A stretch of DNA of 64,000 nt, from NCBI GenBank assembly GCA_038320885.1, contig JBBQER010000003.1, forward strand, positions 11,794 through 75,793, written 5' to 3'. The notes beneath the pieces are model-generated. The model saw only the letters and a list, made by a program, of their open reading frames with translations. It searched no databases and had not been told where the DNA came from. Position 1 is the first letter of the stretch; each line of letters opens with the position of its first letter. Of this stretch, positions 1 through 64,000 are shown piece after piece. Made by a program: the position numbers and the translations under genes. This DNA is from Acidimicrobiia bacterium. Its GTDB lineage: Bacteria; Actinomycetota; Acidimicrobiia; IMCC26256; PALSA-610.

Positions 1-1
1 C

Positions 2-646
2 GACTCTTGGTATTGGCATCTGGTGGTTCCGGAGTTGCGGGCGCGCGGGAACGACACGGTAACGATGGATCTTCCGTGCGAAGACGATTCCGCGGGCTTG
101 GCCGAGTACACCGACACCGTTGTCGACGCGATCGGCGATCGCACCGATCTCGTGGTGGTCGCGCAGTCGATGGCCGGATTCACCGCGCCGCTCGTGTGTG
201 AACGCGTGCTGGTCGACATGATGATCCTGGTTGCGGCGATGGTTCCGTGCCCGGGCGAGTCGCCGGGGGACTGGTGGGCCAATACCGGTTTTGAGGAAGC
301 GAGGCGCGCGGAGGCCGTGCGCGACGGCCGCCCGACCGACGGAGACTTCGACCCGATCGAGACGTTCTTCCACGACGTGCCGCCCGACGTCACGGCAGAG
401 GCGATGGCGAGAGGCGAACGCGCGCAGTCGGGAACGCCGTTCGAGAAGCCGTGGCCGCTCGCGGCGTGGCCCGACGTGCCGACGAAATTCATCCTGTGTC
501 GACACGACCGTTTCTTCCCCGCCGAGTTCCAACGTCGGGTCGTCCGCGATCGACTCGGCATGGCACCCGACGAGATCGACGGCGGCCATCTCCCGGCGCT
601 CGCGCACCCGAAGGACCTCGTCGAACGCCTGGAGGCGTACCGATGA
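2..646 (+). CDS. alpha/beta-hydrolase fold protein (methylesterase-like); 5' end runs off the window
   Basis: Frame is open from base 2 (DSWYWHLVVPELRARG...). Nucleophile-elbow-like VVAQSMAG and C-terminal GGHLPALAHP. High GC3. Confidence 0.7.
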   Translation, partial: DSWYWHLVVPELRARGNDTVTMDLPCEDDSAGLAEYTDTVVDAIGDRTDLVVVAQSMAGFTAPLVCERVLVDMMILVAAMVPCPGESPGDWWANTGFEEARRAEAVRDGRPTDGDFDPIETFFHDVPPDVTAEAMARGERAQSGTPFEKPWPLAAWPDVPTKFILCRHDRFFPAEFQRRVVRDRLGMAPDEIDGGHLPALAHPKDLVERLEAYR

Positions 647-1089
647 AGTTCACTGCGAAGGTCGAGCTCGGTGGCAAGACCGCGACCGGGATCGTGATTC
701 CGGAGAAGGTCGTGACGAGCCTCGGATCGGGCAAGAAGCCCGCCGTGCGCGTGACGATCAACGGTCATACGTACCGCAGCACCGTGGCGCCGCGCGGAGG
801 GAAGTTCATGTTGCCGCTCAGCGCGGAGAACCGCGAGGGCACCGGCGTCGCCGCGGGCGACACCGTGCAGGTCGAGATCGAGCTCGACACCGAGAAGCGC
901 GAGCTCGCGATACCCGCCGACCTCGCCCAAGCGCTCCGGCGCGACGCCGATGCCCGGCGATTCTTCGACGGCTTGTCGTACAGCAAGAAGCAGCGCTTCG
1001 TGCTCCCGATCGAGCAGGCCAAGGCTTCCGAGACCCGTCAGCGCCGTATCGGCAAGACCGTGGAGATGTGCCGCGAAGGACGCATCTGA
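643..1089 (+). CDS. DUF1905 / YdeI-OmpD-associated family protein
   Basis: ATGA overlap with the upstream stop. MKFTAKVELGGKTATGIVIPEKV...VRVTINGHTYRSTVAP (DUF1905-like) followed by a YdeI-like tail FFDGLSYSKKQRFV. Confidence 0.75.
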   Translation: MKFTAKVELGGKTATGIVIPEKVVTSLGSGKKPAVRVTINGHTYRSTVAPRGGKFMLPLSAENREGTGVAAGDTVQVEIELDTEKRELAIPADLAQALRRDADARRFFDGLSYSKKQRFVLPIEQAKASETRQRRIGKTVEMCREGRI

Positions 1090-1155
1090 ACCACCGCGCG
1101 TGATCCTCGACTCGACCCGCCGGGTGTCATACCTTGGCGAAATGCAGGGTCCAGG

Positions 1156-2217
1156 ATGAGCGGCGCGACCGCGAGCATCGACGCGCTCGCCGCCCGGCTC
1201 GCGGTCCGGCTGACCGGTATCCGCAAGCGATTCGGCTCCGTCGTTGCCGCCGACGCGGTGGATCTCGAGATCACCGCGGGCGAGTTCTTCACCATGCTCG
1301 GCCCGTCGGGGTCGGGCAAGACCACGCTGCTCCGGATCATCGCCGGCTTCGAGCGACCCGACAAGGGAGCCGTCGAGCTCGCGGGCGTCGACGTCACGCG
1401 CGACCCGCCGTACCTGCGCAATGTCAACACCGTGTTCCAGGACTACGCGCTCTTCCCGCACATGACCGTGCTCCAGAACGTCGAATACGGATTGCGCGTT
1501 CGGAAGGTCCCGCGTCCGGAACGCCGCCGGAAGGCCGAGGCCGCGCTCGACATGGTCCGCCTCTCCGGCTTGGGGGAGCGCAAGCCGGTGCAACTGTCGG
1601 GCGGACAGCGCCAGCGGGTCGCGCTGGCGCGGGCCATCGTGAACGAGCCCGAGGTGTTGCTGCTCGACGAGCCACTCGGAGCCCTCGACCTCAAGCTGCG
1701 TCAGGAGATGCAGACCGAGCTCAAGCGGATCCAGCGTGAAGTGGGCATCACGTTCGTCTATGTGACCCACGACCAAGAAGAAGCGCTCACGATGAGCGAT
1801 CGCGTCGCGGTCATGAAAGCGGGCCGGATCGAGCAGTTGGGAACACCGGTCGACGTGTACGAGCGACCGGCGACCGAATTCGTCGCCGGCTTCATCGGGG
1901 TGTCCAACCTCTTGGAACGGGATGGTCGGCGGATCACGGTGCGGCCCGAGAAGGTACAGCTCCTCGGGCTCGATGATCTGCCGCCGCCCGACTCGCACGT
2001 CGAAGGCGGCGTCATCACCGACGTCGTCTATCTCGGCGTGGTTACGCGCTACGTCGTCACCCTCGATGTGGGAGGAGAGCTCGTCGCGGTACGCCAGAAC
2101 CTCGAAACCGCGGCGGCCGACGCGCTCGAGTCGCAAGGCCAACGGGTGCAAGTCGCATGGCGAAACAATCAGGCTTACGAGATCGCGGCGGAAACTCCGT
2201 CAGAGGAGGAACACTGA
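1156..2217 (+). CDS. potA: ABC transporter ATP-binding protein, spermidine/putrescine (PotA) type
   Basis: Walker [10 protein letters not shown], signature LSGGQRQR, Walker B LLLDEP, C-terminal TOBE-like region. First gene of an ATPase-SBP-permease-permease operon. Confidence 0.9.
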
Positions 2218-3368
2218 TGCAGCCAAGTTCGAGCGTCCGAGGCTGGAAAGCCGCGACCATGCTGATCGCCGCACTGGCGTTGACGTTGGTCGCGTGCGGA
2301 AGCAGCTCCAAGACCAGCGCGCCGTCGAACTCGTCGGGAACGAGCGATCTGGTCGCTCCGACGCGCAACGAGCCACTGCAATCGAGCATCGGGAAGGGCG
2401 AGGGCAAGGTCAACATCATCGTCTGGGAGGGCTACGCCGAGAAGGAGTGGGTCAAGCCGTTCGAGCAGCAGTCCGGCTGCAAGGTCAACGCGAAGTACGC
2501 GGGAACGTCGAGTGACATGGTCTCGCTGATGGCGAACGGCGGCGGCGGCCAGTACGACCTCGTGTCGGCATCCGGCGACGCCGATCTCCGCCTCATCTAC
2601 GGCGGCGACGTGCGCCCCGTGAACGTGAACCTGATCCCGGAGTGGAAGAACTTCCGGCCGTTCCTGCAGAGCCCGTCGTTCAACACCATCGACGGCGTGC
2701 ACTACGGCGTGTCGCTCGCGTTCGGTCCGAACGTCTTGCTCTACGACACGACGAAATTCCCGACCCCGCCTACCTCGTGGTCGACGATCTACGACAAGAA
2801 GTACTCCGGCAAGGTGTCGGTGCCCAACAACCCGATCCAGATCGCGGATGCGGCGCTGTACCTCTCGAAGTCGACGACGAGCCTCGGTATCACCGATCCG
2901 TACGAGCTCACGCAGACCCAGTTCGACGCGGCCGTCAACCTGCTCAAGCAGCAGAAGCCGCTCATCAAGAAGTACTGGGGCCTCGCCTCGGAGGAGATCT
3001 CGCTGTTCCAGAACCACGAGGCGGTCGTCGGTGCCGCGTGGCCGTACCAGACAGGAACGCTCAAGGCCGCCAACTTCCCGGCGGCCGACGTGATCCCGAA
3101 GGAAGGCGCGACCGGATGGGCCGACACCTATCTCCTCGCCACGAAGGCGCCGCACCCCAACTGTGCGTACTTGTGGATGAAGTACATGAGCGAGCCCAAG
3201 CCGCAGGCGCAACAGGCGAATTTCTACGGCGAGGTGCCGGCGAACACCAAGGCCTGTGCGGTGATGGACCAGCTCGTGAAGGGCGGCTGCGCGGCGGAGC
3301 ACGCCGATCAGCCCGAGGCCTACTTCAAGACGATCAAGTTCTGGAAGACACCGCTCCCGCAGCGGTAA
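2217..3368 (+). CDS. ABC substrate-binding lipoprotein (PotD/PotF family)
   Basis: ATG overlaps the potA stop (TGATG). Signal peptide with lipobox LTLVAC. PotD-like body. The track ORF 2157.. was trimmed to this internal start. Confidence 0.85.
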   Translation: MQPSSSVRGWKAATMLIAALALTLVACGSSSKTSAPSNSSGTSDLVAPTRNEPLQSSIGKGEGKVNIIVWEGYAEKEWVKPFEQQSGCKVNAKYAGTSSDMVSLMANGGGGQYDLVSASGDADLRLIYGGDVRPVNVNLIPEWKNFRPFLQSPSFNTIDGVHYGVSLAFGPNVLLYDTTKFPTPPTSWSTIYDKKYSGKVSVPNNPIQIADAALYLSKSTTSLGITDPYELTQTQFDAAVNLLKQQKPLIKKYWGLASEEISLFQNHEAVVGAAWPYQTGTLKAANFPAADVIPKEGATGWADTYLLATKAPHPNCAYLWMKYMSEPKPQAQQANFYGEVPANTKACAVMDQLVKGGCAAEHADQPEAYFKTIKFWKTPLPQR

Positions 3369-3463
3369 CGGCAAAACCGACTGCGTCGGGTTCCAGAAAT
3401 GGGCAACGGCCTGGACCGAGATCACCGGGTAGGCGAGATCACGGTAGGGAGGCCGACCGGCCG

Positions 3464-4372
3464 GTGACGACAACGACGGCCCCCGCGGGCCAACGATCGT
3501 CCCGCGTGGCCCGGGCCTCGGCGGCGCTCTGGCGTCGACCGTGGCTCCGGGCCGCGCTGACGATCTCGCCTCCGCTCGCGTGGTTCCTGGTGATCTACCT
3601 CGCGTCGCTCGTGGCGATGCTCGTGACCGCGTTCTGGACGGTCAACCCCTTCACGAACCATCTCGAGCACCACTTGACGCTGGCGAACTTCCGCCAGATC
3701 TTCACCGCCACCTACCTGCACATCATCTGGCGCACGATCGTGCTCGCGACGCTCGTGACGCTCACCGACGCGATCATCGCGTTCCCGTTCGCGTTCTACA
3801 TGGCGCGGGTCGCGACGAGCCGCGTGCGGAGCTTGCTCTTCATGGCCGTGCTGCTGCCGCTCTGGGCCAGCTACCTCGCGCGGATCTACGCGTGGATCGT
3901 GATCCTCACCAAGGGGGGCACGCTCGACTGGACGTTCGAGCATCTCGGCCTGCCCCAGCCGAACATCGGATACACGCTCACTGCCATGTGGCTCGTGTTC
4001 TCGTACATCTGGCTGCCGTTCATGATCATCCCGGTGTACGCCGCGCTCGAGCGCATCCCCGACTCTCTGATCGAGGCATCCGGCGACCTGGGAGCCCGCA
4101 GCCTGCGAACGTTCCGCGGCGTCGTGCTGCCGCTCGCGTTGCCCGGCGTCATCGCGGGCTCGATCTTCACGTTCTCGCTCACGCTCGGCGACTTCATCAC
4201 GCCGCTGCTGATCGGCGGGACGAACTCCAACCTCATCGGCAATGTGATCTACGACAACATCGGCACGGCGAACAATCTGCCGTTCGCGGCCGCGCTCGCG
4301 ATCGTGCCGATCGTGATCATGAGCGTCTACCTACTCGCGGCGAGAGCCGTCGGCGCGTTCGAGGCGATGTAA
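3464..4372 (+). CDS. ABC transporter permease (PotB-like)
   Basis: GTG preceded by GGGAGG. Multi-TM protein with an EAA-like loop IEASGDLGARSLRTFRGVVLP. The 5' part of track ORF 2642.. is an Arg/Pro-rich read-through. Confidence 0.85.
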   Translation: MTTTTAPAGQRSSRVARASAALWRRPWLRAALTISPPLAWFLVIYLASLVAMLVTAFWTVNPFTNHLEHHLTLANFRQIFTATYLHIIWRTIVLATLVTLTDAIIAFPFAFYMARVATSRVRSLLFMAVLLPLWASYLARIYAWIVILTKGGTLDWTFEHLGLPQPNIGYTLTAMWLVFSYIWLPFMIIPVYAALERIPDSLIEASGDLGARSLRTFRGVVLPLALPGVIAGSIFTFSLTLGDFITPLLIGGTNSNLIGNVIYDNIGTANNLPFAAALAIVPIVIMSVYLLAARAVGAFEAM

Positions 4373-5203
4373 ATGCACGGGCGCACGACGCGGTGGGTGC
4401 TGGGCGCGTGGGTGCTGGCCGTTCTGCTGTTCCTGTTCATCCCGATCTTCACCATCATCATCTTCGCCTTCGACCGGTCGAACGTGCAGAGCTGGCCGAT
4501 CGACCACTACACGACGAAGTGGTTTTCTGTCGCGTGGCACGACGAGGAGGTAAGGACCGCGCTCGGGCTGTCGCTCAAGGCCGGGCTCCAGGCAACGATC
4601 CTGGCGCTCCTCCTGGGATCAGCGGCTGCGTTCGCGGTGCACCGGTTCAAGTTCTTCGGACGCGAGGCGATCTCGCTGCTCCTCGTGCTGCCGCTCGCAC
4701 TGCCGGGGATCATCACGGGTATCGCGTTGCAGTCGTTCTTCAACTTCAACGGCGTCAATTTCTCGCTCACGACGATCGTGATCGGCCACACCACGTTCTG
4801 CATCGTGGTCATCTACAACAACGTGGTCGCGCGTCTGCGCCGGACGTCGGTGTCGCTGAACGAGGCGTCGGCCGATCTCGGCGCTTACCCGTGGCAGACC
4901 TTCCGCTTCATCACGCTGCCGACGCTGTCGACCGCGCTCATCGCCGGCGCGCTGCTCGCGTTCGCGCTGTCGTTCGACGAGGTGATCGTCACGACGTTCA
5001 CCGCCGGCGCGCAGAACACCTTGCCGCTCTGGATCTTCGGTGCCATCCGGCTCGGTCAGCAGCTGCCCGAGGTAAACGCGGTGGTGGGGTTCGTGCTCGC
5101 GCTCACGATCATCCCGGTCGCGATCTCGGTCCGGCTCACCGGCGGCGGGGGCATGACGCGGTCGTCGGTTCGTGCCGCACGCGATCAGGCCGAACCGTCC
5201 TGA
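4373..5203 (+). CDS. ABC transporter permease (PotC-like)
   Basis: Starts immediately after the previous stop. Six-TM pattern and EAA loop NEASADLGAYPWQTFRFITLP. Confidence 0.85.
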   Translation: MHGRTTRWVLGAWVLAVLLFLFIPIFTIIIFAFDRSNVQSWPIDHYTTKWFSVAWHDEEVRTALGLSLKAGLQATILALLLGSAAAFAVHRFKFFGREAISLLLVLPLALPGIITGIALQSFFNFNGVNFSLTTIVIGHTTFCIVVIYNNVVARLRRTSVSLNEASADLGAYPWQTFRFITLPTLSTALIAGALLAFALSFDEVIVTTFTAGAQNTLPLWIFGAIRLGQQLPEVNAVVGFVLALTIIPVAISVRLTGGGGMTRSSVRAARDQAEPS

Positions 5204-5212
5204 TCGACCGGG

Positions 5213-6091
5213 CTACGTGAACGCCATCTCGAGACCGCCCAGCATCTGGCGCCACTCGGTTGGTGTCGAGGCGGGAAGAGGAGCGCGGATGCTCAAGGCC
5301 TCGAGCAATTCCACCGCGTGGCCGCGCAGGCAGGGAGCATCGGACGCGTCCAACCCGTCGCGTACCGAAGCCGAGTCGGCTACCTCCACCGCAAATGATG
5401 ACGAAGGGTCCGACGTCTCGACCGCGAACACGCCCCTGATCGCGTCGCCGCGACTGATCGCGAAGGCCGGGCTGAGCGCAGCCGCGTACCGCAGCGACGC
5501 GAGCACTTCATCGTCCTCTTCCGGCGGTGTGAACCCGAGCGGCAGGGCAATGTCGCGCTCGTGCACCCACGAGTCCCACAATGCGTGTTGCGCGAGGAGA
5601 CGAATCGGCAGGTGACCGGGCGGCGACTCGGCGAGCGTCGACCATCCGTTGTCGTCGAGCGGCGCGAGCAGATCGAGGTAGGCGTCGTTCGACGACGCGA
5701 ACTGGTCGAGAACCTCCGACGGCGCCAGCGCGCGCAGCGGCTCGACGAACAGCGGTGGTGTGGCCGCGGGATCGAAGTTCTCCAGCACTCGGGTCGGCGT
5801 GCCCGCCAGGCCGGCCATCGTGGACATCTGCCAAAAGCCGTTGACCGTGATCAGGTGAGCAACCACATCCTGGACGGTCCAACCCTCACAACGCGTCGGC
5901 GCCTTCCACTCGGCGTCACCGAAGTCGCCGAGCATCTTGGCCATGCGCCTCCGCTGGCGCACGACCGGAGCGAGCTGGTCGTCGAGCGGTCCGTCGATCG
6001 AGATGATCGCCGGCGGGTCGTAGCGCGGTGACAGTTTCACGCGCCCGACGGTATCCGAGAACGCCGCGCCGTATCTTTTGACCGTATGCAT
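5213..6091 (-). CDS. mycothiol-dependent maleylpyruvate isomerase family / DinB-like metal-binding protein
   Basis: WKAPTRCEGWTVQDVVAHL motif typical of the TIGR03083 family. The start (MHTVK at 6091) is uncertain and a downstream GTG is possible. Confidence 0.65.
   Translation of the reverse strand: MHTVKRYGAAFSDTVGRVKLSPRYDPPAIISIDGPLDDQLAPVVRQRRRMAKMLGDFGDAEWKAPTRCEGWTVQDVVAHLITVNGFWQMSTMAGLAGTPTRVLENFDPAATPPLFVEPLRALAPSEVLDQFASSNDAYLDLLAPLDDNGWSTLAESPPGHLPIRLLAQHALWDSWVHERDIALPLGFTPPEEDDEVLASLRYAAALSPAFAISRGDAIRGVFAVETSDPSSSFAVEVADSASVRDGLDASDAPCLRGHAVELLEALSIRAPLPASTPTEWRQMLGGLEMAFT
6072..6077 (+). promoter_or_regulatory. candidate -10 hexamer TATCTT, 8 nt upstream of the ATG at 6086 (leaderless candidate)
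   Basis: TAnnnT hexamer, no Shine-Dalgarno sequence between it and the start codon. Confidence 0.3.
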
Positions 6092-7138
6092 CCGCTCGCC
6101 GAGCTCTGGACGTGGTTCGCCGACACGTCGTGCGCCGGCTACTCGCCGCTGTACGACCGCATCGCGCGCGCGGTGGCCGCGAGCCCGGAGATGATCGACC
6201 TCATCAGCGCGGCGCCGCCGGAGGGTCATCAACCCACGGTCCTGCTCGCGTCGGTCCACTACCTGCTACTCGGTGGCCTCGACCATCCGCTCGCATCGGT
6301 ATACGACGGCGCCTCAGATGCCGAACCCGGCCCACTCTTCATCGACATGTGTGTGCACAACCGCGATCGCGTCGTGGATCTTCTCGCGACGCGTCATACC
6401 AACACCAACGAGGTCGGACGGTCGGCCGTGCTCGGGCCCGCGCTCACAACCGTCGCCGAGACACTCGGCGCGCCACTCGGTCTGGTCGACGTCGGTTGCA
6501 GCGCCGGCCTCAACCTCCTGTGCGATCGGTACCTGCTCGACTACGGCGCGTCCGGAACGACGGGACCGGGCGACGCCGCCGTGCGCATCTCGTGTGAGGT
6601 CGTCGGCGGGCGGCCGCCGATCGCGCCGGCGCTTCCGGCGATCGCGGCTCGCGTCGGGATCGATCGCGATCCGGTGGATGCGACCGACGACGACGACGTG
6701 CGTTGGCAGCTCGCCTGCGTGTGGCCCGACACCGGCCGGCTCCCGCGCACGCGCCTCGCGCTCGCGGAAGCGAAGCGCACGCCGCCGCGGTTCGTGCGCG
6801 GCGATGCGGTGCAACGCGTCGCCGACGTCGTCCTCGGCTTGCCGAGTGGGTCGGTCCCGGTCGTCGTGACGACGTGGGCGGCGGCCTACTTCCCGGTCCG
6901 GGAGCGGGTGGCGTTCCGGGAGGCGCTCGTGGCCGCCTCGCGTGAGCGGCCGGTCGCGTGGGTCAGCGGCGAGGGCGCGGGCGTCATCGATCTGTTCGCC
7001 GGGGTCGAGGTGCCGCGCGACGCCGACGGGTTGGAGCCGAGCCTGCTGGGTCTCGTCGTGTTCCGGGACGGCGTCGCCGACGCCCGCTTCCTCGCTTTCG
7101 TCCACCCGCACGGGAACTGGATCGACTGGCGCGCGTAG
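6086..7138 (+). CDS. DUF2332 domain-containing protein
   Basis: N-terminus ...YSPLYDRIARAVAASPEMIDLI...PTVLLASVHYLLL resembles the DUF2332 family as I recall it. Coding-like GC3. Confidence 0.65.
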   Translation: MHPLAELWTWFADTSCAGYSPLYDRIARAVAASPEMIDLISAAPPEGHQPTVLLASVHYLLLGGLDHPLASVYDGASDAEPGPLFIDMCVHNRDRVVDLLATRHTNTNEVGRSAVLGPALTTVAETLGAPLGLVDVGCSAGLNLLCDRYLLDYGASGTTGPGDAAVRISCEVVGGRPPIAPALPAIAARVGIDRDPVDATDDDDVRWQLACVWPDTGRLPRTRLALAEAKRTPPRFVRGDAVQRVADVVLGLPSGSVPVVVTTWAAAYFPVRERVAFREALVAASRERPVAWVSGEGAGVIDLFAGVEVPRDADGLEPSLLGLVVFRDGVADARFLAFVHPHGNWIDWRA

Positions 7139-7141
7139 GGT
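7136..7141 (+). promoter_or_regulatory. candidate -10 hexamer TAGGGT, 6 nt upstream of the GTG at 7148 (leaderless candidate)
   Basis: TAnnnT hexamer overlapping the upstream stop codon. No SD. Confidence 0.3.
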
Positions 7142-7147
7142 CAAGGC

Positions 7148-7597
7148 GTGCACGACTCCGTAACCGTTCATATGGCCGCTCCTCCCGAGCGGGTGTGGGA
7201 TCTCGTGAGCGACGTCACCCGCATCGGCGAGTTCAGTCCCGAGACGTTCGAGGCCGAGTGGCTCGAGGGGGCGACGGGCCCGGCCGTCGGTGCCAAGTTC
7301 CGCGGCCACGTGAAGCGAAACGGCAAGGGACCGATCTACTGGGTCACCTGCACGGTGATGGCCAGCGAGGCCGGCCGCGAGTTCACGTTCGGTACCAGTG
7401 GCAAGACCGAACCGTTGAACGTGTGGAGCTACCGGCTCGAGCCGAACGGTGACGGCACCGACGTGACCGAGTCGTTCCGGCTCGCGAACAAGCTCGGTCT
7501 GCGCGTCTATTGGGCCTTGCTGGGCTGGACGCGCGGGCGTACGAACCGCAACGGCATGCGCACGACGCTCGAACGGATGAAGGCGGTAGTCGAATGA
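7148..7597 (+). CDS. SRPBCC (polyketide cyclase/dehydrase-like) family protein
   Basis: VTVHMAAPPERVWDLVSDVTRIGEFSPE is a typical SRPBCC N-terminus. 149 aa. Confidence 0.75.
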   Translation: MHDSVTVHMAAPPERVWDLVSDVTRIGEFSPETFEAEWLEGATGPAVGAKFRGHVKRNGKGPIYWVTCTVMASEAGREFTFGTSGKTEPLNVWSYRLEPNGDGTDVTESFRLANKLGLRVYWALLGWTRGRTNRNGMRTTLERMKAVVE

Positions 7598-8661
7598 AGG
7601 CGTGGACGCTCGCGGTCGATCGCGACGACCTTTCCAACACCACGTTGACCGAGGGAGCGGTGCCCAATGTCGGGCCGGACGAGGCCCTGTTGCGTGTCGA
7701 CCGCGTCGGCATGACCGCGAACAACGTGACCTACGCCCTCATGGGCGACGCGATGCACTACTGGGACTTCTTCCCCGCGCCAGCCGGTCTGGGGCTCGTG
7801 CCGTTGTGGGGCTTCGCCGACGTCGTGGCATCGCGCACCGACGGCGTGGAGGTCGGTACCCGCGTCTACGGGTACTTGCCGCCTTCGAGTCACCTCCTCG
7901 TCCGGCCCGCGCGCGTCGACGAGCGCGGTTTCCGGGACGGAAGCGAGCACCGCCAGGCGCTGCCGTCGCCGTACAACGTGTACGCGCTCACGACCGCCGA
8001 TCCCGCGTACGAGGCGGACCGTGAGAATCTCCAGGTCCTCTACCGCCCGCTGTTCTACACGTCGTTCATGCTGGCCGATCAGCTCGACGACAACGGCTAC
8101 TTCGGCGCCGACGTGCTCGTGTTGTCGTCGGCTTCGAGCAAGACGGCCTACGGCGCCGCGTTCCTCCTGCAGGGCAACGGCCCCGAAGTGATCGGCCTCA
8201 CGTCGCCGGGCAACGTCGCCTTCACCGAGAGTCTCGGCTGCTACAACCGGGTCGTGTCGTACGACGCCATCGCCGACCTCGACGCGAAGCCCGCGACCGC
8301 GTACATCGACGTGCTCGGCAGCACCGACGTGCGCCTGCGCCTGCGCGAGCACTTGGGCCAGAGCCTGGTGCACGACGCGGTCGTCGGCATCACGTCGCAA
8401 GAGTCGTTCGGGGCCGCGGGCCTGACCGATCCGCAGCCCGCGTTCTTCTTCGCGCCCGACCAGATCCACAAGCGCACCGGCGACTGGGGCCGCGACGAGC
8501 TCGACCGCAAGTTCGGCGAGGCCTGGCAGCGCTTCGCACCCGTGGTCGACGGCTGGGTCGACGTGGTCGAGAACAACGGTCCCGAAGCACTGCGCGCCGC
8601 CTGGCTCGAAGTGCTCGCCAACAAAAGCGCCCCGCGCACCGGCCACATCATCACGTTCTGA
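7594..8661 (+). CDS. MDR/quinone-oxidoreductase-like protein (DUF2855-like)
   Basis: ATGA overlap with the upstream stop. EALLRVDRVGMTANNVTYA resembles an MDR N-terminal strand. Family assignment is from memory only. Confidence 0.55.
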   Translation: MKAWTLAVDRDDLSNTTLTEGAVPNVGPDEALLRVDRVGMTANNVTYALMGDAMHYWDFFPAPAGLGLVPLWGFADVVASRTDGVEVGTRVYGYLPPSSHLLVRPARVDERGFRDGSEHRQALPSPYNVYALTTADPAYEADRENLQVLYRPLFYTSFMLADQLDDNGYFGADVLVLSSASSKTAYGAAFLLQGNGPEVIGLTSPGNVAFTESLGCYNRVVSYDAIADLDAKPATAYIDVLGSTDVRLRLREHLGQSLVHDAVVGITSQESFGAAGLTDPQPAFFFAPDQIHKRTGDWGRDELDRKFGEAWQRFAPVVDGWVDVVENNGPEALRAAWLEVLANKSAPRTGHIITF

Positions 8662-8668
8662 AAGGCGG

Positions 8669-11128
8669 CTACTCGACGCGGAGTTGCTCGCTCGGCGCCA
8701 TTCGGACGGTTCCTCTCGAAGCCGCCAGCGCGATCAACACCGCCACCGCCAGCGCGCCCAGCGGCGCGACGACGAGCGTCGTCCATCCCACGGTCGTGTC
8801 GGCCGGCAGGCCGATGTGTTGCGTCACCCCGCGCCAAATTCGGTTGCCGGCGATCAATCCCAACGGCACCGCGATCGCGATGCCGGTGACAATGAGCGCC
8901 AGGCTCGCGACGACGCCGACCGCGCGTCGCTGACCGCGGGTGAAACCCAACGCGGCCAGCACCGCGAGGTTCGTTCGGTTGCGGCCCAGCATGGTGACCA
9001 GCGCGTGCACCAGTGTGGCGAGAGCGAGAATGGCGATCAACGCCGAGATCAGCCACGGAACCGCGCGCAGGTGACCCAGATTGCGGACGTCGACCTGAGG
9101 CGTGACCTCGCGGATGGAACCCGGGAAGTCGCGGCGTACCGACTCGATCGCCGCGGCGCGGTCGCGTCGCGGATCGAGCTTGATCACGATCGACTGGGGC
9201 ACGTTGCTCGGCCCGGTCGTCTCGGCGAGCACCCGCGGCACGACGACGGCGCCCTCGCCGGCTCCGGACTGGCTCGTGATCGGATCGTTGACGACGGCGA
9301 TGCCGACTACGCGGAGCCGAAGCCGCACGTGCGGGTTGCTCGTGTTTCCGAGTGTGACGGCGTCGCCGATGTGCTTGTGCAGCGCTTGCAGGGTGGTGCG
9401 GCCCAGCGCGACCTCGCGATCGCCGGCCGGTGCACGACCATCGGTCGTCATCGGTTGTTCGTGGCCGATGTAGTTGGTCGCAGCGACGACCGGCGCCGCG
9501 CGTCCGTCGAAGGTGAACGTGTCGACGTCGTCCTGGTAGCCGGACGCGGCCACCACCGCCGGATTCCCGCGCAGCTTGGCGATACCGGCGTCGAGTGGAG
9601 CCCGCTCGGAGTATTGGCCCACCGCGATGGTCCACCACGCACCGAAACGCGCCGGCTCGCTGACCAGCCGGTCGTAGCTCGCAACCATCACGCCGGCAGC
9701 CAGCCCCGCGGTCAGAGCCACCGCAGTGACGCCGATCGCAGCTCGCGAGGAGCGACCCCGGGCGACGCTCGCGCCGACCAGTGCGACCGGGCCCACGCCG
9801 CGTAGCACCGGCTCGATCCGGGACGCCGGCTGGCCGGCGCGCAAGCGTCGAGGCGCCTCTCCCTCGATCGGCGCGATGAGGCCCGTAACCGCGAAGAGCG
9901 CGATGACGGCCAGCAGGGTGAGCGCCACGACGGTCGCGTCGAATCTCACGCCGATGTCGAACTCCGTCTCGCGCGCGAGGCCGAGCGGGCCGAAGGGCGA
10001 GAGCGCGACGATACCAACCGCCGCGACCGCGCAGGCGGGGAGGGCGATCGTCAACGAGCGCCCGACGTTGACGAGCCGGAGCTCGCGCCGCGTCATCCCG
10101 ATCGCAGACAGCCGCGCGAACTCGGCGGCCTCCCGCCGCAGCTCTCGCAACGCGGTGAGACCGACGAATCCGATGCTCGCGGCGATTGCGATGACAGCGA
10201 AGATCAGCAGCGCGTTCCGTTCGAGGTCGATAACGCGTCGCAGCGACGACACCGAGACGTCGCCGATCGTGGTGGTCTGGGTGAACCATCCTCCGGGACC
10301 CTTGCTGAGCGTGCGATCGAATGCGGGGACCGACTGCGGACCGCCGCGGAGCCGCACGAACACACCCGAGCCGTAGCCGGCTATCCCCCAGGCGTGCGCG
10401 GCGAGCCAACCGGGCCCGGCGTAGACTCTGCCCGAGATCACGACGTCGGAAAGACTGCCCCCCTCGTCGGGCTGCACGTCTTCGAGGTACCGCACGATCC
10501 CGACGACTTTCGACGAGAAGGGCGGCGTCTGCGGCTTGACACTGCCGTCGATCGCCGCGTCCAGGTCGCGCTGGTGCCAACCGGCGACGCGCACGGTGTC
10601 ACCGACGTGGAGTCGGGCCTGGCGCGCCGCGTCGGCGCCCAGCATGATCTCGTCGCCGGCGGCCGGGTCGACGAGCCGACCGTCGACGATGATCGGGTAA
10701 CCGTGCACAGGCGGAGAGCCCGGCGTGCCTGCGCCCTCGAGCAGGCTCAACCGGCCCCAATGATTCGACACGGACGGGTCGAGCAACGCGACGACGAGCG
10801 TCGTTCCCAACGAGGTGCGCTCGACGCCGTCCAAGCGGTTGACGACGCGACGGAACCGTTGCGTCACCGTCGGGTTCCCACAGAGCCTGAGGCCGGCGGC
10901 CGTACTGTGGATGTCGTCGGGGTTGACGCCCGGCGGGCAGCCCTGGGCGATCTGGTCGTAGATACGGCTCTGCGCCATGAATCGCGGGATCGACGTGCCG
11001 GCCCGATCGGCCGCCTGGAACGATGCCCCCACCACGCTTGCGGCCAACCCCGCGACCACCGCGAGGAAAACCGAAGCGCGCCGATGCCGGCGCCAAGCCG
11101 ATGTCACCAGCATCCCGATCGCGGTCAT
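8669..11128 (-). CDS. FtsX-like ABC transporter permease with two FtsX modules (MacB-like topology)
   Basis: Large TM / extracytoplasmic domain / TM x3 pattern repeated twice. Start taken at MTAIGMLVTSAWRRHRR. No ATPase gene adjacent. Confidence 0.8.
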   Translation of the reverse strand: MTAIGMLVTSAWRRHRRASVFLAVVAGLAASVVGASFQAADRAGTSIPRFMAQSRIYDQIAQGCPPGVNPDDIHSTAAGLRLCGNPTVTQRFRRVVNRLDGVERTSLGTTLVVALLDPSVSNHWGRLSLLEGAGTPGSPPVHGYPIIVDGRLVDPAAGDEIMLGADAARQARLHVGDTVRVAGWHQRDLDAAIDGSVKPQTPPFSSKVVGIVRYLEDVQPDEGGSLSDVVISGRVYAGPGWLAAHAWGIAGYGSGVFVRLRGGPQSVPAFDRTLSKGPGGWFTQTTTIGDVSVSSLRRVIDLERNALLIFAVIAIAASIGFVGLTALRELRREAAEFARLSAIGMTRRELRLVNVGRSLTIALPACAVAAVGIVALSPFGPLGLARETEFDIGVRFDATVVALTLLAVIALFAVTGLIAPIEGEAPRRLRAGQPASRIEPVLRGVGPVALVGASVARGRSSRAAIGVTAVALTAGLAAGVMVASYDRLVSEPARFGAWWTIAVGQYSERAPLDAGIAKLRGNPAVVAASGYQDDVDTFTFDGRAAPVVAATNYIGHEQPMTTDGRAPAGDREVALGRTTLQALHKHIGDAVTLGNTSNPHVRLRLRVVGIAVVNDPITSQSGAGEGAVVVPRVLAETTGPSNVPQSIVIKLDPRRDRAAAIESVRRDFPGSIREVTPQVDVRNLGHLRAVPWLISALIAILALATLVHALVTMLGRNRTNLAVLAALGFTRGQRRAVGVVASLALIVTGIAIAVPLGLIAGNRIWRGVTQHIGLPADTTVGWTTLVVAPLGALAVAVLIALAASRGTVRMAPSEQLRVE

Positions 11129-11241
11129 CCGGACGCAGTCTGGTCTCGTGGATCCGGGCGGGGAAGTGTGCCAGCCTGTAGAACCCGAGTGCAGGTAGCC
11201 CCCCGGCCCGATCAGCAAGACCTCAGAGGCCCATCGACGAC

Positions 11242-12120
11242 TTGAAGCCGGAGCTGATTGTGGTTCCCGTGTCAGATGTCGACGGGCGATGGGGTGAGTT
11301 CACACTGCCGACATGTTCGGGCATCGCCGCGTTTACGGCCGCCGGGAAGACTGCCGAGGTGCTGGTACGCGTCGGTTGCCAGTTCGAGTACATCGCACCG
11401 GAGACCACGCCGTCGCTGTGGCAGGTGCGACCGCGTCCCGACGGCGAGCATCGCGTCGTCGCCGAGAGTTGGGAGCCACCGGCTCCCGCACGCAGCTATG
11501 TCGACGCGTACGGCAACGCGTGTGAACGCCTGATCCTTCCGCCGGGCCGGTCGCGGCTGCGTTACGACGCGACAGTCGAGGTGCCGTCGATGCCCGACGA
11601 CGTCTACACCAGTGCCGGCGAGACCGCGATCGAGGACCTGCCCGACGAGATATTCGTCTACCTGCTCCCGAGCCGCTTCTGCTGGCCCGACACGCTGCAC
11701 GATCAAGCGTGGGAGTTGTTCGAATCGGTGAAGCCGGGCTGGTCGCGAGTGCAGGCAGTGTGCGACTGGGTCAACGCGCAGACCATCGTGTACGACGTGT
11801 GGGAGTCGCGCGCCGGCGTATGTCGGGATCTCACGCAGCTCGGCATCACGCTCTGCCGCGCGCTCAACATCCCGGCGCGCTACGTGGCCGGGTACCTCCC
11901 CGACATCGACGTGGTCCCGCCCGATCTTCCGATGGATTTCTGCTCGTGGTTCGAAGCCTGGCTCGACGGGCGGTGGTGGACCGTCGACCCTCGCAACAAC
12001 CAGCCGCGTATCGGCCGGGTTGTGACCGCCCGCGGTCGCGATGCGCTCGACGGCGCCATGGTCACCACTTGGGGCGGAGCCGCTCTGGAATCGATGGAGG
12101 TGTGGGCCGACGAAGCCTGA
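11242..12120 (+). CDS. transglutaminase-like family protein
   Basis: Core motif GVCRDLTQLGITLCRALNIPARYVAGY. The start is uncertain (TTG at 11242, or an internal GTG near 11359). Confidence 0.75.
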   Translation: MKPELIVVPVSDVDGRWGEFTLPTCSGIAAFTAAGKTAEVLVRVGCQFEYIAPETTPSLWQVRPRPDGEHRVVAESWEPPAPARSYVDAYGNACERLILPPGRSRLRYDATVEVPSMPDDVYTSAGETAIEDLPDEIFVYLLPSRFCWPDTLHDQAWELFESVKPGWSRVQAVCDWVNAQTIVYDVWESRAGVCRDLTQLGITLCRALNIPARYVAGYLPDIDVVPPDLPMDFCSWFEAWLDGRWWTVDPRNNQPRIGRVVTARGRDALDGAMVTTWGGAALESMEVWADEA

Positions 12121-12131
12121 CGCGCGGCCGT

Positions 12132-12137
12132 TAGGGT
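12132..12137 (+). promoter_or_regulatory. candidate -10 hexamer TAGGGT, 7 nt upstream of the ATG at 12145 (leaderless candidate)
   Basis: TAnnnT hexamer, no SD. Confidence 0.35.
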
Positions 12138-12144
12138 CGCGGGT

Positions 12145-12693
12145 ATGAGTGAGATCTCCGAACGCTTCCGTGATCTGGCCGCCAAGTTCGGCGCACGTGT
12201 CGATGCCGTGCCCGACGATCGTTGGAACAGCCCGTCGCCGTGCGACGACTGGACCACGAGAGATGTCGTCGGACACATCGTCGGCAACTGCGCGATGTTC
12301 CTCGGCCTGATCAACCGCGAGGTGCCTGCCGGTCCTTCGGTCGAGGACGAGCCTCGCGGCGCGTGGGCCAACGGGCGCGACTCGATTCAAGCCGCACTCG
12401 ATGATCCCGCGATCGCGACGACGGCCTACGAAGGACGCATGGGCAAGGGCACCTTCGAACAGGGCGTCGCGCGATTCGGGTTTATGGATCTGGTCGTGCA
12501 CTCATGGGATATCGCGCGCGCGGCGGGTGGCGACGAGAAGCTCGATCCCACCGACGTGCACGACATGTTCGAGATGGCCAAGCCGATGGACGAGATGATG
12601 CGCACGCCCGGCGTCTGCGGTCCGAAGGTCGACGTTCCACCCGGCGCCGACGAGCAGACGCAGTTCCTCGCCTTCATGGGCCGCCAGGCCTGA
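12145..12693 (+). CDS. TIGR03086-type DinB-like metal-binding protein
   Basis: WNSPSPCDDWTTRDVVGHIVGN motif. 182 aa. Confidence 0.7.
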   Translation: MSEISERFRDLAAKFGARVDAVPDDRWNSPSPCDDWTTRDVVGHIVGNCAMFLGLINREVPAGPSVEDEPRGAWANGRDSIQAALDDPAIATTAYEGRMGKGTFEQGVARFGFMDLVVHSWDIARAAGGDEKLDPTDVHDMFEMAKPMDEMMRTPGVCGPKVDVPPGADEQTQFLAFMGRQA

Positions 12694-12710
12694 GCCCGAT
12701 CGCTCGAACT

Positions 12711-12749
12711 TTGCGCGTTTGACGTCGATTTTCGGGGTTAAACGCGCAA
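12711..12749. terminator. AT-rich hairpin (10-bp perfect stem TTGCGCGTTT/AAACGCGCAA, 19-nt loop) between convergent genes
   Basis: Read directly from the sequence. Sits between the stops at 12693 and 12791. Also resembles the element at 55242-55286. Confidence 0.35.
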
Positions 12750-12790
12750 TGAACAGCGTAAGCCGAGCTCACCGATGCGGGTCGAGTCGG

Positions 12791-13831
12791 TCACGCTGAG
12801 GCCACGCGCCGCAGCACCTCGTCGACGTCGGCTTCCCAGACGGTCTGCTTGGCGGTGACGACGAAACCCAGCTCGTTGTTGATGGCAAGTATGGGCGCGT
12901 TGGTGAACGCGTTGTGCGTGCGGATGCGGAACGACTCGGGTTTGTCGCGGAAGATGCGGTCGATCATCGCCGCCTTGAGCCGGCGTCCCAAGCCGTGGCC
13001 GCGGTGATCCGGGTGCACGCCGGTGTTGCCCTGGTCGACATGACCCGGCCAGTCCTCGTAGAAGAACGCCTGGGTGTAGCCGACGAGCCGTTGCGTGGCG
13101 CGTTCGCGGGCGAAGATCGTCCATCGTTCCCCAGGAGACTGCGCCTGCTGCTGCTCGCGTTGTGCCACCCAGTCGGCGTCCATCACCGCGTCCTCGACGT
13201 CGAGGTCGTCGTGCGGCATGGTGTTCATCACCACTTCGATCTCGGCGATCGCGCCGTACTGGTCGCTGGGGTAGGCACCCACGACCGGCCACAGCTCGTA
13301 CCGCTCGCGCACCTCGCTCGGAACGTCGAGCCATCGACCAACGAGGTCACGGTCGACCGCGCGCAGGTCGAGGTCACTGCGACGGATGACCTGCCGGTCG
13401 GCGCCCCCGACTGAGCACGCGAACAACTCACCGGCCGAGGCGAGGTCCCAGGAGAAGCCGGCGAGCACGCGCCGGTGCTCCGCCTTCGCGCGCGTGGCAA
13501 CCGCGGCCACGAGCGAACGGCCGATCCGTTGCCGCCGGTACGGGGGCGCGACGCGTAGTTCGACGTTCCCGAGGTGCTGGTTGTCGGTCGCCGGCAGGCT
13601 CAGCGCTGCGACGCCCGCCATCGCGTTGCCGGACTCCGCGCGCACGACCCACGTCACCCGCTGGGCGTTGGGACGCTGCTGCGTCGCGAGCCACAGTGCT
13701 GGCTCCTCGGCCATCGACACCTCGTCGGGCGCGTGCTCCGCCCACATGGTCTGTTCGAACGCGACGAGGGCGCGCCGGTCGGCGTCGGTGAGGTGATCGA
13801 CATCGACTTCCACGACTTCGGCTGCGTGCAT
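12791..13831 (-). CDS. GNAT family N-acetyltransferase (two GNAT-like halves)
   Basis: RRQRIGRSLV and HRGHGLGRRLK acetyl-CoA-binding type motifs. 346 aa. Confidence 0.7.
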   Translation of the reverse strand: MHAAEVVEVDVDHLTDADRRALVAFEQTMWAEHAPDEVSMAEEPALWLATQQRPNAQRVTWVVRAESGNAMAGVAALSLPATDNQHLGNVELRVAPPYRRQRIGRSLVAAVATRAKAEHRRVLAGFSWDLASAGELFACSVGGADRQVIRRSDLDLRAVDRDLVGRWLDVPSEVRERYELWPVVGAYPSDQYGAIAEIEVVMNTMPHDDLDVEDAVMDADWVAQREQQQAQSPGERWTIFARERATQRLVGYTQAFFYEDWPGHVDQGNTGVHPDHRGHGLGRRLKAAMIDRIFRDKPESFRIRTHNAFTNAPILAINNELGFVVTAKQTVWEADVDEVLRRVASA

Positions 13832-13837
13832 GTCCCC

Positions 13838-14305
13838 TCAGTGTGCGGGCGCGCGCCAGACAGTCGGCGGGGTACCCGCGAAGAGCTCCTTGACGTTCCA
13901 GAGCTCGATCCGCCACGGATCGAACCGGAGGAGTCCATACTCGGGATGGGTCGGCGCTTTGAAGAAGTGCTCCAGCGGGTAGCCCTCCGGCTTGGTCTCG
14001 TAGAGCTGCCAGAGACGTAGCCGTTCGCGGTCGTCGTCAACCCACGTCGCGCGACATTCGACGTAGATCTGCTCGTGTGATTGGTCCCAATACGCGAGGG
14101 ACACGAACGGGTTCCGCTCGAGATGCTGGGCCTTGAAGGAGTGACGACCCGTCGCCAACCAACCGACCGGCTCCTCCCAGACGGGATGCACGAGCCGGCC
14201 GCGCGGACGATTGCGCGAGTCCACCGTTGTCATCGACGCCCATTGGATCTGCTCGACACGACGTCGGAACTCGACGGCGACGTCCGCGAAGTCAACGACA
14301 TTCAC
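13838..14305 (-). CDS. pyridoxamine 5'-phosphate oxidase family (split-barrel flavin/deazaflavin) protein
   Basis: GTG start VNVVDFADV. ...ASMTTVDSRNRPRGRLVHPVWE...FVSLAYW. The upstream part of track ORF 13838..14755 is an Arg-rich extension. Confidence 0.65.
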   Translation of the reverse strand: MNVVDFADVAVEFRRRVEQIQWASMTTVDSRNRPRGRLVHPVWEEPVGWLATGRHSFKAQHLERNPFVSLAYWDQSHEQIYVECRATWVDDDRERLRLWQLYETKPEGYPLEHFFKAPTHPEYGLLRFDPWRIELWNVKELFAGTPPTVWRAPAH

Positions 14306-14349
14306 AGTCGCGATTCTGTCAGGCGCTGAGCGCCCGCGCAGGCCCGCGG

Positions 14350-14355
14350 TAGATT
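14350..14355 (+). promoter_or_regulatory. candidate -10 hexamer TAGATT, 6 nt upstream of the GTG at 14362 (leaderless candidate)
   Basis: TAnnnT hexamer, no SD. Confidence 0.35.
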
Positions 14356-14361
14356 GCCGCC

Positions 14362-16089
14362 GTGTCAGACCCCGTGCTGATCGCGGTCGAAGGCGACCCC
14401 GAAGCGATGCTCGACCTCGAGCGAGAATTGCGCGAGCGCTACAGCCACAACTACCAGGTCGAGTGCATTCGCTCGCCCGACGACGCGCGCGCCCGGATGC
14501 AGGAACTTGCGGACGCCGATGCGGACGTCGCGTTGGTCCTGGCGGCCCAGTGGCTGGAGGGGATGACCGGCAGCGAGCTGCTGGACGAGTCGCGGCGGCT
14601 TCATCCGAATGCACGGCGCATCTTGCTGATCGGGTGGGGCGATTGGGGCGACCCGGCCACCGGCGAGGCGATCTTCGACTCGATTGCGTCCGGTCGCATC
14701 GACCACTACTTGCTGAGGCCGTCGCCGCCGCCCGACGAGCTCTTCCATCACGCAATCTCGGGATTGTTGCGCGACTGGGCCGAAGGGCAGCGCACCTCGC
14801 CGCACACCGTCGTCGTGGTCGGCGAATCGTGGTCGGGCCGCGCGTATGAGCTCAGGGAGGCACTCGGACGCTGCGCGATGCCGCACGCGTTCCACCTGGC
14901 CGGCTCGCAGAGCGGGCAGGCAATGGTCGAGCAGGCGGGGACGAACCTGAAGCTGCCGCTCGTCGTGTTCCCCAATGGCACGATCCTGCAAGATCCCACC
15001 AATGCCGAGCTGGCGCAGGCTTCCGGCTCGCCGGTGCACCCCGAGCGCATGGACTTCGACCTCGTGATCGTCGGCGGGGGCCCGGCCGGCCTGTCCGCCG
15101 CGGTGTACGGCGCGTCGGAAGGCTTCAGCACGTTGGTCGTCGACGAAGGCGGCATCGGCGGGCAGGCGACCTCGAGCTCGCTGATTCGCAACTATCTCGG
15201 GTTTCCTCGGGGTGTCAGCGGTCGCCGCCTGGCGCAGGACGCGTACCAGCAGGCCTGGGTCTTCGGCGCGAACTTCGCGTTCATGCAGCGCGTCACCGAC
15301 ATTCGCCGCGACGGCGACGGGCTCGGCGTGGCGCTTTCCGACGCCGGCTGGGTTCGGGCCCGCGCCGTTCTCCTCGCGACCGGCGCCTCCTATCGCCGCC
15401 TCGGCGTGCCTTCGCTGGAGGCGCTGAACGGTGCCGGCGTCTTCTACGGCAGTCCCGCTTCGGAGGCATCTCGCGTCGCGGACCGCGACGTCTACATCCT
15501 CGGCGGCGCGAACTCAGCCGGTCAGGCCGCCTTGTATCTCGCCCGATTCGCGCGACGCATCACGCTGGTCGTGCGAGCCGAGTCACTCGCAGCCGGCATG
15601 TCGCACTACTTGATCCGCCAGATCGAGGCGACCGACAACCTGGAGGTCCAACTCGGGACCGAGGTTGTCGGCGGCGGCGGCAACGGTCGGCTCGAGCACC
15701 TGATCCTTCGCGATCGCGCCGGCGGCGCCGAGGAGACCGTCAGCGCCGACGCGCTGTTCCTGATGATCGGCGCGCGACCGCGCACCGAGTGGCTGCCGGC
15801 CGAGATCGAGCGGGACGAAGCCGGCTTCGTCCTCACCGGGTCCGATCTCCCCGCCCCGGATTCCTGGCCACTCGAACGGAGTCCGTTCCTGTTCGAGACG
15901 AGCGTGCCCGGAGTGTTCGCCGCCGGCGATGTTCGACACAGTTCGGTGAAGCGGGTCGCGGCGGCGGTCGGTGAAGGCTCGGTCGCGATCCAGTTCCTGC
16001 ACCAACTGTTCGCGGCCGACGAGCTTCATCCGCGCGGTCGCCCGCACGAGCCCGCACCCCCGGCGGCGAGCGCGGCATTGATCCGGTAA
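14362..16089 (+). CDS. pseudo-receiver domain fused to a thioredoxin-reductase-fold FAD oxidoreductase
   Basis: N-terminal CheY-like fold without the acceptor Asp. FAD motif VIVGGGPAGLSAA, NAD(P) motif ILGGANSAGQAA, GD motif VFAAGDV. No CxxC. Confidence 0.8.
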   Translation: MSDPVLIAVEGDPEAMLDLERELRERYSHNYQVECIRSPDDARARMQELADADADVALVLAAQWLEGMTGSELLDESRRLHPNARRILLIGWGDWGDPATGEAIFDSIASGRIDHYLLRPSPPPDELFHHAISGLLRDWAEGQRTSPHTVVVVGESWSGRAYELREALGRCAMPHAFHLAGSQSGQAMVEQAGTNLKLPLVVFPNGTILQDPTNAELAQASGSPVHPERMDFDLVIVGGGPAGLSAAVYGASEGFSTLVVDEGGIGGQATSSSLIRNYLGFPRGVSGRRLAQDAYQQAWVFGANFAFMQRVTDIRRDGDGLGVALSDAGWVRARAVLLATGASYRRLGVPSLEALNGAGVFYGSPASEASRVADRDVYILGGANSAGQAALYLARFARRITLVVRAESLAAGMSHYLIRQIEATDNLEVQLGTEVVGGGGNGRLEHLILRDRAGGAEETVSADALFLMIGARPRTEWLPAEIERDEAGFVLTGSDLPAPDSWPLERSPFLFETSVPGVFAAGDVRHSSVKRVAAAVGEGSVAIQFLHQLFAADELHPRGRPHEPAPPAASAALIR

Positions 16090-16106
16090 TCGATACCTTG
16101 CCGAAC

Positions 16107-16574
16107 ATGAACGAACGAATCGAGGTCCAGCGGACCATCCCCGCCGACGCGGCGGCCATCTTTCGGGTCGTGTGCGATCCGCGGGGGCATGTCGCGATCG
16201 ACGCTTCCGGCATGTTGCAGAGCTCGACTGGCGAGCCGGTCGGCGCCGTCGGCGACACCTTCGTGATCCACATGGACCGCGAGTCGTTAGGTGACCGTCC
16301 TATGGGCAAGTACGACGTGACCGTCACGATCACCGACTACGAGCAAGATCGGCTCGTCACGTGGGAGGTGTCGGGCGAAGGTTTCCCGAGCATCGGGCAC
16401 TACTACGGGTACCGGCTCGAACCTGTTGCCGACGGCACGGTCGTGACGTCGATCTACGACTGGTCGAACGTCGCTGACAAGTGGAAGCCGAACGACGCCT
16501 GGCCGATCATCCCCGAATCCGCGCTGAAGGCCACCCTCGGCATCCTCGAGCGAACCGTGCGCGCCGCACCGTAG
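16107..16574 (+). CDS. SRPBCC family protein
   Basis: MNERIEVQRTIPADAAAIFRVVCDP is a typical SRPBCC start. About 155 aa. Confidence 0.7.
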   Translation: MNERIEVQRTIPADAAAIFRVVCDPRGHVAIDASGMLQSSTGEPVGAVGDTFVIHMDRESLGDRPMGKYDVTVTITDYEQDRLVTWEVSGEGFPSIGHYYGYRLEPVADGTVVTSIYDWSNVADKWKPNDAWPIIPESALKATLGILERTVRAAP

Positions 16575-16797
16575 AGCGACCCGCGATCGCGGGTTGAGCG
16601 ATGGAACTGCCGGCCGTACCGTTGCGCTGGTATGGCGGCGCGCGGCGCGACTGTCTTCCTCGCGTTGACGTTTTTTTGCGGTCGGTTGCGCTGATAGTGG
16701 CAACACCGCGGCGCGGCACCCGTGCACGACGCTTCCGGCCGGGTCGGCCGCATCGAAAATCGTCTGGAAGATCGATCATGGTGCCACCTCTCGGGTC

Positions 16798-17049
16798 ATG
16801 CGCGAGGACGGATCGCGCTCGCCGAACCGTACGGACAAACGCTTTGGTGTGTTCGGCGCCGACACGAGCAGCATGTTCAGCTACCGGGGCAAGATGTTCA
16901 CGCTGTTCCAGGACAACTTCGGCGCACCCGCGGACCCGTTCGCGGCCGACTTCTTCTCGGTCGAATGGTTCTACCCGCAACACGGGGACACCTTTGACGC
17001 CGGCACCTATATCAACGTCTGTACCGGCGACTACGTCGGTAGCCCATGA
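16798..17049 (+). CDS. hypothetical small protein (possibly a gene fragment)
   Basis: Strong GC3 bias and Phe/Asp-rich, non-shadow composition inside a 600-bp gap. No recognisable domain. Start uncertain. Confidence 0.3.
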   Translation: MREDGSRSPNRTDKRFGVFGADTSSMFSYRGKMFTLFQDNFGAPADPFAADFFSVEWFYPQHGDTFDAGTYINVCTGDYVGSP

Positions 17050-17185
17050 AGGGCAGCCGACCGGACTGCCGGGAACCGCTGATCTCAGTGTTCTGATGTG
17101 AATCCGTGCCGCTTACCGTCACCGATTCGCGTTTGATGAGAATTCGTGACGGTTTGCGTCTGCCTCGTCGCCGGGCGGTGTGCGA

Positions 17186-18655
17186 TCAGCCCGCCGCCGG
17201 AGCCCACCAGGAGTGCGTGCCGCTCGAGATTCGCTCCGGTAGCCGTACGCGCGCGATCGGACCGGCGGCGATGTCCTTCGCGTCGAGCACGAGACACTCC
17301 GAGCAGTCGCGCGGCATGTCGGTGGTGAACGTCACGAGGTAGCCGTCGTCCTCGTCGACGCTTCCGGCGCGCGGCGCCATCGGCGCTTCGCTGCCGAACA
17401 CCCCGTCACCGAAGGCGTATCTCTGCTCGGCGCCGGTCTGCAGGTCGACCTTGACGATGCCGTCGAAGAGGAACCAGCCGGGTTGCGTCGTCATGTTGTA
17501 GGTGTATCGGTAGGGTCGGCCCGCGAAGTTCTGGTTGATCATCGGAAACTCCATGATCCGATCCGACACCGCGGCTTCCTTGCATTCCCCCGTCGTGAGG
17601 TTCATGCGCCAGCGCTTCAGCACGGTCTGCATCCGGTGGGTATCGATCCCGCGAAAGGCACGACGGTAGGGATCGGTCTCGTCGCCCGGGCCCGGCATCG
17701 GGTCGCGCTGGAAGAAGCCGTCGAGAACGATCTCGTCGCCGTCTTCGTACGCGTTCGCCCAGTGCAGGACGTAGGTGGGGTCGGCCTCGAACCACCGGAT
17801 GTCGGCGGTGTCGCCGCGGCGCGGGATCACGGCGAACCGCGTCGCCAGATCCGGACGGAAGTGCGGAACGTGCGCGCCCTTTTCGAGGAAGTTGGCGTCC
17901 CAGAACAACGGGCAATCGTTGAGGATCGCGTAGTGCTCGGTGAACGCCATGTCGTGCGGGAGGCGGGGACCGGGCAGCGGAACGTCGACCCAGTGCACGA
18001 GGTCGTTCTTCGCGTCGACGACGCCATAGTGCATGAACGGAGCGGTCTTCGCGTAGTTGAACACGAGCATCTCGCCGGTGTTCACGTCGGGCTTCTGGTG
18101 CGCCGAGATCCCCCAGTCACTCGGGAACTTGCCGTTCCACCGCTCGCGACCGAGCTGCTCGAGCGTCTCGGGATCGAAGCCGTAGAGGTCGCCGCACTGG
18201 TAGAACGACGTGAGTGCGCGCCCCGCATGCACGACCACATCGGTGCTCGAGGCGTCCTTCATCCGCGTGCGCGCACCCCAACCGTCGTCCCGGAGCGACT
18301 GATCAGGCGCGCCGAGAATGCCGCTCCACAAGGCGTGCCCGGCGGTTTGCTCGGCGGCGAAGCCTTCCGTGCGTACGAACCGATTCCGATATTCCGCGGC
18401 GCCATTCGAGAAACGGATCATGTGCAGCATGCCGTCGCCGTCGAACGGGTGATACAACCGGTCGATCGACGGGTGCGCGGGATTCTCGGTGTTGCGGAGG
18501 TAGACCCCGCAGAGATCGTCGGGAAGCTCACCGTCGATCTCCAGATCGAACGCGTCGTACTCGACGAAGTTGGGTTGCCAGGCACCCGTGCGGTACGGGT
18601 GGTCGTCGTCGGCCGGCAGGGTCGACGACACGCGTCCGGCGATCTCGACCTTCAC
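17186..18655 (-). CDS. carotenoid oxygenase family protein (carotenoid/stilbene cleavage dioxygenase)
   Basis: GTG preceded by GGGAGG. PYRTGAWQPNFVEYDAFDLEIDGELPDDLCGVYLRNTENP and four spaced His-containing blocks typical of the family. Confidence 0.85.
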   Translation of the reverse strand: MKVEIAGRVSSTLPADDDHPYRTGAWQPNFVEYDAFDLEIDGELPDDLCGVYLRNTENPAHPSIDRLYHPFDGDGMLHMIRFSNGAAEYRNRFVRTEGFAAEQTAGHALWSGILGAPDQSLRDDGWGARTRMKDASSTDVVVHAGRALTSFYQCGDLYGFDPETLEQLGRERWNGKFPSDWGISAHQKPDVNTGEMLVFNYAKTAPFMHYGVVDAKNDLVHWVDVPLPGPRLPHDMAFTEHYAILNDCPLFWDANFLEKGAHVPHFRPDLATRFAVIPRRGDTADIRWFEADPTYVLHWANAYEDGDEIVLDGFFQRDPMPGPGDETDPYRRAFRGIDTHRMQTVLKRWRMNLTTGECKEAAVSDRIMEFPMINQNFAGRPYRYTYNMTTQPGWFLFDGIVKVDLQTGAEQRYAFGDGVFGSEAPMAPRAGSVDEDDGYLVTFTTDMPRDCSECLVLDAKDIAAGPIARVRLPERISSGTHSWWAPAAG

Positions 18656-18772
18656 GATGCCTCCCGGGCTTCGACGACGAAGCTCACGGCGGTCGCCGGG
18701 GCGGCGCCGAGGGTCCAGACGTCTCTCCCGGTCACGTTCACAACACTACGTCGGAGATACAACGAACCTGTC

Positions 18773-19624
18773 CTAGGCGACCGGCACGAACGCAACCTGG
18801 CTGATGCCGGTGGCGAGGAGCTCGGCGCGGCTCGACCAGATTTGGGCGTGCCCACTGGCCAGACCATCGTGGGCGACCGGAGCGTGGGTCTCGTAGTAGA
18901 GCCACTCGGTACCGAGCGCGCGATGGAAATGCACGAACAAGTCGAGCGTGGTCCCAAAGAAGGTTCCGCCGCGTGGCGGACCCCACAGCGCTTGCGCACG
19001 GTCGAAGGCCGCCGGCACCTGCGTGTCGATCGGCACCAGTACGCGAGCGGCCTCGAGAAAGGGATCGTCGTATACGCACCTTGGTGCGTAGCGAACCCAG
19101 CCGGTCAGAGCACGCTTGCCGTCAGCATTGCGCCAGTCGGACTCGTTCGCGCTGGTGCGGTACTCGAGATATGTGAGGTGACCACCCGCATTGCCTCCCT
19201 GTTCGCGGATGACGTCAACGAGGAGAGGAAGATCGTCCGGGTCGGTGAGCGCCGGCACGCGCTCGGGTTCGAATTCGAGTCCGGGTGTGGAATCGACCGC
19301 CCGAACGTCGGCCTCTACGCACAGCTTTTCCCGCTGGGAGACGGCGACATGCAAGAGGTCGCTGGTGCGCCCGCGCCGAAGCGAGGCAACGTCGATCCGG
19401 AGCGGGCCATCGAGCGTGCAGGGCCGTACGAACTGGCAACCGAGCGATGCAGGTCGTAGAGCGCTGGTAACCATGCCGGCAGCGCGCACGACCGCGGCGG
19501 CCAAGTACCCGCCGTACACCGTGCCCGGAGCTCCCTCCCAGCCACGAGGAACATCGAGCGCATAGGAGCCGTCAGTACCGCGCAGGGAAAGATCCGCGCC
19601 AAGATCGACAGGCGGTACCGACAC
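18773..19624 (-). CDS. acyl-CoA thioesterase II-like (double hotdog) protein
   Basis: GTVYGGYLAAAVVRAAG motif. 283 aa. Confidence 0.65.
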   Translation of the reverse strand: MSVPPVDLGADLSLRGTDGSYALDVPRGWEGAPGTVYGGYLAAAVVRAAGMVTSALRPASLGCQFVRPCTLDGPLRIDVASLRRGRTSDLLHVAVSQREKLCVEADVRAVDSTPGLEFEPERVPALTDPDDLPLLVDVIREQGGNAGGHLTYLEYRTSANESDWRNADGKRALTGWVRYAPRCVYDDPFLEAARVLVPIDTQVPAAFDRAQALWGPPRGGTFFGTTLDLFVHFHRALGTEWLYYETHAPVAHDGLASGHAQIWSSRAELLATGISQVAFVPVA

Positions 19625-19630
19625 GACGGC

Positions 19631-19636
19631 ACCCTA
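19631..19636 (-). promoter_or_regulatory. candidate -10 hexamer TAGGGT (minus strand), 6 nt upstream of the GTG at 19624 (leaderless candidate)
   Basis: Plus strand reads ACCCTA. No SD. Confidence 0.3.
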
Positions 19637-19713
19637 CGTCGTACTCAATGCGCGACGCGCCGATGCAATTCTCGATCGCTATTGCAATTGGGAGCCTGGC
19701 TCACCTCCAACAA

Positions 19714-19736
19714 TGCTCACGGACGAACCCTGAGCA
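19714..19736 (-). terminator. hairpin just downstream of the tmRNA 3' end
   Basis: TGCTCA/TGAGCA 6-bp stem with an 11-nt loop, followed on the minus strand by TTGTTGG. Weak U tract. Confidence 0.3.
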
Positions 19737-19740
19737 CTCT

Positions 19741-20093
19741 TGGAGGTGGGGGGAGTCGAACCCCCGTCTCCCGAACTCTAAATGGGACTTCTCCGAGCGC
19801 AGCCGATGATTGGTTTCGGGTGAGCTGCCGGGCATCGGCACTCTGCAGCCACCCAATCCTCGTTTGATGTCCTCGCCGGCCCCGAGGCCTTGCCGGTAAG
19901 TAAGTCACTCTCGATGACGCACCGTCCGAGCGAGTGACGGGCTCGGCGCGGGCGAGCTACCTAATTACTTAGGCAGCTAGTGCCATGCTGTTGTTGTTGG
20001 CATGTATTGGTTTTGCCGGCTCTTTCACGACGATCCGGCGACGTCGGCTCGCTTCTCCCACCTCGATCCCCGAGATCGAAGCCACGCACCCCC
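19741..20093 (-). ncRNA. ssrA: tmRNA (transfer-messenger RNA)
   Basis: Minus strand 5' end GGGGGTGCGTGGCTTCGATCTCGGGGATCGAGG. 3' end GGGGGTTCGACTCCCCCCACCTCCA, a T-arm plus acceptor stem with a G3:U pair. CCA is not encoded. Internal tag ORF GCC AAC AAC AAC AGC ATG GCA CTA GCT GCC TAA gives ANNNSMALAA. Confidence 0.92.
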
Positions 20094-20180
20094 ATGTCAA
20101 TCCTCTTCGACGAGTGCTCGCAATGAGTTCTCGCGCGGGCCCGGTGCGTGAGCGGTAGGCCCGTGAAGAGGTCTTCATTC

Positions 20181-20186
20181 TACAGT
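20181..20186 (+). promoter_or_regulatory. candidate -10 hexamer TACAGT, 7 nt upstream of the ATG at 20194 (leaderless candidate)
   Basis: TAnnnT hexamer, no SD. Confidence 0.35.
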
Positions 20187-20193
20187 CCTGCGG

Positions 20194-21447
20194 ATGCGTC
20201 CCCATCCCCGGGTCGTGATCGTCGGAGCCGGATTCGGCGGTCTGCAGTGCGCGAAGGCCCTGCGCGACCAGCCGGTCGACGTCGTGCTCGTCGACAAGCA
20301 GAACTACCACCTCTTCACGCCGCTGCTGTACCAGGTCGCGAGCTGCCTGCTGGCGCCGTCGGAGATCACGGCGCCGTTGCGCAAGGTGCTGAGCGGCGCG
20401 CCGAACGTCCGCTACCGCAAGGGTGAGGTCGTCGACGTCGACTTCACGCAGCAACACGTCCGCCTCGCCGACGGTGCCGTGCTCGAATACGACCACGTCG
20501 TGCTCGCAACGGGCAGCGTTACCAACTTCTACGGCAACGCGGCGATCGAAGCACGCGCGCTCGGGCTCAAGGATCTGGGCGAGGCGCTGCAGCTTCGCAA
20601 CCACGTGCTCGACTGCCTCGAGCGCGCGGCCGCCGCGACGGATCCCGCCGAGCGCGAGCGGTTGCTCACGTTCTGCATCGTCGGCGGCGGTCCGACGGGC
20701 GTGGAATACGCGGGTGCGCTGGCCGAGCTCGCGCGGCTCGTGCTGCCGCGCGAATACCCCGAGCTGCGTCCGCACGAGTTCCGCATCATCCTCCTCGAAG
20801 GCGGCGACCGCGTGCTGCCGACGTTCAAGCGCCGCCTCTCGGCGTACGGACGCCGCGAGCTCGAACGGCGCGGCGTCGACGTGCGCACGGACCTCCTGGT
20901 CGCGTCGGTCGACGACGCCGGCGTCGTGACCCGCGACGGCTCCGAGTTCCGAACCGCGACGTTGGTGTGGACGGCAGGAGTGCAGCCGTCGTCGGTGCCA
21001 CTGCATCCCGGTGTCAAGCACACCGACACGCACCGCATCGCCGTCGACGATCACCTGCGCATCCTCGGCGTCGAGCACGCGCATGCGATCGGCGACGTCG
21101 CCGCCGAGCCCGACCACAAGGGCCAGCCGCTGCCGATGCTGGCGACGGCCGCCATGCAGGCCGGCCGGTATGTCGCCCGCCAGATCACCAGGGGCGAGCC
21201 CGGCCGCCGGTTCCGCTACTTCAACAAGGGCACGATGGCCACGATCGGCCGGCGCGCCGCGGTGGCGCAGATCGGCCCGATCCAGTTCACCGGGTTCATC
21301 GGCTGGGTCGCGTGGCTCGTCGTGCACCTCTACTACCTGATCGGGTTCGAGAACCGTCTGCGCGTGCTCGTGCGCTGGGGCTGGTACTACGTCCGTCTCG
21401 ACCGGCCCGTCCGCTCGGTCCTGCGGGCCAACCCGCCCCGGGAATGA
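20194..21447 (+). CDS. ndh: type II NADH dehydrogenase (NDH-2)
   Basis: RVVIVGAGFGGL...VDKQNYHLFTPLLYQVA and a second dinucleotide fold FCIVGGGPTGVEYAG. Confidence 0.85.
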   Translation: MRPHPRVVIVGAGFGGLQCAKALRDQPVDVVLVDKQNYHLFTPLLYQVASCLLAPSEITAPLRKVLSGAPNVRYRKGEVVDVDFTQQHVRLADGAVLEYDHVVLATGSVTNFYGNAAIEARALGLKDLGEALQLRNHVLDCLERAAAATDPAERERLLTFCIVGGGPTGVEYAGALAELARLVLPREYPELRPHEFRIILLEGGDRVLPTFKRRLSAYGRRELERRGVDVRTDLLVASVDDAGVVTRDGSEFRTATLVWTAGVQPSSVPLHPGVKHTDTHRIAVDDHLRILGVEHAHAIGDVAAEPDHKGQPLPMLATAAMQAGRYVARQITRGEPGRRFRYFNKGTMATIGRRAAVAQIGPIQFTGFIGWVAWLVVHLYYLIGFENRLRVLVRWGWYYVRLDRPVRSVLRANPPRE

Positions 21448-21503
21448 CCTCGGTGGCCCTGCCGTTGGACCTTGTTCTGCCGTCTCTCGTGCAAGGAGAA
21501 ATC

Positions 21504-21878
21504 ATGGCCACCGTCGAGCTCACCAAGGACAATCTCGACGCGACAGTCACCGACAACGACGTCGTGCTCGTCGACTTCTGGGCGAGCTGGTGCGGTCCGT
21601 GCCGGCAGTTCGGGCCCGTGTTCGAACAGGCCGCGGCCGACAACCCGGATCTCGTGTTCGGCAAGGTCGACACCGAGGCGCAGCCGGAGCTCGGCGCCGC
21701 GTTCAACGTCATGTCGATCCCGACACTGATGATCTTCCGCGAGCAGGTACTGATCTTCTCCCAGCCGGGTGCTCTGCCTGCCGCGGTGTTGACGGATCTC
21801 ATCGAGAAGGTGCGGGCGCTCGACATGAAAGTTGGGCACGCCGAGATCGCGAAGCAGCAGGCCGACGCGACCGCGTGA
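21504..21878 (+). CDS. trxA: thioredoxin
   Basis: AAGGAG RBS. WASWCGPCRQ active site. 124 aa. Confidence 0.9.
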   Translation: MATVELTKDNLDATVTDNDVVLVDFWASWCGPCRQFGPVFEQAAADNPDLVFGKVDTEAQPELGAAFNVMSIPTLMIFREQVLIFSQPGALPAAVLTDLIEKVRALDMKVGHAEIAKQQADATA

Positions 21879-21911
21879 GTCTTGAGTCCGCTTTCGACGG
21901 ACCGAGCCCAA

Positions 21912-21917
21912 TAGCCT
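21912..21917 (+). promoter_or_regulatory. candidate -10 hexamer TAGCCT, 7 nt upstream of the ATG at 21925 (leaderless candidate)
   Basis: TAnnnT hexamer, no SD. Confidence 0.3.
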
Positions 21918-21924
21918 GACCGGC

Positions 21925-24102
21925 ATGCTTCGACGCCTTGCCGCTTCCTGCTACCGCCACCGCTGGCGGGTCCTGATTCTCTGGATCGTGCTGCTCGTCG
22001 GCGTGAACGTGCTCGCGCAGACCGTCGGCGGCGATCTGCTCAAGACGTTCGACGTGCCGGGGAGTGAGTCGGGACGGGCGTTCAGCGTTCTCAGTAAGGA
22101 CTTCGCGCGCAAGGGCGACACGGGCGATCTGGTGTTCAAGGACAAGGGGCCCGGCACCGTCACCTCACCGAAGGTGAAGGCCGCGATCGATTCGCTGCTC
22201 GCCGAGCTGCGCAAGCAGCCGCACGTGAAGTCGGTCGCGTCTCCCTACGACCCGCAGAACGCGCGGTTCCTCTCGAGCAAGGGAAAGATCGCGTACGCCG
22301 AGATCCTCTTCGACGTGCAGGCCAACGACGTGCCGATCAACCTCGCGACCCACATGCGCGGTCTCGTGAGCAAAGCGAACTCGGCCGACGTGCAGATCGA
22401 GCTCGGCGGCTCGATGTTCGTCGATCAGACCCAACCGGCGAGTGAGGGGATCGGGATCGCCGCGGCCATCCTGATCCTGCTGCTCGCCTTCGGCTCGCTG
22501 CTCGCGATGGGTCTCCCCATCATGACCGCGCTGTTCGGAATCGGTATCGGCCTCGCCACCGTCACACTGCTCGCGCGCGTGCTCGACATTCCGTCCTTCG
22601 CGCCGCAGGTAACTGCCATGATCGGTATCGGCGTCGGTATCGACTACGCGCTGTTCATCAGCACCCGCTACCGCGAGGCGTTGCACGAAGGCGCCGATCC
22701 CGAACGCGCCGTCGTGCATGCCATCGACACCAGTGGCCGGGCGGTGCTCTTCGCCGGTGGCACGGTTGTCATCTCGTTGCTCGGATTGTTCGTGATCGGC
22801 GTGTCGTTCATTCGGGGCCTGGCGATCGGTGCTTCGCTCGCGGTGCTGTTCGTTATGGGCGCGGCGGTCACGCTGCTGCCTGCGGTGCTCGGATTCGTCG
22901 GCCACACGATCGACAAGTTCGCGTTGCCGAGCGCCAAGCGGAAGCGCGCGGTCGAGGGCAGCTTCTGGACCCGTTGGAGCCAGACGCTCCAAGGCCGGGC
23001 TTGGCCCGCGGCCATCGGCGGTCTCCTGCTCCTCCTGGTCCTCGCGTTGCCCTTCTTCTCGATGCGGCTCGGCATCGCCGACTCGGGCAACGACCCGACG
23101 AAGTTCACGACCCGGCGCGCGTACGATCTCCTCTCGGAGGGGTTCGGGCCGGGTATCAATGGCCCACTCCTGATCGCCGGGAACGCCAAGCTGTCGGACC
23201 TCGCCACCGTCAACACGCTCCACGATGCGATCGCGAAGGATCCCGACGTCTTCCAGGTGAGCCCGGTGATTCCGAGCCCGAAGGGCGTCGGCGCGCTGAT
23301 CCAGGTCGTGCCGAAGGGCTCGCCCCAGGACGAGAGCACGACGCAGCTCGTCCACCGGCTCCGAGACGACGTCATCCCGAACGCGACCCGCGGCACCGGC
23401 CTCGACATGCACGTCGGCAGCCAGACCGCGGTCGGCGTCGACCTCGCCGATCTCCAGGGCCAGCGGCTTCCTTACATGTTCCTCGTGATCCTGTTCATGA
23501 GCTTCATCCTGTTGATGCTCGTGTTCCGATCGCTGCTCGTGCCGCTCAAAGCCGTGATCATGAACCTGCTCTCGATCGGCGCCGCTTACGGCGTGATCGT
23601 CGCGATCTTCCAGTGGGGTTGGCTCAAGAGCTTCGTGGGCATCGGGAAGGAAGGGCCGATCGAGGCCTGGATTCCGATGATGCTGTTCGCGATCGTGTTC
23701 GGCCTCTCGATGGACTACGAGGTGTTCCTCCTCAGTCGCATCAAGGAGGAGTACGACCAGCACGGTGACAACTCGCTCGCGGTCGCGCACGGGCTGGCCA
23801 AGACCGCGCGCCTCATCACCGCCGCGGCCGCGATCATGATCTGCGTCTTTGGCAGCTTCGTGCTCTCGGATCTGCGCGTGCTCAAGTTGATCGGCTTCGG
23901 GCTCGCGTTCGCAGTGCTCGTCGACGCGACGCTGGTGCGGCTCGTGCTCGTGCCGGCGACGATGGAGCTGCTCGGCGACCGCAACTGGTATCTGCCGAAG
24001 TGGCTCGAATGGCTGCCGCGGGTGAACGTGGAGGGCGACGTCGAGGACTTCTCGAACCTGCAGACCGAGGAGCGACAGCCGGCGCCCGCTATCGGGAGCT
24101 AG
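21925..24102 (+). CDS. MMPL family (RND superfamily) transporter
   Basis: 725 aa with two 6-TM bundles and two soluble loops. MMPL-type N-terminus CYRHRWRVLILWIVLLVG. Confidence 0.85.
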   Translation: MLRRLAASCYRHRWRVLILWIVLLVGVNVLAQTVGGDLLKTFDVPGSESGRAFSVLSKDFARKGDTGDLVFKDKGPGTVTSPKVKAAIDSLLAELRKQPHVKSVASPYDPQNARFLSSKGKIAYAEILFDVQANDVPINLATHMRGLVSKANSADVQIELGGSMFVDQTQPASEGIGIAAAILILLLAFGSLLAMGLPIMTALFGIGIGLATVTLLARVLDIPSFAPQVTAMIGIGVGIDYALFISTRYREALHEGADPERAVVHAIDTSGRAVLFAGGTVVISLLGLFVIGVSFIRGLAIGASLAVLFVMGAAVTLLPAVLGFVGHTIDKFALPSAKRKRAVEGSFWTRWSQTLQGRAWPAAIGGLLLLLVLALPFFSMRLGIADSGNDPTKFTTRRAYDLLSEGFGPGINGPLLIAGNAKLSDLATVNTLHDAIAKDPDVFQVSPVIPSPKGVGALIQVVPKGSPQDESTTQLVHRLRDDVIPNATRGTGLDMHVGSQTAVGVDLADLQGQRLPYMFLVILFMSFILLMLVFRSLLVPLKAVIMNLLSIGAAYGVIVAIFQWGWLKSFVGIGKEGPIEAWIPMMLFAIVFGLSMDYEVFLLSRIKEEYDQHGDNSLAVAHGLAKTARLITAAAAIMICVFGSFVLSDLRVLKLIGFGLAFAVLVDATLVRLVLVPATMELLGDRNWYLPKWLEWLPRVNVEGDVEDFSNLQTEERQPAPAIGS

Positions 24103-24193
24103 GTGACTCGGGCGATGAGTCCCGAACGCGATGCGTTCCATGGTGACGTGGCCTAGCGTGTCGGCGGAAAGCGGCCGCTGTAGTCGGAGAGCC

Positions 24194-24849
24194 ATGATGG
24201 ATCAGCAGCCCGAACCGGGCGCCCCGCGCTTCCAACCGCCCGGGGCTCTCCAGTTCGAGCCCGCTGCTTGCCCAGTTTGCGACGGAACCGAGGTCGGCAA
24301 GCGTTTGGAAAAGGCCGTGCAAGGTGTCGAGATGCCTTTCGGTATCTGCACGAACTGCGCCACGCTCTATGCGAATCCCAGACTTACGGTCGATTCTCTC
24401 CGCATGCTTTACAGTTCCGAAGAATTCTTCGAGGGTACGACGTGATCGCGTCGTGGGGCGTCATGACGATCATTCGCCATCCCCGGGCGACGATGGCGAA
24501 GTTTCACGCCGCTCTGAAGCCGGGCGGTCTTTGGGCGTTCAACCCCTACGACAACCGGTCGCTCCGGGGCCGAGCGTTTGGAGCGAGGTGGTACATCCTC
24601 GTCCCCAACACCGGCCAGATCCACAAGGACAGGACCCTGCGGAGACTTGTCGACGAGGCGGGCTTCGATCTGGTCGCGCGGCTCCGCGATCGCCCCGACG
24701 CGAGCTTCGAGCGCCTTGCCTTCGTCTTGTTGTCGCACATCAGCCACTGCAGTTGTGACAAGTTCTTCGAGCGTGTGCATTTCCTGAACCGCATCATCGT
24801 CCCGCTGCGCGCGCCCGACGCGTTTGAGTACACGTGCGTCAAGCGGTGA
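24194..24849 (+). pseudogene. SAM-dependent methyltransferase pseudogene (paralog of 33107-34039 with the Rossmann core deleted)
   Basis: N-terminal Zn-ribbon part (CPVCDG...CTNCATLYANPRL) runs into TGA at 24443-24445. The C-terminal part continues in another frame (DVIASWGVMTIIR...). By manual alignment about 280 nt (33347-33626 of the intact copy) are missing at about 24436. Confidence 0.75.
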
Positions 24850-26699
24850 GTGCCGAGACGACCGCTGCAGCACGAGTCCGCACGGCAACGTTCTCTGTCG
24901 TGGCATTCGGCGTTCTGCTCGCGGTTGCGTTCTTTCCGATGGCTTTCTCGAAACTGTCTCTCGTCGATGATGACGGGGCGCTGCTCGCCACGCTGAACGA
25001 ATTCCTGAAGCACGGAAGTCTCTACGACCACACGCACGGTGCCTACGGCCCGTTCTACTACTCGTTCATGGGGCTCATGTATCGGCTGACCGGACAGGAA
25101 CCCACGCTGTTCGGCGCGCGGCTTCTCGCGCTGGCGTTCACTACCGCGGCAGCCGCCATGTTCGCGGCGACGGTGTGGCGCGTGACGCGAAGTCTCGCGT
25201 TCACCCTCCTGGCGGAGGCGGTGACCTTCGCCATGCTTATCGAGGTCGCCGGCGGGGTGCCGAGCCATCCGGGACCGTTGATCGTGCTCGTCGTCTCGAT
25301 ACTGGTGTTCGCACTCGCGAGTTACGCCCTCGACCAACGCACTGTGTTCCTCGTGTGGGCGGGGTTTGCCGTCGGTGCGCTGCTGATGACCAAGATCAAT
25401 GTCGGCCTCCTCGCTGCGACGGCTGTGGCCGTCGGGTTCGTGGTCGGAAATCGGGCCTACCCCAAGGCATGGCGCGCGATCACGGCCACCGCCGCGGTGC
25501 TCTTTCCGTTCGCGTTGATGTTTCAACGGTTGTACCTGATCTCGATTGCCGAGTTCGGTCTTCTCGTCAGCGTCGGATTGCTGCTCTCGTACGCGCCGAT
25601 GCATGTCGACGAGATAGCGCTTCGCCGGCGAGCACTCGGAACGGTCGCAGTCGCAGCGATCGTGCCGATGGTTGCGTCGGCGCTCTGGCCGCTCCTGCAC
25701 GGAACGAGCCCGGGCGCGCTCTTCCGGGCACTTGTGATTCAACCGCTCGGGCAAGCTGATAATTTCACGGCTGAGCCCGGAATCGACTTCGTGTGGCTCG
25801 CGTTCGTCAGCACGGTCGGGATCGCCTACGTCGCCGTCGCGAAGAAGAACGAAGACGGCGAGCCGACACTCTTCGGCAATTCTTGGGTCCCCAACGTCGC
25901 CTTCGGCCTCGCCGCGTTGTATGTCCTCGGACTAGGAACGGTAGGTGGCGTCCGGACCAACTCTCTTGCGTGGCTTCCGGCGATCGCAATGATCCCGGCG
26001 CTCGCGTGGCTTACGGCGGTGCCGGCGAAGATCCGGCTCGTGCTCAGGTTCCTCGTTCCCGTAGCCATCCTTCAGATGCTGCACGCGTATCCCGTTGCCG
26101 GATTGCAGCGAGCGTGGGGTGCGGTCGCGATGTGCGTTCCCTGTGTGATCGCCATTGCGATTGCAACGGAGCGATTGCCCTTGTGGCTGGCTGCCGGCCG
26201 AGCAGAGCGTGCCGCCCTCGTGGGCGCGCTAGGTGTTGTGCTCGTCCTCACCGCGTCGGTTTCGCCGATCGCCGCGTGGCATGACTACGAGCAGGCGACG
26301 CCGCTTCGATTGCCGGGTGCACGCCTAATCCGCGTGGGCGCGTCGGAGGTAGTGACGCTGACGCGTCTGACACAGGTCGTCAAGCGGGACTGCGACACCT
26401 TTTACGCTGCGCCGGGTCTGGGCAGCCTCTACTTTTTCACGAAACTCCCCGCGCCGACCGGCCATCTTGCGAACTGGCCGGGAGTGCTCAACGAGAGAGA
26501 ACAGCGAGACGTTGCCGCGGACCTCGCGCGGCTCTCGTCGAGCGGCAAGCGGGTCTGTATCGTCCGTGACCTGCACCGCCAGAAAGAATGGCTGCAGAGC
26601 TCGTACGGAAAAGGACCGTTGGGTAAATCTCTGGCGCGATACCGAGCGCCTCTCGCTGTTGTCGGTCACTTCTCCGTTTCGGGAGAGGGCCGCGCGTAG
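24846..26699 (+). CDS. polytopic membrane protein, candidate GT-C-fold (ArnT/PMT-like) glycosyltransferase, copy A
   Basis: GTGA overlap with the upstream stop. More than 10 TM segments, acidic first-loop motif LVDDDGAL, C-terminal soluble domain. Roughly two-thirds identical by eye to 34036-35904. Confidence 0.55.
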   Translation: MSAETTAAARVRTATFSVVAFGVLLAVAFFPMAFSKLSLVDDDGALLATLNEFLKHGSLYDHTHGAYGPFYYSFMGLMYRLTGQEPTLFGARLLALAFTTAAAAMFAATVWRVTRSLAFTLLAEAVTFAMLIEVAGGVPSHPGPLIVLVVSILVFALASYALDQRTVFLVWAGFAVGALLMTKINVGLLAATAVAVGFVVGNRAYPKAWRAITATAAVLFPFALMFQRLYLISIAEFGLLVSVGLLLSYAPMHVDEIALRRRALGTVAVAAIVPMVASALWPLLHGTSPGALFRALVIQPLGQADNFTAEPGIDFVWLAFVSTVGIAYVAVAKKNEDGEPTLFGNSWVPNVAFGLAALYVLGLGTVGGVRTNSLAWLPAIAMIPALAWLTAVPAKIRLVLRFLVPVAILQMLHAYPVAGLQRAWGAVAMCVPCVIAIAIATERLPLWLAAGRAERAALVGALGVVLVLTASVSPIAAWHDYEQATPLRLPGARLIRVGASEVVTLTRLTQVVKRDCDTFYAAPGLGSLYFFTKLPAPTGHLANWPGVLNEREQRDVAADLARLSSSGKRVCIVRDLHRQKEWLQSSYGKGPLGKSLARYRAPLAVVGHFSVSGEGRA

Positions 26700-26800
26700 G
26701 CTCTCAGCGTGAAGGACGAGCCGCGCAACGATCGCGGGCGCGAGCCGATGAAGGAGGTAGCGGCCGCCATAGCCCGAGCCGGCGCTCGGTACCTGAGGGA

Positions 26801-27730
26801 TTACGACGGCCGAAGCACCGCGACGTAGTCGATGACGTCACGGCCGTCAGGTCCGGGCACGGCGAGGATGGTGTGACTGCTCGAGACCTCGAAGCCGTGG
26901 TGGCGAACCAGGTCTTCGATCTCGTCGATGCTGTCGAAGACGATCGCGTGATCGTAGAAGGCAGCATTCGTTACCGTCGAGAAGAACACACGACCGTCGG
27001 GAGGTAGGAGACGCGCAAGCGCGTCCAGTCCAGCGGCAGGATTCGCCAGGTGCTCGACCACCTCGCTGAACAGGACGAGGTCGTACGGCTCGCCGATTGT
27101 CGTATCGAACTGGAGGAAATCCGTTTCGGAGTAGTGCACCCCTGCGGGGTGACGAACCGGATCGACGGCGGCCATGCGCCGCGCCAGGTCGAGACTCAGC
27201 GGGCTGATGTCGTTGAGCGTGAGCTCCACGCGCTCGGCCGCTCGGCCGACCGCGAGGGCATAGGTACCCGGCCCTACGCCGACTTCGAGCACGCGCATGC
27301 CGTCGGTTACGAACGGCAAGACCTCGTTCTCGAAATAGACGAGCTTCTCGAGATGGTTGGGCCAGAAGATCTGCGCGAGGTACAAACCGAAGAGATACCG
27401 GCGACCCATGACGTCTTCGTCTGAGTAGAGTCCGTCCTCGCTCACGAGATCGGGGCCGCCATCGAACTGTCCGGTGCGGTAATAGCGATCCTGCATGCGC
27501 ATGACATCAACGGTCATCTCGACGAAGGCTTCGATCGCGTCATCGAAACGGGCGTCGTCGCCGTCAAGGGCTCGATGCAACCGGCGAAGATGATGCTCAG
27601 CTCTTTTGTAGTAGTCCGGCCCGGTTGCGCACAGGACTTCGATGGGGTCGGCGGCGAAGCCGTAGTCAGCCACCACCGCACGAGCTCGATCGAGCAGGTC
27701 GTGGTCTCCGTTTCCGCCGGCGTTCTCCAT
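26801..27730 (-). CDS. class I SAM-dependent methyltransferase
   Basis: Motif I VLEVGVGPGTYA. GAGGAAGG RBS directly after the upstream stop. Last gene of the Dlt-like operon. Confidence 0.75.
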   Translation of the reverse strand: MENAGGNGDHDLLDRARAVVADYGFAADPIEVLCATGPDYYKRAEHHLRRLHRALDGDDARFDDAIEAFVEMTVDVMRMQDRYYRTGQFDGGPDLVSEDGLYSDEDVMGRRYLFGLYLAQIFWPNHLEKLVYFENEVLPFVTDGMRVLEVGVGPGTYALAVGRAAERVELTLNDISPLSLDLARRMAAVDPVRHPAGVHYSETDFLQFDTTIGEPYDLVLFSEVVEHLANPAAGLDALARLLPPDGRVFFSTVTNAAFYDHAIVFDSIDEIEDLVRHHGFEVSSSHTILAVPGPDGRDVIDYVAVLRPS

Positions 27731-27740
27731 GGGACCTTCC

Positions 27741-27857
27741 TCAGAATCCTCGATACTCGAAGGGGAAGTGCCGCAACGGTAGTCGCTGCAATGACATCAT
27801 CCGCGATGGAATCGTGAGGCCAGCGAGAGCCTCGACTTTACGTGCAAGAGCGATCAC
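27741..27857 (-). pseudogene. degenerate second DltX-like ORF (ends FEYRGF; TM segment lost; frameshifted relative to the ancestral GTG)
   Basis: Aligns with 29099-29221 from EA... to the stop (30 codons, same length). The hydrophobic core is replaced by R-containing sequence, and the GTGCGTGA-coupled start frame hits TAA after 7 codons. Confidence 0.3.
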
Positions 27858-29077
27858 GCACCGTTCGAGGTTTCGCTCCGCCGGGCACAGCCCGCGGACT
27901 TGTACCCCACCTGCGAGATCAGTTGACACAGCTCGCCTGCGAGGTACGGACCCATCGGGCCCGCTCGTCTCAGGTGCATGACATCATGGAAAGCCAGTGG
28001 CGGAACGAACCTGGTCGCCGAGAGCGGCTGGTACCGAATGTTGCGCGCCGCGAAGTTGCTGCGGAACTGTTCGAGGTGTCGTTCGACGCCGCCGACTGCC
28101 GCGGCGAACTCGCTATTGGTCGCGAGCCACTGGCTGTTGACCGGCGCGTCGTAGACGTAGCTGGGAATCTTCGAGTCGCGGAGTTCCGTTGCGATCGCGC
28201 GCAGGATGAGCTTGTTGATCCCGCTGTTGACCTGGCTCGCTCTCTCCATCCATCTCGCCCATTGGATGGCGCTGTGCCATGCGCGCGGCTCGTGCAGGCG
28301 GTATTGAAACCAGAAGTTCACCGGGAGCATGCCGAGGATGAGCTGCGAGCGGTCGGGTTTCCGGACGGCGAGCGCAGCGGCCCGTCCATCGCGACTCAGC
28401 GGCCCGAAGTCGTCGAAGAGCTTGTGGATTCGGTTGCTGTAGTACTGCCGGTTCTCGAGTGGTTGGAACGCCGAGTTGGCCAAACCCCAAGCGAGATCTG
28501 AGGGCGAGAGCAATCCCGCGGCGAGCGGCCAACTGGTCGGCTTCGACAAGAGTTGCACGGCGGCTCGGCTGTCGAGCTGCGTCGATTGATGTATCGCCAT
28601 CGGACTCGTAATCCACGTGGGGTTGAGACTCATCACGATCATGTCGGGCTTGCTCTGGATCACGTCGAGCAGAGTGAAATAGTCGTCGGCGGCCCGCATC
28701 CCATCGAGTACATAAGCATCGACGCCGATCCGGCGCCCGTTGATCCCCGCGAGTTGCTTCGTGATGAGACTCGGCAGGAACTCTCGATAGTTCACGTCGG
28801 TAATATCTCCCTCCGATCCCGTGATCCACGCGATACGGAAGCGGACCTTGCCGAATGGGCTCCGCGCGAACCCACGGGGGTCGTTGACGTCGAGCGCGAG
28901 ATTCTCCACCGAGGGGTTCTTCGTGAACTGGGTCGCGACCTGCGCTGCGTGCGCCGGCAGTACCAACGAGAGCACGACGAGGAACCCGACTGCCCACACG
29001 TGTATGCGGACGAAACTGCCCGCGGTCGTACCCACGCCGAAGCGACGCGCCGCGAATCCGTTGATCCGTTCGATCAT
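27854..29077 (-). CDS. membrane-anchored DltD/SGNH-like acyl-transfer protein
   Basis: N-terminal signal anchor VWAVGFLVVLSLVLPAHA. Block-I-like ITGSEGD and block-V-like HDVMHL (DxxH). Position directly after the MBOAT and DltX-like genes. Confidence 0.6.
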   Translation of the reverse strand: MIERINGFAARRFGVGTTAGSFVRIHVWAVGFLVVLSLVLPAHAAQVATQFTKNPSVENLALDVNDPRGFARSPFGKVRFRIAWITGSEGDITDVNYREFLPSLITKQLAGINGRRIGVDAYVLDGMRAADDYFTLLDVIQSKPDMIVMSLNPTWITSPMAIHQSTQLDSRAAVQLLSKPTSWPLAAGLLSPSDLAWGLANSAFQPLENRQYYSNRIHKLFDDFGPLSRDGRAAALAVRKPDRSQLILGMLPVNFWFQYRLHEPRAWHSAIQWARWMERASQVNSGINKLILRAIATELRDSKIPSYVYDAPVNSQWLATNSEFAAAVGGVERHLEQFRSNFAARNIRYQPLSATRFVPPLAFHDVMHLRRAGPMGPYLAGELCQLISQVGYKSAGCARRSETSNGA

Positions 29078-29098
29078 CGGACTGTCCGGCGTGCCATC

Positions 29099-29221
29099 TC
29101 AGAAGCCCTGATATACGAAGTGCACGGTTGTAACCGTCGTCGCGGCAACGACGATCAAGAGGACTGCTATCAGGAGGCCAATGAACGCCTCAGCCACCCA
29201 CTTGCGAACGCGATCACGCAC
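29099..29221 (-). CDS. DltX-like 40-aa membrane peptide with C-terminal FxYxxF motif
   Basis: Not in the ORF track because it is under 60 aa. GTG start overlaps the upstream stop (GTGCGTGA). VRDRVRKWVAEAFIGLLIAVLLIVVAATTVTTVHFVYQGF*: positive N-terminus, one TM segment, terminal FVYQGF. Confidence 0.55.
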   Translation of the reverse strand: MRDRVRKWVAEAFIGLLIAVLLIVVAATTVTTVHFVYQGF

Positions 29222-29666
29222 CGTTCGTCCCTCCGTTCTGCGAAGTGCAACTCGCCGACCTGTATTTCACCTGTGACACCAGCTGACACAGCTCTCCTGC
29301 GAGTACGGACCCAGCGGCTCTGCCCGGCGCATATGAATCACATCTTGGCGGCGGAAACTCAGTCCCGAAACGAACCTGCCGGCGGTCAGCGGTTGGTACC
29401 GGATGTTCGGGGTCGAGAAGCTCGGTTGGAGTTGCTCGAGCTGGTGCTCGATGCCACGGACTTCGTTGTCGAGAGGCTTGCTCGTCTCGAGGAAAACGCG
29501 GTTGACCGGAGCATCGTAAACGTAACTGGGAAGCCTCGACTCCCGGAGAGCCTTGGCGATCGCTCGCAAGATGATCTTGTTGATCCCGCTCCTTCCTTCG
29601 TTCGACTGGTGCATCCACTGCGCCCACCGGAAGGGCGCGCCGCGGATCCGTTGATGCGTTGATCAT
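29214..29666 (-). pseudogene. internally deleted, frameshifted copy of the DltD-like gene
   Basis: DNA homology to the first roughly 11 codons of 27854-29077 (ATGATC..ATCAACGGAT.CGCGGCGCG). It then jumps to the C-terminal third, which is read in a different frame (GINKIILRAIAKALRESRLPSYVYDAPVN...QDVIHMRRAEPLGPY) and returns for GELCQLVSQVKYRSA. Confidence 0.7.
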
Positions 29667-30889
29667 CGGAGACCCAGCAGCGCGGAGTAGAAGTGTCCGA
29701 GTTGGCCGAGGTGGAGCGTGAGCATCGGGATACTGACCGCGACGTACACGAACACGAGGGTGGCCTTACCGATCGACAGCCATCGCGAGGGTTCAGTCGC
29801 GGCCGGTCGGACTTGGTTGAGCAACCGGGCTCCGATAAGAGCGCATGAGTGGTAGGTGCCGAATATCACGAGCGGAACCGTGATGTCATGCCATAGCGCG
29901 ATCGTCATCATCGTGGCGGCGATGGCGAGATACTGCGACCGTTGACGCATACCGCCGAGCGGAACGAACACGTTCCGTCGCGCCCATCGGGTCAAGCTCA
30001 TATGCCAGTTGTTCCAGAAATCCTGCGGGTTGGTGCGCGTGAAGGGTCGGCTGAAGTTCGGCTTGAGGCGGAAGCCGAAGAGGCGCGCGGTGCCGATGGC
30101 GAGATCGGAGTAACCAGAGAAGTTGAGGTAGAAGAACCACGTGTACATGAAGAGTTCGATCCAGAGCACCAACGCGCCGTTGGTCTTGTACAGCACGAGA
30201 ACGTCGCTGCTGCTCGCGAGCGGGACCGCGAGGACGAACACTTTGAGCACTCCGACGATGACCTGGGTGAACGCTGCTCGGTAGTCCTCGAGCTTCAACC
30301 CCTCCGTCTTCTGGGACTGCGCGTACACCTCGGAGTACTCGATAACCGGCCCGATCACTTGGACCGGCGGAAAAAATCCGTAAAACAGCACGTGCCCAAG
30401 CGGTTGGCGGGGAATGGTGCCGAGGAAGGACTGCACCAGCAGATCAACGGCGCGGAAGGTCGCGAACGAGAGCCCGATGGGCAGGATGATCGGACGGATC
30501 GAGTCGATCGTTCCTGCCACGTTGGAGATCTGCCAGAGCCGGTTGTTCAAGAAGACATTGAACGAGATCGTGAAACTTGCGGGGCGAAGCTTCCAAAGCA
30601 CCATCGGTGCCAATGTCGCGAGAATGGAGATGCTGAGAACGTGCGGGCCCCACTTGTGCTCGCCGCTCCACGCGACGACACGTTGTAGCGTCGCGACCGC
30701 CACCCAGAAGGCGAGGTAGAACAAAGCGAGCCGAGGCGCGACCAGCACAAGCAGGTATGCGCCGGCGAGCGTGAGCAACGTTCGGCGGGCCCATGCCCAC
30801 GGCAGAACGTAGAAGAGTGGCACCAGGACGAGACACAGCGCGAAGAAGTCTGCGAAGAAGTCGAATGCGCTCGGTCCGGTCGTCGGCAC
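29663..30889 (-). CDS. MBOAT family O-acyltransferase (DltB/AlgI-like)
   Basis: FWNNWHMSLTRWARRNVFVPLGG and ALWHD His motifs. Polytopic, 408 aa. Confidence 0.9.
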   Translation of the reverse strand: MPTTGPSAFDFFADFFALCLVLVPLFYVLPWAWARRTLLTLAGAYLLVLVAPRLALFYLAFWVAVATLQRVVAWSGEHKWGPHVLSISILATLAPMVLWKLRPASFTISFNVFLNNRLWQISNVAGTIDSIRPIILPIGLSFATFRAVDLLVQSFLGTIPRQPLGHVLFYGFFPPVQVIGPVIEYSEVYAQSQKTEGLKLEDYRAAFTQVIVGVLKVFVLAVPLASSSDVLVLYKTNGALVLWIELFMYTWFFYLNFSGYSDLAIGTARLFGFRLKPNFSRPFTRTNPQDFWNNWHMSLTRWARRNVFVPLGGMRQRSQYLAIAATMMTIALWHDITVPLVIFGTYHSCALIGARLLNQVRPAATEPSRWLSIGKATLVFVYVAVSIPMLTLHLGQLGHFYSALLGLR

Positions 30890-30892
30890 TGG

Positions 30893-32677
30893 TCATCGAG
30901 CCAGGGTGATGTGCGCGGGCGTCTGTGGTCGGCCTTCGCGGAGGTCCAATCGGAACAGTCCCGGGAACGCGCTGTCGGCTTCGAAGCCGTGGTCGGCGTA
31001 GAAGGTCGCGACCTGGCCGTTCTTGCGCGTGGCCTCGTAGTGGCCGACCAACGAGGTGACACCTCGGGCAACCGCGTCGTCGGCGATCGCGGTCAGGAAT
31101 GCGGTCTCGACGCCGCGCCCCAATACCCGGCAGCTCATCAGGAAGGTGTCGATGGTCGAGGCGTCGGCACCGTGATCGACGATCGCCACGCCGACGATTC
31201 CGTAGTCGCCGAATCGGTCGCTCACTTGAATCGCCCACACGTCATGCGCCGGCGATTGCACGAGTTGCCGGATCTGACTCTCGTCGCGACGGATCGTCGT
31301 GACGTTGAACTGATTGGTCTTGTTCGTGAGCTGCGCGACCCGGGTGACGTGATCGTCGGAGACGCTCGAGAAGATCACTCGGAGCTCGAGCGACGCGAGG
31401 AACTGCGGGCGGTCCATCGTCTTCAGCTGCGTCCGGCGTTTCGCTTCCGACTGCATCATCTCGGTCCGCTGGCGATCTTCGCCGGAGATCCGGACGCGCC
31501 GGAAGAGGCCCGACTCGCTCAACAGGAACGGCAGCTCGGCGAGCTCTTCGGGAACCTGCAAACAGCGGAGCTCGGGGAACGCGGCGGAGACCTCGGCGAT
31601 CTCGAAAGGGCTGTCGTCGACGAACACGAGGCTGTCGACGCCGATGTTGAGCTCCGCCGCGATCGCCCGGATGCTCTCCGACTTCGGCTGCCAGTGGATC
31701 TGCCGCGTCGCGATGTCGGCGAGCGTCAGCACCATTCCTTCGTGGCGCTCGAAGACGTCGAGCACTTCGGCTTCGCTGTTCTTGGTCGCGAGGGCGAGCA
31801 TGAAGCCGCGCGACTTGAGCGTTTGCAACTCGTGCTGGAACGCCTGGAACGCGCGCCCGGGGAACGTGTCACCGAGCTGCAGGCCGCCGAGTCCGTCCTC
31901 GCCGACGATGCCGCCCCAGAGTGTGTTGTCGCAGTCCAACACGATGCACTTGGGCGGCGGCGTGGTGCGGCGTACCACCACCTCCGCGATCTGCGCGCCC
32001 AGCTCGAGCCAGAAGTCGCCCCGGTACGGCTGGCGGTACATCGCCCATTTCTGCGTGTCGAACACCTGTGACTCGCCGGCGAGGCGTTGGAGCGCGTCGA
32101 GATCGACGATCTCCACGAACGGCGCCGACGCGAGGCCGTCGAGCCATGCCGACACCGCCTCCCGATGCAACCGGCCGACGCGCAACGACGTGACGACGTC
32201 GCGGAGATCGATACCCCAGCCGCCCGGGTGCGGTGGTGTAGACGCGCAGGTCGTCGCTTTCGACGTGGAGTCGAGGTTCGCGACCAGCGAGGCGAGCTCG
32301 GCGACACCATCAAGGATCTCGGTTCCGGCCGCGTCGTCGCCGGCGAGGTAGCGCGCGAGCGGCTGTTCGAACACGTCTTCGATGCGCCAGAGCAGCACGA
32401 CGACTTCGACGTCCTCGCCGAGCATCGCCGTGGGATCGAGGCAGACCTGGTGCAGCTGGTTGTAGTCGGCGAAATGAATTTGGGGATCGGTGAATCCCGC
32501 GTCGAGCAGCAACGCGCCGGCTTGGGCTTCGACCGGCTCCGCGGTGAAGGACGCCGCGACACCAACGCTCACGTCGCCGCGGGATTCGGTTTCGCGTTGC
32601 TTGCGGTGTTGGAGCCACCGCCGTTGGTGTTCGCGCGGCGTCCGTGGTACAGAGCCTGACTCGGCGCCCACGATCAA
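30893..32677 (-). CDS. FkbH-like HAD-IIIC family protein (candidate carrier-protein loader)
   Basis: HAD motif I VLDCDNTLWGG, ATKNSE, VFVDDSPFE. C-terminal GNAT-like region with FLMSCRVLGRGVE. TTGA overlap with the carrier-protein stop. Confidence 0.85.
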   Translation of the reverse strand: MIVGAESGSVPRTPREHQRRWLQHRKQRETESRGDVSVGVAASFTAEPVEAQAGALLLDAGFTDPQIHFADYNQLHQVCLDPTAMLGEDVEVVVLLWRIEDVFEQPLARYLAGDDAAGTEILDGVAELASLVANLDSTSKATTCASTPPHPGGWGIDLRDVVTSLRVGRLHREAVSAWLDGLASAPFVEIVDLDALQRLAGESQVFDTQKWAMYRQPYRGDFWLELGAQIAEVVVRRTTPPPKCIVLDCDNTLWGGIVGEDGLGGLQLGDTFPGRAFQAFQHELQTLKSRGFMLALATKNSEAEVLDVFERHEGMVLTLADIATRQIHWQPKSESIRAIAAELNIGVDSLVFVDDSPFEIAEVSAAFPELRCLQVPEELAELPFLLSESGLFRRVRISGEDRQRTEMMQSEAKRRTQLKTMDRPQFLASLELRVIFSSVSDDHVTRVAQLTNKTNQFNVTTIRRDESQIRQLVQSPAHDVWAIQVSDRFGDYGIVGVAIVDHGADASTIDTFLMSCRVLGRGVETAFLTAIADDAVARGVTSLVGHYEATRKNGQVATFYADHGFEADSAFPGLFRLDLREGRPQTPAHITLAR

Positions 32678-32910
32678 ATTCCTGCAACGCCTTTGGCTTT
32701 GAGGACGCTGCGGGCGAGCGCGATGCTACGCATCTTCATGATGTCCCGCGTGCTGAGCGAGACGTCGAAGCTGTCCTCGATCAGCGTGACGAGATTCATG
32801 GCGGCGAGGCTGTCCCACTCCTCGACGGTGTCGGGAGAGCTCTCCTCGTTGAGGACGTCGGTGCTGAGCCCGAGCCCTTCGGCGAATATCTCGAGCAGTG
32901 GGTCCGCCAT
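32674..32910 (-). CDS. acyl/peptidyl carrier protein (DltC-like position)
   Basis: 78 aa, phosphopantetheine attachment motif EEWDSLAAMNLV. First gene of the operon. Confidence 0.85.
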   Translation of the reverse strand: MADPLLEIFAEGLGLSTDVLNEESSPDTVEEWDSLAAMNLVTLIEDSFDVSLSTRDIMKMRSIALARSVLKAKGVAGI

Positions 32911-33003
32911 TACGGCACCTTTTCAGTTCGCGAGTTTCTTCCCACGAATCCCGCCCGGGAGGGACCGTCGAGGCGCGTTGCACCTGGTCGAATGTACCAA
33001 CCG
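32911..33003 (-). promoter_or_regulatory. promoter plus roughly 85-nt conserved 5' leader of the Dlt-like operon (copy X1)
   Basis: -10-like TACATT (plus strand AATGTA, 32991-32996). Hairpin GGTGC-AAC-GCGCC (32972-32984). About 75-80% identical by eye to 40064-40157. Confidence 0.4.
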
Positions 33004-33106
33004 GAGGCACCAATGAGCACGCTGGGGAGCGAGTCGAACGAGTTCGTCGCCCAGTTCGTCGCGACTACCGTTGCCCGATCCGAGACCCGATCTGCCGGAG
33101 GAATCG

Positions 33107-34039
33107 ATGGCCGATGAGCCCGAACCGGTCTCCCCGCTGTTCGAACCGCTGGGTGCCCTCGAGTTCGAGTCGACGGCGTGCCCGATATGCGGAGCAACCC
33201 AGGTAGACAAGCGGCTGCAGAAGACCGTGCAAGGAGTCGGGACGCATTACGGCGTCTGCACGAATTGCGGAACGCTCTACGCGAACCCCCGGTTGACGGT
33301 CGAATCCCTGCGGACGCTGTACAGCTCGCAGGAGTTCTTCGAAGGCAAGCAAGGCAATCTCAACTACTACTCCTTCCTCAGTGGTGAGGACTATCTCCGC
33401 AAGACCGCTCGCGGCCGGATCCATCGGTTCCAGAAGTACGCGCGGGGGAAGCGATTGCTCGAGGTCGCGTCGGCAGCGGGATTCTTCCTCGCCGAGGCCG
33501 CCGCCGCGGGATTCGAGGCGGAGGGTGTCGAATTCTCGAGGCCGATGGCGAGGTACGCGTCCGAACGTTGGGGCGTGCCGGTCACGGCGGGATCGATCGA
33601 GGAAACGGAGCTCGAAGCGAACGCATATGACGTGATCGCCTCGTGGGGTGTCATGACGATCATTCGTGATACGAAAGCGTTGATGAAGAAGTTCAACACC
33701 GCGCTGAAGCCGGGTGGAGTCTGGGCGTTCAACACCTACGACAACCGGTCGCTCTGGGGTCGGGCGTTCGGTGCTCGCTGGTACATCCTCGTCCCCAACA
33801 CCAGTCAGATCCACTGCGACAAGACGTTGCGGCGTCTCCTCGACGAGGCTGGGTTCGATCTCGTCGCCCGGCGCCGGGACCGTCCCCATGCGAGTGTCGA
33901 GCGGCTGGCGTTCGTGTTGCTGTCGCATCTGAGCCATGGAGTGCGCGACAGGTTCTTCGAGCGCGTCCACTTCTTGAACCGGTTGATCGTTCCCCTCCAA
34001 GCGCCGGATGCGTTCGAATACGTCTGCGTCAAGCGGTGA
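33107..34039 (+). CDS. SAM-dependent methyltransferase with N-terminal Cys4 zinc ribbon
   Basis: GGAGGAA RBS. CPICG...CTNCG. Motif I LLEVASAAGFF. Intact paralog of 24194-24849. Confidence 0.8.
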   Translation: MADEPEPVSPLFEPLGALEFESTACPICGATQVDKRLQKTVQGVGTHYGVCTNCGTLYANPRLTVESLRTLYSSQEFFEGKQGNLNYYSFLSGEDYLRKTARGRIHRFQKYARGKRLLEVASAAGFFLAEAAAAGFEAEGVEFSRPMARYASERWGVPVTAGSIEETELEANAYDVIASWGVMTIIRDTKALMKKFNTALKPGGVWAFNTYDNRSLWGRAFGARWYILVPNTSQIHCDKTLRRLLDEAGFDLVARRRDRPHASVERLAFVLLSHLSHGVRDRFFERVHFLNRLIVPLQAPDAFEYVCVKR

Positions 34040-35904
34040 GTGACGAATCGACGAGCCAGACGCGGGCCAGAACCGGATCGGCGATTGTCGGTGTCGCCGT
34101 ACTTGGTGCCCTCCTGACGATTGGGTTCTTCCCGGAGCTCTTCTCGCGCGCCGATGGCTACGACGACGAGGGTGCTCTCGTCGTAACCCTGCGCCAGTTC
34201 GTGAACCACGGAAGCCTCTACGACCACACGCACGGCGCGTACGGGCCCTTCTACTACTCGTTCCTCGGCTTCATCTACAAGGTGACCGGCCAGAGCCCCA
34301 CGCCTTTCAACGGACGGCTCATCGCCCTGGGTATCACCGGGTTGTCGGCCGCGTTGTTCGCGGCGACGGTCTGGAGAGTGACGCGGAGCCTGGCATTCAC
34401 GCTCCTCGCGGAGCTCGTCACGTTCTGCTTGCTGGTCGGTGTCGCCGGAAATCAGCCAACGCACCCCGGCCCCTTGATCGTCCTGCTCGTCGCGGTGTTG
34501 CTCTACGGCCTCGCGGGCTACGCCCTGGACCCGCGCACGGTGTTCCTCGTGTTCATCGGAGGGGCAACCGGCGCCCTCTTGATGTGCAAGATCAATGTCG
34601 GGCTCTTCGCCGCGACCGCCGTCGTCATCGGCTTCGTCGTCGGTAACCGGCGCTATCCGAAGACGTGGAGCAAGGCGGTGGCTGCGGCGGCGTTGCTGCT
34701 GCCGTTCCTGCTGATGGCGCAGAGGCTCTACCAGCTGGAAAAGGCACAGTTCGCGCTGCTCGTGGCCCTCGGGTTGCTCCTGACCTACGTGCCGATGCAC
34801 GTAGACGTCGTCACGCTTCCTAGACGCGCGCTGGCCACGATAGCGGTATCCGCGCTGGCACTGATGGTCGCGTCAGTGCTCTGGCCGCTCGCGGACGAGA
34901 CGAGTCCGGGCGCGCTCGTGCGGGGAGTGCTGATCCAACCGACGGCACAAGCGGAGCACCTGACCGGGCGGGCTGCGGTCACATTCGAGTGGCTCGCGTT
35001 CCTCATCACGATCGGTGTCACGTACGCAGTTCTGCTCCGCAAAGGCGGCCGTGACGTCCGGCAGCTCGTGAGCCCATGGCTCCTCAGCGCGGGTCTCGGC
35101 CTGGCCGGGCTCTACGTGCTCGGGCTCGCCGTACTACACGGAAACGTGGTGTTCCTTGCCTGGCTTCCGTCGATCGCGCTGGTTCCCGCCCTGGCCTTGC
35201 TCTCCGACGCACCGCCGAAGATACGGCTGGTACTGCGCTTCCTCATTCCCGTCGCGATCTTGCAGATTCTCCATGCCTATCCCGTGCCCGCCTCGCAGCG
35301 CGTGTGGGGACTCGTCGCGATCTGCATTCCCTGCGTGATCGCGATGGCGGTCGCCGCCGACCGCCTCGCACTCTGGCAGCGGGCCAAGCCCGGTGCGCGA
35401 GCCCTCATCATCGGAGCGCTGGGCCTCGTGTTCCTCCTCTTCGGCGGGACATCGCCGGTGAGCGCGTGGCACACCTACGCGGACCAGACACCGCTGCACC
35501 TCCCCGGCAGCCGGCTGGTGCGGTTGCCCAAGGCCCGGGTCGTCGAGTTGCGCCAGCTCACGGCTGCCGTGCGGAGTCGGTGCGACACGTTCTACACCGC
35601 GCCCGGCTTCGCCAGCCTCTACATCTATACCGGGCTCCCAACGCCGACCGGCCTCCTGGCCAACTGGCCGGGGGTGCTCGACGACCACGAGCAACGGGAG
35701 CTCGCGATGCAGCTCGCGACCTTGTCGAAGAGCGGCGAACGCGTGTGCATCGTTCGCGTCCTGGGCCGCCAGAAGGAGTGGCTTGCCAGCTCGTACGGAG
35801 CAGGACCGTTGGGTAGGTCCCTCGCGCACTACCAGGCGCGGATCGCCGTCGTCGGCCACTACTCGATCTCGGTCGAGGCAAAGACGCCGAAGCGCCCGTC
35901 GTAG
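34036..35904 (+). CDS. polytopic membrane protein, candidate GT-C-fold (ArnT/PMT-like) glycosyltransferase, copy B
   Basis: GTGA overlap with the upstream stop. YDDEGAL first-loop motif. Same architecture as 24846-26699. Confidence 0.55.
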   Translation: MSDESTSQTRARTGSAIVGVAVLGALLTIGFFPELFSRADGYDDEGALVVTLRQFVNHGSLYDHTHGAYGPFYYSFLGFIYKVTGQSPTPFNGRLIALGITGLSAALFAATVWRVTRSLAFTLLAELVTFCLLVGVAGNQPTHPGPLIVLLVAVLLYGLAGYALDPRTVFLVFIGGATGALLMCKINVGLFAATAVVIGFVVGNRRYPKTWSKAVAAAALLLPFLLMAQRLYQLEKAQFALLVALGLLLTYVPMHVDVVTLPRRALATIAVSALALMVASVLWPLADETSPGALVRGVLIQPTAQAEHLTGRAAVTFEWLAFLITIGVTYAVLLRKGGRDVRQLVSPWLLSAGLGLAGLYVLGLAVLHGNVVFLAWLPSIALVPALALLSDAPPKIRLVLRFLIPVAILQILHAYPVPASQRVWGLVAICIPCVIAMAVAADRLALWQRAKPGARALIIGALGLVFLLFGGTSPVSAWHTYADQTPLHLPGSRLVRLPKARVVELRQLTAAVRSRCDTFYTAPGFASLYIYTGLPTPTGLLANWPGVLDDHEQRELAMQLATLSKSGERVCIVRVLGRQKEWLASSYGAGPLGRSLAHYQARIAVVGHYSISVEAKTPKRPS

Positions 35905-35913
35905 GCTTGCCCG

Positions 35914-36831
35914 GTGGCGGAAGAGCAACGCGTTGATGGCGGACCCGAGTTGGAACGTCTTGCCGGTCTCGGCTGGCCGCCGCACGCGGTGCGCAGCACC
36001 GCCGCCGGCGTTCATGTCAGTGGCGACGAAGTTGGCGTGCACTACCCCGAAGGTGGGTTGGCCGCGCTCGGTCTCGACGGTGGAAGCGGGTACTGGTTCG
36101 ACCATCGAGCGCGCGAAGTCGCCGAAGCCCTCGAGGCGGCCACGGACGCCCGGTCGATCTGGGACATCGGCGCCGGTGCCGGGTCGATGTCGCTGCGTCT
36201 CTCCCGGGCCGGCTTCGACGTCGTGTCGGTCGAACCGTTGATGGAAGGCGCAGTCGCGATCGCGCAGATGCGGTGCAGCGACGTGTTCTGCAGCACGCTC
36301 GAGGGGCTTCGGCTGCCTACGCACTCCGTTCGCGTTCTCGGGTTCTTCGACGTGATCGAGCACCTTGACGATCCGCGGGCGCTGATGGAGGAAGCCCAAC
36401 GGGTCTTGGAACCGAGCGGCACGATTGTCCTCACGGTTCCGGCCTTTCAATCGCTTTGGAGCAACTCCGACGTGGTCGCAGGGCACCAGCGCCGGTACAG
36501 CCGCAAAGCGCTCGACGCGTTCATGCAGTCGTGCGGACTCCGTCGCGTGACCTCGAAGTACCTCTTCGCCTCGCTCCTCCCGCCCGCGGTGGCACTGCGC
36601 ACGATCCCGTACCGGCTCGGGCGGCGTCGCACCACCGAGGACGTGCTCGCGGCCAATGCGAAACGGCTCGCTCCGAACGCGCGCGTCGACGCCGTCGCCG
36701 CGCGGCTCATGCGCGTCGAGAGCGCAATCGCGCGGCGGTTTCCGCTCCCGGCCGGCTTGAGCGTGCTGGGTGTCTACACGACCGCGGACGCCCAGGGGAG
36801 CGAGCGGCCGAGGAACTCCTCGAGTCGCTGA
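35914..36831 (+). CDS. class I SAM-dependent methyltransferase
   Basis: Motif I IWDIGAGAGSMS and post-I DVVSVEP. 305 aa. Confidence 0.75.
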   Translation: MAEEQRVDGGPELERLAGLGWPPHAVRSTAAGVHVSGDEVGVHYPEGGLAALGLDGGSGYWFDHRAREVAEALEAATDARSIWDIGAGAGSMSLRLSRAGFDVVSVEPLMEGAVAIAQMRCSDVFCSTLEGLRLPTHSVRVLGFFDVIEHLDDPRALMEEAQRVLEPSGTIVLTVPAFQSLWSNSDVVAGHQRRYSRKALDAFMQSCGLRRVTSKYLFASLLPPAVALRTIPYRLGRRRTTEDVLAANAKRLAPNARVDAVAARLMRVESAIARRFPLPAGLSVLGVYTTADAQGSERPRNSSSR

Positions 36832-37538
36832 GTCGGCTCTCGAAAGTACTCGCGCAACCGTTCCTCGATCTCGGTGTCCACGGGTTCGTCGGTGGTTGCC
36901 GACGCGTTGACTGCGGAGCCGACCGCGGCCGGCCGGAACCTGTCGTCGACACCGAGTCGGGCGTACAGGTCGGCGACGACGCCGGCGTCGGTCACGAGCT
37001 CTTCGAACACCAACACGTGGATGAGCTCGGGCGCGGCGTGGCGAACGAGTCGCTCGAGATATTCGATGTACCGCCCGCGGGCGAGATAGGCGAACGGCGA
37101 AACCGAGAAGCGCTCGCGATCCCATGGTCGCTTCCACGCCTCCACGCGGAGGGCCTCGGAGATCGGAAGGGCTTCCACGCCGTTCTCGGCGCTGAATCGG
37201 TAGTTCGAGATCGCCCGGTGGACCGGGTCACGGAGCACCACGATGAGCGGAGCAGCCGGCAACATGGTGGCGATTCGTCGCGCGGCAACGTCCGACTCGA
37301 TGTAGCTCGTGCTCTTCTCGCCCCGCACTTGCGTTTCGGGCTCCGAGAAGAATTCAGATTCGTAGTACTCGAGTCCGCGCGCGTATCGGTCGTCGTCGAG
37401 GAAGAACTTCGGCTCGGGTCGAAGCGGTTTTGCCATCTCGATCTGCGGATGCGCGTCGAGGAGGTCGCAGAGATACGTCGTTCCGCACCGCTGCGCGCCG
37501 ACGACCACGAAGTGATCGACGGGCTTCCGATCAGGCAT
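36774..37538 (-). CDS. sulfotransferase family protein
   Basis: 5'-PSB-type loop VVVGAQRCGTTYL and 3'-PB-like VVLRDPVHRAISNY. ATGCCTGA overlap with the upstream GT2 stop. Confidence 0.8.
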   Translation of the reverse strand: MPDRKPVDHFVVVGAQRCGTTYLCDLLDAHPQIEMAKPLRPEPKFFLDDDRYARGLEYYESEFFSEPETQVRGEKSTSYIESDVAARRIATMLPAAPLIVVLRDPVHRAISNYRFSAENGVEALPISEALRVEAWKRPWDRERFSVSPFAYLARGRYIEYLERLVRHAAPELIHVLVFEELVTDAGVVADLYARLGVDDRFRPAAVGSAVNASATTDEPVDTEIEERLREYFREPTQRLEEFLGRSLPWASAVV

Positions 37539-38514
37539 CCGTGCCGATCTCTTCGAGGATGTGGTACGACTCGATCTCGGTAACCTGCTTGAGCGTTCGC
37601 AGTACGTACTCGCCGAGCATGCTCAACATCAAGATGATGACCCCGTTGAGGAACGACAACAACACGATGATCGTGGTGAAACCGGTGACCTGCGAGTCGC
37701 CGAGCAGGTGGCGGACCATGAATCCCAGCCCGACGACGAAGCTCAGGACCGAGATCACGAATCCGATGACGGCCGAGAAGCGCAGCGGGAACAACGAGTA
37801 GCTGAACAGGATTCGCAGCACCAGGCGGCCGATGCGGATGGGGCTGTAGGTGCTCTTGCCGACGGCGCGGGGTGCATGCTCGACCTCGACGTTGCTGCGC
37901 CGGCTCGAGTAGAGCAGGGCCTGGCCGGTGATGTAAGGGTATGAGCTGCGCGACGCGCAGATCCGGTTCACCACGTCGCGGCGCAGGATCCGGAAGTTGC
38001 TGACGACGAGGTCGGCGGGCTGGCCGAAGATCCGGCGGTTCATCACGCCGATGACCTTGCTGCCGAGGTTCCGGTGCGGTGCCGCCTGCTTGCGGCGGAA
38101 CTTGCCGAACACCGCATCGGAGCCGTTCATCGCCTCCAGGATGAGGTGGATGATCTCCTCCGGCGGATTTTGCAGGTCGTCGTCCATGGTCACGACATAG
38201 TCGCCCTTGGCGGAACGGAGGCCGCAGAGATTTGCGTTGTGCTGGCCGTAGTTCCGGAGCAGGTTCATCGCGCGCACGTGCGGGTAGCGCTCGGCCGCGT
38301 CCCGCACCACGTCCCACGATCCGTCGGTGCTCCCGTCGTTGACCAGGATCACCTCGTACCGGAGCCGGTTCGTCTCGAAGAACGCGACCGTCCGCTCGAT
38401 CGTCGTCCCGACGATGGGCTCGCTGTTGAACACGGGGATCACGACCGAGTACAGGAAACTGTGCATGTCCAGCGGCGCGGCCGCCGGCTGGGGGCGAGGG
38501 TGCGCCAAGCTCAT
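37531..38514 (-). CDS. family 2 glycosyltransferase, ArnC/GtrB-like polyprenyl-phosphate sugar transferase
   Basis: VVIPVFNSE...ILVNDGSTDGS...MDDDLQNPPEE plus two C-terminal TM helices. Start taken at MSLAHPRP, 19 nt after the aminotransferase stop. Confidence 0.85.
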   Translation of the reverse strand: MSLAHPRPQPAAAPLDMHSFLYSVVIPVFNSEPIVGTTIERTVAFFETNRLRYEVILVNDGSTDGSWDVVRDAAERYPHVRAMNLLRNYGQHNANLCGLRSAKGDYVVTMDDDLQNPPEEIIHLILEAMNGSDAVFGKFRRKQAAPHRNLGSKVIGVMNRRIFGQPADLVVSNFRILRRDVVNRICASRSSYPYITGQALLYSSRRSNVEVEHAPRAVGKSTYSPIRIGRLVLRILFSYSLFPLRFSAVIGFVISVLSFVVGLGFMVRHLLGDSQVTGFTTIIVLLSFLNGVIILMLSMLGEYVLRTLKQVTEIESYHILEEIGTDA

Positions 38515-38533
38515 TCGACCGAACTCATTTCGA

Positions 38534-39694
38534 TCAGTCCCGGGCCCGGGTCCGACCGGCGACGAGTGCTGCGCGGAACACACCGACGACCCGCTCGGCA
38601 TCGTCGTTCGAGAGATTGTTGTGGAACGGCAGCCGCAGCAACCGGCCGCTCACGTCGTCGGTTACCGGGCACTCCGTGGGGCGAGCCGCGAACTTGGCAG
38701 CCGCGGGCGCGCTGTGGAGCGGAACGTAGTGGAACGTCGGGTGCACACCGTGCGCGCACATCGATTCGATCGTTGCATCGCGCGTCCGGCGGTCGGGGAG
38801 CAACACATAGAACATGTGGTACGCCTGATCGCGGTCACCGGGCACGACCGGGAGCTGGAACGAGAACTCCTCCGCTATGGGCTCGAGGAGGCGCCGGTAG
38901 TTCTCCGACACCGCCCGGCGCTTCCTGAGGATCACCGCTCGCTGTTCGAGCTGCCCGTAGAGGTACGCGGCCAACACCTCGCTCAGGCCGAACGAAGACC
39001 CGATGTCCTGCCACGAATACTTGTCGACCTGACCGAGCATGAACGCGCGGCGGTTCGTTCCCTTGTCGTACAGGACGTGCGCGCGCTCGGCGAACGCCGC
39101 GTCGTTGACGATGAGAGCGCCGCCCTCGCCGCAGATGAAGTTCTTGGTCTCGTGGAAGCTCAGCGTCGCGAATTTTCCGAGGCTCCCGAGCGGGCGCCCG
39201 CGGTAGGAGCCGAACAGTCCGTGCGCGTTGTCTTCGATGACTGCGATGTCGCGCCCGCCGATAGCCGCGTCGATGCCGGCCATGTCGCAGCCGACACCCG
39301 CGTAGTGCACCGGCACTACTGCGCGCACGGAGTCGTCGAGGAGCGTCTCGAGGTGGGCCGGATCGAGACCGAGTGTCTCGCGCTCGATGTCGCAGAACAG
39401 GAGCTTGGCGCCCTCGCGGGCAAAGGCGGTTGCCGTGCTCGTGAACGTGAACGACGGCAGGATCACGGTGTCACCCGGCTGCAGGTCGAGCAACAGTGCC
39501 GACATCTCGAGTGCCGCCGTGCACGAGGTCGTCAGGAGTACGTCGGGCGCGCCGAGCCACTCGCGCAGGAGCTCGGAAACGGCCGCGGCGTACGGCCCGG
39601 AGGAGGAGGTATGCCCCGTCTCGACCGCGGTCTGGATGTAGGCCAGCTCGTTGCCTTCGAGCGACGGTTTGTTGAAACGGATCTCGTCGGTCAT
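38534..39694 (-). CDS. DegT/DnrJ/EryC1/StrS family aminotransferase (WecE/ArnB-like sugar-nucleotide 4-aminotransferase)
   Basis: FNKPSLEGNELAYI, SFHETKN (PLP Lys). Start MTDEIRF preceded by GAGGGGG. Confidence 0.9.
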   Translation of the reverse strand: MTDEIRFNKPSLEGNELAYIQTAVETGHTSSSGPYAAAVSELLREWLGAPDVLLTTSCTAALEMSALLLDLQPGDTVILPSFTFTSTATAFAREGAKLLFCDIERETLGLDPAHLETLLDDSVRAVVPVHYAGVGCDMAGIDAAIGGRDIAVIEDNAHGLFGSYRGRPLGSLGKFATLSFHETKNFICGEGGALIVNDAAFAERAHVLYDKGTNRRAFMLGQVDKYSWQDIGSSFGLSEVLAAYLYGQLEQRAVILRKRRAVSENYRRLLEPIAEEFSFQLPVVPGDRDQAYHMFYVLLPDRRTRDATIESMCAHGVHPTFHYVPLHSAPAAAKFAARPTECPVTDDVSGRLLRLPFHNNLSNDDAERVVGVFRAALVAGRTRARD

Positions 39695-39824
39695 GCGCGC
39701 CCCCTCACGTGCCGATCCACCCGAAACGGCGCCTCCGTGAGAACCCCTCACCATCGAGCAAGGGTAGCTGCGATCCTCCCGTCCCGAAATAGGCCCGTTG
39801 CCCTGCACGGCACGTTCCGGGCTG

Positions 39825-40058
39825 CTCGCGGTCGCCTTTCAGCGCTCGTTGGGTCTCGCGTTTCGCGTCGCGTTCGGCGATGGCGAGGCGCTTGTCGTAG
39901 CGGGTCTTGCCCCGGGCGATCGCGAGCTCGACCTTCGCCCGGCCGTCCTTGAAGTAGAAGCTCAGCGGCACGAGCGTGACGCCCCACTCCTCGGTCGCGC
40001 GTGCGAGCTCGAGGATCTGCTTCTGGTGCAACAACAACTTGCGGGGCGCGCCGGGTCG
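39825..40058 (-). pseudogene. 3' fragment of an smpB gene (last roughly 75 codons), stop codon lost
   Basis: [74 protein letters not shown] aligns codon for codon with the C-terminus of 42335-42796. The N-terminal half is absent. Confidence 0.85.
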
Positions 40059-40063
40059 GCCAT

Positions 40064-40157
40064 CACGGCACCGTCTCAGTTCGCGAGTCTCCAACTACGA
40101 ATGCCGCCCGGGAGGGGCCACTGCGGAGGCGTCACGCCTGCACAATTGTACCAACCG
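40064..40157 (-). promoter_or_regulatory. second copy (X2) of the Dlt-like operon promoter and leader, now upstream of the smpB fragment and the aminotransferase-GT2-sulfotransferase operon
   Basis: -10-like TACAAT (plus strand ATTGTA, 40145-40150). Hairpin AGGCG-TGA-CGCCT (40127-40139). Also retains ATGGCCGACCC, matching the ATGGCGGACCC start of the carrier-protein gene. Confidence 0.4.
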
Positions 40158-40259
40158 TCGATACGCCCTTGACCGCGAGACTCACGCGTATTCGGACCGT
40201 CGAACGGGGACGCCGCGCCGTCCGCCCGCCGAAGGTCGCCGGTTACGCTGGCGGCAAGC

Positions 40260-42320
40260 ATGAAAACGAGTAGCGCGGCGGGCGAGAGCGCGATCGGGTC
40301 GGAACCTACGGCGGCGACCTACCGCCCGCACCTCGATGGGTTGCGGGCGGTAGCCGTCTACCTGGTCGTGCTGTTCCACGCGGGCAGCAGCTGGTTCTCC
40401 GGCGGGTTCATCGGTGTCGACGTGTTCTTCGTGCTCTCCGGCTACCTGGTGACACAACTGCTCCTCCGCGACATCGTGAGCAACGGGCGCATTCGCCTCG
40501 GGCGCTTCTATTCCCGACGATTCCGGCGGCTGTTGCCCGCCGCGTTCGTGGTTCTCATCGTCACGGCGTGCGTGTACACCGCGATCGCGTCGCCGGCAGA
40601 GCAGATCGATGTGATCGGATCGTTCAAAGCGGCGTTCCTGTACTCGACGAACTGGTACTTCGTGCACCAGTCCACGGCGTACTTCGGCGCGAACATCGCG
40701 ACCAATCCGGTGTTGCATTTCTGGTCGTTGGCGGTTGAGGAGCAGTTCTACGTCGTTTGGCCCTTGACGCTCACCGGGGCATTCGTGCTGACCCGACGAT
40801 GGGATCGCGCCAAGCAGCTGCGCATGATCGGGGCGGTCGTTGCCGTCGGCGTGCTTGGCTCCGCTCTGTTCGCGTTGTCACTCAAGTCCGGTGATCCGAA
40901 CCGCGCCTACTACGGAACCGACACCCGCGCCTACGAGCTGCTCGCCGGCGCGTTGGTCGCACTGGTTCCTTCAATCGTGGCGACCGCGCGGCAACGTCGC
41001 GGCCAAATGCGCGCCGCGACGATCGCGAGCATCGCCGCGCTCGGCGTGCTGGCTTCGTCATGGGTTCATCTCGACGCCATCGAGCGCGGCATCGCGGTGA
41101 CGATCACGACGGTCGTGCTCATCGTCGCGCTCGAAACGGCCGACGGCGGCATTGTGAAGCGCCTTCTCTCGACTCGGACAATGACCTACCTGGGCAAGAT
41201 CTCGTACGGCACGTACCTGTGGCACTGGCTCGTTATCCTCGTGCTCCTCAAGACCTTCCACCCCAGCACGCTCGCGACCATCGGCATCGCGTTCCTCGTC
41301 GCCACCGGCCTCGCATCCCTCAGCTTCGACCTGATGGAACACCCGATCCGGGCCTCGCAACGCCTCGACCGACATCGGGGAGCCGTGATCGCGCTCGGTT
41401 TGACCGTGACGGTGGTGAGCGCGCTCGTGTTGGTGCCCTCGATACTCGACGATTCGCACGCCGGGGCCGTGGGAGTCGCCGGATCGGTGACAAGCGGCGT
41501 CGCGCCGGTTCCGGCCGGGCTCGACTGGAGAGCAGTCAAGCGGGAAGACCGGAGCGCTCCCACCTGCTTCGCCAAGCCGCTGACGAAGTGCGTCGTCGTG
41601 CACGGGACCGGCAAGACGGTCGCGCTCATCGGCGACAGCCACGCGCAAATGCTGATTGCGCCGATGACTGAGATCGCCAAGGCCGAGAATTGGACGCTGG
41701 CGGTGCTCATCTGGAACGCCTGTCCGTGGCAAGACGGGCTCTGGCGCTTCACGGCTGCGAACCGGCGGAGCTGCCTTGCCTGGAAGGCCGATCTACGCAC
41801 CCGCGTGATCCCTCGACTGAACCCCGACGTCGTCGTGTTGATACACGCGCCGATGGACCGCGAAGGGTTGAAGGGCCAGCACCTCGGGGGACCGGACGGC
41901 CCGCTCGCGACGGGCTCACCGGCGGCCGAGCGAGCCATTGAGGCCGCGACCGACAAGACGGTTGCACGCCTCAGCGCGAACCGTGACGTGGTGATCATCG
42001 AGCCGATTCCGCAGGGCCCGCCGGGCTATGACCCTTTGGGATGCCTTTCGACAGCGCGCTTCCTCGACCAGTGTCGCTTCGTCGCGAGCGCCTCGCCTTC
42101 GCCGACGGAGCAGCACTACCGCGCCCTTGCACGGTCCTCGGATCACGTGTTCGATCTCGACATCGACCGGTTGGCCTGTCCCTATCTCCCCATCTGCGAC
42201 CCGGTGGTCCGCGGCAAGATCGTCTGGTACGACCTCTCGCACCTCTCGATCGCGTATTCGCGTACGCTGGCAGAGCCGATTCGATCGCTCTTGACTGCCG
42301 ACGGGATCGGATCCGGTTAA
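40260..42320 (+). CDS. acyltransferase-3 (OafA/YrhL-like) membrane domain fused to a C-terminal SGNH domain
   Basis: YRPHLDGLRAVAVYLVVLFHAG...VDVFFVLSGYL (AT3). VALIGDSHAQM (SGNH block I). 686 aa. Confidence 0.85.
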   Translation: MKTSSAAGESAIGSEPTAATYRPHLDGLRAVAVYLVVLFHAGSSWFSGGFIGVDVFFVLSGYLVTQLLLRDIVSNGRIRLGRFYSRRFRRLLPAAFVVLIVTACVYTAIASPAEQIDVIGSFKAAFLYSTNWYFVHQSTAYFGANIATNPVLHFWSLAVEEQFYVVWPLTLTGAFVLTRRWDRAKQLRMIGAVVAVGVLGSALFALSLKSGDPNRAYYGTDTRAYELLAGALVALVPSIVATARQRRGQMRAATIASIAALGVLASSWVHLDAIERGIAVTITTVVLIVALETADGGIVKRLLSTRTMTYLGKISYGTYLWHWLVILVLLKTFHPSTLATIGIAFLVATGLASLSFDLMEHPIRASQRLDRHRGAVIALGLTVTVVSALVLVPSILDDSHAGAVGVAGSVTSGVAPVPAGLDWRAVKREDRSAPTCFAKPLTKCVVVHGTGKTVALIGDSHAQMLIAPMTEIAKAENWTLAVLIWNACPWQDGLWRFTAANRRSCLAWKADLRTRVIPRLNPDVVVLIHAPMDREGLKGQHLGGPDGPLATGSPAAERAIEAATDKTVARLSANRDVVIIEPIPQGPPGYDPLGCLSTARFLDQCRFVASASPSPTEQHYRALARSSDHVFDLDIDRLACPYLPICDPVVRGKIVWYDLSHLSIAYSRTLAEPIRSLLTADGIGSG

Positions 42321-42334
42321 TTCGTCAACCCGAG

Positions 42335-42796
42335 TTACTCGCGGTCGCCCTTGAGCGCTCGCTGCGTCTCGCGTTTGGCGTCCCGTTCGGCGATTGCCTG
42401 TCGCTTGTCGTAGCGCGCCTTGCCCCGCGCGATCGCAAGCTCGACCTTCGCCCGGCCGTCCTTGAAGTAGACGCTGAGCGGTACGAGCGTAATGCCGCGC
42501 TCCTCGGTCGCGCGGGCGAGCTCGTCGATCTGCTTGTGGTGGAGGAGCAGCTTGCGCGGCCGGACCGGATCGAGATCACCCCGGGAGAACTCGTAGGGCG
42601 ACACGTGCATGCCGAACAGCCAGACTTCGCCATTGTCGATTCGGGCGTAGCCGTCTTGGAGGTTGGCGCGACCGTTGCGGATCGACTTGACCTCGGGGCC
42701 CTTCAACACGATCCCGCACTCGTAGGTATCGAGCACGAAGTAGTCGTAGCGGGCCCTGCGATTCGAGATCACGACCCGGTCGCCGCGGTTCGGCAT
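42335..42796 (-). CDS. smpB: SsrA-binding protein SmpB
   Basis: Full-length 153 aa: ...ISNRRARYDYFVLDTYECGIVLKGPEVKSIR...LLLHHKQIDELA...[23 protein letters not shown]. Confidence 0.95.
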   Translation of the reverse strand: MPNRGDRVVISNRRARYDYFVLDTYECGIVLKGPEVKSIRNGRANLQDGYARIDNGEVWLFGMHVSPYEFSRGDLDPVRPRKLLLHHKQIDELARATEERGITLVPLSVYFKDGRAKVELAIARGKARYDKRQAIAERDAKRETQRALKGDRE

Positions 42797-42821
42797 AGGA
42801 AGCGACTGTACGCTCCCACGA

Positions 42822-45047
42822 GTGACGGACGGGCCGAGTTGGTTCGGTGAGCAGCGCTACGGCATGTTCGTGCACGCCAACATCGCGACCGTGCCCGCGT
42901 TCGCACCCGTGCACGAGTACGCCGACTGGTATTGGGCGTTCCTCGAGACCCGACCCGACATGGTGCTGCACCCGACGTGCCCGCTGCCCGAGGTCGTCGC
43001 CTGGCATCGCGAGCACGCGGCCGGGCAGGCCTTCGACGAGTTCATCCCCGAGCTGACCTTCGAGCGGTTCGACGCCGACGCCTACGCGCAGCTCCTCGAC
43101 GACGCGGGCATGCGGTATCTCGTGCACGTCACCAAGCATCACGACGGGTTCTGCTGGTGGGACACCGCGTACTCGGACCGATCCTCGGTGCGGCTCGGGC
43201 CGAAGCGTGATGTCACGGCCGAGCTTGCCGACGCGGTACGCCGGCGCGGGCACATCTTCGGTTGCTACTACTCGCTGCTCGACTGGGCCCACGCCGGCTA
43301 TCCCGATCAGGACCGCTATGTCGACGCGTTCATGCGCCCGCAGATCCAGGAGCTGGTCGAGCGGTTCGAACCCGCGCTGCTGTGGGGCGACGGCCACTGG
43401 GGCCATCCCGGCGGCCACTGGCGGGCCGACCGGATCCTGGCCGACGCCCGCGCGGTTGCGATCGAGCGCGGCTTCGAGTTGGTATTCAACGACCGGTTCT
43501 TCGCGTCGAGTCCCGACTTCCACGTGTACGAGTACGACGTTCCCGCAGTCGCGCCCGACGGGCCGTGGGAGCTGTGCCGCGGGCTCGGGTACTCGTTCTG
43601 CGTGAACCGCAACGAGCGGGTCGAGGATCACCTCAGTGCGACCCAGGTCGTGGGCCTGCTCGTCGAGACCGTCGCGAAGGGCGGCAACCTGCTGTTGAAC
43701 GTCGGGCCCAACGCCGACGGAACCGTGCCCGAGATCCAGGCGCGCGTGTTGCGCGACGCCGGCGCATGGGTGCGCGCCAACGCCGACGCGATTCACGGGT
43801 CGACCCGCTTCGACGTCCCGGGCGACGGGCAACACTGGTACACGCGCACGGGCGCCGCCGTGAACGCGTTCGACCTCGCGTCGAAGGCGGAGCCGCGGTT
43901 CAGCGCGTTGGGCAACGTTCGGCGCGTGTGCACGCCTGAAGGCGGCGAGCTGGCCTTCCGATCGGAGTCGGGCGCGGTGGTTGTCGACGCGCGCGCCGTC
44001 GACCGGCATCCGTTCGGCGCGCGCTACGTGATCGAGCTCGGCGCGCGGGAGCACGTCGACGTCTCCGAACGGGCGCCCGGTGGTGCCGCCCGCGCCCGGC
44101 GGCGCTACCCGACGATCACCGAAGCGCTGGCCGGTGCCGTCGTCGGAGATGTCGTGGAAGTCGGGCCCGGCCGCTACACGAGCGAGATCGGCGAGCGCTT
44201 CCCGTTGGTGGTCCCGGCCGGCGTGACGCTGCGAGCGGCCGCGAGCCTGGGCGCGCGTCGCATCGTGATCGACGCGGGTGGTGCGGTCGGCGTGCATCTC
44301 GCCGGCAACGACGCGACGCTGGAACGGGTCACGGTCACCGGCGGCGCCCCCGGCTACATGATGATCCCGCCCACGTGCGTCACCGGCAGCGGGGGAGACC
44401 GGCTCGTCGTACGCGACTGTCACGTCGAGTCGATCGCGCTCACGGGCGGATCGGGACACCGCGTGGTTGCCAACGTGATCGCGAGCGGTGCGGTGTCGAT
44501 CATGGGCGCGAGCGGCAGCGAGGTGCGGGCCAACTATCAGCACGGACTGCGCTGGGGCGTCGGCATCATGGTTGCCGGTGGCGCCGATCACGTCGTCGCC
44601 GACAACGAATGCCGCGACGACCTCTGCGCGATCCGCGTGGCCGGCACCGTTGGCGCGCGCATCGAGCACAACCGCACCGAGACGCGCTGGTGGGGGATCC
44701 ACGTGCTCGACGCGAGCGGTACCGTCGTCCGCTCGAACCGCGCGTGGCGAGTCATGCGCGCGGTGAACGTCGAAGGTGCCGCGGCCCTCGGCACCGTGGT
44801 CGACCGGCAGCTCGCCGAGCATTGCGACTCGGGCTTGCTGGTCGAGCGCGGCGCTGACGACACGCGGGTGTTCGACTCCTGGTTCCACGATTGCCGCGTC
44901 GGCCTGATCGCCTGGGAAGCCGGTACGGTCGCCGTCAGGAACATCGCGATCAGTGAGCCGCGCGACCACGCGGTCGTCACCGACCGGGGTATCGACCTCG
45001 GGGGCAACTACAACCTCGAAGGCGACGTGTGGATCGGTATGCCATGA
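42822..45047 (+). CDS. GH29 alpha-L-fucosidase domain fused to a right-handed beta-helix (pectate-lyase-like repeat) domain
   Basis: FGMFVHAN..., TKHHDGFCWWDT, LWGDGHW (GH29). The C-terminal roughly 330 aa have repetitive V.G/N..V.D beta-helix-like periodicity. No obvious signal peptide. Confidence 0.75.
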   Translation: MTDGPSWFGEQRYGMFVHANIATVPAFAPVHEYADWYWAFLETRPDMVLHPTCPLPEVVAWHREHAAGQAFDEFIPELTFERFDADAYAQLLDDAGMRYLVHVTKHHDGFCWWDTAYSDRSSVRLGPKRDVTAELADAVRRRGHIFGCYYSLLDWAHAGYPDQDRYVDAFMRPQIQELVERFEPALLWGDGHWGHPGGHWRADRILADARAVAIERGFELVFNDRFFASSPDFHVYEYDVPAVAPDGPWELCRGLGYSFCVNRNERVEDHLSATQVVGLLVETVAKGGNLLLNVGPNADGTVPEIQARVLRDAGAWVRANADAIHGSTRFDVPGDGQHWYTRTGAAVNAFDLASKAEPRFSALGNVRRVCTPEGGELAFRSESGAVVVDARAVDRHPFGARYVIELGAREHVDVSERAPGGAARARRRYPTITEALAGAVVGDVVEVGPGRYTSEIGERFPLVVPAGVTLRAAASLGARRIVIDAGGAVGVHLAGNDATLERVTVTGGAPGYMMIPPTCVTGSGGDRLVVRDCHVESIALTGGSGHRVVANVIASGAVSIMGASGSEVRANYQHGLRWGVGIMVAGGADHVVADNECRDDLCAIRVAGTVGARIEHNRTETRWWGIHVLDASGTVVRSNRAWRVMRAVNVEGAAALGTVVDRQLAEHCDSGLLVERGADDTRVFDSWFHDCRVGLIAWEAGTVAVRNIAISEPRDHAVVTDRGIDLGGNYNLEGDVWIGMP

Positions 45048-45739
45048 CCACCGAACATCTCCTCGTCGCGATCTGGCGGGCGGCCGCTGTCGCTCCCGCA
45101 GCACTGGCTGCCCAGATCGTCGAAACGTGGGCGCCCGAAGCACTCGGGGCCGAGTCGCTCGTGTCGTGCACCGTGAACCTCGCCGAAAGCGATCAGGGCA
45201 TGTACACGCGGGAGCCCGACGCAACCGGCATGGTCCCCAACTGCGACGCGTTGATCGCGCTCGGCCTCACTCGCGCCCACGATATCGACGACGTCCCCGC
45301 GCGAGACGTCCTCCACGCCGTCGCGCGGCGCGTCGACGTGTGGCGGGTCGATCCGCACCGCGTGATCACCGCGGAACGGGCGGGTCCCGACGGCGAGCCC
45401 GCGCCGGGTGTGAAGATGGTCTCGTTCATGCGCCGGATCGAGTCACTGAGCCACGAGCAGTTCGTGCGCCACTGGACCGAGAACCACACGCCGCTCGCGC
45501 GGCGCCACCACATCGCCCTGTGGAACTACACCCAGAACGTCGTCCGGCGCGCGCTCACGCCCGGTGGAGACGCGATCGACGGCGTCGCCGAGCTGCACTT
45601 CCGGACGCGCGCCGACTTCGAGAACAAGTTCTTCGACTCCGACGAGGGCCGCGCCGCGATCCTCGCCGACGTGAAGCGCTTCATGAAGCCGCCCTCCCCC
45701 GAGACCGCCCTCATGCGCGAGCTCCCCCTCCGCACCTGA
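45044..45739 (+). CDS. EthD domain-containing protein
   Basis: ATGA overlap with the upstream stop. SHEQFVRHWTENHTPLA...GVAELHFRTRADFE (EthD-like). Confidence 0.65.
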   Translation: MTTEHLLVAIWRAAAVAPAALAAQIVETWAPEALGAESLVSCTVNLAESDQGMYTREPDATGMVPNCDALIALGLTRAHDIDDVPARDVLHAVARRVDVWRVDPHRVITAERAGPDGEPAPGVKMVSFMRRIESLSHEQFVRHWTENHTPLARRHHIALWNYTQNVVRRALTPGGDAIDGVAELHFRTRADFENKFFDSDEGRAAILADVKRFMKPPSPETALMRELPLRT

Positions 45740-45817
45740 TCAGAGGCAGTGTCGAGGGACGTACGTGAAATGTCCTGAGCTTCCCCCGTTCGAACGGACG
45801 GGTGGGTTGCGTCGTGG

Positions 45818-45960
45818 TCATGCCGCGGTTGCGGTCTCGTAGTCGATGGGGCTGAGCATGTTGCAGTAGCTGCGGCGGCGTTTGGGGTTGTACCAGCATT
45901 CGATCCAGTCGAAGATCGCGAGCGCGAGTTGTTCGCGCGAGTTCCGATACTGGTTCGTTC
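45818..45960 (-). mobile_element. IS3-family transposase (OrfB) C-terminal remnant
   Basis: ...REQLALAIFDWIECWYNPKRRRSYCNMLSPIDYE* matches the conserved integrase-core C-terminus of IS3 transposases. No upstream catalytic region. Confidence 0.6.
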
Positions 45961-46043
45961 CGCGAGTCGCTCCGCGATCCGGCTGAATGACCGGTCCCGG
46001 AACCACAGCTGATCCGGGCGTTTGCGATGAGTACCATCGCGTG

Positions 46044-48047
46044 ATGACGGGCGTGCAACCCGCCGTCGACGAGATCGCAGCGGCGGAGACGGGCGAGTTG
46101 GGTGCGCCGGCGTATCGGCCTCACCTCGATGGTCTGCGCGCGATCGCCGTGTACTTGGTTGTGCTGTTCCACGCGGGGAGCGATCGCTTCTCGGGTGGCT
46201 ACGTCGGTGTCGACGTCTTCTTCGTGCTGTCGGGTTACCTCGTGACGCAGCTCCTACTGCGAGACATCGACACGCGCGGCTCGATCACGTATGGCCGTTT
46301 CTATTCGCGACGATTCCGGCGCTTGTTACCGGCGGCATTCGTCGTGCTCATCGTGACGGCGCTCGTGTACTCAGCGGTCGCTTCGCCGGCCGAGGTGCTG
46401 AACGCCGCCGGGTCGTTCAAAGCGGCGTTCTTATATGTCGCGAACTGGTATTTCGTCCACCAGTCGACGGGCTATTTCGGAACGGACATCACCGCGAATC
46501 CCGTCCTGCACTTCTGGTCCTTGGCCGTCGAAGAGCAGTTCTATCTCGTGTGGCCCCTGACCCTCGGCGGCGTCTTCTGGCTGACAGGCCGCTTCGATCC
46601 CCGCCGGCGCCGGAATGCGATCCGGGTCGTGGTCGCGCTGGGCATGGCCTCGTCGGCGGTGTGGGCCCTCTCCCTCGCGACGCGGAATCCCAATCGCGCC
46701 TACTACGGCACCGACGCCCGGGCGTATCAGCTCCTCGCGGGCGCGCTCCTCGCGCTGACTCCGGCGGTCTTCGCCGGGGCCGAGCGGTATCGCCGTCGGC
46801 TTCGGATCGCGAGCGCGGCGAGCGTGCTCGCGATCTTGTTCCTCGCTTCGTCGTCGGTCGACTTCAACGCGATTGATCGTGGGATCGCGGTGACGATCGC
46901 GACCTGCGTGCTGATCGTGGCGCTCGAAGCCGGCGGTGGCGTGGCCAAATTGCTGTCGACGCGAACCGCGGTGTACCTGGGCAAGATCTCCTACGGGACC
47001 TATCTGTGGCACTGGATCGTGATCCTTGTGCTCGTGCAGACCGTCCACCCGAGCAGCCTCGCCACGATCGCTTTGGCATGCCTCATCGCGTCGGCGTTGG
47101 CGTCGCTGAGCTTCGAGATCATGGAGCACCCGGTTCGGATCTCGAAGGCGCTTGACCGCCACCGCTGGTTCGTGATCGCCACTGGCCTCACGGTGAGCCT
47201 GGTGTCGGCGCTCGTGTTGATCCCGAAGATCGTCAAGCCCGCGAACGCCGCCGCGCCGACACTGCAACTCGCAACGACCGGCCTCGCGCCGGTCCCTCCC
47301 GGGATCGACTGGCACCACGCGGACCGCGGACAACGAACCTTTGTGGCGTGCGACGAACGCGATGCGTCGAAATGCACGATCGTGCACGGCCACGGCCCCC
47401 ACATCCTGGTCATCGGAGACAGCCACGCGCAGATGTTCGTGCCGGCTTTCATCCGGATCGCTCGTCGCGACGGTCTGACCCTCTCGGTGTCGACGCGCGG
47501 GATCTGTCCCTGGGAACGGGGGTCTGCCGGACCAGGTGGGGCGTTCGTCGGACGCCCGGACCTCACGCCCGCCGGTTGCACGGCACACCAGAACGACCTC
47601 TACGACCGCGTCATCCCCGCGCTCGATCCCGACGTGATCGTGGTCGCGGACATGGGTTACGGCGACATCCTGCGCTCCGCCGCGCGCTCGGTCAGGCAAC
47701 TCACCGCTACCGGAGCAAGCGTCTTCATCATCGAACCTACCCCGCGCACACCATTCGATCCGGTGAACTGCATTTCGAAGGCGCGGTGGCTCGAGGAGTG
47801 CCGCTCGGTCGCGCCGACCACACCAAGCCCGATCGAAGTCGGCTACCGCAACATCGCGCGGCAGAACAAGGGCGTGACGTCCGTCGACTTCGATCGGCTC
47901 ATCTGCCCGTTCCTACCGATCTGCGACCCGGTCGTGAACAACCAGCTCGTCAAGTGGGAAGCGGCGCACATCACATTGAAGTTCGCGCAGACGCTCGCAC
48001 CGCAGATTGACGTCTATCTGAAGCAGACCGGCGCGATCTCTCACTGA
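46044..48047 (+). CDS. acyltransferase-3 plus SGNH O-acyltransferase, paralog of 40260-42320
   Basis: YRPHLDGLRAIAVYLVVLFHAG...VDVFFVLSGYL. ILVIGDSHAQM. Start taken at MTGVQPAV. Confidence 0.85.
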   Translation: MTGVQPAVDEIAAAETGELGAPAYRPHLDGLRAIAVYLVVLFHAGSDRFSGGYVGVDVFFVLSGYLVTQLLLRDIDTRGSITYGRFYSRRFRRLLPAAFVVLIVTALVYSAVASPAEVLNAAGSFKAAFLYVANWYFVHQSTGYFGTDITANPVLHFWSLAVEEQFYLVWPLTLGGVFWLTGRFDPRRRRNAIRVVVALGMASSAVWALSLATRNPNRAYYGTDARAYQLLAGALLALTPAVFAGAERYRRRLRIASAASVLAILFLASSSVDFNAIDRGIAVTIATCVLIVALEAGGGVAKLLSTRTAVYLGKISYGTYLWHWIVILVLVQTVHPSSLATIALACLIASALASLSFEIMEHPVRISKALDRHRWFVIATGLTVSLVSALVLIPKIVKPANAAAPTLQLATTGLAPVPPGIDWHHADRGQRTFVACDERDASKCTIVHGHGPHILVIGDSHAQMFVPAFIRIARRDGLTLSVSTRGICPWERGSAGPGGAFVGRPDLTPAGCTAHQNDLYDRVIPALDPDVIVVADMGYGDILRSAARSVRQLTATGASVFIIEPTPRTPFDPVNCISKARWLEECRSVAPTTPSPIEVGYRNIARQNKGVTSVDFDRLICPFLPICDPVVNNQLVKWEAAHITLKFAQTLAPQIDVYLKQTGAISH

Positions 48048-48258
48048 ACTTCAAGCTTCGACTCACGCGCCGTCCTGTGAGCGCGGCGGCGATCGTGACA
48101 GATGCGAGCAGCACGATGACGACCTTGGAGGGTGCGCGGTAGCGAGTGTCGCCGCGGCTGAGGGCAACGGTGGTGACCACGAGCGCGACAAGCGCGGCTT
48201 GTGGGATCAGGGATGTTCTTCTCTCCGTGACGAGGAGCTGATGCAATAGGACTCATAG

Positions 48259-48365
48259 AACGAACGCTGCACCGGGTTCTTTGAACGTGCCGTGCGCTGG
48301 TTCGCCGAACACGGGATCACGATCGAACGAGTCCTGACCGATAACGGCATCGGTTACCGCAGCCG
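48259..48365 (+). mobile_element. IS481-family transposase internal remnant
   Basis: FFERAVRWFAEHGITIERVLTDNGIGYRSR matches the DDE-domain segment of IS481-type transposases. Only about 35 codons remain. Confidence 0.55.
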
Positions 48366-49268
48366 TTATGTGGGGAGGTTGAGGAGCTGCTCGGTCTGGG
48401 CAATGGTCGCCGGCGGGCGGCCGACTTCGGCGCAGAGTGATGCGGCGGCCGTGGCTTGCTCGACGTTCGGCGGGCCGCCGTCCCAGTCTTCGATGCCGAC
48501 GCGGAGGTGCCCACCCCGCTCGAGCGCGGCGCGTGCGAGCGGCGTGTCGAGGAGCGAGCCGCCGAGCAGGGCCACGGCCCACTCGACGGGTGCGTCGCCG
48601 AGCATGGCCAGGAAGAGATCGAGCGCCTCGATGATCGGCGGCGCGCCCCACAGCGGATCACCACCGCCGAGGTAGCCACCGCCGGCGAAGTAGAACTTCA
48701 CGAACGTGCCCGGCGGTAGCGCACCCGCGCGGGAGTACGCCAGCACGACTTGCAGGAAGCCCGGCTCGAAGATCGCGATGCTCGGGCCGAGACCGCGCGC
48801 CGTGCACACCTGCATCTCGTACCCGATCTTGGCGAACGTGTTGGTGTACACGAACTCGCTCGGCGGTGGAAGTCCGTCGCGACCGGTGCCACCGAGGTTC
48901 ACCGAGCCGGTGTCGACCGCGCCTTGGCGGACGAGTCCCATGTCGTCGAGCAGCTCCACGTGGCGGTAGCGGTCTTCGACCGTCTCGCCGAATCCGACGG
49001 TCGGGTAGCAGATGATCCCCGGATGTTGCTCGACCACCGGCCGGAACGCGGTCGCGTACTGCTCGGCCGCCTCTTCGGCGCCGACGACGAGGTCGGGCGC
49101 GTGGGTGTGGATGATCGTGGCGCCCGCGTCGACGCACGCGAGCGCGTCCTTGGCGTGCTCCTCGACGGTGGCGGGAACGTTGGGATTCCGGTGGCGGGTG
49201 GTCACGCCGTTGAGCGCGACCTCGAGGATCACGGGAGCATCGGCGGGCGGGTGGGGACGAGGCGTCAT
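48366..49268 (-). CDS. 3-keto-5-aminohexanoate cleavage enzyme family (BKACE/DUF849) protein
   Basis: VILEVALNGVTT...IIHTHAP...RVGIED pattern. 300 aa from MTPRPHPP. Confidence 0.8.
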   Translation of the reverse strand: MTPRPHPPADAPVILEVALNGVTTRHRNPNVPATVEEHAKDALACVDAGATIIHTHAPDLVVGAEEAAEQYATAFRPVVEQHPGIICYPTVGFGETVEDRYRHVELLDDMGLVRQGAVDTGSVNLGGTGRDGLPPPSEFVYTNTFAKIGYEMQVCTARGLGPSIAIFEPGFLQVVLAYSRAGALPPGTFVKFYFAGGGYLGGGDPLWGAPPIIEALDLFLAMLGDAPVEWAVALLGGSLLDTPLARAALERGGHLRVGIEDWDGGPPNVEQATAAASLCAEVGRPPATIAQTEQLLNLPT

Positions 49269-49287
49269 GTGGGTAGCGTGCCACGCC

Positions 49288-50217
49288 GTGCGCACCAGAA
49301 TCACGGAACTTCTCGGAATCGAGCACCCGATCGTGCAGGCCCCGATGGGCTTCATCGCCCGGGCCCAGCTCGCTTCGGCGGTGTCGAATGCCGGCGGCCT
49401 CGGCATCATCGAGACCTCGTCGGGCCAGCTGAGCGAAGTCCGCGACGAGATCCAGAAGATGCGCGCGCTCACCGACAAGCCGTTCGGCGTGAACATCGCG
49501 CAGCTCTTCGTACGAGACCCGAGCATCGTCGACTTCGTGGCGGAGAACGGCGTGGCATTCGTCACCACGTCGGCCGGTGATCCCACGAAGTTCACGAGGG
49601 CGCTGAAGGACGCGGGCCTCACGGTGTTCCACGTCGTGCCGTCGCTGCGCGGCGCGTTGAAGGCGGTCGATGCCGGGGTCGACGGGCTGGTCGTCGAAGG
49701 CAACGAAGGCGGCGGCTTCAAGGCGCCGACCGGCGCGTCGACGATGGTGTTGCTACCGCTGATCGCGTCCCGCGTCAACGTGCCGATCATCGCGGCCGGC
49801 GGGGTGTGCGACGGTCAGTCGATGGCGGCCGCGCTGGTGCTCGGCGCGGAAGGCGTGCAGATGGGCACGCGCATGGTGAGCGCGAAGGAGTCTCCGGTGC
49901 ACGACAACTGGAAGCAACTCATCTGCACGTCGAACGAAGGCGACACGTTGCTGCTCAACCGGCACGCGCCGCCCGCGTTCCGCGTCTTGCGAACCGCGTT
50001 CAGCGAGGCGGCCGAAGGCGAAGATCGCGCCGTGATTCCCAAGTTGGAGTCGGTGCACGACCTCTACTTCGGCGGCAACATGGAAGCGTCGTTCGCGTTC
50101 AGCGGTCAGGTCGCCGGCCGCATCACCGAAGTGATGCCCGTCGCGCAGATCCTGCGGGAGACGATCGCCGACTGCGAGCAGACGCTCCGCGAGATCTCCA
50201 CGCGCTTCGCCGGCTGA
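49288..50217 (+). CDS. nitronate monooxygenase / enoyl-reductase-II-like FMN oxidoreductase
   Basis: ITELLGIEHPIVQAPMG...GGLGII...VPIIAAGGV..G. The start is GTG at 49288, or the ATG at 49267. Confidence 0.8.
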   Translation: MRTRITELLGIEHPIVQAPMGFIARAQLASAVSNAGGLGIIETSSGQLSEVRDEIQKMRALTDKPFGVNIAQLFVRDPSIVDFVAENGVAFVTTSAGDPTKFTRALKDAGLTVFHVVPSLRGALKAVDAGVDGLVVEGNEGGGFKAPTGASTMVLLPLIASRVNVPIIAAGGVCDGQSMAAALVLGAEGVQMGTRMVSAKESPVHDNWKQLICTSNEGDTLLLNRHAPPAFRVLRTAFSEAAEGEDRAVIPKLESVHDLYFGGNMEASFAFSGQVAGRITEVMPVAQILRETIADCEQTLREISTRFAG

Positions 50218-50224
50218 GATCCGG

Positions 50225-50578
50225 TCAGCTGCCGCTGACGTTGTCGAGTCGTTGGAGAAGGTGATGCGCCGCGAGCTCGATCTCCTTGTGACGCCACTCT
50301 GCGGCCCGATACTGGCAGGCGATCAGTCCGCTGCGATGAACGCGGCGAAGGTCGCCGTAGACGAACCCGTACCGGGCTTTGGTGTCGTCGTTGGCACCGT
50401 CATGGAGAGCGAGATGCCACTCGGCGTACTCCTCCCACGAGTGCGACTCCAGGAACGCGTTCTCCTCGTCGGCGCTGGGCTGACTCTCGCCCCAGTCGCT
50501 GTCGAGCACGTACTGACGCGCATCGATGAGGTGCTGCGCTTTCGTGACGGCGTGATTGTTCACCGAATAGGAAGCCAT
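50225..50578 (-). CDS. conserved hypothetical protein
   Basis: 117 aa, acidic, non-shadow composition with coding GC3. No domain recognised. Confidence 0.5.
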   Translation of the reverse strand: MASYSVNNHAVTKAQHLIDARQYVLDSDWGESQPSADEENAFLESHSWEEYAEWHLALHDGANDDTKARYGFVYGDLRRVHRSGLIACQYRAAEWRHKEIELAAHHLLQRLDNVSGS

Positions 50579-50582
50579 CCCG

Positions 50583-50753
50583 TCATTTTGCCGGTCGCAG
50601 GAGAACGACGCCGAAGAGGATCGCGAACGCCCCGATCACGGCCCACAGGGCCTCGCCGCTCATGAACGAGCCGCCGATCCATCCGACACCTTGACCGAAC
50701 CAGATCACGCCCACGATGCAGAGCACCACTCCGGCGATCAGTCGTGTCCTCAC
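50583..50753 (-). CDS. small two-TM membrane protein (56 aa)
   Basis: Not in the track. GGGAGG 5 nt upstream of the GTG. VRTRLIAGVVLCIVGVIWFGQGVGWIGGSFMSGEALWAVIGAFAILFGVVLLRPAK*. Ends 4 nt before the next gene. Confidence 0.45.
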   Translation of the reverse strand: MRTRLIAGVVLCIVGVIWFGQGVGWIGGSFMSGEALWAVIGAFAILFGVVLLRPAK

Positions 50754-50894
50754 TCGTGCCTCCCGTGAACACCGCTTGAACGGTCGGTTTCGAGGCGGAC
50801 GTTAGGTCGGCACCCTCCGCTCAGAGAGTTACCCTGGGCTGCCGATGAGAGCGGGCACGTTCCCGCTGGGCGGATGTTCATAGGGGTCGCCGAG

Positions 50895-52379
50895 ATGCAC
50901 GAGCCCACCGACATCAATTCGAACCTGATCAAGCCGCTCCGGCCGCACGTGATGGTGCTGTTCGGTGCCACCGGCGACCTCGCGCGGCGCAAGCTCCTGC
51001 CCGGCATGTTCCACCTCTCGCAAGCGGGCCTGTTGCCCGACTGCCGCATCGTCGGATCGTCGCTCGACGAACTCGACGACGAGGGCTTCCGCCTGTTCGC
51101 CCGCGCCGCGCTCGACGAGTTCTCCCACCACGGCGTGCCCGACGACGAGTGGGACGCGTTCGCGGCGCGGCTCTTCTTCGTCTCCCAGTCGGCGGGGAAC
51201 GACGTGCTCGCGAAGGTCGTGGCCGAGCTGGAAGACGAGCTCGGCGGTGACGTCGCCCGTCTCCACTACCTCAGTGTTCCTCCCGCGGCGGCGACCGAGG
51301 TGGTGCGGAGTCTCGGAGAGGTCGGCTTGGCCGAGCGGGCGCGCATCATCATGGAGAAGCCGTTTGGTACGAACCTCGCGAGCGCGGTGAAGCTGAACGA
51401 CTCGCTGCACCAGACCTTCGACGAGAGCCAGATCTTCCGCATCGACCACTTCCTCGGGAAGGAAGCCGCGCTCAACATCCTTGCGTTCCGATTCGCGAAC
51501 GGGCTGTTCGAGCCGATCTGGAACCGTCAGCACATCGCGCACGTGCAGATCGACGTGCCGGAGACGCTCGCGATCGGCCAGCGCATCGGGTTCTACGAGA
51601 AGACCGGCGCGTACCGCGACATGGTCGTGAACCACCTGTTTCAAGTACTCGCGTTCATGGCGATGGAACCGCCGACCGCGCTCGAGCCGCAGTCGATCGG
51701 TGAGGAGAAGAACAAGGTGTTCCGGTCTCTGAGTCCGATCGAGCCGTCGCAGGTCGTGCGCGGGCAGTACGAGGGCTACCTCGACGAGCCGGGCGTGTCG
51801 CCGCACTCGGAGACCGAGACGTTCGTCGCGCTCCGGTGCGAGATCGACAACTGGCGCTGGGCGGGTGTGCCCTTCTACCTCCGCACCGGCAAGCGCATGG
51901 CGCAAGGCGCGCGCATCATCTCGATCGCGTTCCGCGAGCCGCCCAAGAGCATGTTCCCCGCCGGTTCCGGAGTCGGTGCGCACGGTCCCGACCACCTCAC
52001 CTTCGATCTCGCCGACGCGTCGCGGCTCTCGCTCTCGTTCTACGGCAAGCGTCCGGGGACCGGCATGCGGCTCGACAAGCAGAGTCTGCAGTTCGCGTTG
52101 CACGAGACCGGCCGTACGACCGACCTGCTCGAGGCGTACGAGCGGTTGATCTACGACGCCATGAGCGGGGACCACACGCTGTTCACGAGCGCCGACGGCA
52201 TCGAGAAGTTGTGGGAACGGTCGAGCCCGCTCCTCGAGAACCCTCCGCCGGTGCGGCCGTACCCGCCGGGCTCCTGGGGACCGAACGCGATTCACCAGCT
52301 GATCGCGCCCGACGCGTGGCGTCTCCCGTTCGAGCGGGCCTGGCGCGCGCCGCGCCCCGTGGATCGCGTGCTGCCCTAG
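50895..52379 (+). CDS. zwf: glucose-6-phosphate dehydrogenase
   Basis: LFGATGDLARRKL, RIDHFLGKE, EKPFG motifs. Confidence 0.9.
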   Translation: MHEPTDINSNLIKPLRPHVMVLFGATGDLARRKLLPGMFHLSQAGLLPDCRIVGSSLDELDDEGFRLFARAALDEFSHHGVPDDEWDAFAARLFFVSQSAGNDVLAKVVAELEDELGGDVARLHYLSVPPAAATEVVRSLGEVGLAERARIIMEKPFGTNLASAVKLNDSLHQTFDESQIFRIDHFLGKEAALNILAFRFANGLFEPIWNRQHIAHVQIDVPETLAIGQRIGFYEKTGAYRDMVVNHLFQVLAFMAMEPPTALEPQSIGEEKNKVFRSLSPIEPSQVVRGQYEGYLDEPGVSPHSETETFVALRCEIDNWRWAGVPFYLRTGKRMAQGARIISIAFREPPKSMFPAGSGVGAHGPDHLTFDLADASRLSLSFYGKRPGTGMRLDKQSLQFALHETGRTTDLLEAYERLIYDAMSGDHTLFTSADGIEKLWERSSPLLENPPPVRPYPPGSWGPNAIHQLIAPDAWRLPFERAWRAPRPVDRVLP

Positions 52380-52466
52380 CCGGCTCTGCCGGTCGAGGTG
52401 TGCCGGTAGTCTGCGCCGCCGTCAGGCGCGACGCGACGGAGCCAATGCGGCACCAGGGGAGCAAGC

Positions 52467-54785
52467 ATGCCCACATCCGGCTCGATCCTCGGGAATCCCG
52501 TCCGGCGCCGGGAGGACCCCGACATCCTCACCGGCCGGACCCGGTACTTCGACGACCTGCCGATCGCCGGGATGGCCCACGTCGCCTTCGTCCGCTCGAC
52601 GATCGCGCACGCCGCGATCGAGGGCATCGACACGAGTGGCGCCGTCTCGATGCCGGGTGTGGTCGCCGTGTACACCGCTGACGATCTCGATCTTCCCGAT
52701 CACCACGGCTTCATGATGTTGCCGACCACGATGAATCGTCCGCCGCTCGCGCGCGACCGGGTGCGCTTCGTCGGCGACATCGTCGCGATGGTCATCGCGG
52801 AGACCAAGGCCGAGGCCGTCGACGCCGCGGAAGCGGTGATCGTCGACTACGACCCGCTCCCGGTCGTCGTCGACATGGAAGCCGCGCTCCTCCCCGACGC
52901 GCCGATCGTGTTCGACGCGCAGGGATCGAACGTCGCCAACGGCATGGGGACCGGACCGGTCGAGGGCGTCCTCGACGACGCCGACGTCGTCATCACGGCG
53001 CGCATCGTGAACCAACGCGTCGCGCCGGTGCCGATGGAGCCCGCGGGAATCGTGGCGGTTCCCGGCGAGCCCGCGGGCGGACTGACGTTCTACGCCGCGA
53101 CGCAAGGTCCGCACGGCGTGCGCGACGAGCTCGCGGCGAAGCTCGGGCTCGATCCCGAAGTGGTGCGCGGCGCGAACGCGGCAGTGGGCGGCGGCTTCGG
53201 CGCCAAGGCGGGGATGATCGTCGAATACCTCATGGTCTCCAAGGCCGCGCTGCTCCTCGGCCGCCCGGTGAAGTGGACCGAGACCCGCTCCGAGAACATG
53301 GTCGCGATGTGGCACGGCCGCGGCCACATTCACTACGTCGAGATGGGCTTGAAGCGCGACGGCACCATCACGGGGATGCGCGTGCGCACCGTCGCCGACG
53401 CGGGCGCGTACCCGGCGGTCGGCGCGTTCCTCCCGTTCTTCACGCAGATGATGTCGCAGAACGTGTACATCGTCCCGAAGATCGAGTTCAACTGGCAGGC
53501 CGCGGTTACCAACACCACGCCGGTCGCGGCATACCGCGGCGCCGGTCGCCCGGAGGCGATTCACCTCGTCGAGCGGACGCTCGACATGGCGGCCGACGAG
53601 CTTCACATCGACCCGGTCGAGATCCGCCGCAAGAACTTCATCCCTCCGGAGGCGTTCCCGTTTCTCACGGTCACGGGATTGGGCGCGACCTACGACAGTG
53701 GCGAGTACGCGAAGGCGCTCGACGTCGCCGTCGACAAGGCCGGCTACGCGCAGCTCCTCGTCGAGCAGGCCCAGCGGCGCGAGCGCGGCGACACGAAGCT
53801 GCTCGGTATCGGCGTGGCGTCGTACCTCGAGATCAGCGCGCCGCTCACGTTCAACCGCGAGTACGGCAAAGTCGAGATCGAGGACGACGGGACCGTGACC
53901 GCGCGCGTCGGTACCAGCGCGCACGGCCAGGGTCACGAGACGACGTTCGCCATGATCATCAGCGACGCGCTCGGCGTGCCCATGGAAAACGTGCGCGTCC
54001 TGCACTCCGACACGGCCACGGTCTTGCGCGGTGGCGGCACCGGCGGGTCGCGTTCGCTCCAGATCGGCGGCAGCGCGCTGTTCCAGGCGAGCGAGGAGGT
54101 GCTCGCGCAGGCGAAGCAGCTCGCGGCGCACATGCTCGAGGCGAGCGCCGATGACATCGTGATCGGCGAGGGTGGGCTGCAGGTCGCCGGTGTACCTGCG
54201 AGCACGTTGTCATGGGTCGATCTCGCGGGCGCGGTGAAGAATCCGGCGCGTCGCCCCGAGGGCATGGCCGAACGCCTGCAGCACGAGCTCGACTACGTAT
54301 CCGACGGGTCGTCGTTCCCGTTCGGCTCGCACATCGCCGTGGTCGAGGTCGACGCCGAAACCGGGAAGGTCGAGCTGATCCGCCACATTGCGGTCGATGA
54401 CTGCGGCAAGATCGTCAACCCGTTGCTCGTCGCCGGTCAACAGCACGGTGGGATCGGCCAGGGTGTCGCGCAGGCCTTGTACGAATCGGTGCAGTACGAC
54501 GAAGACGGCAACCCGATCACCGCGAACTTGATGGACTACGCGATGCCGTCGGCCGCGGAGTTGCCCTCTTACGAGGTGTTCAACACCGAGACGCCGAGCC
54601 CGCACAACCCGCTCGGCGCCAAGGGCATCGGCGAGTCGGCGACGCTCGGCTCGACACCCGCCGTGCACAACGCGATCGTCGACGCGGTCTCGCATCTCGG
54701 GATCACCCACATCGACATGCCGTGCACCGCCGAGCGGGTCTGGCGCGCGATGCAGTCCGCCTCTAGGGAAGCAGCCCGCGGCTAG
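52467..54785 (+). CDS. xanthine dehydrogenase/CO-dehydrogenase family molybdopterin-binding large subunit (CoxL form-II-like)
   Basis: GNPVRRREDPDILTGRTRYFDD N-terminus. AYRGAGRPEA active-site loop. No CoxM or CoxS partners adjacent. Confidence 0.85.
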   Translation: MPTSGSILGNPVRRREDPDILTGRTRYFDDLPIAGMAHVAFVRSTIAHAAIEGIDTSGAVSMPGVVAVYTADDLDLPDHHGFMMLPTTMNRPPLARDRVRFVGDIVAMVIAETKAEAVDAAEAVIVDYDPLPVVVDMEAALLPDAPIVFDAQGSNVANGMGTGPVEGVLDDADVVITARIVNQRVAPVPMEPAGIVAVPGEPAGGLTFYAATQGPHGVRDELAAKLGLDPEVVRGANAAVGGGFGAKAGMIVEYLMVSKAALLLGRPVKWTETRSENMVAMWHGRGHIHYVEMGLKRDGTITGMRVRTVADAGAYPAVGAFLPFFTQMMSQNVYIVPKIEFNWQAAVTNTTPVAAYRGAGRPEAIHLVERTLDMAADELHIDPVEIRRKNFIPPEAFPFLTVTGLGATYDSGEYAKALDVAVDKAGYAQLLVEQAQRRERGDTKLLGIGVASYLEISAPLTFNREYGKVEIEDDGTVTARVGTSAHGQGHETTFAMIISDALGVPMENVRVLHSDTATVLRGGGTGGSRSLQIGGSALFQASEEVLAQAKQLAAHMLEASADDIVIGEGGLQVAGVPASTLSWVDLAGAVKNPARRPEGMAERLQHELDYVSDGSSFPFGSHIAVVEVDAETGKVELIRHIAVDDCGKIVNPLLVAGQQHGGIGQGVAQALYESVQYDEDGNPITANLMDYAMPSAAELPSYEVFNTETPSPHNPLGAKGIGESATLGSTPAVHNAIVDAVSHLGITHIDMPCTAERVWRAMQSASREAARG

Positions 54786-55226
54786 ATGAGCCTGGCCGCG
54801 TCGACGCTGCGGCTCACGGAGTCGCAGTACGCCATGATCATCGGCAACGTCTACGACGGCTTGCCCAATGAGGCGTGCGGACTGCTGATCGGGCCGTGGG
54901 CTGCCGACGGCCGGCCGACCGGTGTGATCTCGAAAGCGTGGCCGTGCCGGAACGCGGCGGCGTCGGCCGTCGTCTACACCGTCGACGGCCGTGACTATCT
55001 CGCCGCGTCGCGCGCTGCCGAAGCGCTCGGTCACGAGATCGTCGGCGTGTGGCACAGCCATACGCACACCGAGGCCTACCCGTCGCCCACCGACGTGCGC
55101 CAGGCGGTCGACCCCGCGTGGTGGTACCCGATCGTGAGCCTCCGGGACGGCGAACCCAGGCTCCGGGCCTACCGCATCGTCGCCGGCGAGATCACCGAGC
55201 ATCCCATCGTCCTCGACCGCGGCTGA
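54786..55226 (+). CDS. mec: JAMM/MPN+ metalloprotease (Mec-like, CysO-thiocarboxylate/cysteine adduct hydrolase)
   Basis: EACGLLIG and HSHTHTEAYPSPTD (HxHx10D JAMM motif). cysO-cysM lies downstream. Confidence 0.8.
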   Translation: MSLAASTLRLTESQYAMIIGNVYDGLPNEACGLLIGPWAADGRPTGVISKAWPCRNAAASAVVYTVDGRDYLAASRAAEALGHEIVGVWHSHTHTEAYPSPTDVRQAVDPAWWYPIVSLRDGEPRLRAYRIVAGEITEHPIVLDRG

Positions 55227-55241
55227 GCGGCGCATCGTCGT

Positions 55242-55286
55242 TCATTTTGCGAACGCCGCCGAAAAGCGCGTTGAAATGCAAAATGA
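55242..55286. repeat. AT-rich inverted repeat TCATTTTGC-N27-GCAAAATGA upstream of the sigma-factor gene
   Basis: Read directly from the sequence. Resembles the reverse complement of the 12711-12749 element. Confidence 0.35.
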
Positions 55287-55323
55287 ACGGCAACCTTCCG
55301 CCGGGTCGGCGCGTCTGTGCAAC

Positions 55324-55857
55324 ATGGCGGGTGTATCGACCGAGGACGGGCGGGTGGAGGTGCCCGGCCCGGCGCGTGATTCCTCGTTCGCCGAGCTGTT
55401 CGCCAAGCACTACGCGCCCGTGCTGAGGCTCGCCGCACTGCTCGAAGGCGACCCGACCCGGGCCGAGGACGCGGTGTGCGACGCGTTCGCCCGCGTGTAC
55501 GGCCGCCTCCGGCGAGGTGGCGTCGAAGACGCAACGCCCTACCTCCGGCAGGCCGTCGTGAACGCGGTGCGCGGCGGTTGGCGCCGCCGCCAGGTCGAAC
55601 GCCGGCACGCGAGCGCGTTCGAGGCCGATACCTCTACGCCGCCGTTCGAATTGGAAGTGGTCGAGCGCGACGAAGTGTGGACCGCGCTCAAACGCCTACC
55701 TCCCGGCCAACGGCGCGTCGTCGTGCTGCGTTACTACGAGGATCTCCCGGAGGCGGAAGTCGCGCGCCTGCTGCGCGTGAAGGTCGGAACGATCAAGTCC
55801 CAAGCGGCGAAGGGCCTCGCCGCGCTCCACTCGATCCTCGAGGTGCGCGATGGATGA
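55324..55857 (+). CDS. ECF (SigE-type) RNA polymerase sigma-70 family factor
   Basis: Region 2 FAELFAKHYAPVLRLAALL...AEDAVCDAF. Region 4 VVVLRYYEDLPEAEVARLLRVKVGTIKSQAAKG. Confidence 0.85.
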   Translation: MAGVSTEDGRVEVPGPARDSSFAELFAKHYAPVLRLAALLEGDPTRAEDAVCDAFARVYGRLRRGGVEDATPYLRQAVVNAVRGGWRRRQVERRHASAFEADTSTPPFELEVVERDEVWTALKRLPPGQRRVVVLRYYEDLPEAEVARLLRVKVGTIKSQAAKGLAALHSILEVRDG

Positions 55858-57985
55858 GCGCGAAGTACGTGACCTGCTGAAAAACGCAGCCGCGTCAATA
55901 GCGCCGAGCACCGATCTTTCGGATCGGGCCGAGCAGCGCTACCGCCGCCGACGCGCCCGCGGACGCGTGGTCGCAGCGGTAGTTGTCCTCGCGATCGTTG
56001 GATCGGGCGTAGCAACCGCCGAGATGGTCGGAAATGACCACGATGCTCCGAAGGTTGTCGCCCCGACGTCGACGCTGCCGCGGCGCGTCGAGCACGTAGA
56101 CCCAAAGGAATTTGCTTCTCTTGCTTTCCGTGACGCGACAACTGGCTATGGAGTCGCGCCTACCGAGCTGGAACCGGTGCTCGCGAAAACCGAAGACGGC
56201 GGACGAACGTGGCGCGCGGTCGGCCGCATGCCCCGCAACGCGGACTCGATCTCAGTCATGACCGAGCGCACCGATTCCGGGCCGTCGCTCCTGGCATGGG
56301 GGAGCGGGCTGTACGTGAGTACCGACGACGGCTCTCATTGGAAGCGCACTCGGAGCGAGTCGATTGACCAAGTAGCGGTGGTGTCCGATCGCGTATGGGC
56401 TACTACGTTCTGTGTAGGTCTTGGGCACTGCAGTGATGCCGTCGCGTTCTCCGACGACGGTGGCCGCACGTGGCACGACGCCAAGCTCCGGCCAACCCCT
56501 GGTGCGGCGACCCTCGTGGCCGCAGCGCGGGACGTTGTATACGTCGTAATGCCCGGCCGCGGCGGATGGGTGATCGCGAAGACCTCGGACGGTGGGAGTC
56601 ACTGGACATCCGAGCCGACCCCGTGTCCGGGCTTCACTGAGTCCACGAGCCTCGCGCGGAACGATCGCGTGCTCCTCCTCGCGTGTGTCGGTCAGCCGGC
56701 GGGGCTAACGACGATGAAACGGACGTTTCTGTCGAGCGACGACGGCCGGACCTGGAAGAGCGGCGGGCAGCTCGGCGGGTCGGGCGCGTCGGTTGTGGCG
56801 CTCGGCTCGACGTTCGTCGCGAACGAGTCACGCGCGGGCATCTTCGCCTCGACCGACGATGGACGCACGTGGCGAGTCGTGCTGGTCGCCGACGCGGTGC
56901 AGGTCATGACCGTGCTCGCGGGCGTCGGTGCGTGGGTCGCCGTGCTCTCCGGAGAGAACAACGGCTTCTGGTTCAGCGCCGACGGCGTGCATTGGGAGGA
57001 GCGCGGTCGCGCGGGCGCGACGTCCGTACCGGCCGGGGGTCGGGTCGCATTGCGCGACATGACGGCTTTGTCGTTCGTTGACGCGAACGTCGGCTTCGGC
57101 CTCACAGCTCACGATCGCAACTCCGGGAGCGATGCCGTGCGTACCGACGACGGCGGGCGCACGTGGCGACGCGTCGGCGCGTTGGTCGAGTTCGAGAACT
57201 TCGTACATTTCGAGAACGCGTCCCAGGGCGTGGCGTGGGGGAACGGCCCGCTCCAGGTGACGACCGACGGCGGCGTTCACTGGAGCGCGACCGACGGTCC
57301 GGTCGACAACGCCCTGTCGTGGGCCGAAGGCCGGCTCTGGGCGATGACCCCGTGCGTCCAATCCACGCCGTGCGGATCGAGGCCGGTCCTCATCTCCGAC
57401 GACGTCGGCCAAACGTGGCGACCGACCGCGTCGCTCCGGCTGGGGTTCGGCGGCGCCGCCTTGTTGGCTACGTCGCGGTCGACCGCGTATTACGCGGAGC
57501 CGGCGACCGATCAACTCTCGGGATCATCGCAGCTCGCGGTCACGAACGACGACGGTGCATCTTGGCGCTACGAGCCCGTGCCGTGTCCGACCTCGACGGG
57601 CGTGTCGAGCCTCGCGTTTAACGGCGACGCGCTCCTGCTCGTTTGCATGGGTCAGCCGGCCGGAACCATGACGATGATCGGGGTCTGGACGTCGACCAAC
57701 GGTGGTCGCGACTGGACCGCGTCGGCGAGACCCGACGGATTCGGCGGCGCAGTCACCAATGTCGGATCGACCTTCGTCGCCAATACAGTCCGCGGCCCGA
57801 TCCTGTCTTCGACCGACGAAGGCGGCTCGTGGAAGGAATCGCTGCCGAGCGACGCGTCGCCGACGATGTCTGCGCCGCTGCCCGGCGTCGGCATATGGGC
57901 GTTGCCCGAGCGAAGTGGTTCGGGATACGAGCTGTGGTTCAGTGCCGACGGTGTGCACTGGGAGCGGCGGAATCCTGACCATTGA
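55850..57985 (+). CDS. single-pass membrane protein with two tandem BNR/Asp-box beta-propeller modules (sigma-coupled, putative anti-sigma or sensor)
   Basis: ATGGATGA overlap with the sigma-factor stop. TM segment VVAAVVVLAIVGSGVA. At least 12 S/T-x-D-x-G-x-T/H-W boxes. The two halves share PCP...LLL.C.GQPAG..TM, GSTFVAN and WFSADGVHWE. Confidence 0.7.
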   Translation: MDEREVRDLLKNAAASIAPSTDLSDRAEQRYRRRRARGRVVAAVVVLAIVGSGVATAEMVGNDHDAPKVVAPTSTLPRRVEHVDPKEFASLAFRDATTGYGVAPTELEPVLAKTEDGGRTWRAVGRMPRNADSISVMTERTDSGPSLLAWGSGLYVSTDDGSHWKRTRSESIDQVAVVSDRVWATTFCVGLGHCSDAVAFSDDGGRTWHDAKLRPTPGAATLVAAARDVVYVVMPGRGGWVIAKTSDGGSHWTSEPTPCPGFTESTSLARNDRVLLLACVGQPAGLTTMKRTFLSSDDGRTWKSGGQLGGSGASVVALGSTFVANESRAGIFASTDDGRTWRVVLVADAVQVMTVLAGVGAWVAVLSGENNGFWFSADGVHWEERGRAGATSVPAGGRVALRDMTALSFVDANVGFGLTAHDRNSGSDAVRTDDGGRTWRRVGALVEFENFVHFENASQGVAWGNGPLQVTTDGGVHWSATDGPVDNALSWAEGRLWAMTPCVQSTPCGSRPVLISDDVGQTWRPTASLRLGFGGAALLATSRSTAYYAEPATDQLSGSSQLAVTNDDGASWRYEPVPCPTSTGVSSLAFNGDALLLVCMGQPAGTMTMIGVWTSTNGGRDWTASARPDGFGGAVTNVGSTFVANTVRGPILSSTDEGGSWKESLPSDASPTMSAPLPGVGIWALPERSGSGYELWFSADGVHWERRNPDH

Positions 57986-57995
57986 AGTCGGGTTG

Positions 57996-58001
57996 TAACC
58001 T
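57996..58001 (+). promoter_or_regulatory. candidate -10 hexamer TAACCT, 6 nt upstream of the ATG at 58008 (leaderless candidate)
   Basis: TAnnnT hexamer, no SD. Confidence 0.3.
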
Positions 58002-58007
58002 GCGCCT

Positions 58008-58283
58008 ATGGCCGTCGAGATCAAGCTTCCCACCGTGCTCCGCGCCGCCGCCGATGGGCAGCCGAGCGTTTCCGTCGACGGCGCGACCGTCGGTGACGTC
58101 TTCAACACGCTGGTCGAGAAGTACCCGGGCCTGCGCGAGAACCTGCTCGACGGGGCCGGCGGCATGCACAAGTTCGTCAACGTATACAAGGACGACGACG
58201 ACATCCGCTACCTCGACGGCCTCGACACCAAGCTCGCCGACGGCGACGTGCTGACGATCCTCCCTGCAGTCGCGGGAGGTTGA
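58008..58283 (+). CDS. cysO: MoaD/ThiS-family sulfur carrier protein (CysO-like)
   Basis: 91 aa, ubiquitin-like, ends ...DGDVLTILPAVAGG*. Adjacent to cysM. Confidence 0.8.
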   Translation: MAVEIKLPTVLRAAADGQPSVSVDGATVGDVFNTLVEKYPGLRENLLDGAGGMHKFVNVYKDDDDIRYLDGLDTKLADGDVLTILPAVAGG

Positions 58284-58409
58284 TCGTCGAGTGATGAATC
58301 GACTCGCGGCGAACGAAGCGCCGAAAGCGCGGAGCGAGCTCGCCGGAGCGGCGAGCGTCCGCGGCCGGAGTTTCGCCGGCCGCAGCGAGTGCGACAAAGA
58401 AGCATCCGG

Positions 58410-59345
58410 GTGAAACACGACAGCGTTCTCGGGCTGATCGGCAACACCCCGCTCGTCGGGGTGCACCAACTCTCGCCGAAACCCGAGGTGAAGATCTGGG
58501 CCAAGCTCGAGGGACAGAACCCGGGCGGCTCGTCGAAGGATCGCATCGCGCTCAAGATGATCGAGATGGCCGAGGAAGACGGCGCGCTGAAGCCGGGCGC
58601 GACCATCCTCGAGCCGTCGTCGGGCAACACCGGCATCGGGCTCGCGCTCGTCGCGAAGTTGCGCGGGTACAAGTTGCGGGTCGTGCTACCCGAGAACGTC
58701 TCGGTAGAACGACGCCAGCTGCTCGAGATCTTCGGCGCAGAGGTCACGACGTCACCGGGGGAAGAGGGCAGCAACGGCGCCATCCGCATGGCCGAGAAGA
58801 TCGCCGCCGACTCACCCGAGTACGTGTTCCTGTTCCAGTACGGCAACCCGGCGAATCCCCTCGCGCACTACGAGGCCACCGGCCCCGAGATCCTGCGCGA
58901 CTGCCCGGAAGTCGACGTGTTCGTCGCCGGGCTCGGCACCAGCGGCACGCTGATGGGCGTCGGCAAGTACCTCAAGCAGCGCCAGCCACGCGTACGCGTC
59001 GTCGCGGTCGAGCCGCCGGCCGGAGAGCTCGTACAGGGCCTGCGCAATCTCGACGACGGGTTCGTCCCGCCGATCTTCGATCCCGAGGTGCTCGACCGCA
59101 AGCTCATCGTTCGCCCGCGCGAGTCTGTGGAGTGGACGCGTCGGTTGCTCGAGGAGTGCGGCGTGTTCGCGGGTATCTCGTCGGGCGCGGCGATGGCCGG
59201 CGCGGCGAAGGCGGCCGAGCAGATGGACTCGGGAACGATCGTGGTGTTGTTGCCCGACGGCGGCTGGAAGTACCTGTCGTCGGGTGCGTGGACTGATCCG
59301 CTCGACGACGTCGTCGAGCGCGCGACGCGCATCAACTACTGGTAA
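58410..59345 (+). CDS. cysM: PLP-dependent cysteine synthase (CysM-like, O-phosphoserine sulfhydrylase type)
   Basis: GNTPLVG...KLEGQNPGGSSKDR (PLP Lys)...SSGNTGIGLA. Start taken at the GTG giving VKHDSVLGLIGNTPLV. Confidence 0.85.
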   Translation: MKHDSVLGLIGNTPLVGVHQLSPKPEVKIWAKLEGQNPGGSSKDRIALKMIEMAEEDGALKPGATILEPSSGNTGIGLALVAKLRGYKLRVVLPENVSVERRQLLEIFGAEVTTSPGEEGSNGAIRMAEKIAADSPEYVFLFQYGNPANPLAHYEATGPEILRDCPEVDVFVAGLGTSGTLMGVGKYLKQRQPRVRVVAVEPPAGELVQGLRNLDDGFVPPIFDPEVLDRKLIVRPRESVEWTRRLLEECGVFAGISSGAAMAGAAKAAEQMDSGTIVVLLPDGGWKYLSSGAWTDPLDDVVERATRINYW

Positions 59346-59350
59346 CGCGC

Positions 59351-60328
59351 TTGCCGTCATCCGAAGCAGATGTGGCGCCGGCCGTGGACGCGCTGCGCCG
59401 CGGCGAGCTCGTCGCCTTTCCGACCGAGACTGTCTACGGCCTCGGCGCCGACGCGTCGAACGCGCGCGCCGTGCAGCAGTTGTTCGCGGTGAAACGTCGT
59501 CCGGTCGACCATCCCGTGATCGTGCACATCGCGCACGCCGGGCAACTCGCCGAGCTCGGTGTTGATGTTCCCGACATCGCTCGCGCCTTGGCCGTTGCCT
59601 TCTGGCCCGGACCGCTCACGCTCGTCGTGAAGCGCAACCCCGAACGCGTGGCGTCGGAGGTGACCGGCGGACGTGACACCGTGGGACTTCGCGTGCCCGA
59701 CCATCCGCTTGCCCTCGCGCTGCTCGACGCGTTCGGCGGGGGAGTCGCGGCGCCGTCGGCGAACCGCTTCGGCAAGGTGAGCCCCACGACCGCCGCGCAC
59801 GTGCGCGCCGATCTCGGCAATGACGTCGCCGTCGTGCTCGACGGCGGACCGTGCCGGATCGGGATCGAGTCGACGATCGTCGACGTGACGGGATCGGAGC
59901 CGGCGATCCTGCGCGTCGGCGGCGTGGGCAGGGCGCGCATCGCGGAGACGATCGGGCGCGAATGCGCGGTGCGCACGACCGGGGAGATCGCGGCGCCGGG
60001 CACGTTGGCGTCCCACTACGCGCCAATGGTCGTCGTCGAGATTGTTGATGTCGCGGACGTGACGGGTCGAGCGCGCGAGCTCCTGGCCGCCGAGCAGCAC
60101 GTCGGCGTGCTCGCGACGCCGGAGAGCTTGGCGCATCCGGAGAAGCTGCCCGACCTTGTGGTCATGCTCGATCCGCCGCGTGACACGGCCGACTACGCCC
60201 GGGTCCTCTACGCGCGGCTCCGGACCGCCGACGAGCTGGGACTCGACGCCTTGCTCGTCGTGCTGCCGCCCGAAACCGACGAGCTGGGTGCGGCCGTCGC
60301 CGACCGCCTTCGGCGCGCTGCGGGCTGA
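59351..60328 (+). CDS. L-threonylcarbamoyladenylate synthase (Sua5/YwlC/TsaC family)
   Basis: VAFPTETVYGLGADA, GPLTLV, SANRFG motifs plus a C-terminal Sua5 domain. Confidence 0.9.
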   Translation: MPSSEADVAPAVDALRRGELVAFPTETVYGLGADASNARAVQQLFAVKRRPVDHPVIVHIAHAGQLAELGVDVPDIARALAVAFWPGPLTLVVKRNPERVASEVTGGRDTVGLRVPDHPLALALLDAFGGGVAAPSANRFGKVSPTTAAHVRADLGNDVAVVLDGGPCRIGIESTIVDVTGSEPAILRVGGVGRARIAETIGRECAVRTTGEIAAPGTLASHYAPMVVVEIVDVADVTGRARELLAAEQHVGVLATPESLAHPEKLPDLVVMLDPPRDTADYARVLYARLRTADELGLDALLVVLPPETDELGAAVADRLRRAAG

Positions 60329-60361
60329 GTACCACTGTGAGAGGTACCGCGCGCGGCTAGC

Positions 60362-61174
60362 GTGACTTCTCAGATGCCCCTTGACGAGCGGCCTATCGGC
60401 GTCTTCGACAGCGGCCTCGGCGGGCTCACCGTCGTGCGCGCGCTCCTCGACCTCGTTCCCGAGGAGCGCATCCTGTATTTCGGCGATACGGGGCGATTTC
60501 CCTACGGCCCGAAACCCGCGAGTGAGGTGCTGAAGTACTCGCTCGAGATCACCGACCTGCTCCTGGCGCGTGACGTGAAGATGATCGTCGTGGCGTGCAA
60601 CAGTGCGTCGGCCGCCGCGCTCGACCATCTCCAGGCGCACGTTGTGGTTCCCGTCACGGGAGTGATCGAGCCCGGCATCCGAGCGGCGCAGCGCACGACC
60701 CAGACGGGACGGATCGGTGTGATCGGTACCGTCGGGACCATCGCGTCGGGCGCGTACCAGCGCGCCGCGGCCGCGATTGATCCCGCGCTCACGCTCACGT
60801 GCGCGGCGTGCCCGGGTTTCGTGGAGTTCGTCGAGTCCGGTGACGTCGACTCCGACCAGGTGCACGTGCTCGCCGAGCGGCTCTTCGCGCCGATGGTCGG
60901 CGCAGGCGTCGACACGCTCGTGCTCGGGTGCACGCACTACCCGCTGCTCGCCCGCACGATCGGCGACGTGATGGGCCCGGACGTCGTGCTCGTGTCGAGC
61001 GCGGAAGAGACTGCGTTCGAAGTGCGCCTCCGACTCGCAGGCGAAGCGAAGGCGCCGTTAACCCGCCGCCGCGTGCAGTTCGTCACGAGCGGCGACGTCG
61101 AAACCTTTCGACGACTGGGTGCGCGGTTCTGTGGTCCGGAAGTCGACGCGGTGGAGGCCTGGTCGTGGAGCTGA
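60362..61174 (+). CDS. murI: glutamate racemase
   Basis: IGVFDSGLGGLTV, VVACNSASA, LGCTHYPLL. Confidence 0.92.
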   Translation: MTSQMPLDERPIGVFDSGLGGLTVVRALLDLVPEERILYFGDTGRFPYGPKPASEVLKYSLEITDLLLARDVKMIVVACNSASAAALDHLQAHVVVPVTGVIEPGIRAAQRTTQTGRIGVIGTVGTIASGAYQRAAAAIDPALTLTCAACPGFVEFVESGDVDSDQVHVLAERLFAPMVGAGVDTLVLGCTHYPLLARTIGDVMGPDVVLVSSAEETAFEVRLRLAGEAKAPLTRRRVQFVTSGDVETFRRLGARFCGPEVDAVEAWSWS

Positions 61175-61893
61175 CCGTGCTCGGGTGCTCGGGTTCCTAC
61201 GGCGCGCCGGCCGGGGGCGCGTGCAGCGGTTACCTCGTGCGCGCCGGCGACGCGAACATCTGGATGGACTGCGGCAACGGCACGTTCGCCAACCTGCAGC
61301 AGCACATCGATCCTGCCGAGCTGACCGCGGTCGTGATCACCCACGGGCACGCCGACCATTGCGTCGACATCTACGGCCTGCACGTGATGTACCGCTACGG
61401 CCTCGAGCGCGGAGGTCTGCCCCTGTACGTACCCGAAGGACTCGAATCCGTGCTCGAAGTCCTGGTCGGCAATTTCGGCGACACGTTCGAATGGCACACC
61501 GTGGGCGACGGCGACAAGGCGATGGTCGGCGAAGCCGCGGTTCGGTTCTCCCGCACCGACCATCCACCGCCGACGGTTGCGGTCGAGATCGCGCACGACG
61601 GCAAGCGACTCGTATACACGGCCGACACCGGCGCGGAGTGGAGCGTCGACGCGTTCGGAGCCGGCGCCGATCTCGTGCTCTCCGAGGCCACGTACTTGCA
61701 CGACGACATCAGGGTGCCGATCCACTATTCGGCGCGCATCGCGGGCGAGTACGCACGCGAGGCGAACGCGCGCCGGCTGATGATCACCCATTTGTGGCCG
61801 ACACTCGACCCGGTAGCCTCCGTCGAAGAGGCCTCCGAGGGCTTCGGCGGCGCCGTCACGTTGGCCGCGCCGCACCTCAACACGCACGTCTGA
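61165..61893 (+). CDS. MBL-fold metallo-hydrolase
   Basis: [20 protein letters not shown] motif. Same murI-MBL-rph-rdgB order as in mycobacteria. Confidence 0.8.
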
Positions 61894-61906
61894 CTGCAGG
61901 AGACGA

Positions 61907-62647
61907 GTGACCACACGCGCTTCGGGGCGGGGCCCCGTCGACCTTCGACTGCTCACGTTCACCCGGGACTTCACGGAGATGGCGACGGGCTCCGTGCTCG
62001 TCGAGTTCGGCCGCACGCGTGTGCTCTGCACCGCGTCGCTCGAGAGCCGGGTGCCGCCGTGGCTCAAGAACTCGGGCAAGGGCTGGGTAACCGCCGAGTA
62101 TTCGATGCTGCCCGGATCGTCGCCCGAGCGCGTCACGCGCGAAGCGTCGAAGGGAAAGCAGAGTGGGCGCACGCAGGAGATCCAGCGCCTGATCGGACGT
62201 TCGCTGCGCGCCGTTACCGACCTGCGCGCCATGCCCGACGTGCAGATCACGGTCGACTGCGATGTGCTCCAAGCCGACGGCGGGACGCGCACCGCGTCGA
62301 TCTGCGGCGGCTGGATCGCGTTGCACGACGCGTGCAGCCGGCTCGTCGCGAGTCGGGTGCTCACGCGTCATCCCGTTTCGCAGCCGTGCGCGGCGATCTC
62401 CGTTGGCGTCATCGACGGAACGCCGATGCTCGATCTCGAGTACTCCGAAGATGTGCGCGCCGAGGTCGATATGAACGTCGTGATGACGGGTGACGGGCGG
62501 TTCGTCGAGGTGCAGGGAACTGCCGAAGGCGTGGCGTTCACCCGCGCCGAGCTCGACGCGCTGTTGGGCCTGGCCGAAGCGGGCATCACGGAGATCGTCG
62601 CGGCCCAGCTCGAGATGGTCGCGGAGGCGCCCGCGCTGCGGCCCTGA
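61907..62647 (+). CDS. rph: ribonuclease PH
   Basis: [17 protein letters not shown]...[11 protein letters not shown]...[16 protein letters not shown]. Confidence 0.95.
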
Positions 62648-63354
62648 TGGGCCGCGGTCCGGACCAGCCGTTGCCGCTGCCCCTCCTGCTGGCGACCCGC
62701 AACGTCGACAAGGCGCGCGAGATCATCGAAGTCCTCGTCGACCACAGCGGCCTCCCGATCGTTGCGTACGCGATCGACGTGCGCGACACGACGATCGGCT
62801 TCCTGCTCGAGCGTCCCGAAGCAGTCGCCGCCTCGGCCGCGGCGCTCCCGGCGCTCGATGTCGAGCCCGACGTGGAGGAGATCGGAACTACGCTCGACGA
62901 AAACGCACGGATAAAGGCGACCGCCCTCGCGAGCGCGTTCGGCCTGCCCGCGATCGCAGACGACACCGGACTCGAGGTCGACGCGATCGACGGGGCGCCG
63001 GGCGTGTACGCGGCGCGTTACGCAGGACCCGACGCTACGTACGCCGACAACGTGACCAAGCTGCTCCGTGAGCTCGAGGGTGTGTACCCCGCGTTGCGCA
63101 CCGCGCGGTTCGCGACAATCGCCGTTACCTGCTGGCCCGACGGGACCGAAGTCGCGGCGCGCGGCGAGGTAGAAGGCCTGATCGCGGCCACGCCGTCGGG
63201 CGACAACGGCTTCGGCTACGACCCGGTGTTCGTGCCGACCGAAGGCGACGGCCGCACGTTTGCGCAGATGACCGCCGCGGAGAAACATGCCGTCTCACAC
63301 CGCGGGCGCGCGTTCGCGGCCCTGGCCGAGACGCTCACCACCGTTACGAGGTAA
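62647..63354 (+). CDS. rdgB: non-canonical purine NTP pyrophosphatase (RdgB/HAM1 family)
   Basis: ATG overlaps the rph stop. LLLATRNVDKAREI, ADDTGLEVDA..GAPGVYAARYAG, GFGYDPVF, SHRGRA. Confidence 0.85.
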   Translation: MGRGPDQPLPLPLLLATRNVDKAREIIEVLVDHSGLPIVAYAIDVRDTTIGFLLERPEAVAASAAALPALDVEPDVEEIGTTLDENARIKATALASAFGLPAIADDTGLEVDAIDGAPGVYAARYAGPDATYADNVTKLLRELEGVYPALRTARFATIAVTCWPDGTEVAARGEVEGLIAATPSGDNGFGYDPVFVPTEGDGRTFAQMTAAEKHAVSHRGRAFAALAETLTTVTR

Positions 63355-63357
63355 TGC

Positions 63358-64000
63358 ATGCCACTGCACCCCGCGGCCGAGAGCATGGTGAAGCTGCTCG
63401 CCGATTCCGGCCTCGGCTACTCCGCCGACAGCACGCCCGCGAGCATGCGCGCGGCGATGGAGCGCGCGATCGTCGGGATGCCCGTGCACGACGTGCACGC
63501 GGTCGAAGACCGCGAGATACCCGGGCCGGCGGGATCGATCCCCGTGCGCGTGTACCGGCCCAACGCCGACGCGTCGCTGCCGGTCCTCGTGTGGTTCCAC
63601 GGCGGGGGTTGGGTCACCGGGTCACTCGCCACGCACGACAACCTCTGCCGGCTCCTCTGCGACGATGCGGGCGTGATCGTCGTGTCCGTCGACTATCGAC
63701 TCGCGCCCGAGACGAAGTTCCCGGGAGCAGCCGACGACTGCGTCGCGGCCTGGGTGTGGGTCAACGACTTCGCGTCCGAGCTCGGCGGCGACCGGCAGAA
63801 TGTCGCGCTCGGCGGCGACAGCGCCGGCGGCAACCTCGCCGCGGTCGTCGCACTCGTCGCCCGGGAGCAGGGCCTCCCGGTTCCGGCGCTCCAGCTGCTC
63901 GTGTACCCGGTCACCGATCACGAGTTCGACAGCGTTTCGATGGTCCACAACGCCGAGGGCTACTTCCTCCGAACCGCAGCCATGCGCTGGTTCTTCGATC
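63358..64000 (+). CDS. alpha/beta hydrolase, HSL-family esterase/lipase; 3' end runs off the window
   Basis: Not in the track because no stop lies in the window. Oxyanion motif VWFHGGGW and nucleophile GGDSAGGNLA, read in frame from the ATG at 63358. Confidence 0.85.
   Translation, partial: MPLHPAAESMVKLLADSGLGYSADSTPASMRAAMERAIVGMPVHDVHAVEDREIPGPAGSIPVRVYRPNADASLPVLVWFHGGGWVTGSLATHDNLCRLLCDDAGVIVVSVDYRLAPETKFPGAADDCVAAWVWVNDFASELGGDRQNVALGGDSAGGNLAAVVALVAREQGLPVPALQLLVYPVTDHEFDSVSMVHNAEGYFLRTAAMRWFFD

Follow-up and report, generated by a model that had tools for sequence, protein, structure and literature searches.

An acyl-tyrosine shuttle was reportedly established for DltX in 2023 and for PatA in 2025. 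In the Dlt system, DltB moves D-alanine from DltC to the invariant Tyr of the FXYXXF motif of DltX, and DltX passes the acyl group to the serine of DltD (PMC12148441; PMC13653941). FXYXXF is the C-terminal consensus of DltX, and its invariant Tyr shuttles the acyl group between DltB and DltD (PMC12148441), and in L. plantarum the hexapeptide of DltX is FIYNEF (PMC13653941). The same motif can also be fused to the MBOAT protein itself, as in PatA, which is auto-acetylated on the Tyr (PMC12148441; PMC13653941). The non-Dlt MBOAT/SGNH pathways are described as having neither a DltX-like microprotein nor a carrier protein (PMC12148441), whereas the cassette that we describe here has both and therefore differs from them.

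The window, that is, the whole stretch of 64 kb that we analysed, comes from a MAG contig and has a GC content of 66.7%. The MMPL protein coded by this DNA falls, at 90% identity or more, into a cluster with proteins from MAGs of Acidimicrobiia and Actinomycetota. On its minus strand, at 29099..29221, lies a gene of 40 aa whose product is a predicted tyrosine acyl shuttle. The minus-strand translation of these positions is VRDRVRKWVAEAFIGLLIAVLLIVVAATTVTTVHFVYQGF, directly followed by the stop codon, and the last residues are F35-V-Y37-Q-G-F40. A preliminary description of this locus had claimed an ORF of 40 aa here ending in FVYQGF, and our translation agrees with it exactly. The GTG start (29221) is formed by the first three bases of GTGCGTGA (29221..29214), and the TGA found there ends an upstream ORF of 150 aa, which confirms the overlap between the start and the upstream stop that had been described. 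By inspection of the sequence, there is a Shine-Dalgarno-like GGAGG at 29230..29234 on the minus strand, 8 nt upstream of the GTG, and a GGAGG is likewise found upstream of the microprotein gene in the loci L005, L006 and L013.

Regarding its topology, the microprotein is predicted to be a single-pass protein with the N-terminus inside and the C-terminus outside. Four K/R precede the helix and none follow it, and the best 19-residue Kyte-Doolittle window scores 2.83. The charged N-terminus and the single hydrophobic helix of the preliminary description were thus found again, and the placement of the Tyr outside the cell agrees with the topology statistics, both those of the window microprotein and those of its family given below.

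The codon-level comparison of the window ORF with those of L005 and L006 gave a pN/pS of 0.18-0.22 at a pS of 0.53-0.72, and the GC content by codon position, 0.63/0.39/0.68, is coding-like. The 64-kb window has 985 stop-to-stop segments with 30 codons or more, of which only two end in F.Y..F, namely the microprotein ORF and its own decayed paralogue. Furthermore, an ORF with this ending was absent from all of the 200 first-order Markov simulations of the window. Since the pN/pS is about 0.2, the GGAGG is conserved and at least 112 homologous clusters exist, the ORF is to be taken as a gene and not as a product of chance. Judged by these comparisons, 29099..29221 is a real, conserved and unannotated gene under purifying selection.

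In order to describe the family, a first profile was built from the window ORF and two relatives from loci that were found via the MBOAT gene, and it was used in a word-indexed search of a collection of 5.8 billion proteins. This search gave 36 relatives, twenty-odd of them with 70-84% identity to the window ORF; all were unnamed or labelled as hypothetical, and none had a Pfam domain. Pfam and NCBIfam scans of the window ORF itself gave nothing relevant. An exhaustive HMMER search with a 35-sequence profile against 1.84 billion cluster representatives (E <= 0.001) matched at least 112 clusters at 50% identity, all of them 35-83 aa long, and nearly all the matches reached the C-terminus. The last six residues in these clusters were FVYQGF (29), FIYQGF (24), FVYQGL (18) and FVYQGY (15), plus minor variants.

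Among the 146 sequences of the family, the Tyr at position -4 was present in every one, the Phe at -6 in 145, and the last residue was F, L, Y or W in 140. All 146 had a hydrophobic 19-mer scoring at least 1.62, and the mean number of K+R was 2.53 in the N-flank and 0.16 in the C-flank, which is the positive-inside signature of an N-in/C-out protein. Besides the terminal F[IV]YQG[FLY], the signature of the family includes, where the helix begins, a Glu and a Gly that do not vary (E-x-x-x-G). The hosts are Actinomycetota (Acidimicrobiia-like) and MAGs of Alphaproteobacteria, among others.

The genes around the microprotein gene have the same orientation. The stand-alone ACP (32674..32910, minus strand, 78 aa) matches PF00550 PP-binding with an E of 5.3e-6, above the gathering score, and it is the predicted cytoplasmic acyl donor, analogous to DltC. 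The next gene (30893..32677, minus strand, 594 aa) codes for an FkbH-like HAD-IIIC enzyme, the predicted loader of the ACP, which matches TIGR01686 with an E of 2e-91 and 306 bits (cutoff 146.65) as well as TIGR01681 for HAD-IIIC, and which carries a DxDxT-type stretch, LDCDNTLW.

The following gene (29663..30889, minus strand, 408 aa; PF03062, E 1.6e-21) codes for a short MBOAT protein. The whole model of TIGR04091 DltB could be aligned to it with an E of 4e-33, the score of 115 bits lying below the curated cutoff of 375, and the only sequence matches in the PDB were the DltB entries 6bug and 8jem (E 2e-21), with the catalytic His aligned (alWHd to fWHg). By these scores the window MBOAT is DltB-like and not a DltB equivalog. 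Its C-terminus, FYSALLGLR, is without FxYxxF, and the motif is absent from the MBOAT C-termini of L001, L006, L011, L013 and L014 as well as from that of the window, whereas a 470-aa MBOAT in L003, found in the same scan, ends in a fused FLYFIF. The full-length TIGR04091 alignment and the missing motif support the preliminary reading of the locus. As the MBOAT has no fused motif, something else has to provide the Tyr that accepts the acyl group if the mechanism in the literature holds here; in the window, the microprotein supplies the one FxYxxF of the system, its other copy being decayed.

The intact SGNH gene (27854..29077, minus strand) codes for a predicted DltD-fold transferase of 407 aa with an N-terminal membrane helix. 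It had no match in Pfam, including PF04914, or in NCBIfam at E <= 10, and no sequence match in the PDB. In the database of 5.8 billion proteins it had 23 relatives only, all unnamed or labelled as hypothetical. S88 (block GSEG/GSS/DSLG), N152, D365 and H368 are invariant in 21-23 of these SGNH relatives, which is the SGNH pattern. The AlphaFold2 model, made from 21 sequences, had a pLDDT of 73 (about 50 in the middle third) and a pTM of 0.69, with an N-terminal helix at residues 19-51. The top 12 matches of this model in a Foldseek search of the PDB were all DltD (3bma, 7dxm, 6pfx, 6o93), with a probability of 1.00, an E of 1e-5 to 4e-4, about 360 aligned columns and a TM of about 0.37; the next matches were generic GDSL/SGNH esterases. 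Thus, the neighbour that had been called DltD-like deserves this name, and the model supports the likeness at the level of the fold only: the protein shares with DltD the N-terminal membrane helix, the Ser...Asn...Asp-x-x-His active-site residues and the best structural match, whereas the sequence identity to DltD is 13-15%. The locus therefore combines, as in the MBOAT-SGNH class, an MBOAT with the catalytic His and an SGNH protein with a Ser/His/Asp triad.

Downstream of these genes lies a SAM-dependent methyltransferase gene (26801..27730, minus strand, 309 aa; Methyltransf_23/12/11/25 matches), a conserved member of the cassette with 72% identity to a 322-aa methyltransferase in L006. A VOC/glyoxalase gene was looked for in the window and was absent. 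With regard to the four genes of a dlt operon (DltA, DltB, DltC and DltD), the window has a DltB-like MBOAT, an ACP and a DltD-fold protein, and it is without DltA; the FkbH/HAD-IIIC enzyme holds the position of the loader in every full locus. The surrounding island includes methyltransferases, a sulfotransferase, a GT2 glycosyltransferase, a DegT aminotransferase, two AT3-SGNH proteins, a fucosidase/beta-helix protein and two paralogous polytopic membrane proteins of 621/622 aa, and it points to a surface glycan as the acceptor.

The same association of genes was found in other genomes. Five loci (L001, L002, L008, L013 and L014) were found via the MBOAT or SGNH gene, independently of the microprotein, and the synteny was assembled from individual contigs. 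L001 and L002 are from MAGs of Alphaproteobacteria and their MBOATs are 47% and 40% identical to the window MBOAT; the SGNH proteins of L013 and L014 have an identity of 28% and 23% only. In all five the SGNH gene is immediately followed by a small ORF that overlaps its stop codon, with the endings FIYQGF (L001), FIYQGL (L002), FVYQGF (L008), FIYAGF (L013) and FIYQGF (L014). The preliminary description had proposed to look for a small F.Y..F-type ORF near MBOAT genes in related genomes, and this is what these loci show. The small ORF was also considered as a C-terminus of the SGNH protein, which is ruled out because at every locus it is in a different frame, with an overlap of 4-8 nt.

On the contigs that are long enough, the order is ACP, FkbH, MBOAT, SGNH and microprotein, and then Glyoxalase_4/VOC and methyltransferase in either order. 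The ACP is in the matching position in L001, L006, L013 and L014, and the methyltransferase is downstream of the microprotein in L001, L002, L013, L014 and L016. The SGNH protein of the cassettes is the one without a Pfam domain whose model, made for the 407-aa window protein, has DltD as its best match. In L006 the order ACP-FkbH-MBOAT-SGNH-microprotein is found with an SGNH protein of 404 aa and a microprotein 80% identical to that of the window. Divergent members of the family show the same arrangement in L016 (FVYGGY), L017 (FIYQGY) and a JGI contig (FVYRGL). There were exceptions: in L011 and L012 the MBOAT and SGNH genes occur without ACP, FkbH or microprotein nearby, and in L009 and L010 a relative of the SGNH protein lies beside AT3 and AT3-SGNH genes without an MBOAT. 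The scan of the GTDB genomes with the MBOAT gave 4 loci only, and the scan of metagenomes with the SGNH alignment gave 1 only.

In the window, the microprotein gene does not follow an intact SGNH gene but precedes one. This odd gene order is explained by a tandem duplication of the SGNH-microprotein pair, after which copy A kept the microprotein gene and copy B the SGNH gene. In the DNA alignment, copy A (29680..29090) and copy B (28330..27731) lie in tandem and are about 75% identical. The SGNH gene of copy A is a pseudogene remnant (29214..29666, minus strand) that has kept its start region and has an internal deletion of about 810 nt and one frameshift in its 3' part. Its start (29670..29630) is 93-100% identical to 29081..29039, including the ATG overlapping the MBOAT stop. 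With the 407-aa protein as the tblastn query, residues 272-378 were found in one frame at 55% identity and residues 379-407 in another frame; over the equivalent of residues 272-407, the amino-acid identity to the intact gene is 54-55%, with a frameshift of 1 nt. The preliminary description had spoken of a truncated DltD-like gene upstream of the microprotein gene: it is real as a DltD-like sequence, but it is this remnant and not a gene. The GC3 is 0.50 in the frame of the 150-aa ORF and 0.76 in the ancestral frame. We also considered the 150-aa ORF as a functional truncated DltD and rejected it, since it is mostly out of the ancestral frame and without the block of the catalytic Ser. As the gene upstream of the window microprotein is a pseudogene, the translational coupling may be altered.

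In copy B, conversely, the SGNH gene is intact and the microprotein gene (27741..27861, minus strand) is decayed. It has the same GTGCGTGA start, followed by VRDRSCT and a stop; indels of -2, -1 and +1 nt have left the terminal FEYRGF in another frame, without the hydrophobic helix. A frameshifted remnant of the SGNH 3' part followed by a sequence ending in GGRFVYQGF is also found, inverted, at 9782..10175 of L006, adjoining the orthologue (72% identical) of the window methyltransferase. As this remnant is shared, the duplication is older than the split of the window and L006 lineages. The window and L006 have each kept a single intact copy of the SGNH gene and a single one of the microprotein gene, and we read the reciprocal decay as selection for both genes.

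The microprotein was described at the outset as having the hallmarks of DltX, and we compared both in detail. Both are single-pass proteins of about 40-50 aa with one TM helix, a C-terminus predicted to be extracytoplasmic and an F-x-Y-x-x-F end with an invariant Tyr, and both are coded together with a short, motif-less DltB-type MBOAT, a membrane-anchored DltD-fold SGNH protein and a carrier protein. The consensus given for DltX in the preliminary description, with the Tyr as acyl acceptor, agrees with FXYXXF in PMC12148441 and FIYNEF in PMC13653941. Nevertheless, beyond the last six residues no homology was detectable. The Pfam family of DltX, PF12459, which scores Firmicute-type DltX at an E of about 1e-20, had no match to the window ORF at E <= 10, and it touched only one of 35 family members, below threshold (E 0.023). 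The alignment of the microprotein family to DltX with hhalign had a probability of 1.1% and covered the last 10 columns only, the DltX side being thin, with 4 sequences, two of them found by search and two validated by their PF12459 score alone. The exhaustive profile search recovered no FIYNEF-type proteins, and the searches of the PDB sequences with the microprotein profile and with a DltX-type sequence gave no DltX chain for comparison.

There are other differences from DltX. The motif of the microprotein is F[IV]YQG[FLY], whereas that of DltX is FIYNEF; the microprotein family has its own E-x-x-x-G signature at the start of the helix; the microprotein gene comes after the SGNH gene, whereas the DltX gene heads the operon; and the loader is FkbH-like here and DltA in Dlt. 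Therefore, the hallmarks named in the preliminary description stand as to size, helix, terminal motif and partners, but not as to family membership, for which an HMM alignment had been proposed as the check. The microprotein is probably DltX-like in its action, yet it is not a demonstrable member of the DltX family. From its profile and its signature, the microprotein family is probably a separate, unnamed and stand-alone family of the shuttle type, and its likeness to DltX may come from deep homology, from fission of a long MBOAT tail or from convergence.

Our preferred reading, which we hold to be likely, is that the microprotein carries an acyl group on Tyr37 from the MBOAT to the DltD-fold SGNH protein and is the third membrane component of the acylation machine. 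One may ask whether there is a product at all, because at a GC content of 66.7% a window has many spurious ORFs and this one lies between a pseudogene and an intact gene inside a duplicated segment, so that it could be a chance ORF of GC-rich intergenic DNA or a leftover of the rearrangement. The purifying selection on the ORF, the terminus that stays invariant over more than 100 clusters of homologues, the conserved position together with the Shine-Dalgarno sequence and the outcome of the simulations (0/200) all contradict this, and the decayed second copy is an example of what a non-functional version looks like. Nor are the homologues well explained as artefacts of overlapping SGNH 3' ends, since the separate reading frame and the pN/pS argue otherwise. 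We consider the chance origin essentially refuted, with hardly any probability left to it. It is also very improbable, to a slightly lesser degree, that the microprotein is a true, strongly diverged DltX orthologue and that the locus does the ordinary D-alanylation of a teichoic-acid-like polymer. Size, topology, F-x-Y-x-x-F terminus and the DltB-like and DltD-like partners do agree with this, as does the weak PF12459 match of one family member; but none of the loci has a DltA-type adenylating ligase, the FkbH/HAD-IIIC gene adjoining the ACP instead, and neither PF12459 (for the window ORF) nor the profile-profile comparison, with its probability of 1%, nor the exhaustive profile search, which recovered no FIYNEF-type proteins, speaks for orthology. 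Moreover, the gene follows the SGNH gene and does not head the operon, and the hosts include MAGs of Alphaproteobacteria.

More room is left, in an explanation that we still find unlikely, for a microprotein that is a real member of the complex but works as a scaffold, assembly factor or regulator for the MBOAT and SGNH proteins, without any covalent acyl-tyrosine. DltX is itself also structural, with a TM helix that binds both DltB and DltD (PMC12148441; PMC13653941), in the microprotein family the helix begins with an invariant Glu and Gly, as expected for a helix-helix interface, and L011 and L012 have an MBOAT and SGNH pair without a nearby microprotein. However, the strongest conservation of the family is in the terminal F-[IV]-Y-Q-G-[FLY] and not in the helix, with the Tyr present in 146/146, and the MBOAT partner is without the fused motif of the longer MBOATs. 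These two points favour the shuttle.

If the microprotein is such a shuttle, the pathway may be outlined in four steps, in which the covalent bond of the acyl group to the Tyr, the nature of this group and its acceptor are what we infer. The FkbH-like enzyme would load an acyl unit on the stand-alone ACP, most likely glyceryl from 1,3-bisphosphoglycerate by the precedent of its family, and the conserved methyltransferase, as well as the VOC (Glyoxalase_4) protein of other genomes, may modify the unit. The DltB-like MBOAT, by means of its conserved His, would then take the acyl group off the ACP thioester and bring it through the membrane to the hydroxyl of Tyr37, and the flexible C-terminal hexapeptide would hand it on to the DltD-fold SGNH protein anchored in the membrane, where Ser88 would receive it. 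Finally, the SGNH protein would transfer it, as an ester, to an envelope glycan that the glycan-modification island around the cassette produces. Because there is no DltA and an FkbH-like loader is found instead, the cargo is probably derived from glycerate and not D-alanine, the basis being the FkbH family assignment alone. The DltX-type role suggested in the preliminary description fits in its partners, motif and topology, while the pathway is probably not D-alanylation, the FkbH-like loader replacing DltA.

Compared with the hexapeptide fused to long bacterial MBOATs, as in PatA and, according to PMC12148441, those of the AlgI type, the acceptor motif does not differ, and presumably neither does the acyl-Tyr to Ser(SGNH) chemistry. 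The motif is here on a separate microprotein, however, and the donor is a carrier protein here and acyl-CoA there. The cassette also resembles the FkbH/ACP pairs that load glyceryl units in polyketide and tetronate biosynthesis, as its FkbH protein is above the curated cutoff and its gene lies beside that of a stand-alone ACP. In contrast to those pairs, there is no PKS, FabH-like enzyme or dehydrogenase partner here, and the glyceryl-ACP, if this is the product, would go to a membrane MBOAT/SGNH exporter-transferase and not to an assembly line. In the literature search we found no FVYQGF or FIYQGF and no link of FkbH with DltB, DltD or AlgI; an earlier mention in the supplement of Schultz et al. 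2023 is possible.

We tentatively propose, as a possibility that we hold with less than even confidence, that the cassette ACP-FkbH-MBOAT-SGNH-microprotein(-VOC-methyltransferase) is an undescribed pathway of envelope modification, which, in Actinomycetota, Alphaproteobacteria and other phyla, would decorate a surface glycan with an ester that is derived from glycerate and possibly O-methylated, and that its microprotein is a second family of Tyr shuttles, independent of DltX. The reciprocal decay of the duplicated SGNH-microprotein pair is a natural experiment which argues that neither gene is dispensable. The family, a probable second group of stand-alone shuttles linked to an FkbH-loaded carrier protein, is missed by Pfam and NCBIfam, and its members, if named at all in the sources, are given as hypothetical proteins. 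It is worth seeking in annotation processes a small ORF with the ending F-x-Y-x-x-[FLY] directly before its stop beside short MBOATs. The locus points to Dlt-style acylation of the cell surface outside Firmicutes, fed by a different acyl donor, and it predicts that cell surfaces in little-studied phyla carry an ester of a new type. If this is true, the combination of a short MBOAT, a carrier-protein donor and an FxYxx[FLY] microprotein acting in trans would be a general design and not a peculiarity of D-alanylation.

Regarding the arrangement of the acylation cassette, the window carries a tandem duplication of the unit formed by the SGNH gene (DltD fold) and the microprotein, the 40-aa ORF ending in FVYQGF, and the two copies have decayed reciprocally (27731..29680, minus strand). 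Copy A retained the microprotein and lost most of the SGNH gene; in copy B the SGNH gene is retained and the microprotein gene has been frameshifted, leaving FEYRGF and the following stop codon in another frame. Furthermore, the close relative L006 has a frameshifted SGNH 3' remnant together with a helix-less ORF ending in GGRFVYQGF (9782..10175, minus strand), which is inverted and adjoins the orthologue of the methyltransferase of the window. Since L006 also has a remnant beside this orthologue, the duplication is older than the split between the two lineages.

The SGNH pseudogene remnant upstream of the microprotein is a single open frame of 150 codons (29214..29666, minus strand). It opens with an ATGA that overlaps the stop of the MBOAT gene and runs to the original stop, where it overlaps the start of the microprotein, and its middle is out of the ancestral reading frame. 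Such an open frame might keep translation of the microprotein coupled to its own, or may simply follow from how few stop codons GC-rich DNA contains.

SGNH relatives, around 50% identical, were found in two further contexts: with an MBOAT and without ACP, FkbH or microprotein (L011, 4781..7275; also L012), and without an MBOAT, beside AT3 and AT3-SGNH acyltransferases (L009, 3914..7212; also L010). The scan with the MBOAT gave an example of the motif fused to the MBOAT itself, a 470-aa protein ending in FLYFIF in a Eubacteriales MAG (L003, 5764..7176, plus strand). A Glyoxalase_4/VOC-family gene is a conserved cassette member in other genomes (L001, 9365..9775; L013, 4824..5249; L014, 5826..6245; L016, 1627..2055; L017, 800..1213); tblastn over the entire window found no homologue.

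In L006 the SmpB gene directly adjoins the cassette ACP, and in the window (SmpB at 42335..42796, minus strand) the two are set apart by an insertion of around 9.4 kb that consists of glycan-modification genes. The tmRNA gene of the window, with the tag peptide ANNNSMALAA, lies around 22 kb from SmpB (19740..20093, minus strand).

The cassette sits between two paralogous polytopic membrane proteins of 621 and 622 aa (24834..26699 and 34036..35904, plus strand), which are 59% identical, have no Pfam match and may be glycan polymerases or transferases producing the acceptor. The same island holds two AT3-SGNH fusion acyltransferases of 686 aa each (40260..42320 and 45987..48047, plus strand), and between these genes and the cassette there are a sulfotransferase (36774..37538), a GT2 glycosyltransferase and a DegT aminotransferase. 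Therefore, as both fusions share the island with the cassette, the island encodes three separate envelope-acylation systems.

Follow-up and report, generated by a model that had tools for sequence, protein, structure and literature searches.

We describe here the structure and probable origin of a displaced piece of smpB in the genome of an uncultured member of the Acidimicrobiia. The window is the whole stretch of 64,000 nucleotides that was analyzed, and it derives from an 81-kb contig (C3) of a MAG (G000) that is 89% complete, comprises 157 contigs and has an estimated contamination of 4.2%. We compared it with relatives, including four of the same genus (G001–G004), and with metagenome contigs, among them Ga0105245_10200631 (L133) and Ga0193729_1093644 (L138). 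The resident smpB gene (42335–42796, minus strand) is an intact open reading frame encoding 153 residues, with orthologs in 41 of 41 relatives. Reading onward from it, the first gene is an AT3-SGNH O-acyltransferase gene (40260–42320, plus strand; Pfam Acyl_transf_3 and SGNH) that is convergent with smpB and is the sole gene between the two smpB 3' ends. It is followed by a copied leader (leader copy C) and the smpB fragment (39825–40057, minus strand), and downstream of these is an operon encoding a DegT aminotransferase, a GT2 glycosyltransferase and a sulfotransferase (36774–39694, minus strand; Pfam), a module that is accompanied by methyltransferase and GT-C-like genes. Beyond the DegT module are leader copy B and an intact ACP gene (32701–33003, minus strand; Pfam PP-binding), which head a Dlt-like FkbH-MBOAT operon, and the region is bounded on its far side by mmpL (21925–24102, plus strand; Pfam MMPL), a core gene that is also convergent with smpB. 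The tmRNA gene ssrA (19741–20093, minus strand) is situated 22 kb downstream of smpB and is co-oriented with it; it is intact and unduplicated in G000, as judged by ARAGORN and by Rfam (RF00023, 133.8 bits).

The fragment corresponds to codons 76–153 of smpB and lies on the same strand as the intact gene at a separation of 2.3 kb (start-to-start spacing of 2513 nt), as an earlier, sequence-only reading of this DNA had proposed. It matches the Pfam SmpB profile (PF01668) with an E value of 3.4e-24 over profile positions 70–142 of 143, and tblastn aligns it with resident residues 74–153 at 86% amino acid identity; the nucleotide identity is likewise 86%, with 219 nt aligned. Nei-Gojobori counting over 73 codons gives 19.0 synonymous and 11.0 non-synonymous differences, close to the approximately 17 synonymous and 7 non-synonymous codons that the sequence-only reading had counted by hand, with seven amino acid differences, a dS of 0.479, a dN of 0.070 and a dN/dS of 0.146. 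The last 20 residues are the same in the fragment and the resident SmpB protein, and the longest exact run shared by the two copies, which form repeats of 234 bp, is 35 nt long and is located away from the junction. The GC3 of the fragment is 0.91 and is core-like. Alignment also agrees with the earlier reading that the TAA stop codon of the resident gene is replaced by CAG (39822–39824), and this former stop together with about 22 nt of post-stop spacer (39800–39824, minus strand) resembles the spacer between smpB and the leader in L138. BLAST aligns window positions 39800–39998 with L138 positions 202–3, extending past the former stop, with a spacer identity that is weak (22 of 37 positions).

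A functional SmpB gene has a full-length beta-barrel and a C-terminal tail within one open frame, and what we find here is a partial profile match, a frame broken after codon 80 relative to the sole ATG, and a lost stop codon. The 129-residue open reading frame at 39705–40094 should be annotated as a pseudogene fragment and not as an SmpB paralog. Comparisons across the family found a second piece of smpB in 0 of the 62 other family genomes, and we note that one unpublished genome (G059) is counted only as one negative in the 62-genome tallies. A terminator-like hairpin was called inside the fragment (39960–39975, minus strand) and is probably a chance match in coding-derived sequence.

At its 5' end the fragment is joined to the beginning of a carrier-protein gene, and the junction reads ATGGCCGACCC (40053–40063). 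The sequence-only reading had recognized this near copy of the ACP start as an 11-mer, and the similarity proves to be longer: about 105 nt containing the promoter, leader and ATG upstream of the ACP gene (32900–33003) recur at 40053–40158, with 84% identity over 67 nt, 76% over 93 nt, and a longest exact run of about 14 nt. The G000 genome contains no further copies of this promoter and leader beyond these two. Leader copy C (40064–40158, minus strand) includes the ACP promoter (TGGTACAAT) and a leader of about 85 nt, and is 76% identical to copy B and 82% identical to the L138 leader. Adjoining it (40051–40063, minus strand) are the remnant of the ACP start, ATG GCC GAC CC, and the junction microhomology CGACCCGG (40051–40058). 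ACP gene starts read ATGGC(C/G)GA(C/T)CC(A/G) and the smpB of L133 reads CTCGACCCGGTC at the matching place, such that the sequence CGAYCCG(G), of about 5–8 nt, is common to ACP codons 2–4 and smpB codons 75–78; it encompasses the GA(C/T)CCGG microhomology reported previously. In this respect the joint is typical of those made at microhomologies.

The reading frame across the junction is informative. From the copied ATG, the sequence ATG GCC GAC CCG GCG CGC CCC specifies M-A followed by D76-P77-(V78A)-R79-P80 of smpB, and because of this the ACP start codon must at first have been in frame with smpB codon 76. The run at 40043–40046, which is C5 in L133, is one C short. This is the 1-nt deletion that had been noted earlier as breaking the frame, and the frame is consequently lost, leaving a 33-residue nonsense peptide. 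A sigma-70 consensus scan of positions 39600–40400 returned no promoter, which is uninformative since the scan does not cover actinobacterial extended -10 promoters. For the 85 nt that separate leader copy C from the point where G003 homology begins (40159–40243), no counterpart was found in G003, in L138, at any locus compared or elsewhere in the genome, and for the 130 nt between the fragment and DegT neither the relatives nor the G000 genome provided one.

The interval between smpB and mmpL has a different content in different relatives. The site is empty in G004 and L133, where smpB and mmpL are convergent and about 60–85 nt apart, and in G003 it contains the AT3-SGNH acyltransferase gene alone, which is syntenic and has 80% amino acid identity, without the fragment. 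Neither AT3 nor mmpL is present in G001 and G002. In L138, smpB is followed by a 44-nt spacer and then by leader, ACP and FkbH (L138 1–1154; 91% amino acid identity for ACP and 73% for the FkbH-like protein). The sequence-only reading had suggested comparison with close relatives for an absent segment, and blastn synteny identifies one: an envelope-modification island of 16.15 kb (24090–40243) that is absent from G001–G004 and L133, is what G000 has in addition to G003, and lies outside the smpB repeats. The composite arrangement of island plus fragment is present in G000 only, among the relatives and metagenome contigs compared, and the island genes have GC3 values of 0.76–0.86, as against 0.88–0.91 for core genes. 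From these comparisons we regard the smpB-mmpL gap, of roughly 70 nt, as a variable hotspot in which different lineages of this genus carry different envelope-modification cassettes.

There are further differences among these genomes at and around the site. In G001 and G002 (L022/L024), smpB and ssrA are not adjacent, and an NDH-2-type oxidoreductase gene and a small gene are situated between them (compare 19741–24102 of the window). The smpB gene of G003 (L025, G003:C6, 10163–10622) is split into two frames corresponding to codons 1–51 and 52–153, and mmpL and a fucosidase gene in that genome are each split into two HSPs; these split genes probably reflect long-read homopolymer errors in that assembly.

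The modules of the island are found in few other settings. The DegT-GT2-sulfotransferase trio occurs in another genome (G022) at 76, 70 and 57% amino acid identity, respectively, where it does not adjoin smpB and where a methyltransferase gene is upstream of the DegT homolog, with no leader. The same unit recurs in other Acidimicrobiia MAGs and in Nocardioides (L053, L065, L075, L077, L079 and L085), in two gene orders and never next to smpB. Among GTDB species representatives, smpB lies within 6 kb of DegT at 0 of 80 DegT loci, and a DNA-level search of the family genomes also found no smpB-DegT adjacency. Leader and ACP are absent from the other 62 family genomes (63 were searched including G000), close homologs of FkbH were not found in 264 genomes of the order, and outside G000 the Dlt-like operon and its leader were seen in the metagenome contig L138 but nowhere in those 264 genomes.

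The history of the fragment can be approached through its relationship to intact smpB genes. Its closest sequence is the intact smpB of L133, with 91% nucleotide identity overall and 95.5% over codons 81–117, and two residues that are otherwise specific to the fragment are common to the L133 gene. The dS between fragment and L133 is 0.28, compared to 0.48 between fragment and resident, a value that is within the genome-wide divergence of G000 and G003 (dS 0.35–0.8), and dN/dS is 0.15–0.17 against both the resident and L133. Maximum likelihood analysis, on 219 nt of signal, pairs the fragment with L133 (aLRT 89, UFboot 86) and places the resident gene with G003. A tree constrained to make sisters of the fragment and the resident gene is worse by 9.05 lnL, and with only these 219 nt the rejection of that constraint is marginal (AU p=0.0495, KH p=0.077). 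The ratio of non-synonymous to synonymous differences is 0.58, in contrast to about 1.5 expected for a copy dead since a local duplication (P=0.003–0.008).

The changes present in the fragment alone have a different character. They include H87Q, R100W, V109F, A127T, Q133L (by two nucleotide changes) and the conversion of the stop codon to CAG, giving seven non-synonymous changes and at most one synonymous; the replacements are radical and affect residues at which a set of 21 SmpB genes shows little or no variation. This set conforms to neutrality (P=0.38) and departs from purifying selection at an omega of 0.1 (P=2.5e-4). Because the fragment groups with the intact smpB of another lineage, and because its own changes are almost all radical, it appears to have once worked elsewhere and to have decayed recently, with a long functional history followed by about 3% of decay. 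The sequence-only reading had likewise held that the fragment evolved as a working gene in another lineage rather than decaying in place, and it had named two outcomes that would contradict it, namely sister 3' ends with a dN/dS near 1, or both copies in relatives without any insertion. The calculated dN/dS is 0.146, the fragment falls with L133 and not as sister to the resident, and no insertion-free relative carries both copies, so that this part of the earlier interpretation stands.

The two leader copies provide a second view of the same event. Over the 93 nt compared, copies B and C are 76% identical, whereas B and C are 84% and 82% identical, respectively, to the leader of L138. Since each copy is thus closer to the leader of L138 than to its counterpart in G000, both repeat pairs are likely to predate the event that brought them together. 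Neither the smpB pair nor the leader pair has the sister-copy relationship that a local tandem duplication leaves, on a test that is marginal. The equal level of divergence in the smpB and leader pairs fits an origin in two lineages. The backbone of G000 is more distant from L133 than the fragment is, a hint that it was the fragment and the DegT module that were imported. We also considered whether the resident smpB is itself chimeric, as its identity to the L133 gene declines from 93% to 88% at about codon 72; the same 5'-to-3' drop is seen in all pairs of relatives, and it was therefore rejected as evidence for a chimera, so that no clear breakpoint is apparent within the resident gene.

We think it probable that the fragment is a scar left when two diverged versions of a single chromosomal locus recombined, and illegitimate recombination is our best reading of it, in preference to the arrival of an integrase-borne element. 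One parental version (X) would have had the order smpB, AT3, leader and ACP onward, and the other (Y) would have had smpB, a short spacer, the DegT module, leader and ACP onward. These parental arrangements (smpB-AT3-leader-ACP, and smpB followed by DegT) are in no genome or contig examined, and it is we who infer them, as well as the direction of transfer and the route by which DNA entered. Exchange between X and Y would have involved one ordinary homologous crossover in shared flanking DNA and a second, illegitimate crossover that joined the X-type ACP gene, at codon 4, with the Y-type smpB gene, at codon 76, through the shared CGAYCCG(G). The outcome would be exactly the order that G000 shows at present, with an intact smpB, AT3, leader C with its ATG, smpB codons 76–153, the DegT module, leader B and an intact ACP gene. 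The in-frame fusion would briefly have encoded a C-terminal half of SmpB equipped with a promoter, and the 1-nt deletion, the five radical replacements and the loss of the stop codon would later have destroyed it.

A process of this type has been described. Homology-facilitated illegitimate recombination joins foreign DNA at 3–10-bp microhomologies beside a homologous anchor, and has been documented in laboratory transformation experiments with Acinetobacter, Streptococcus pneumoniae and Pseudomonas stutzeri, as summarized in a passage of PMC6382021 that cites de Vries and Wackernagel 2002 and Meier and Wackernagel 2003. The novel joint in G000 is at a microhomology in this size range. The features in common would be DNA from a diverged relative, one homologous crossover, a second join at a GC-rich microhomology of 3–10 bp, and no dedicated recombinase; the difference is that the process was seen in the laboratory, whereas here we infer it from a footprint left in nature, in the MAG of an uncultured member of the Acidimicrobiia.

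The setting of the scar also has parallels. At integrase-free hotspots of gene exchange one pair of core genes flanks varied accessory cassettes, and empty sites exist. Similarly, smpB and mmpL flank different cassettes in different lineages, with empty sites among them. Such hotspots are usually scarless because both crossovers are homologous, but in G000 one illegitimate crossover would have left a datable pseudogene. It is rare for the trace of a natural illegitimate recombination between related bacteria to be resolved in such detail, and this one offers a junction defined at the base level, a datable pseudogene, and alternative arrangements of the site in relatives. The scar is nonetheless the product of an ordinary process and holds no surprise for specialists in genome evolution.

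An alternative is that slippage or unequal crossover at the microhomology, in an ancestor resembling L138, produced an in-place tandem duplication of a segment of about 450 bp that ran from smpB codon 76 to ACP codon 4. AT3 and the DegT module would then have been inserted later in one spacer copy each, and allelic replacement would have hidden the sisterhood of the copies. We consider this unlikely, but it has real attractions. In L138, smpB, the 44-nt spacer, the leader and ACP are naturally adjacent, duplication of the stated segment would give both the observed junction and the order of leader C and fragment, then leader B and ACP, and the number of events is similar to that of the two-lineage model. 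It is the divergence data that weigh against it. The ratio of non-synonymous to synonymous differences (0.58) is well below the value of about 1.5 for a copy dead from the outset (P=0.008), the fragment groups with L133 and not with the resident gene (AU p=0.0495), leaders B and C each resemble the L138 leader more than they resemble one another, and the decay of the fragment itself (about 3%) is small relative to the 14–24% divergence of the repeats.

The sequence-only reading had favored an integrative element that targets the 3' end of smpB and brings a surrogate 3' end with it, and this is the part of it that has fared poorly. We judge it very unlikely that an integrase-mediated island or prophage inserted at this site and later lost its integrase. 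The 3' end of the gene is indeed directly repeated, the repeats differ chiefly at synonymous sites, the truncated copy lies downstream of the intact one, and the neighboring ssrA is a classic island target. At the icd gene of E. coli, e14 and phage 21 bring surrogate 3' ends, with an integrase and defined att sites, and there too an intact gene and a displaced 3' fragment lie at a distance and have mainly synonymous differences. However, in those cases the element lies between the repeats, whereas in G000 there is a single acyltransferase gene between them, a chromosomal gene start adjoins the fragment, and an integrase is not matched. Genes for tmRNA (ssrA) and tRNA serve as integration sites for islands, and in G000 accessory DNA is situated between smpB and ssrA, but the duplicated piece comes from the protein-coding gene smpB, and ssrA is intact.

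Three further considerations bear on the integrative element. First, the search for an integrase beyond the window, as had been proposed, gave no match on the 81-kb contig C3 to Phage_integrase (PF00589), Resolvase (PF00239), rve (PF00665) or DDE_Tnp_1 (PF01609), which have matches elsewhere in the genome, so that a recombinase of these types is present neither within nor beside the putative element on this contig. Second, the DNA between the repeats is not the unit that is absent from relatives, as G003 has the acyltransferase gene without the repeats, and the segment that is missing (24.09–40.24 kb) is not bounded by the smpB copies. Third, the outer boundary of the fragment is not an att arm or an element end; it is a truncated chromosomal gene start, with promoter, leader and the first 11 nt of the ACP gene, and L138 shows this partner as a chromosomal neighbor. 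It is because of the lack of a recombinase match, the lone acyltransferase gene and the abutment of the fragment on a natural neighbor of smpB that we regard an integrase-borne element as unlikely, and a literature search on smpB as an integration site returned nothing relevant.

We attach a very low probability to the idea that selection maintains, or for a long time maintained, the fusion carrying the C-terminal half of SmpB as an expressed and functional paralog, which would account for a low dN/dS. In its favor, codon 76 was joined in frame to the ATG of the ACP gene, with its promoter and ribosome-binding region, the fragment and the resident agree in all of their last 20 residues, and the only frameshift falls in a homopolymer, where it may be an error of sequencing. 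Nonetheless, the five replacements (R100W, V109F, A127T, Q133L and H87Q) are at invariant or near-invariant residues among the 21 SmpB genes, loss of the stop codon adds about 40 residues after the tail, and the grouping with L133 accounts for the low dN/dS without selection on the fragment. A more speculative proposal, to which we give little credence, supposes that the recombination made an in-frame gene, equipped with promoter and leader, for the C-terminal half alone, with its ribosome-entering tail; the frameshift, the stop loss and the radical replacements (seven of eight unique changes) might then represent selection silencing a dominant-negative inhibitor of trans-translation and not simple drift or, if the homopolymer deletion is an assembly error, a truncated protein might still be made. 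Finally, an assembly chimera of two strains or species co-occurring in the sample is scarcely credible, for although the MAG has 157 contigs and 4.2% estimated contamination and the junction is in the G000 assembly only, assemblers join at long exact repeats, the junction shares about 8 nt, which is far below any assembler k-mer and so should not be an assembly join, the longest exact runs are about 14 nt in the leaders and 35 nt in the smpB copies, off the junction, and the fragment bears decay mutations of its own.

If the scar was formed by illegitimate recombination between two versions of the locus as we propose, it has potential consequences for expression. The fragment is today non-coding DNA and would be transcribed from the copied promoter as a long 5' leader of the DegT-GT2-sulfotransferase operon, and that operon and the Dlt-like operon probably have control regions of one type. 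Events of this kind can give a second operon a copied version of a promoter and leader that already exist. The 234-bp repeats, with their 35-nt identical run, could also recombine, which would delete AT3 and leave a hybrid but intact smpB. More broadly, the locus illustrates how envelope-modification modules are shuffled at one integrase-free hotspot in uncultured Acidimicrobiia, with a Dlt-like acylation operon, an amino-sugar/GT2/sulfotransferase module and AT3 acyltransferases all represented.

Two other features of the region may be mentioned. Positions 24196–26699 and 33106–35904 contain a cassette of a methyltransferase gene and a gene for a membrane protein of about 620 residues, arranged as a direct repeat with 71–80% identity that brackets the Dlt-like operon; its divergence is similar to that of the smpB and leader pairs, to which it adds a third. 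On the other side of smpB, a second AT3-SGNH paralog (45987–48047) is flanked by short transposase stubs recognized by translation alone, one resembling the C-terminus of an IS3-type OrfB (45818–45960, minus strand) and the other an IS481-type DDE segment (48259–48365, plus strand), and the interval from 45.73 to 48.36 kb is absent from G003.
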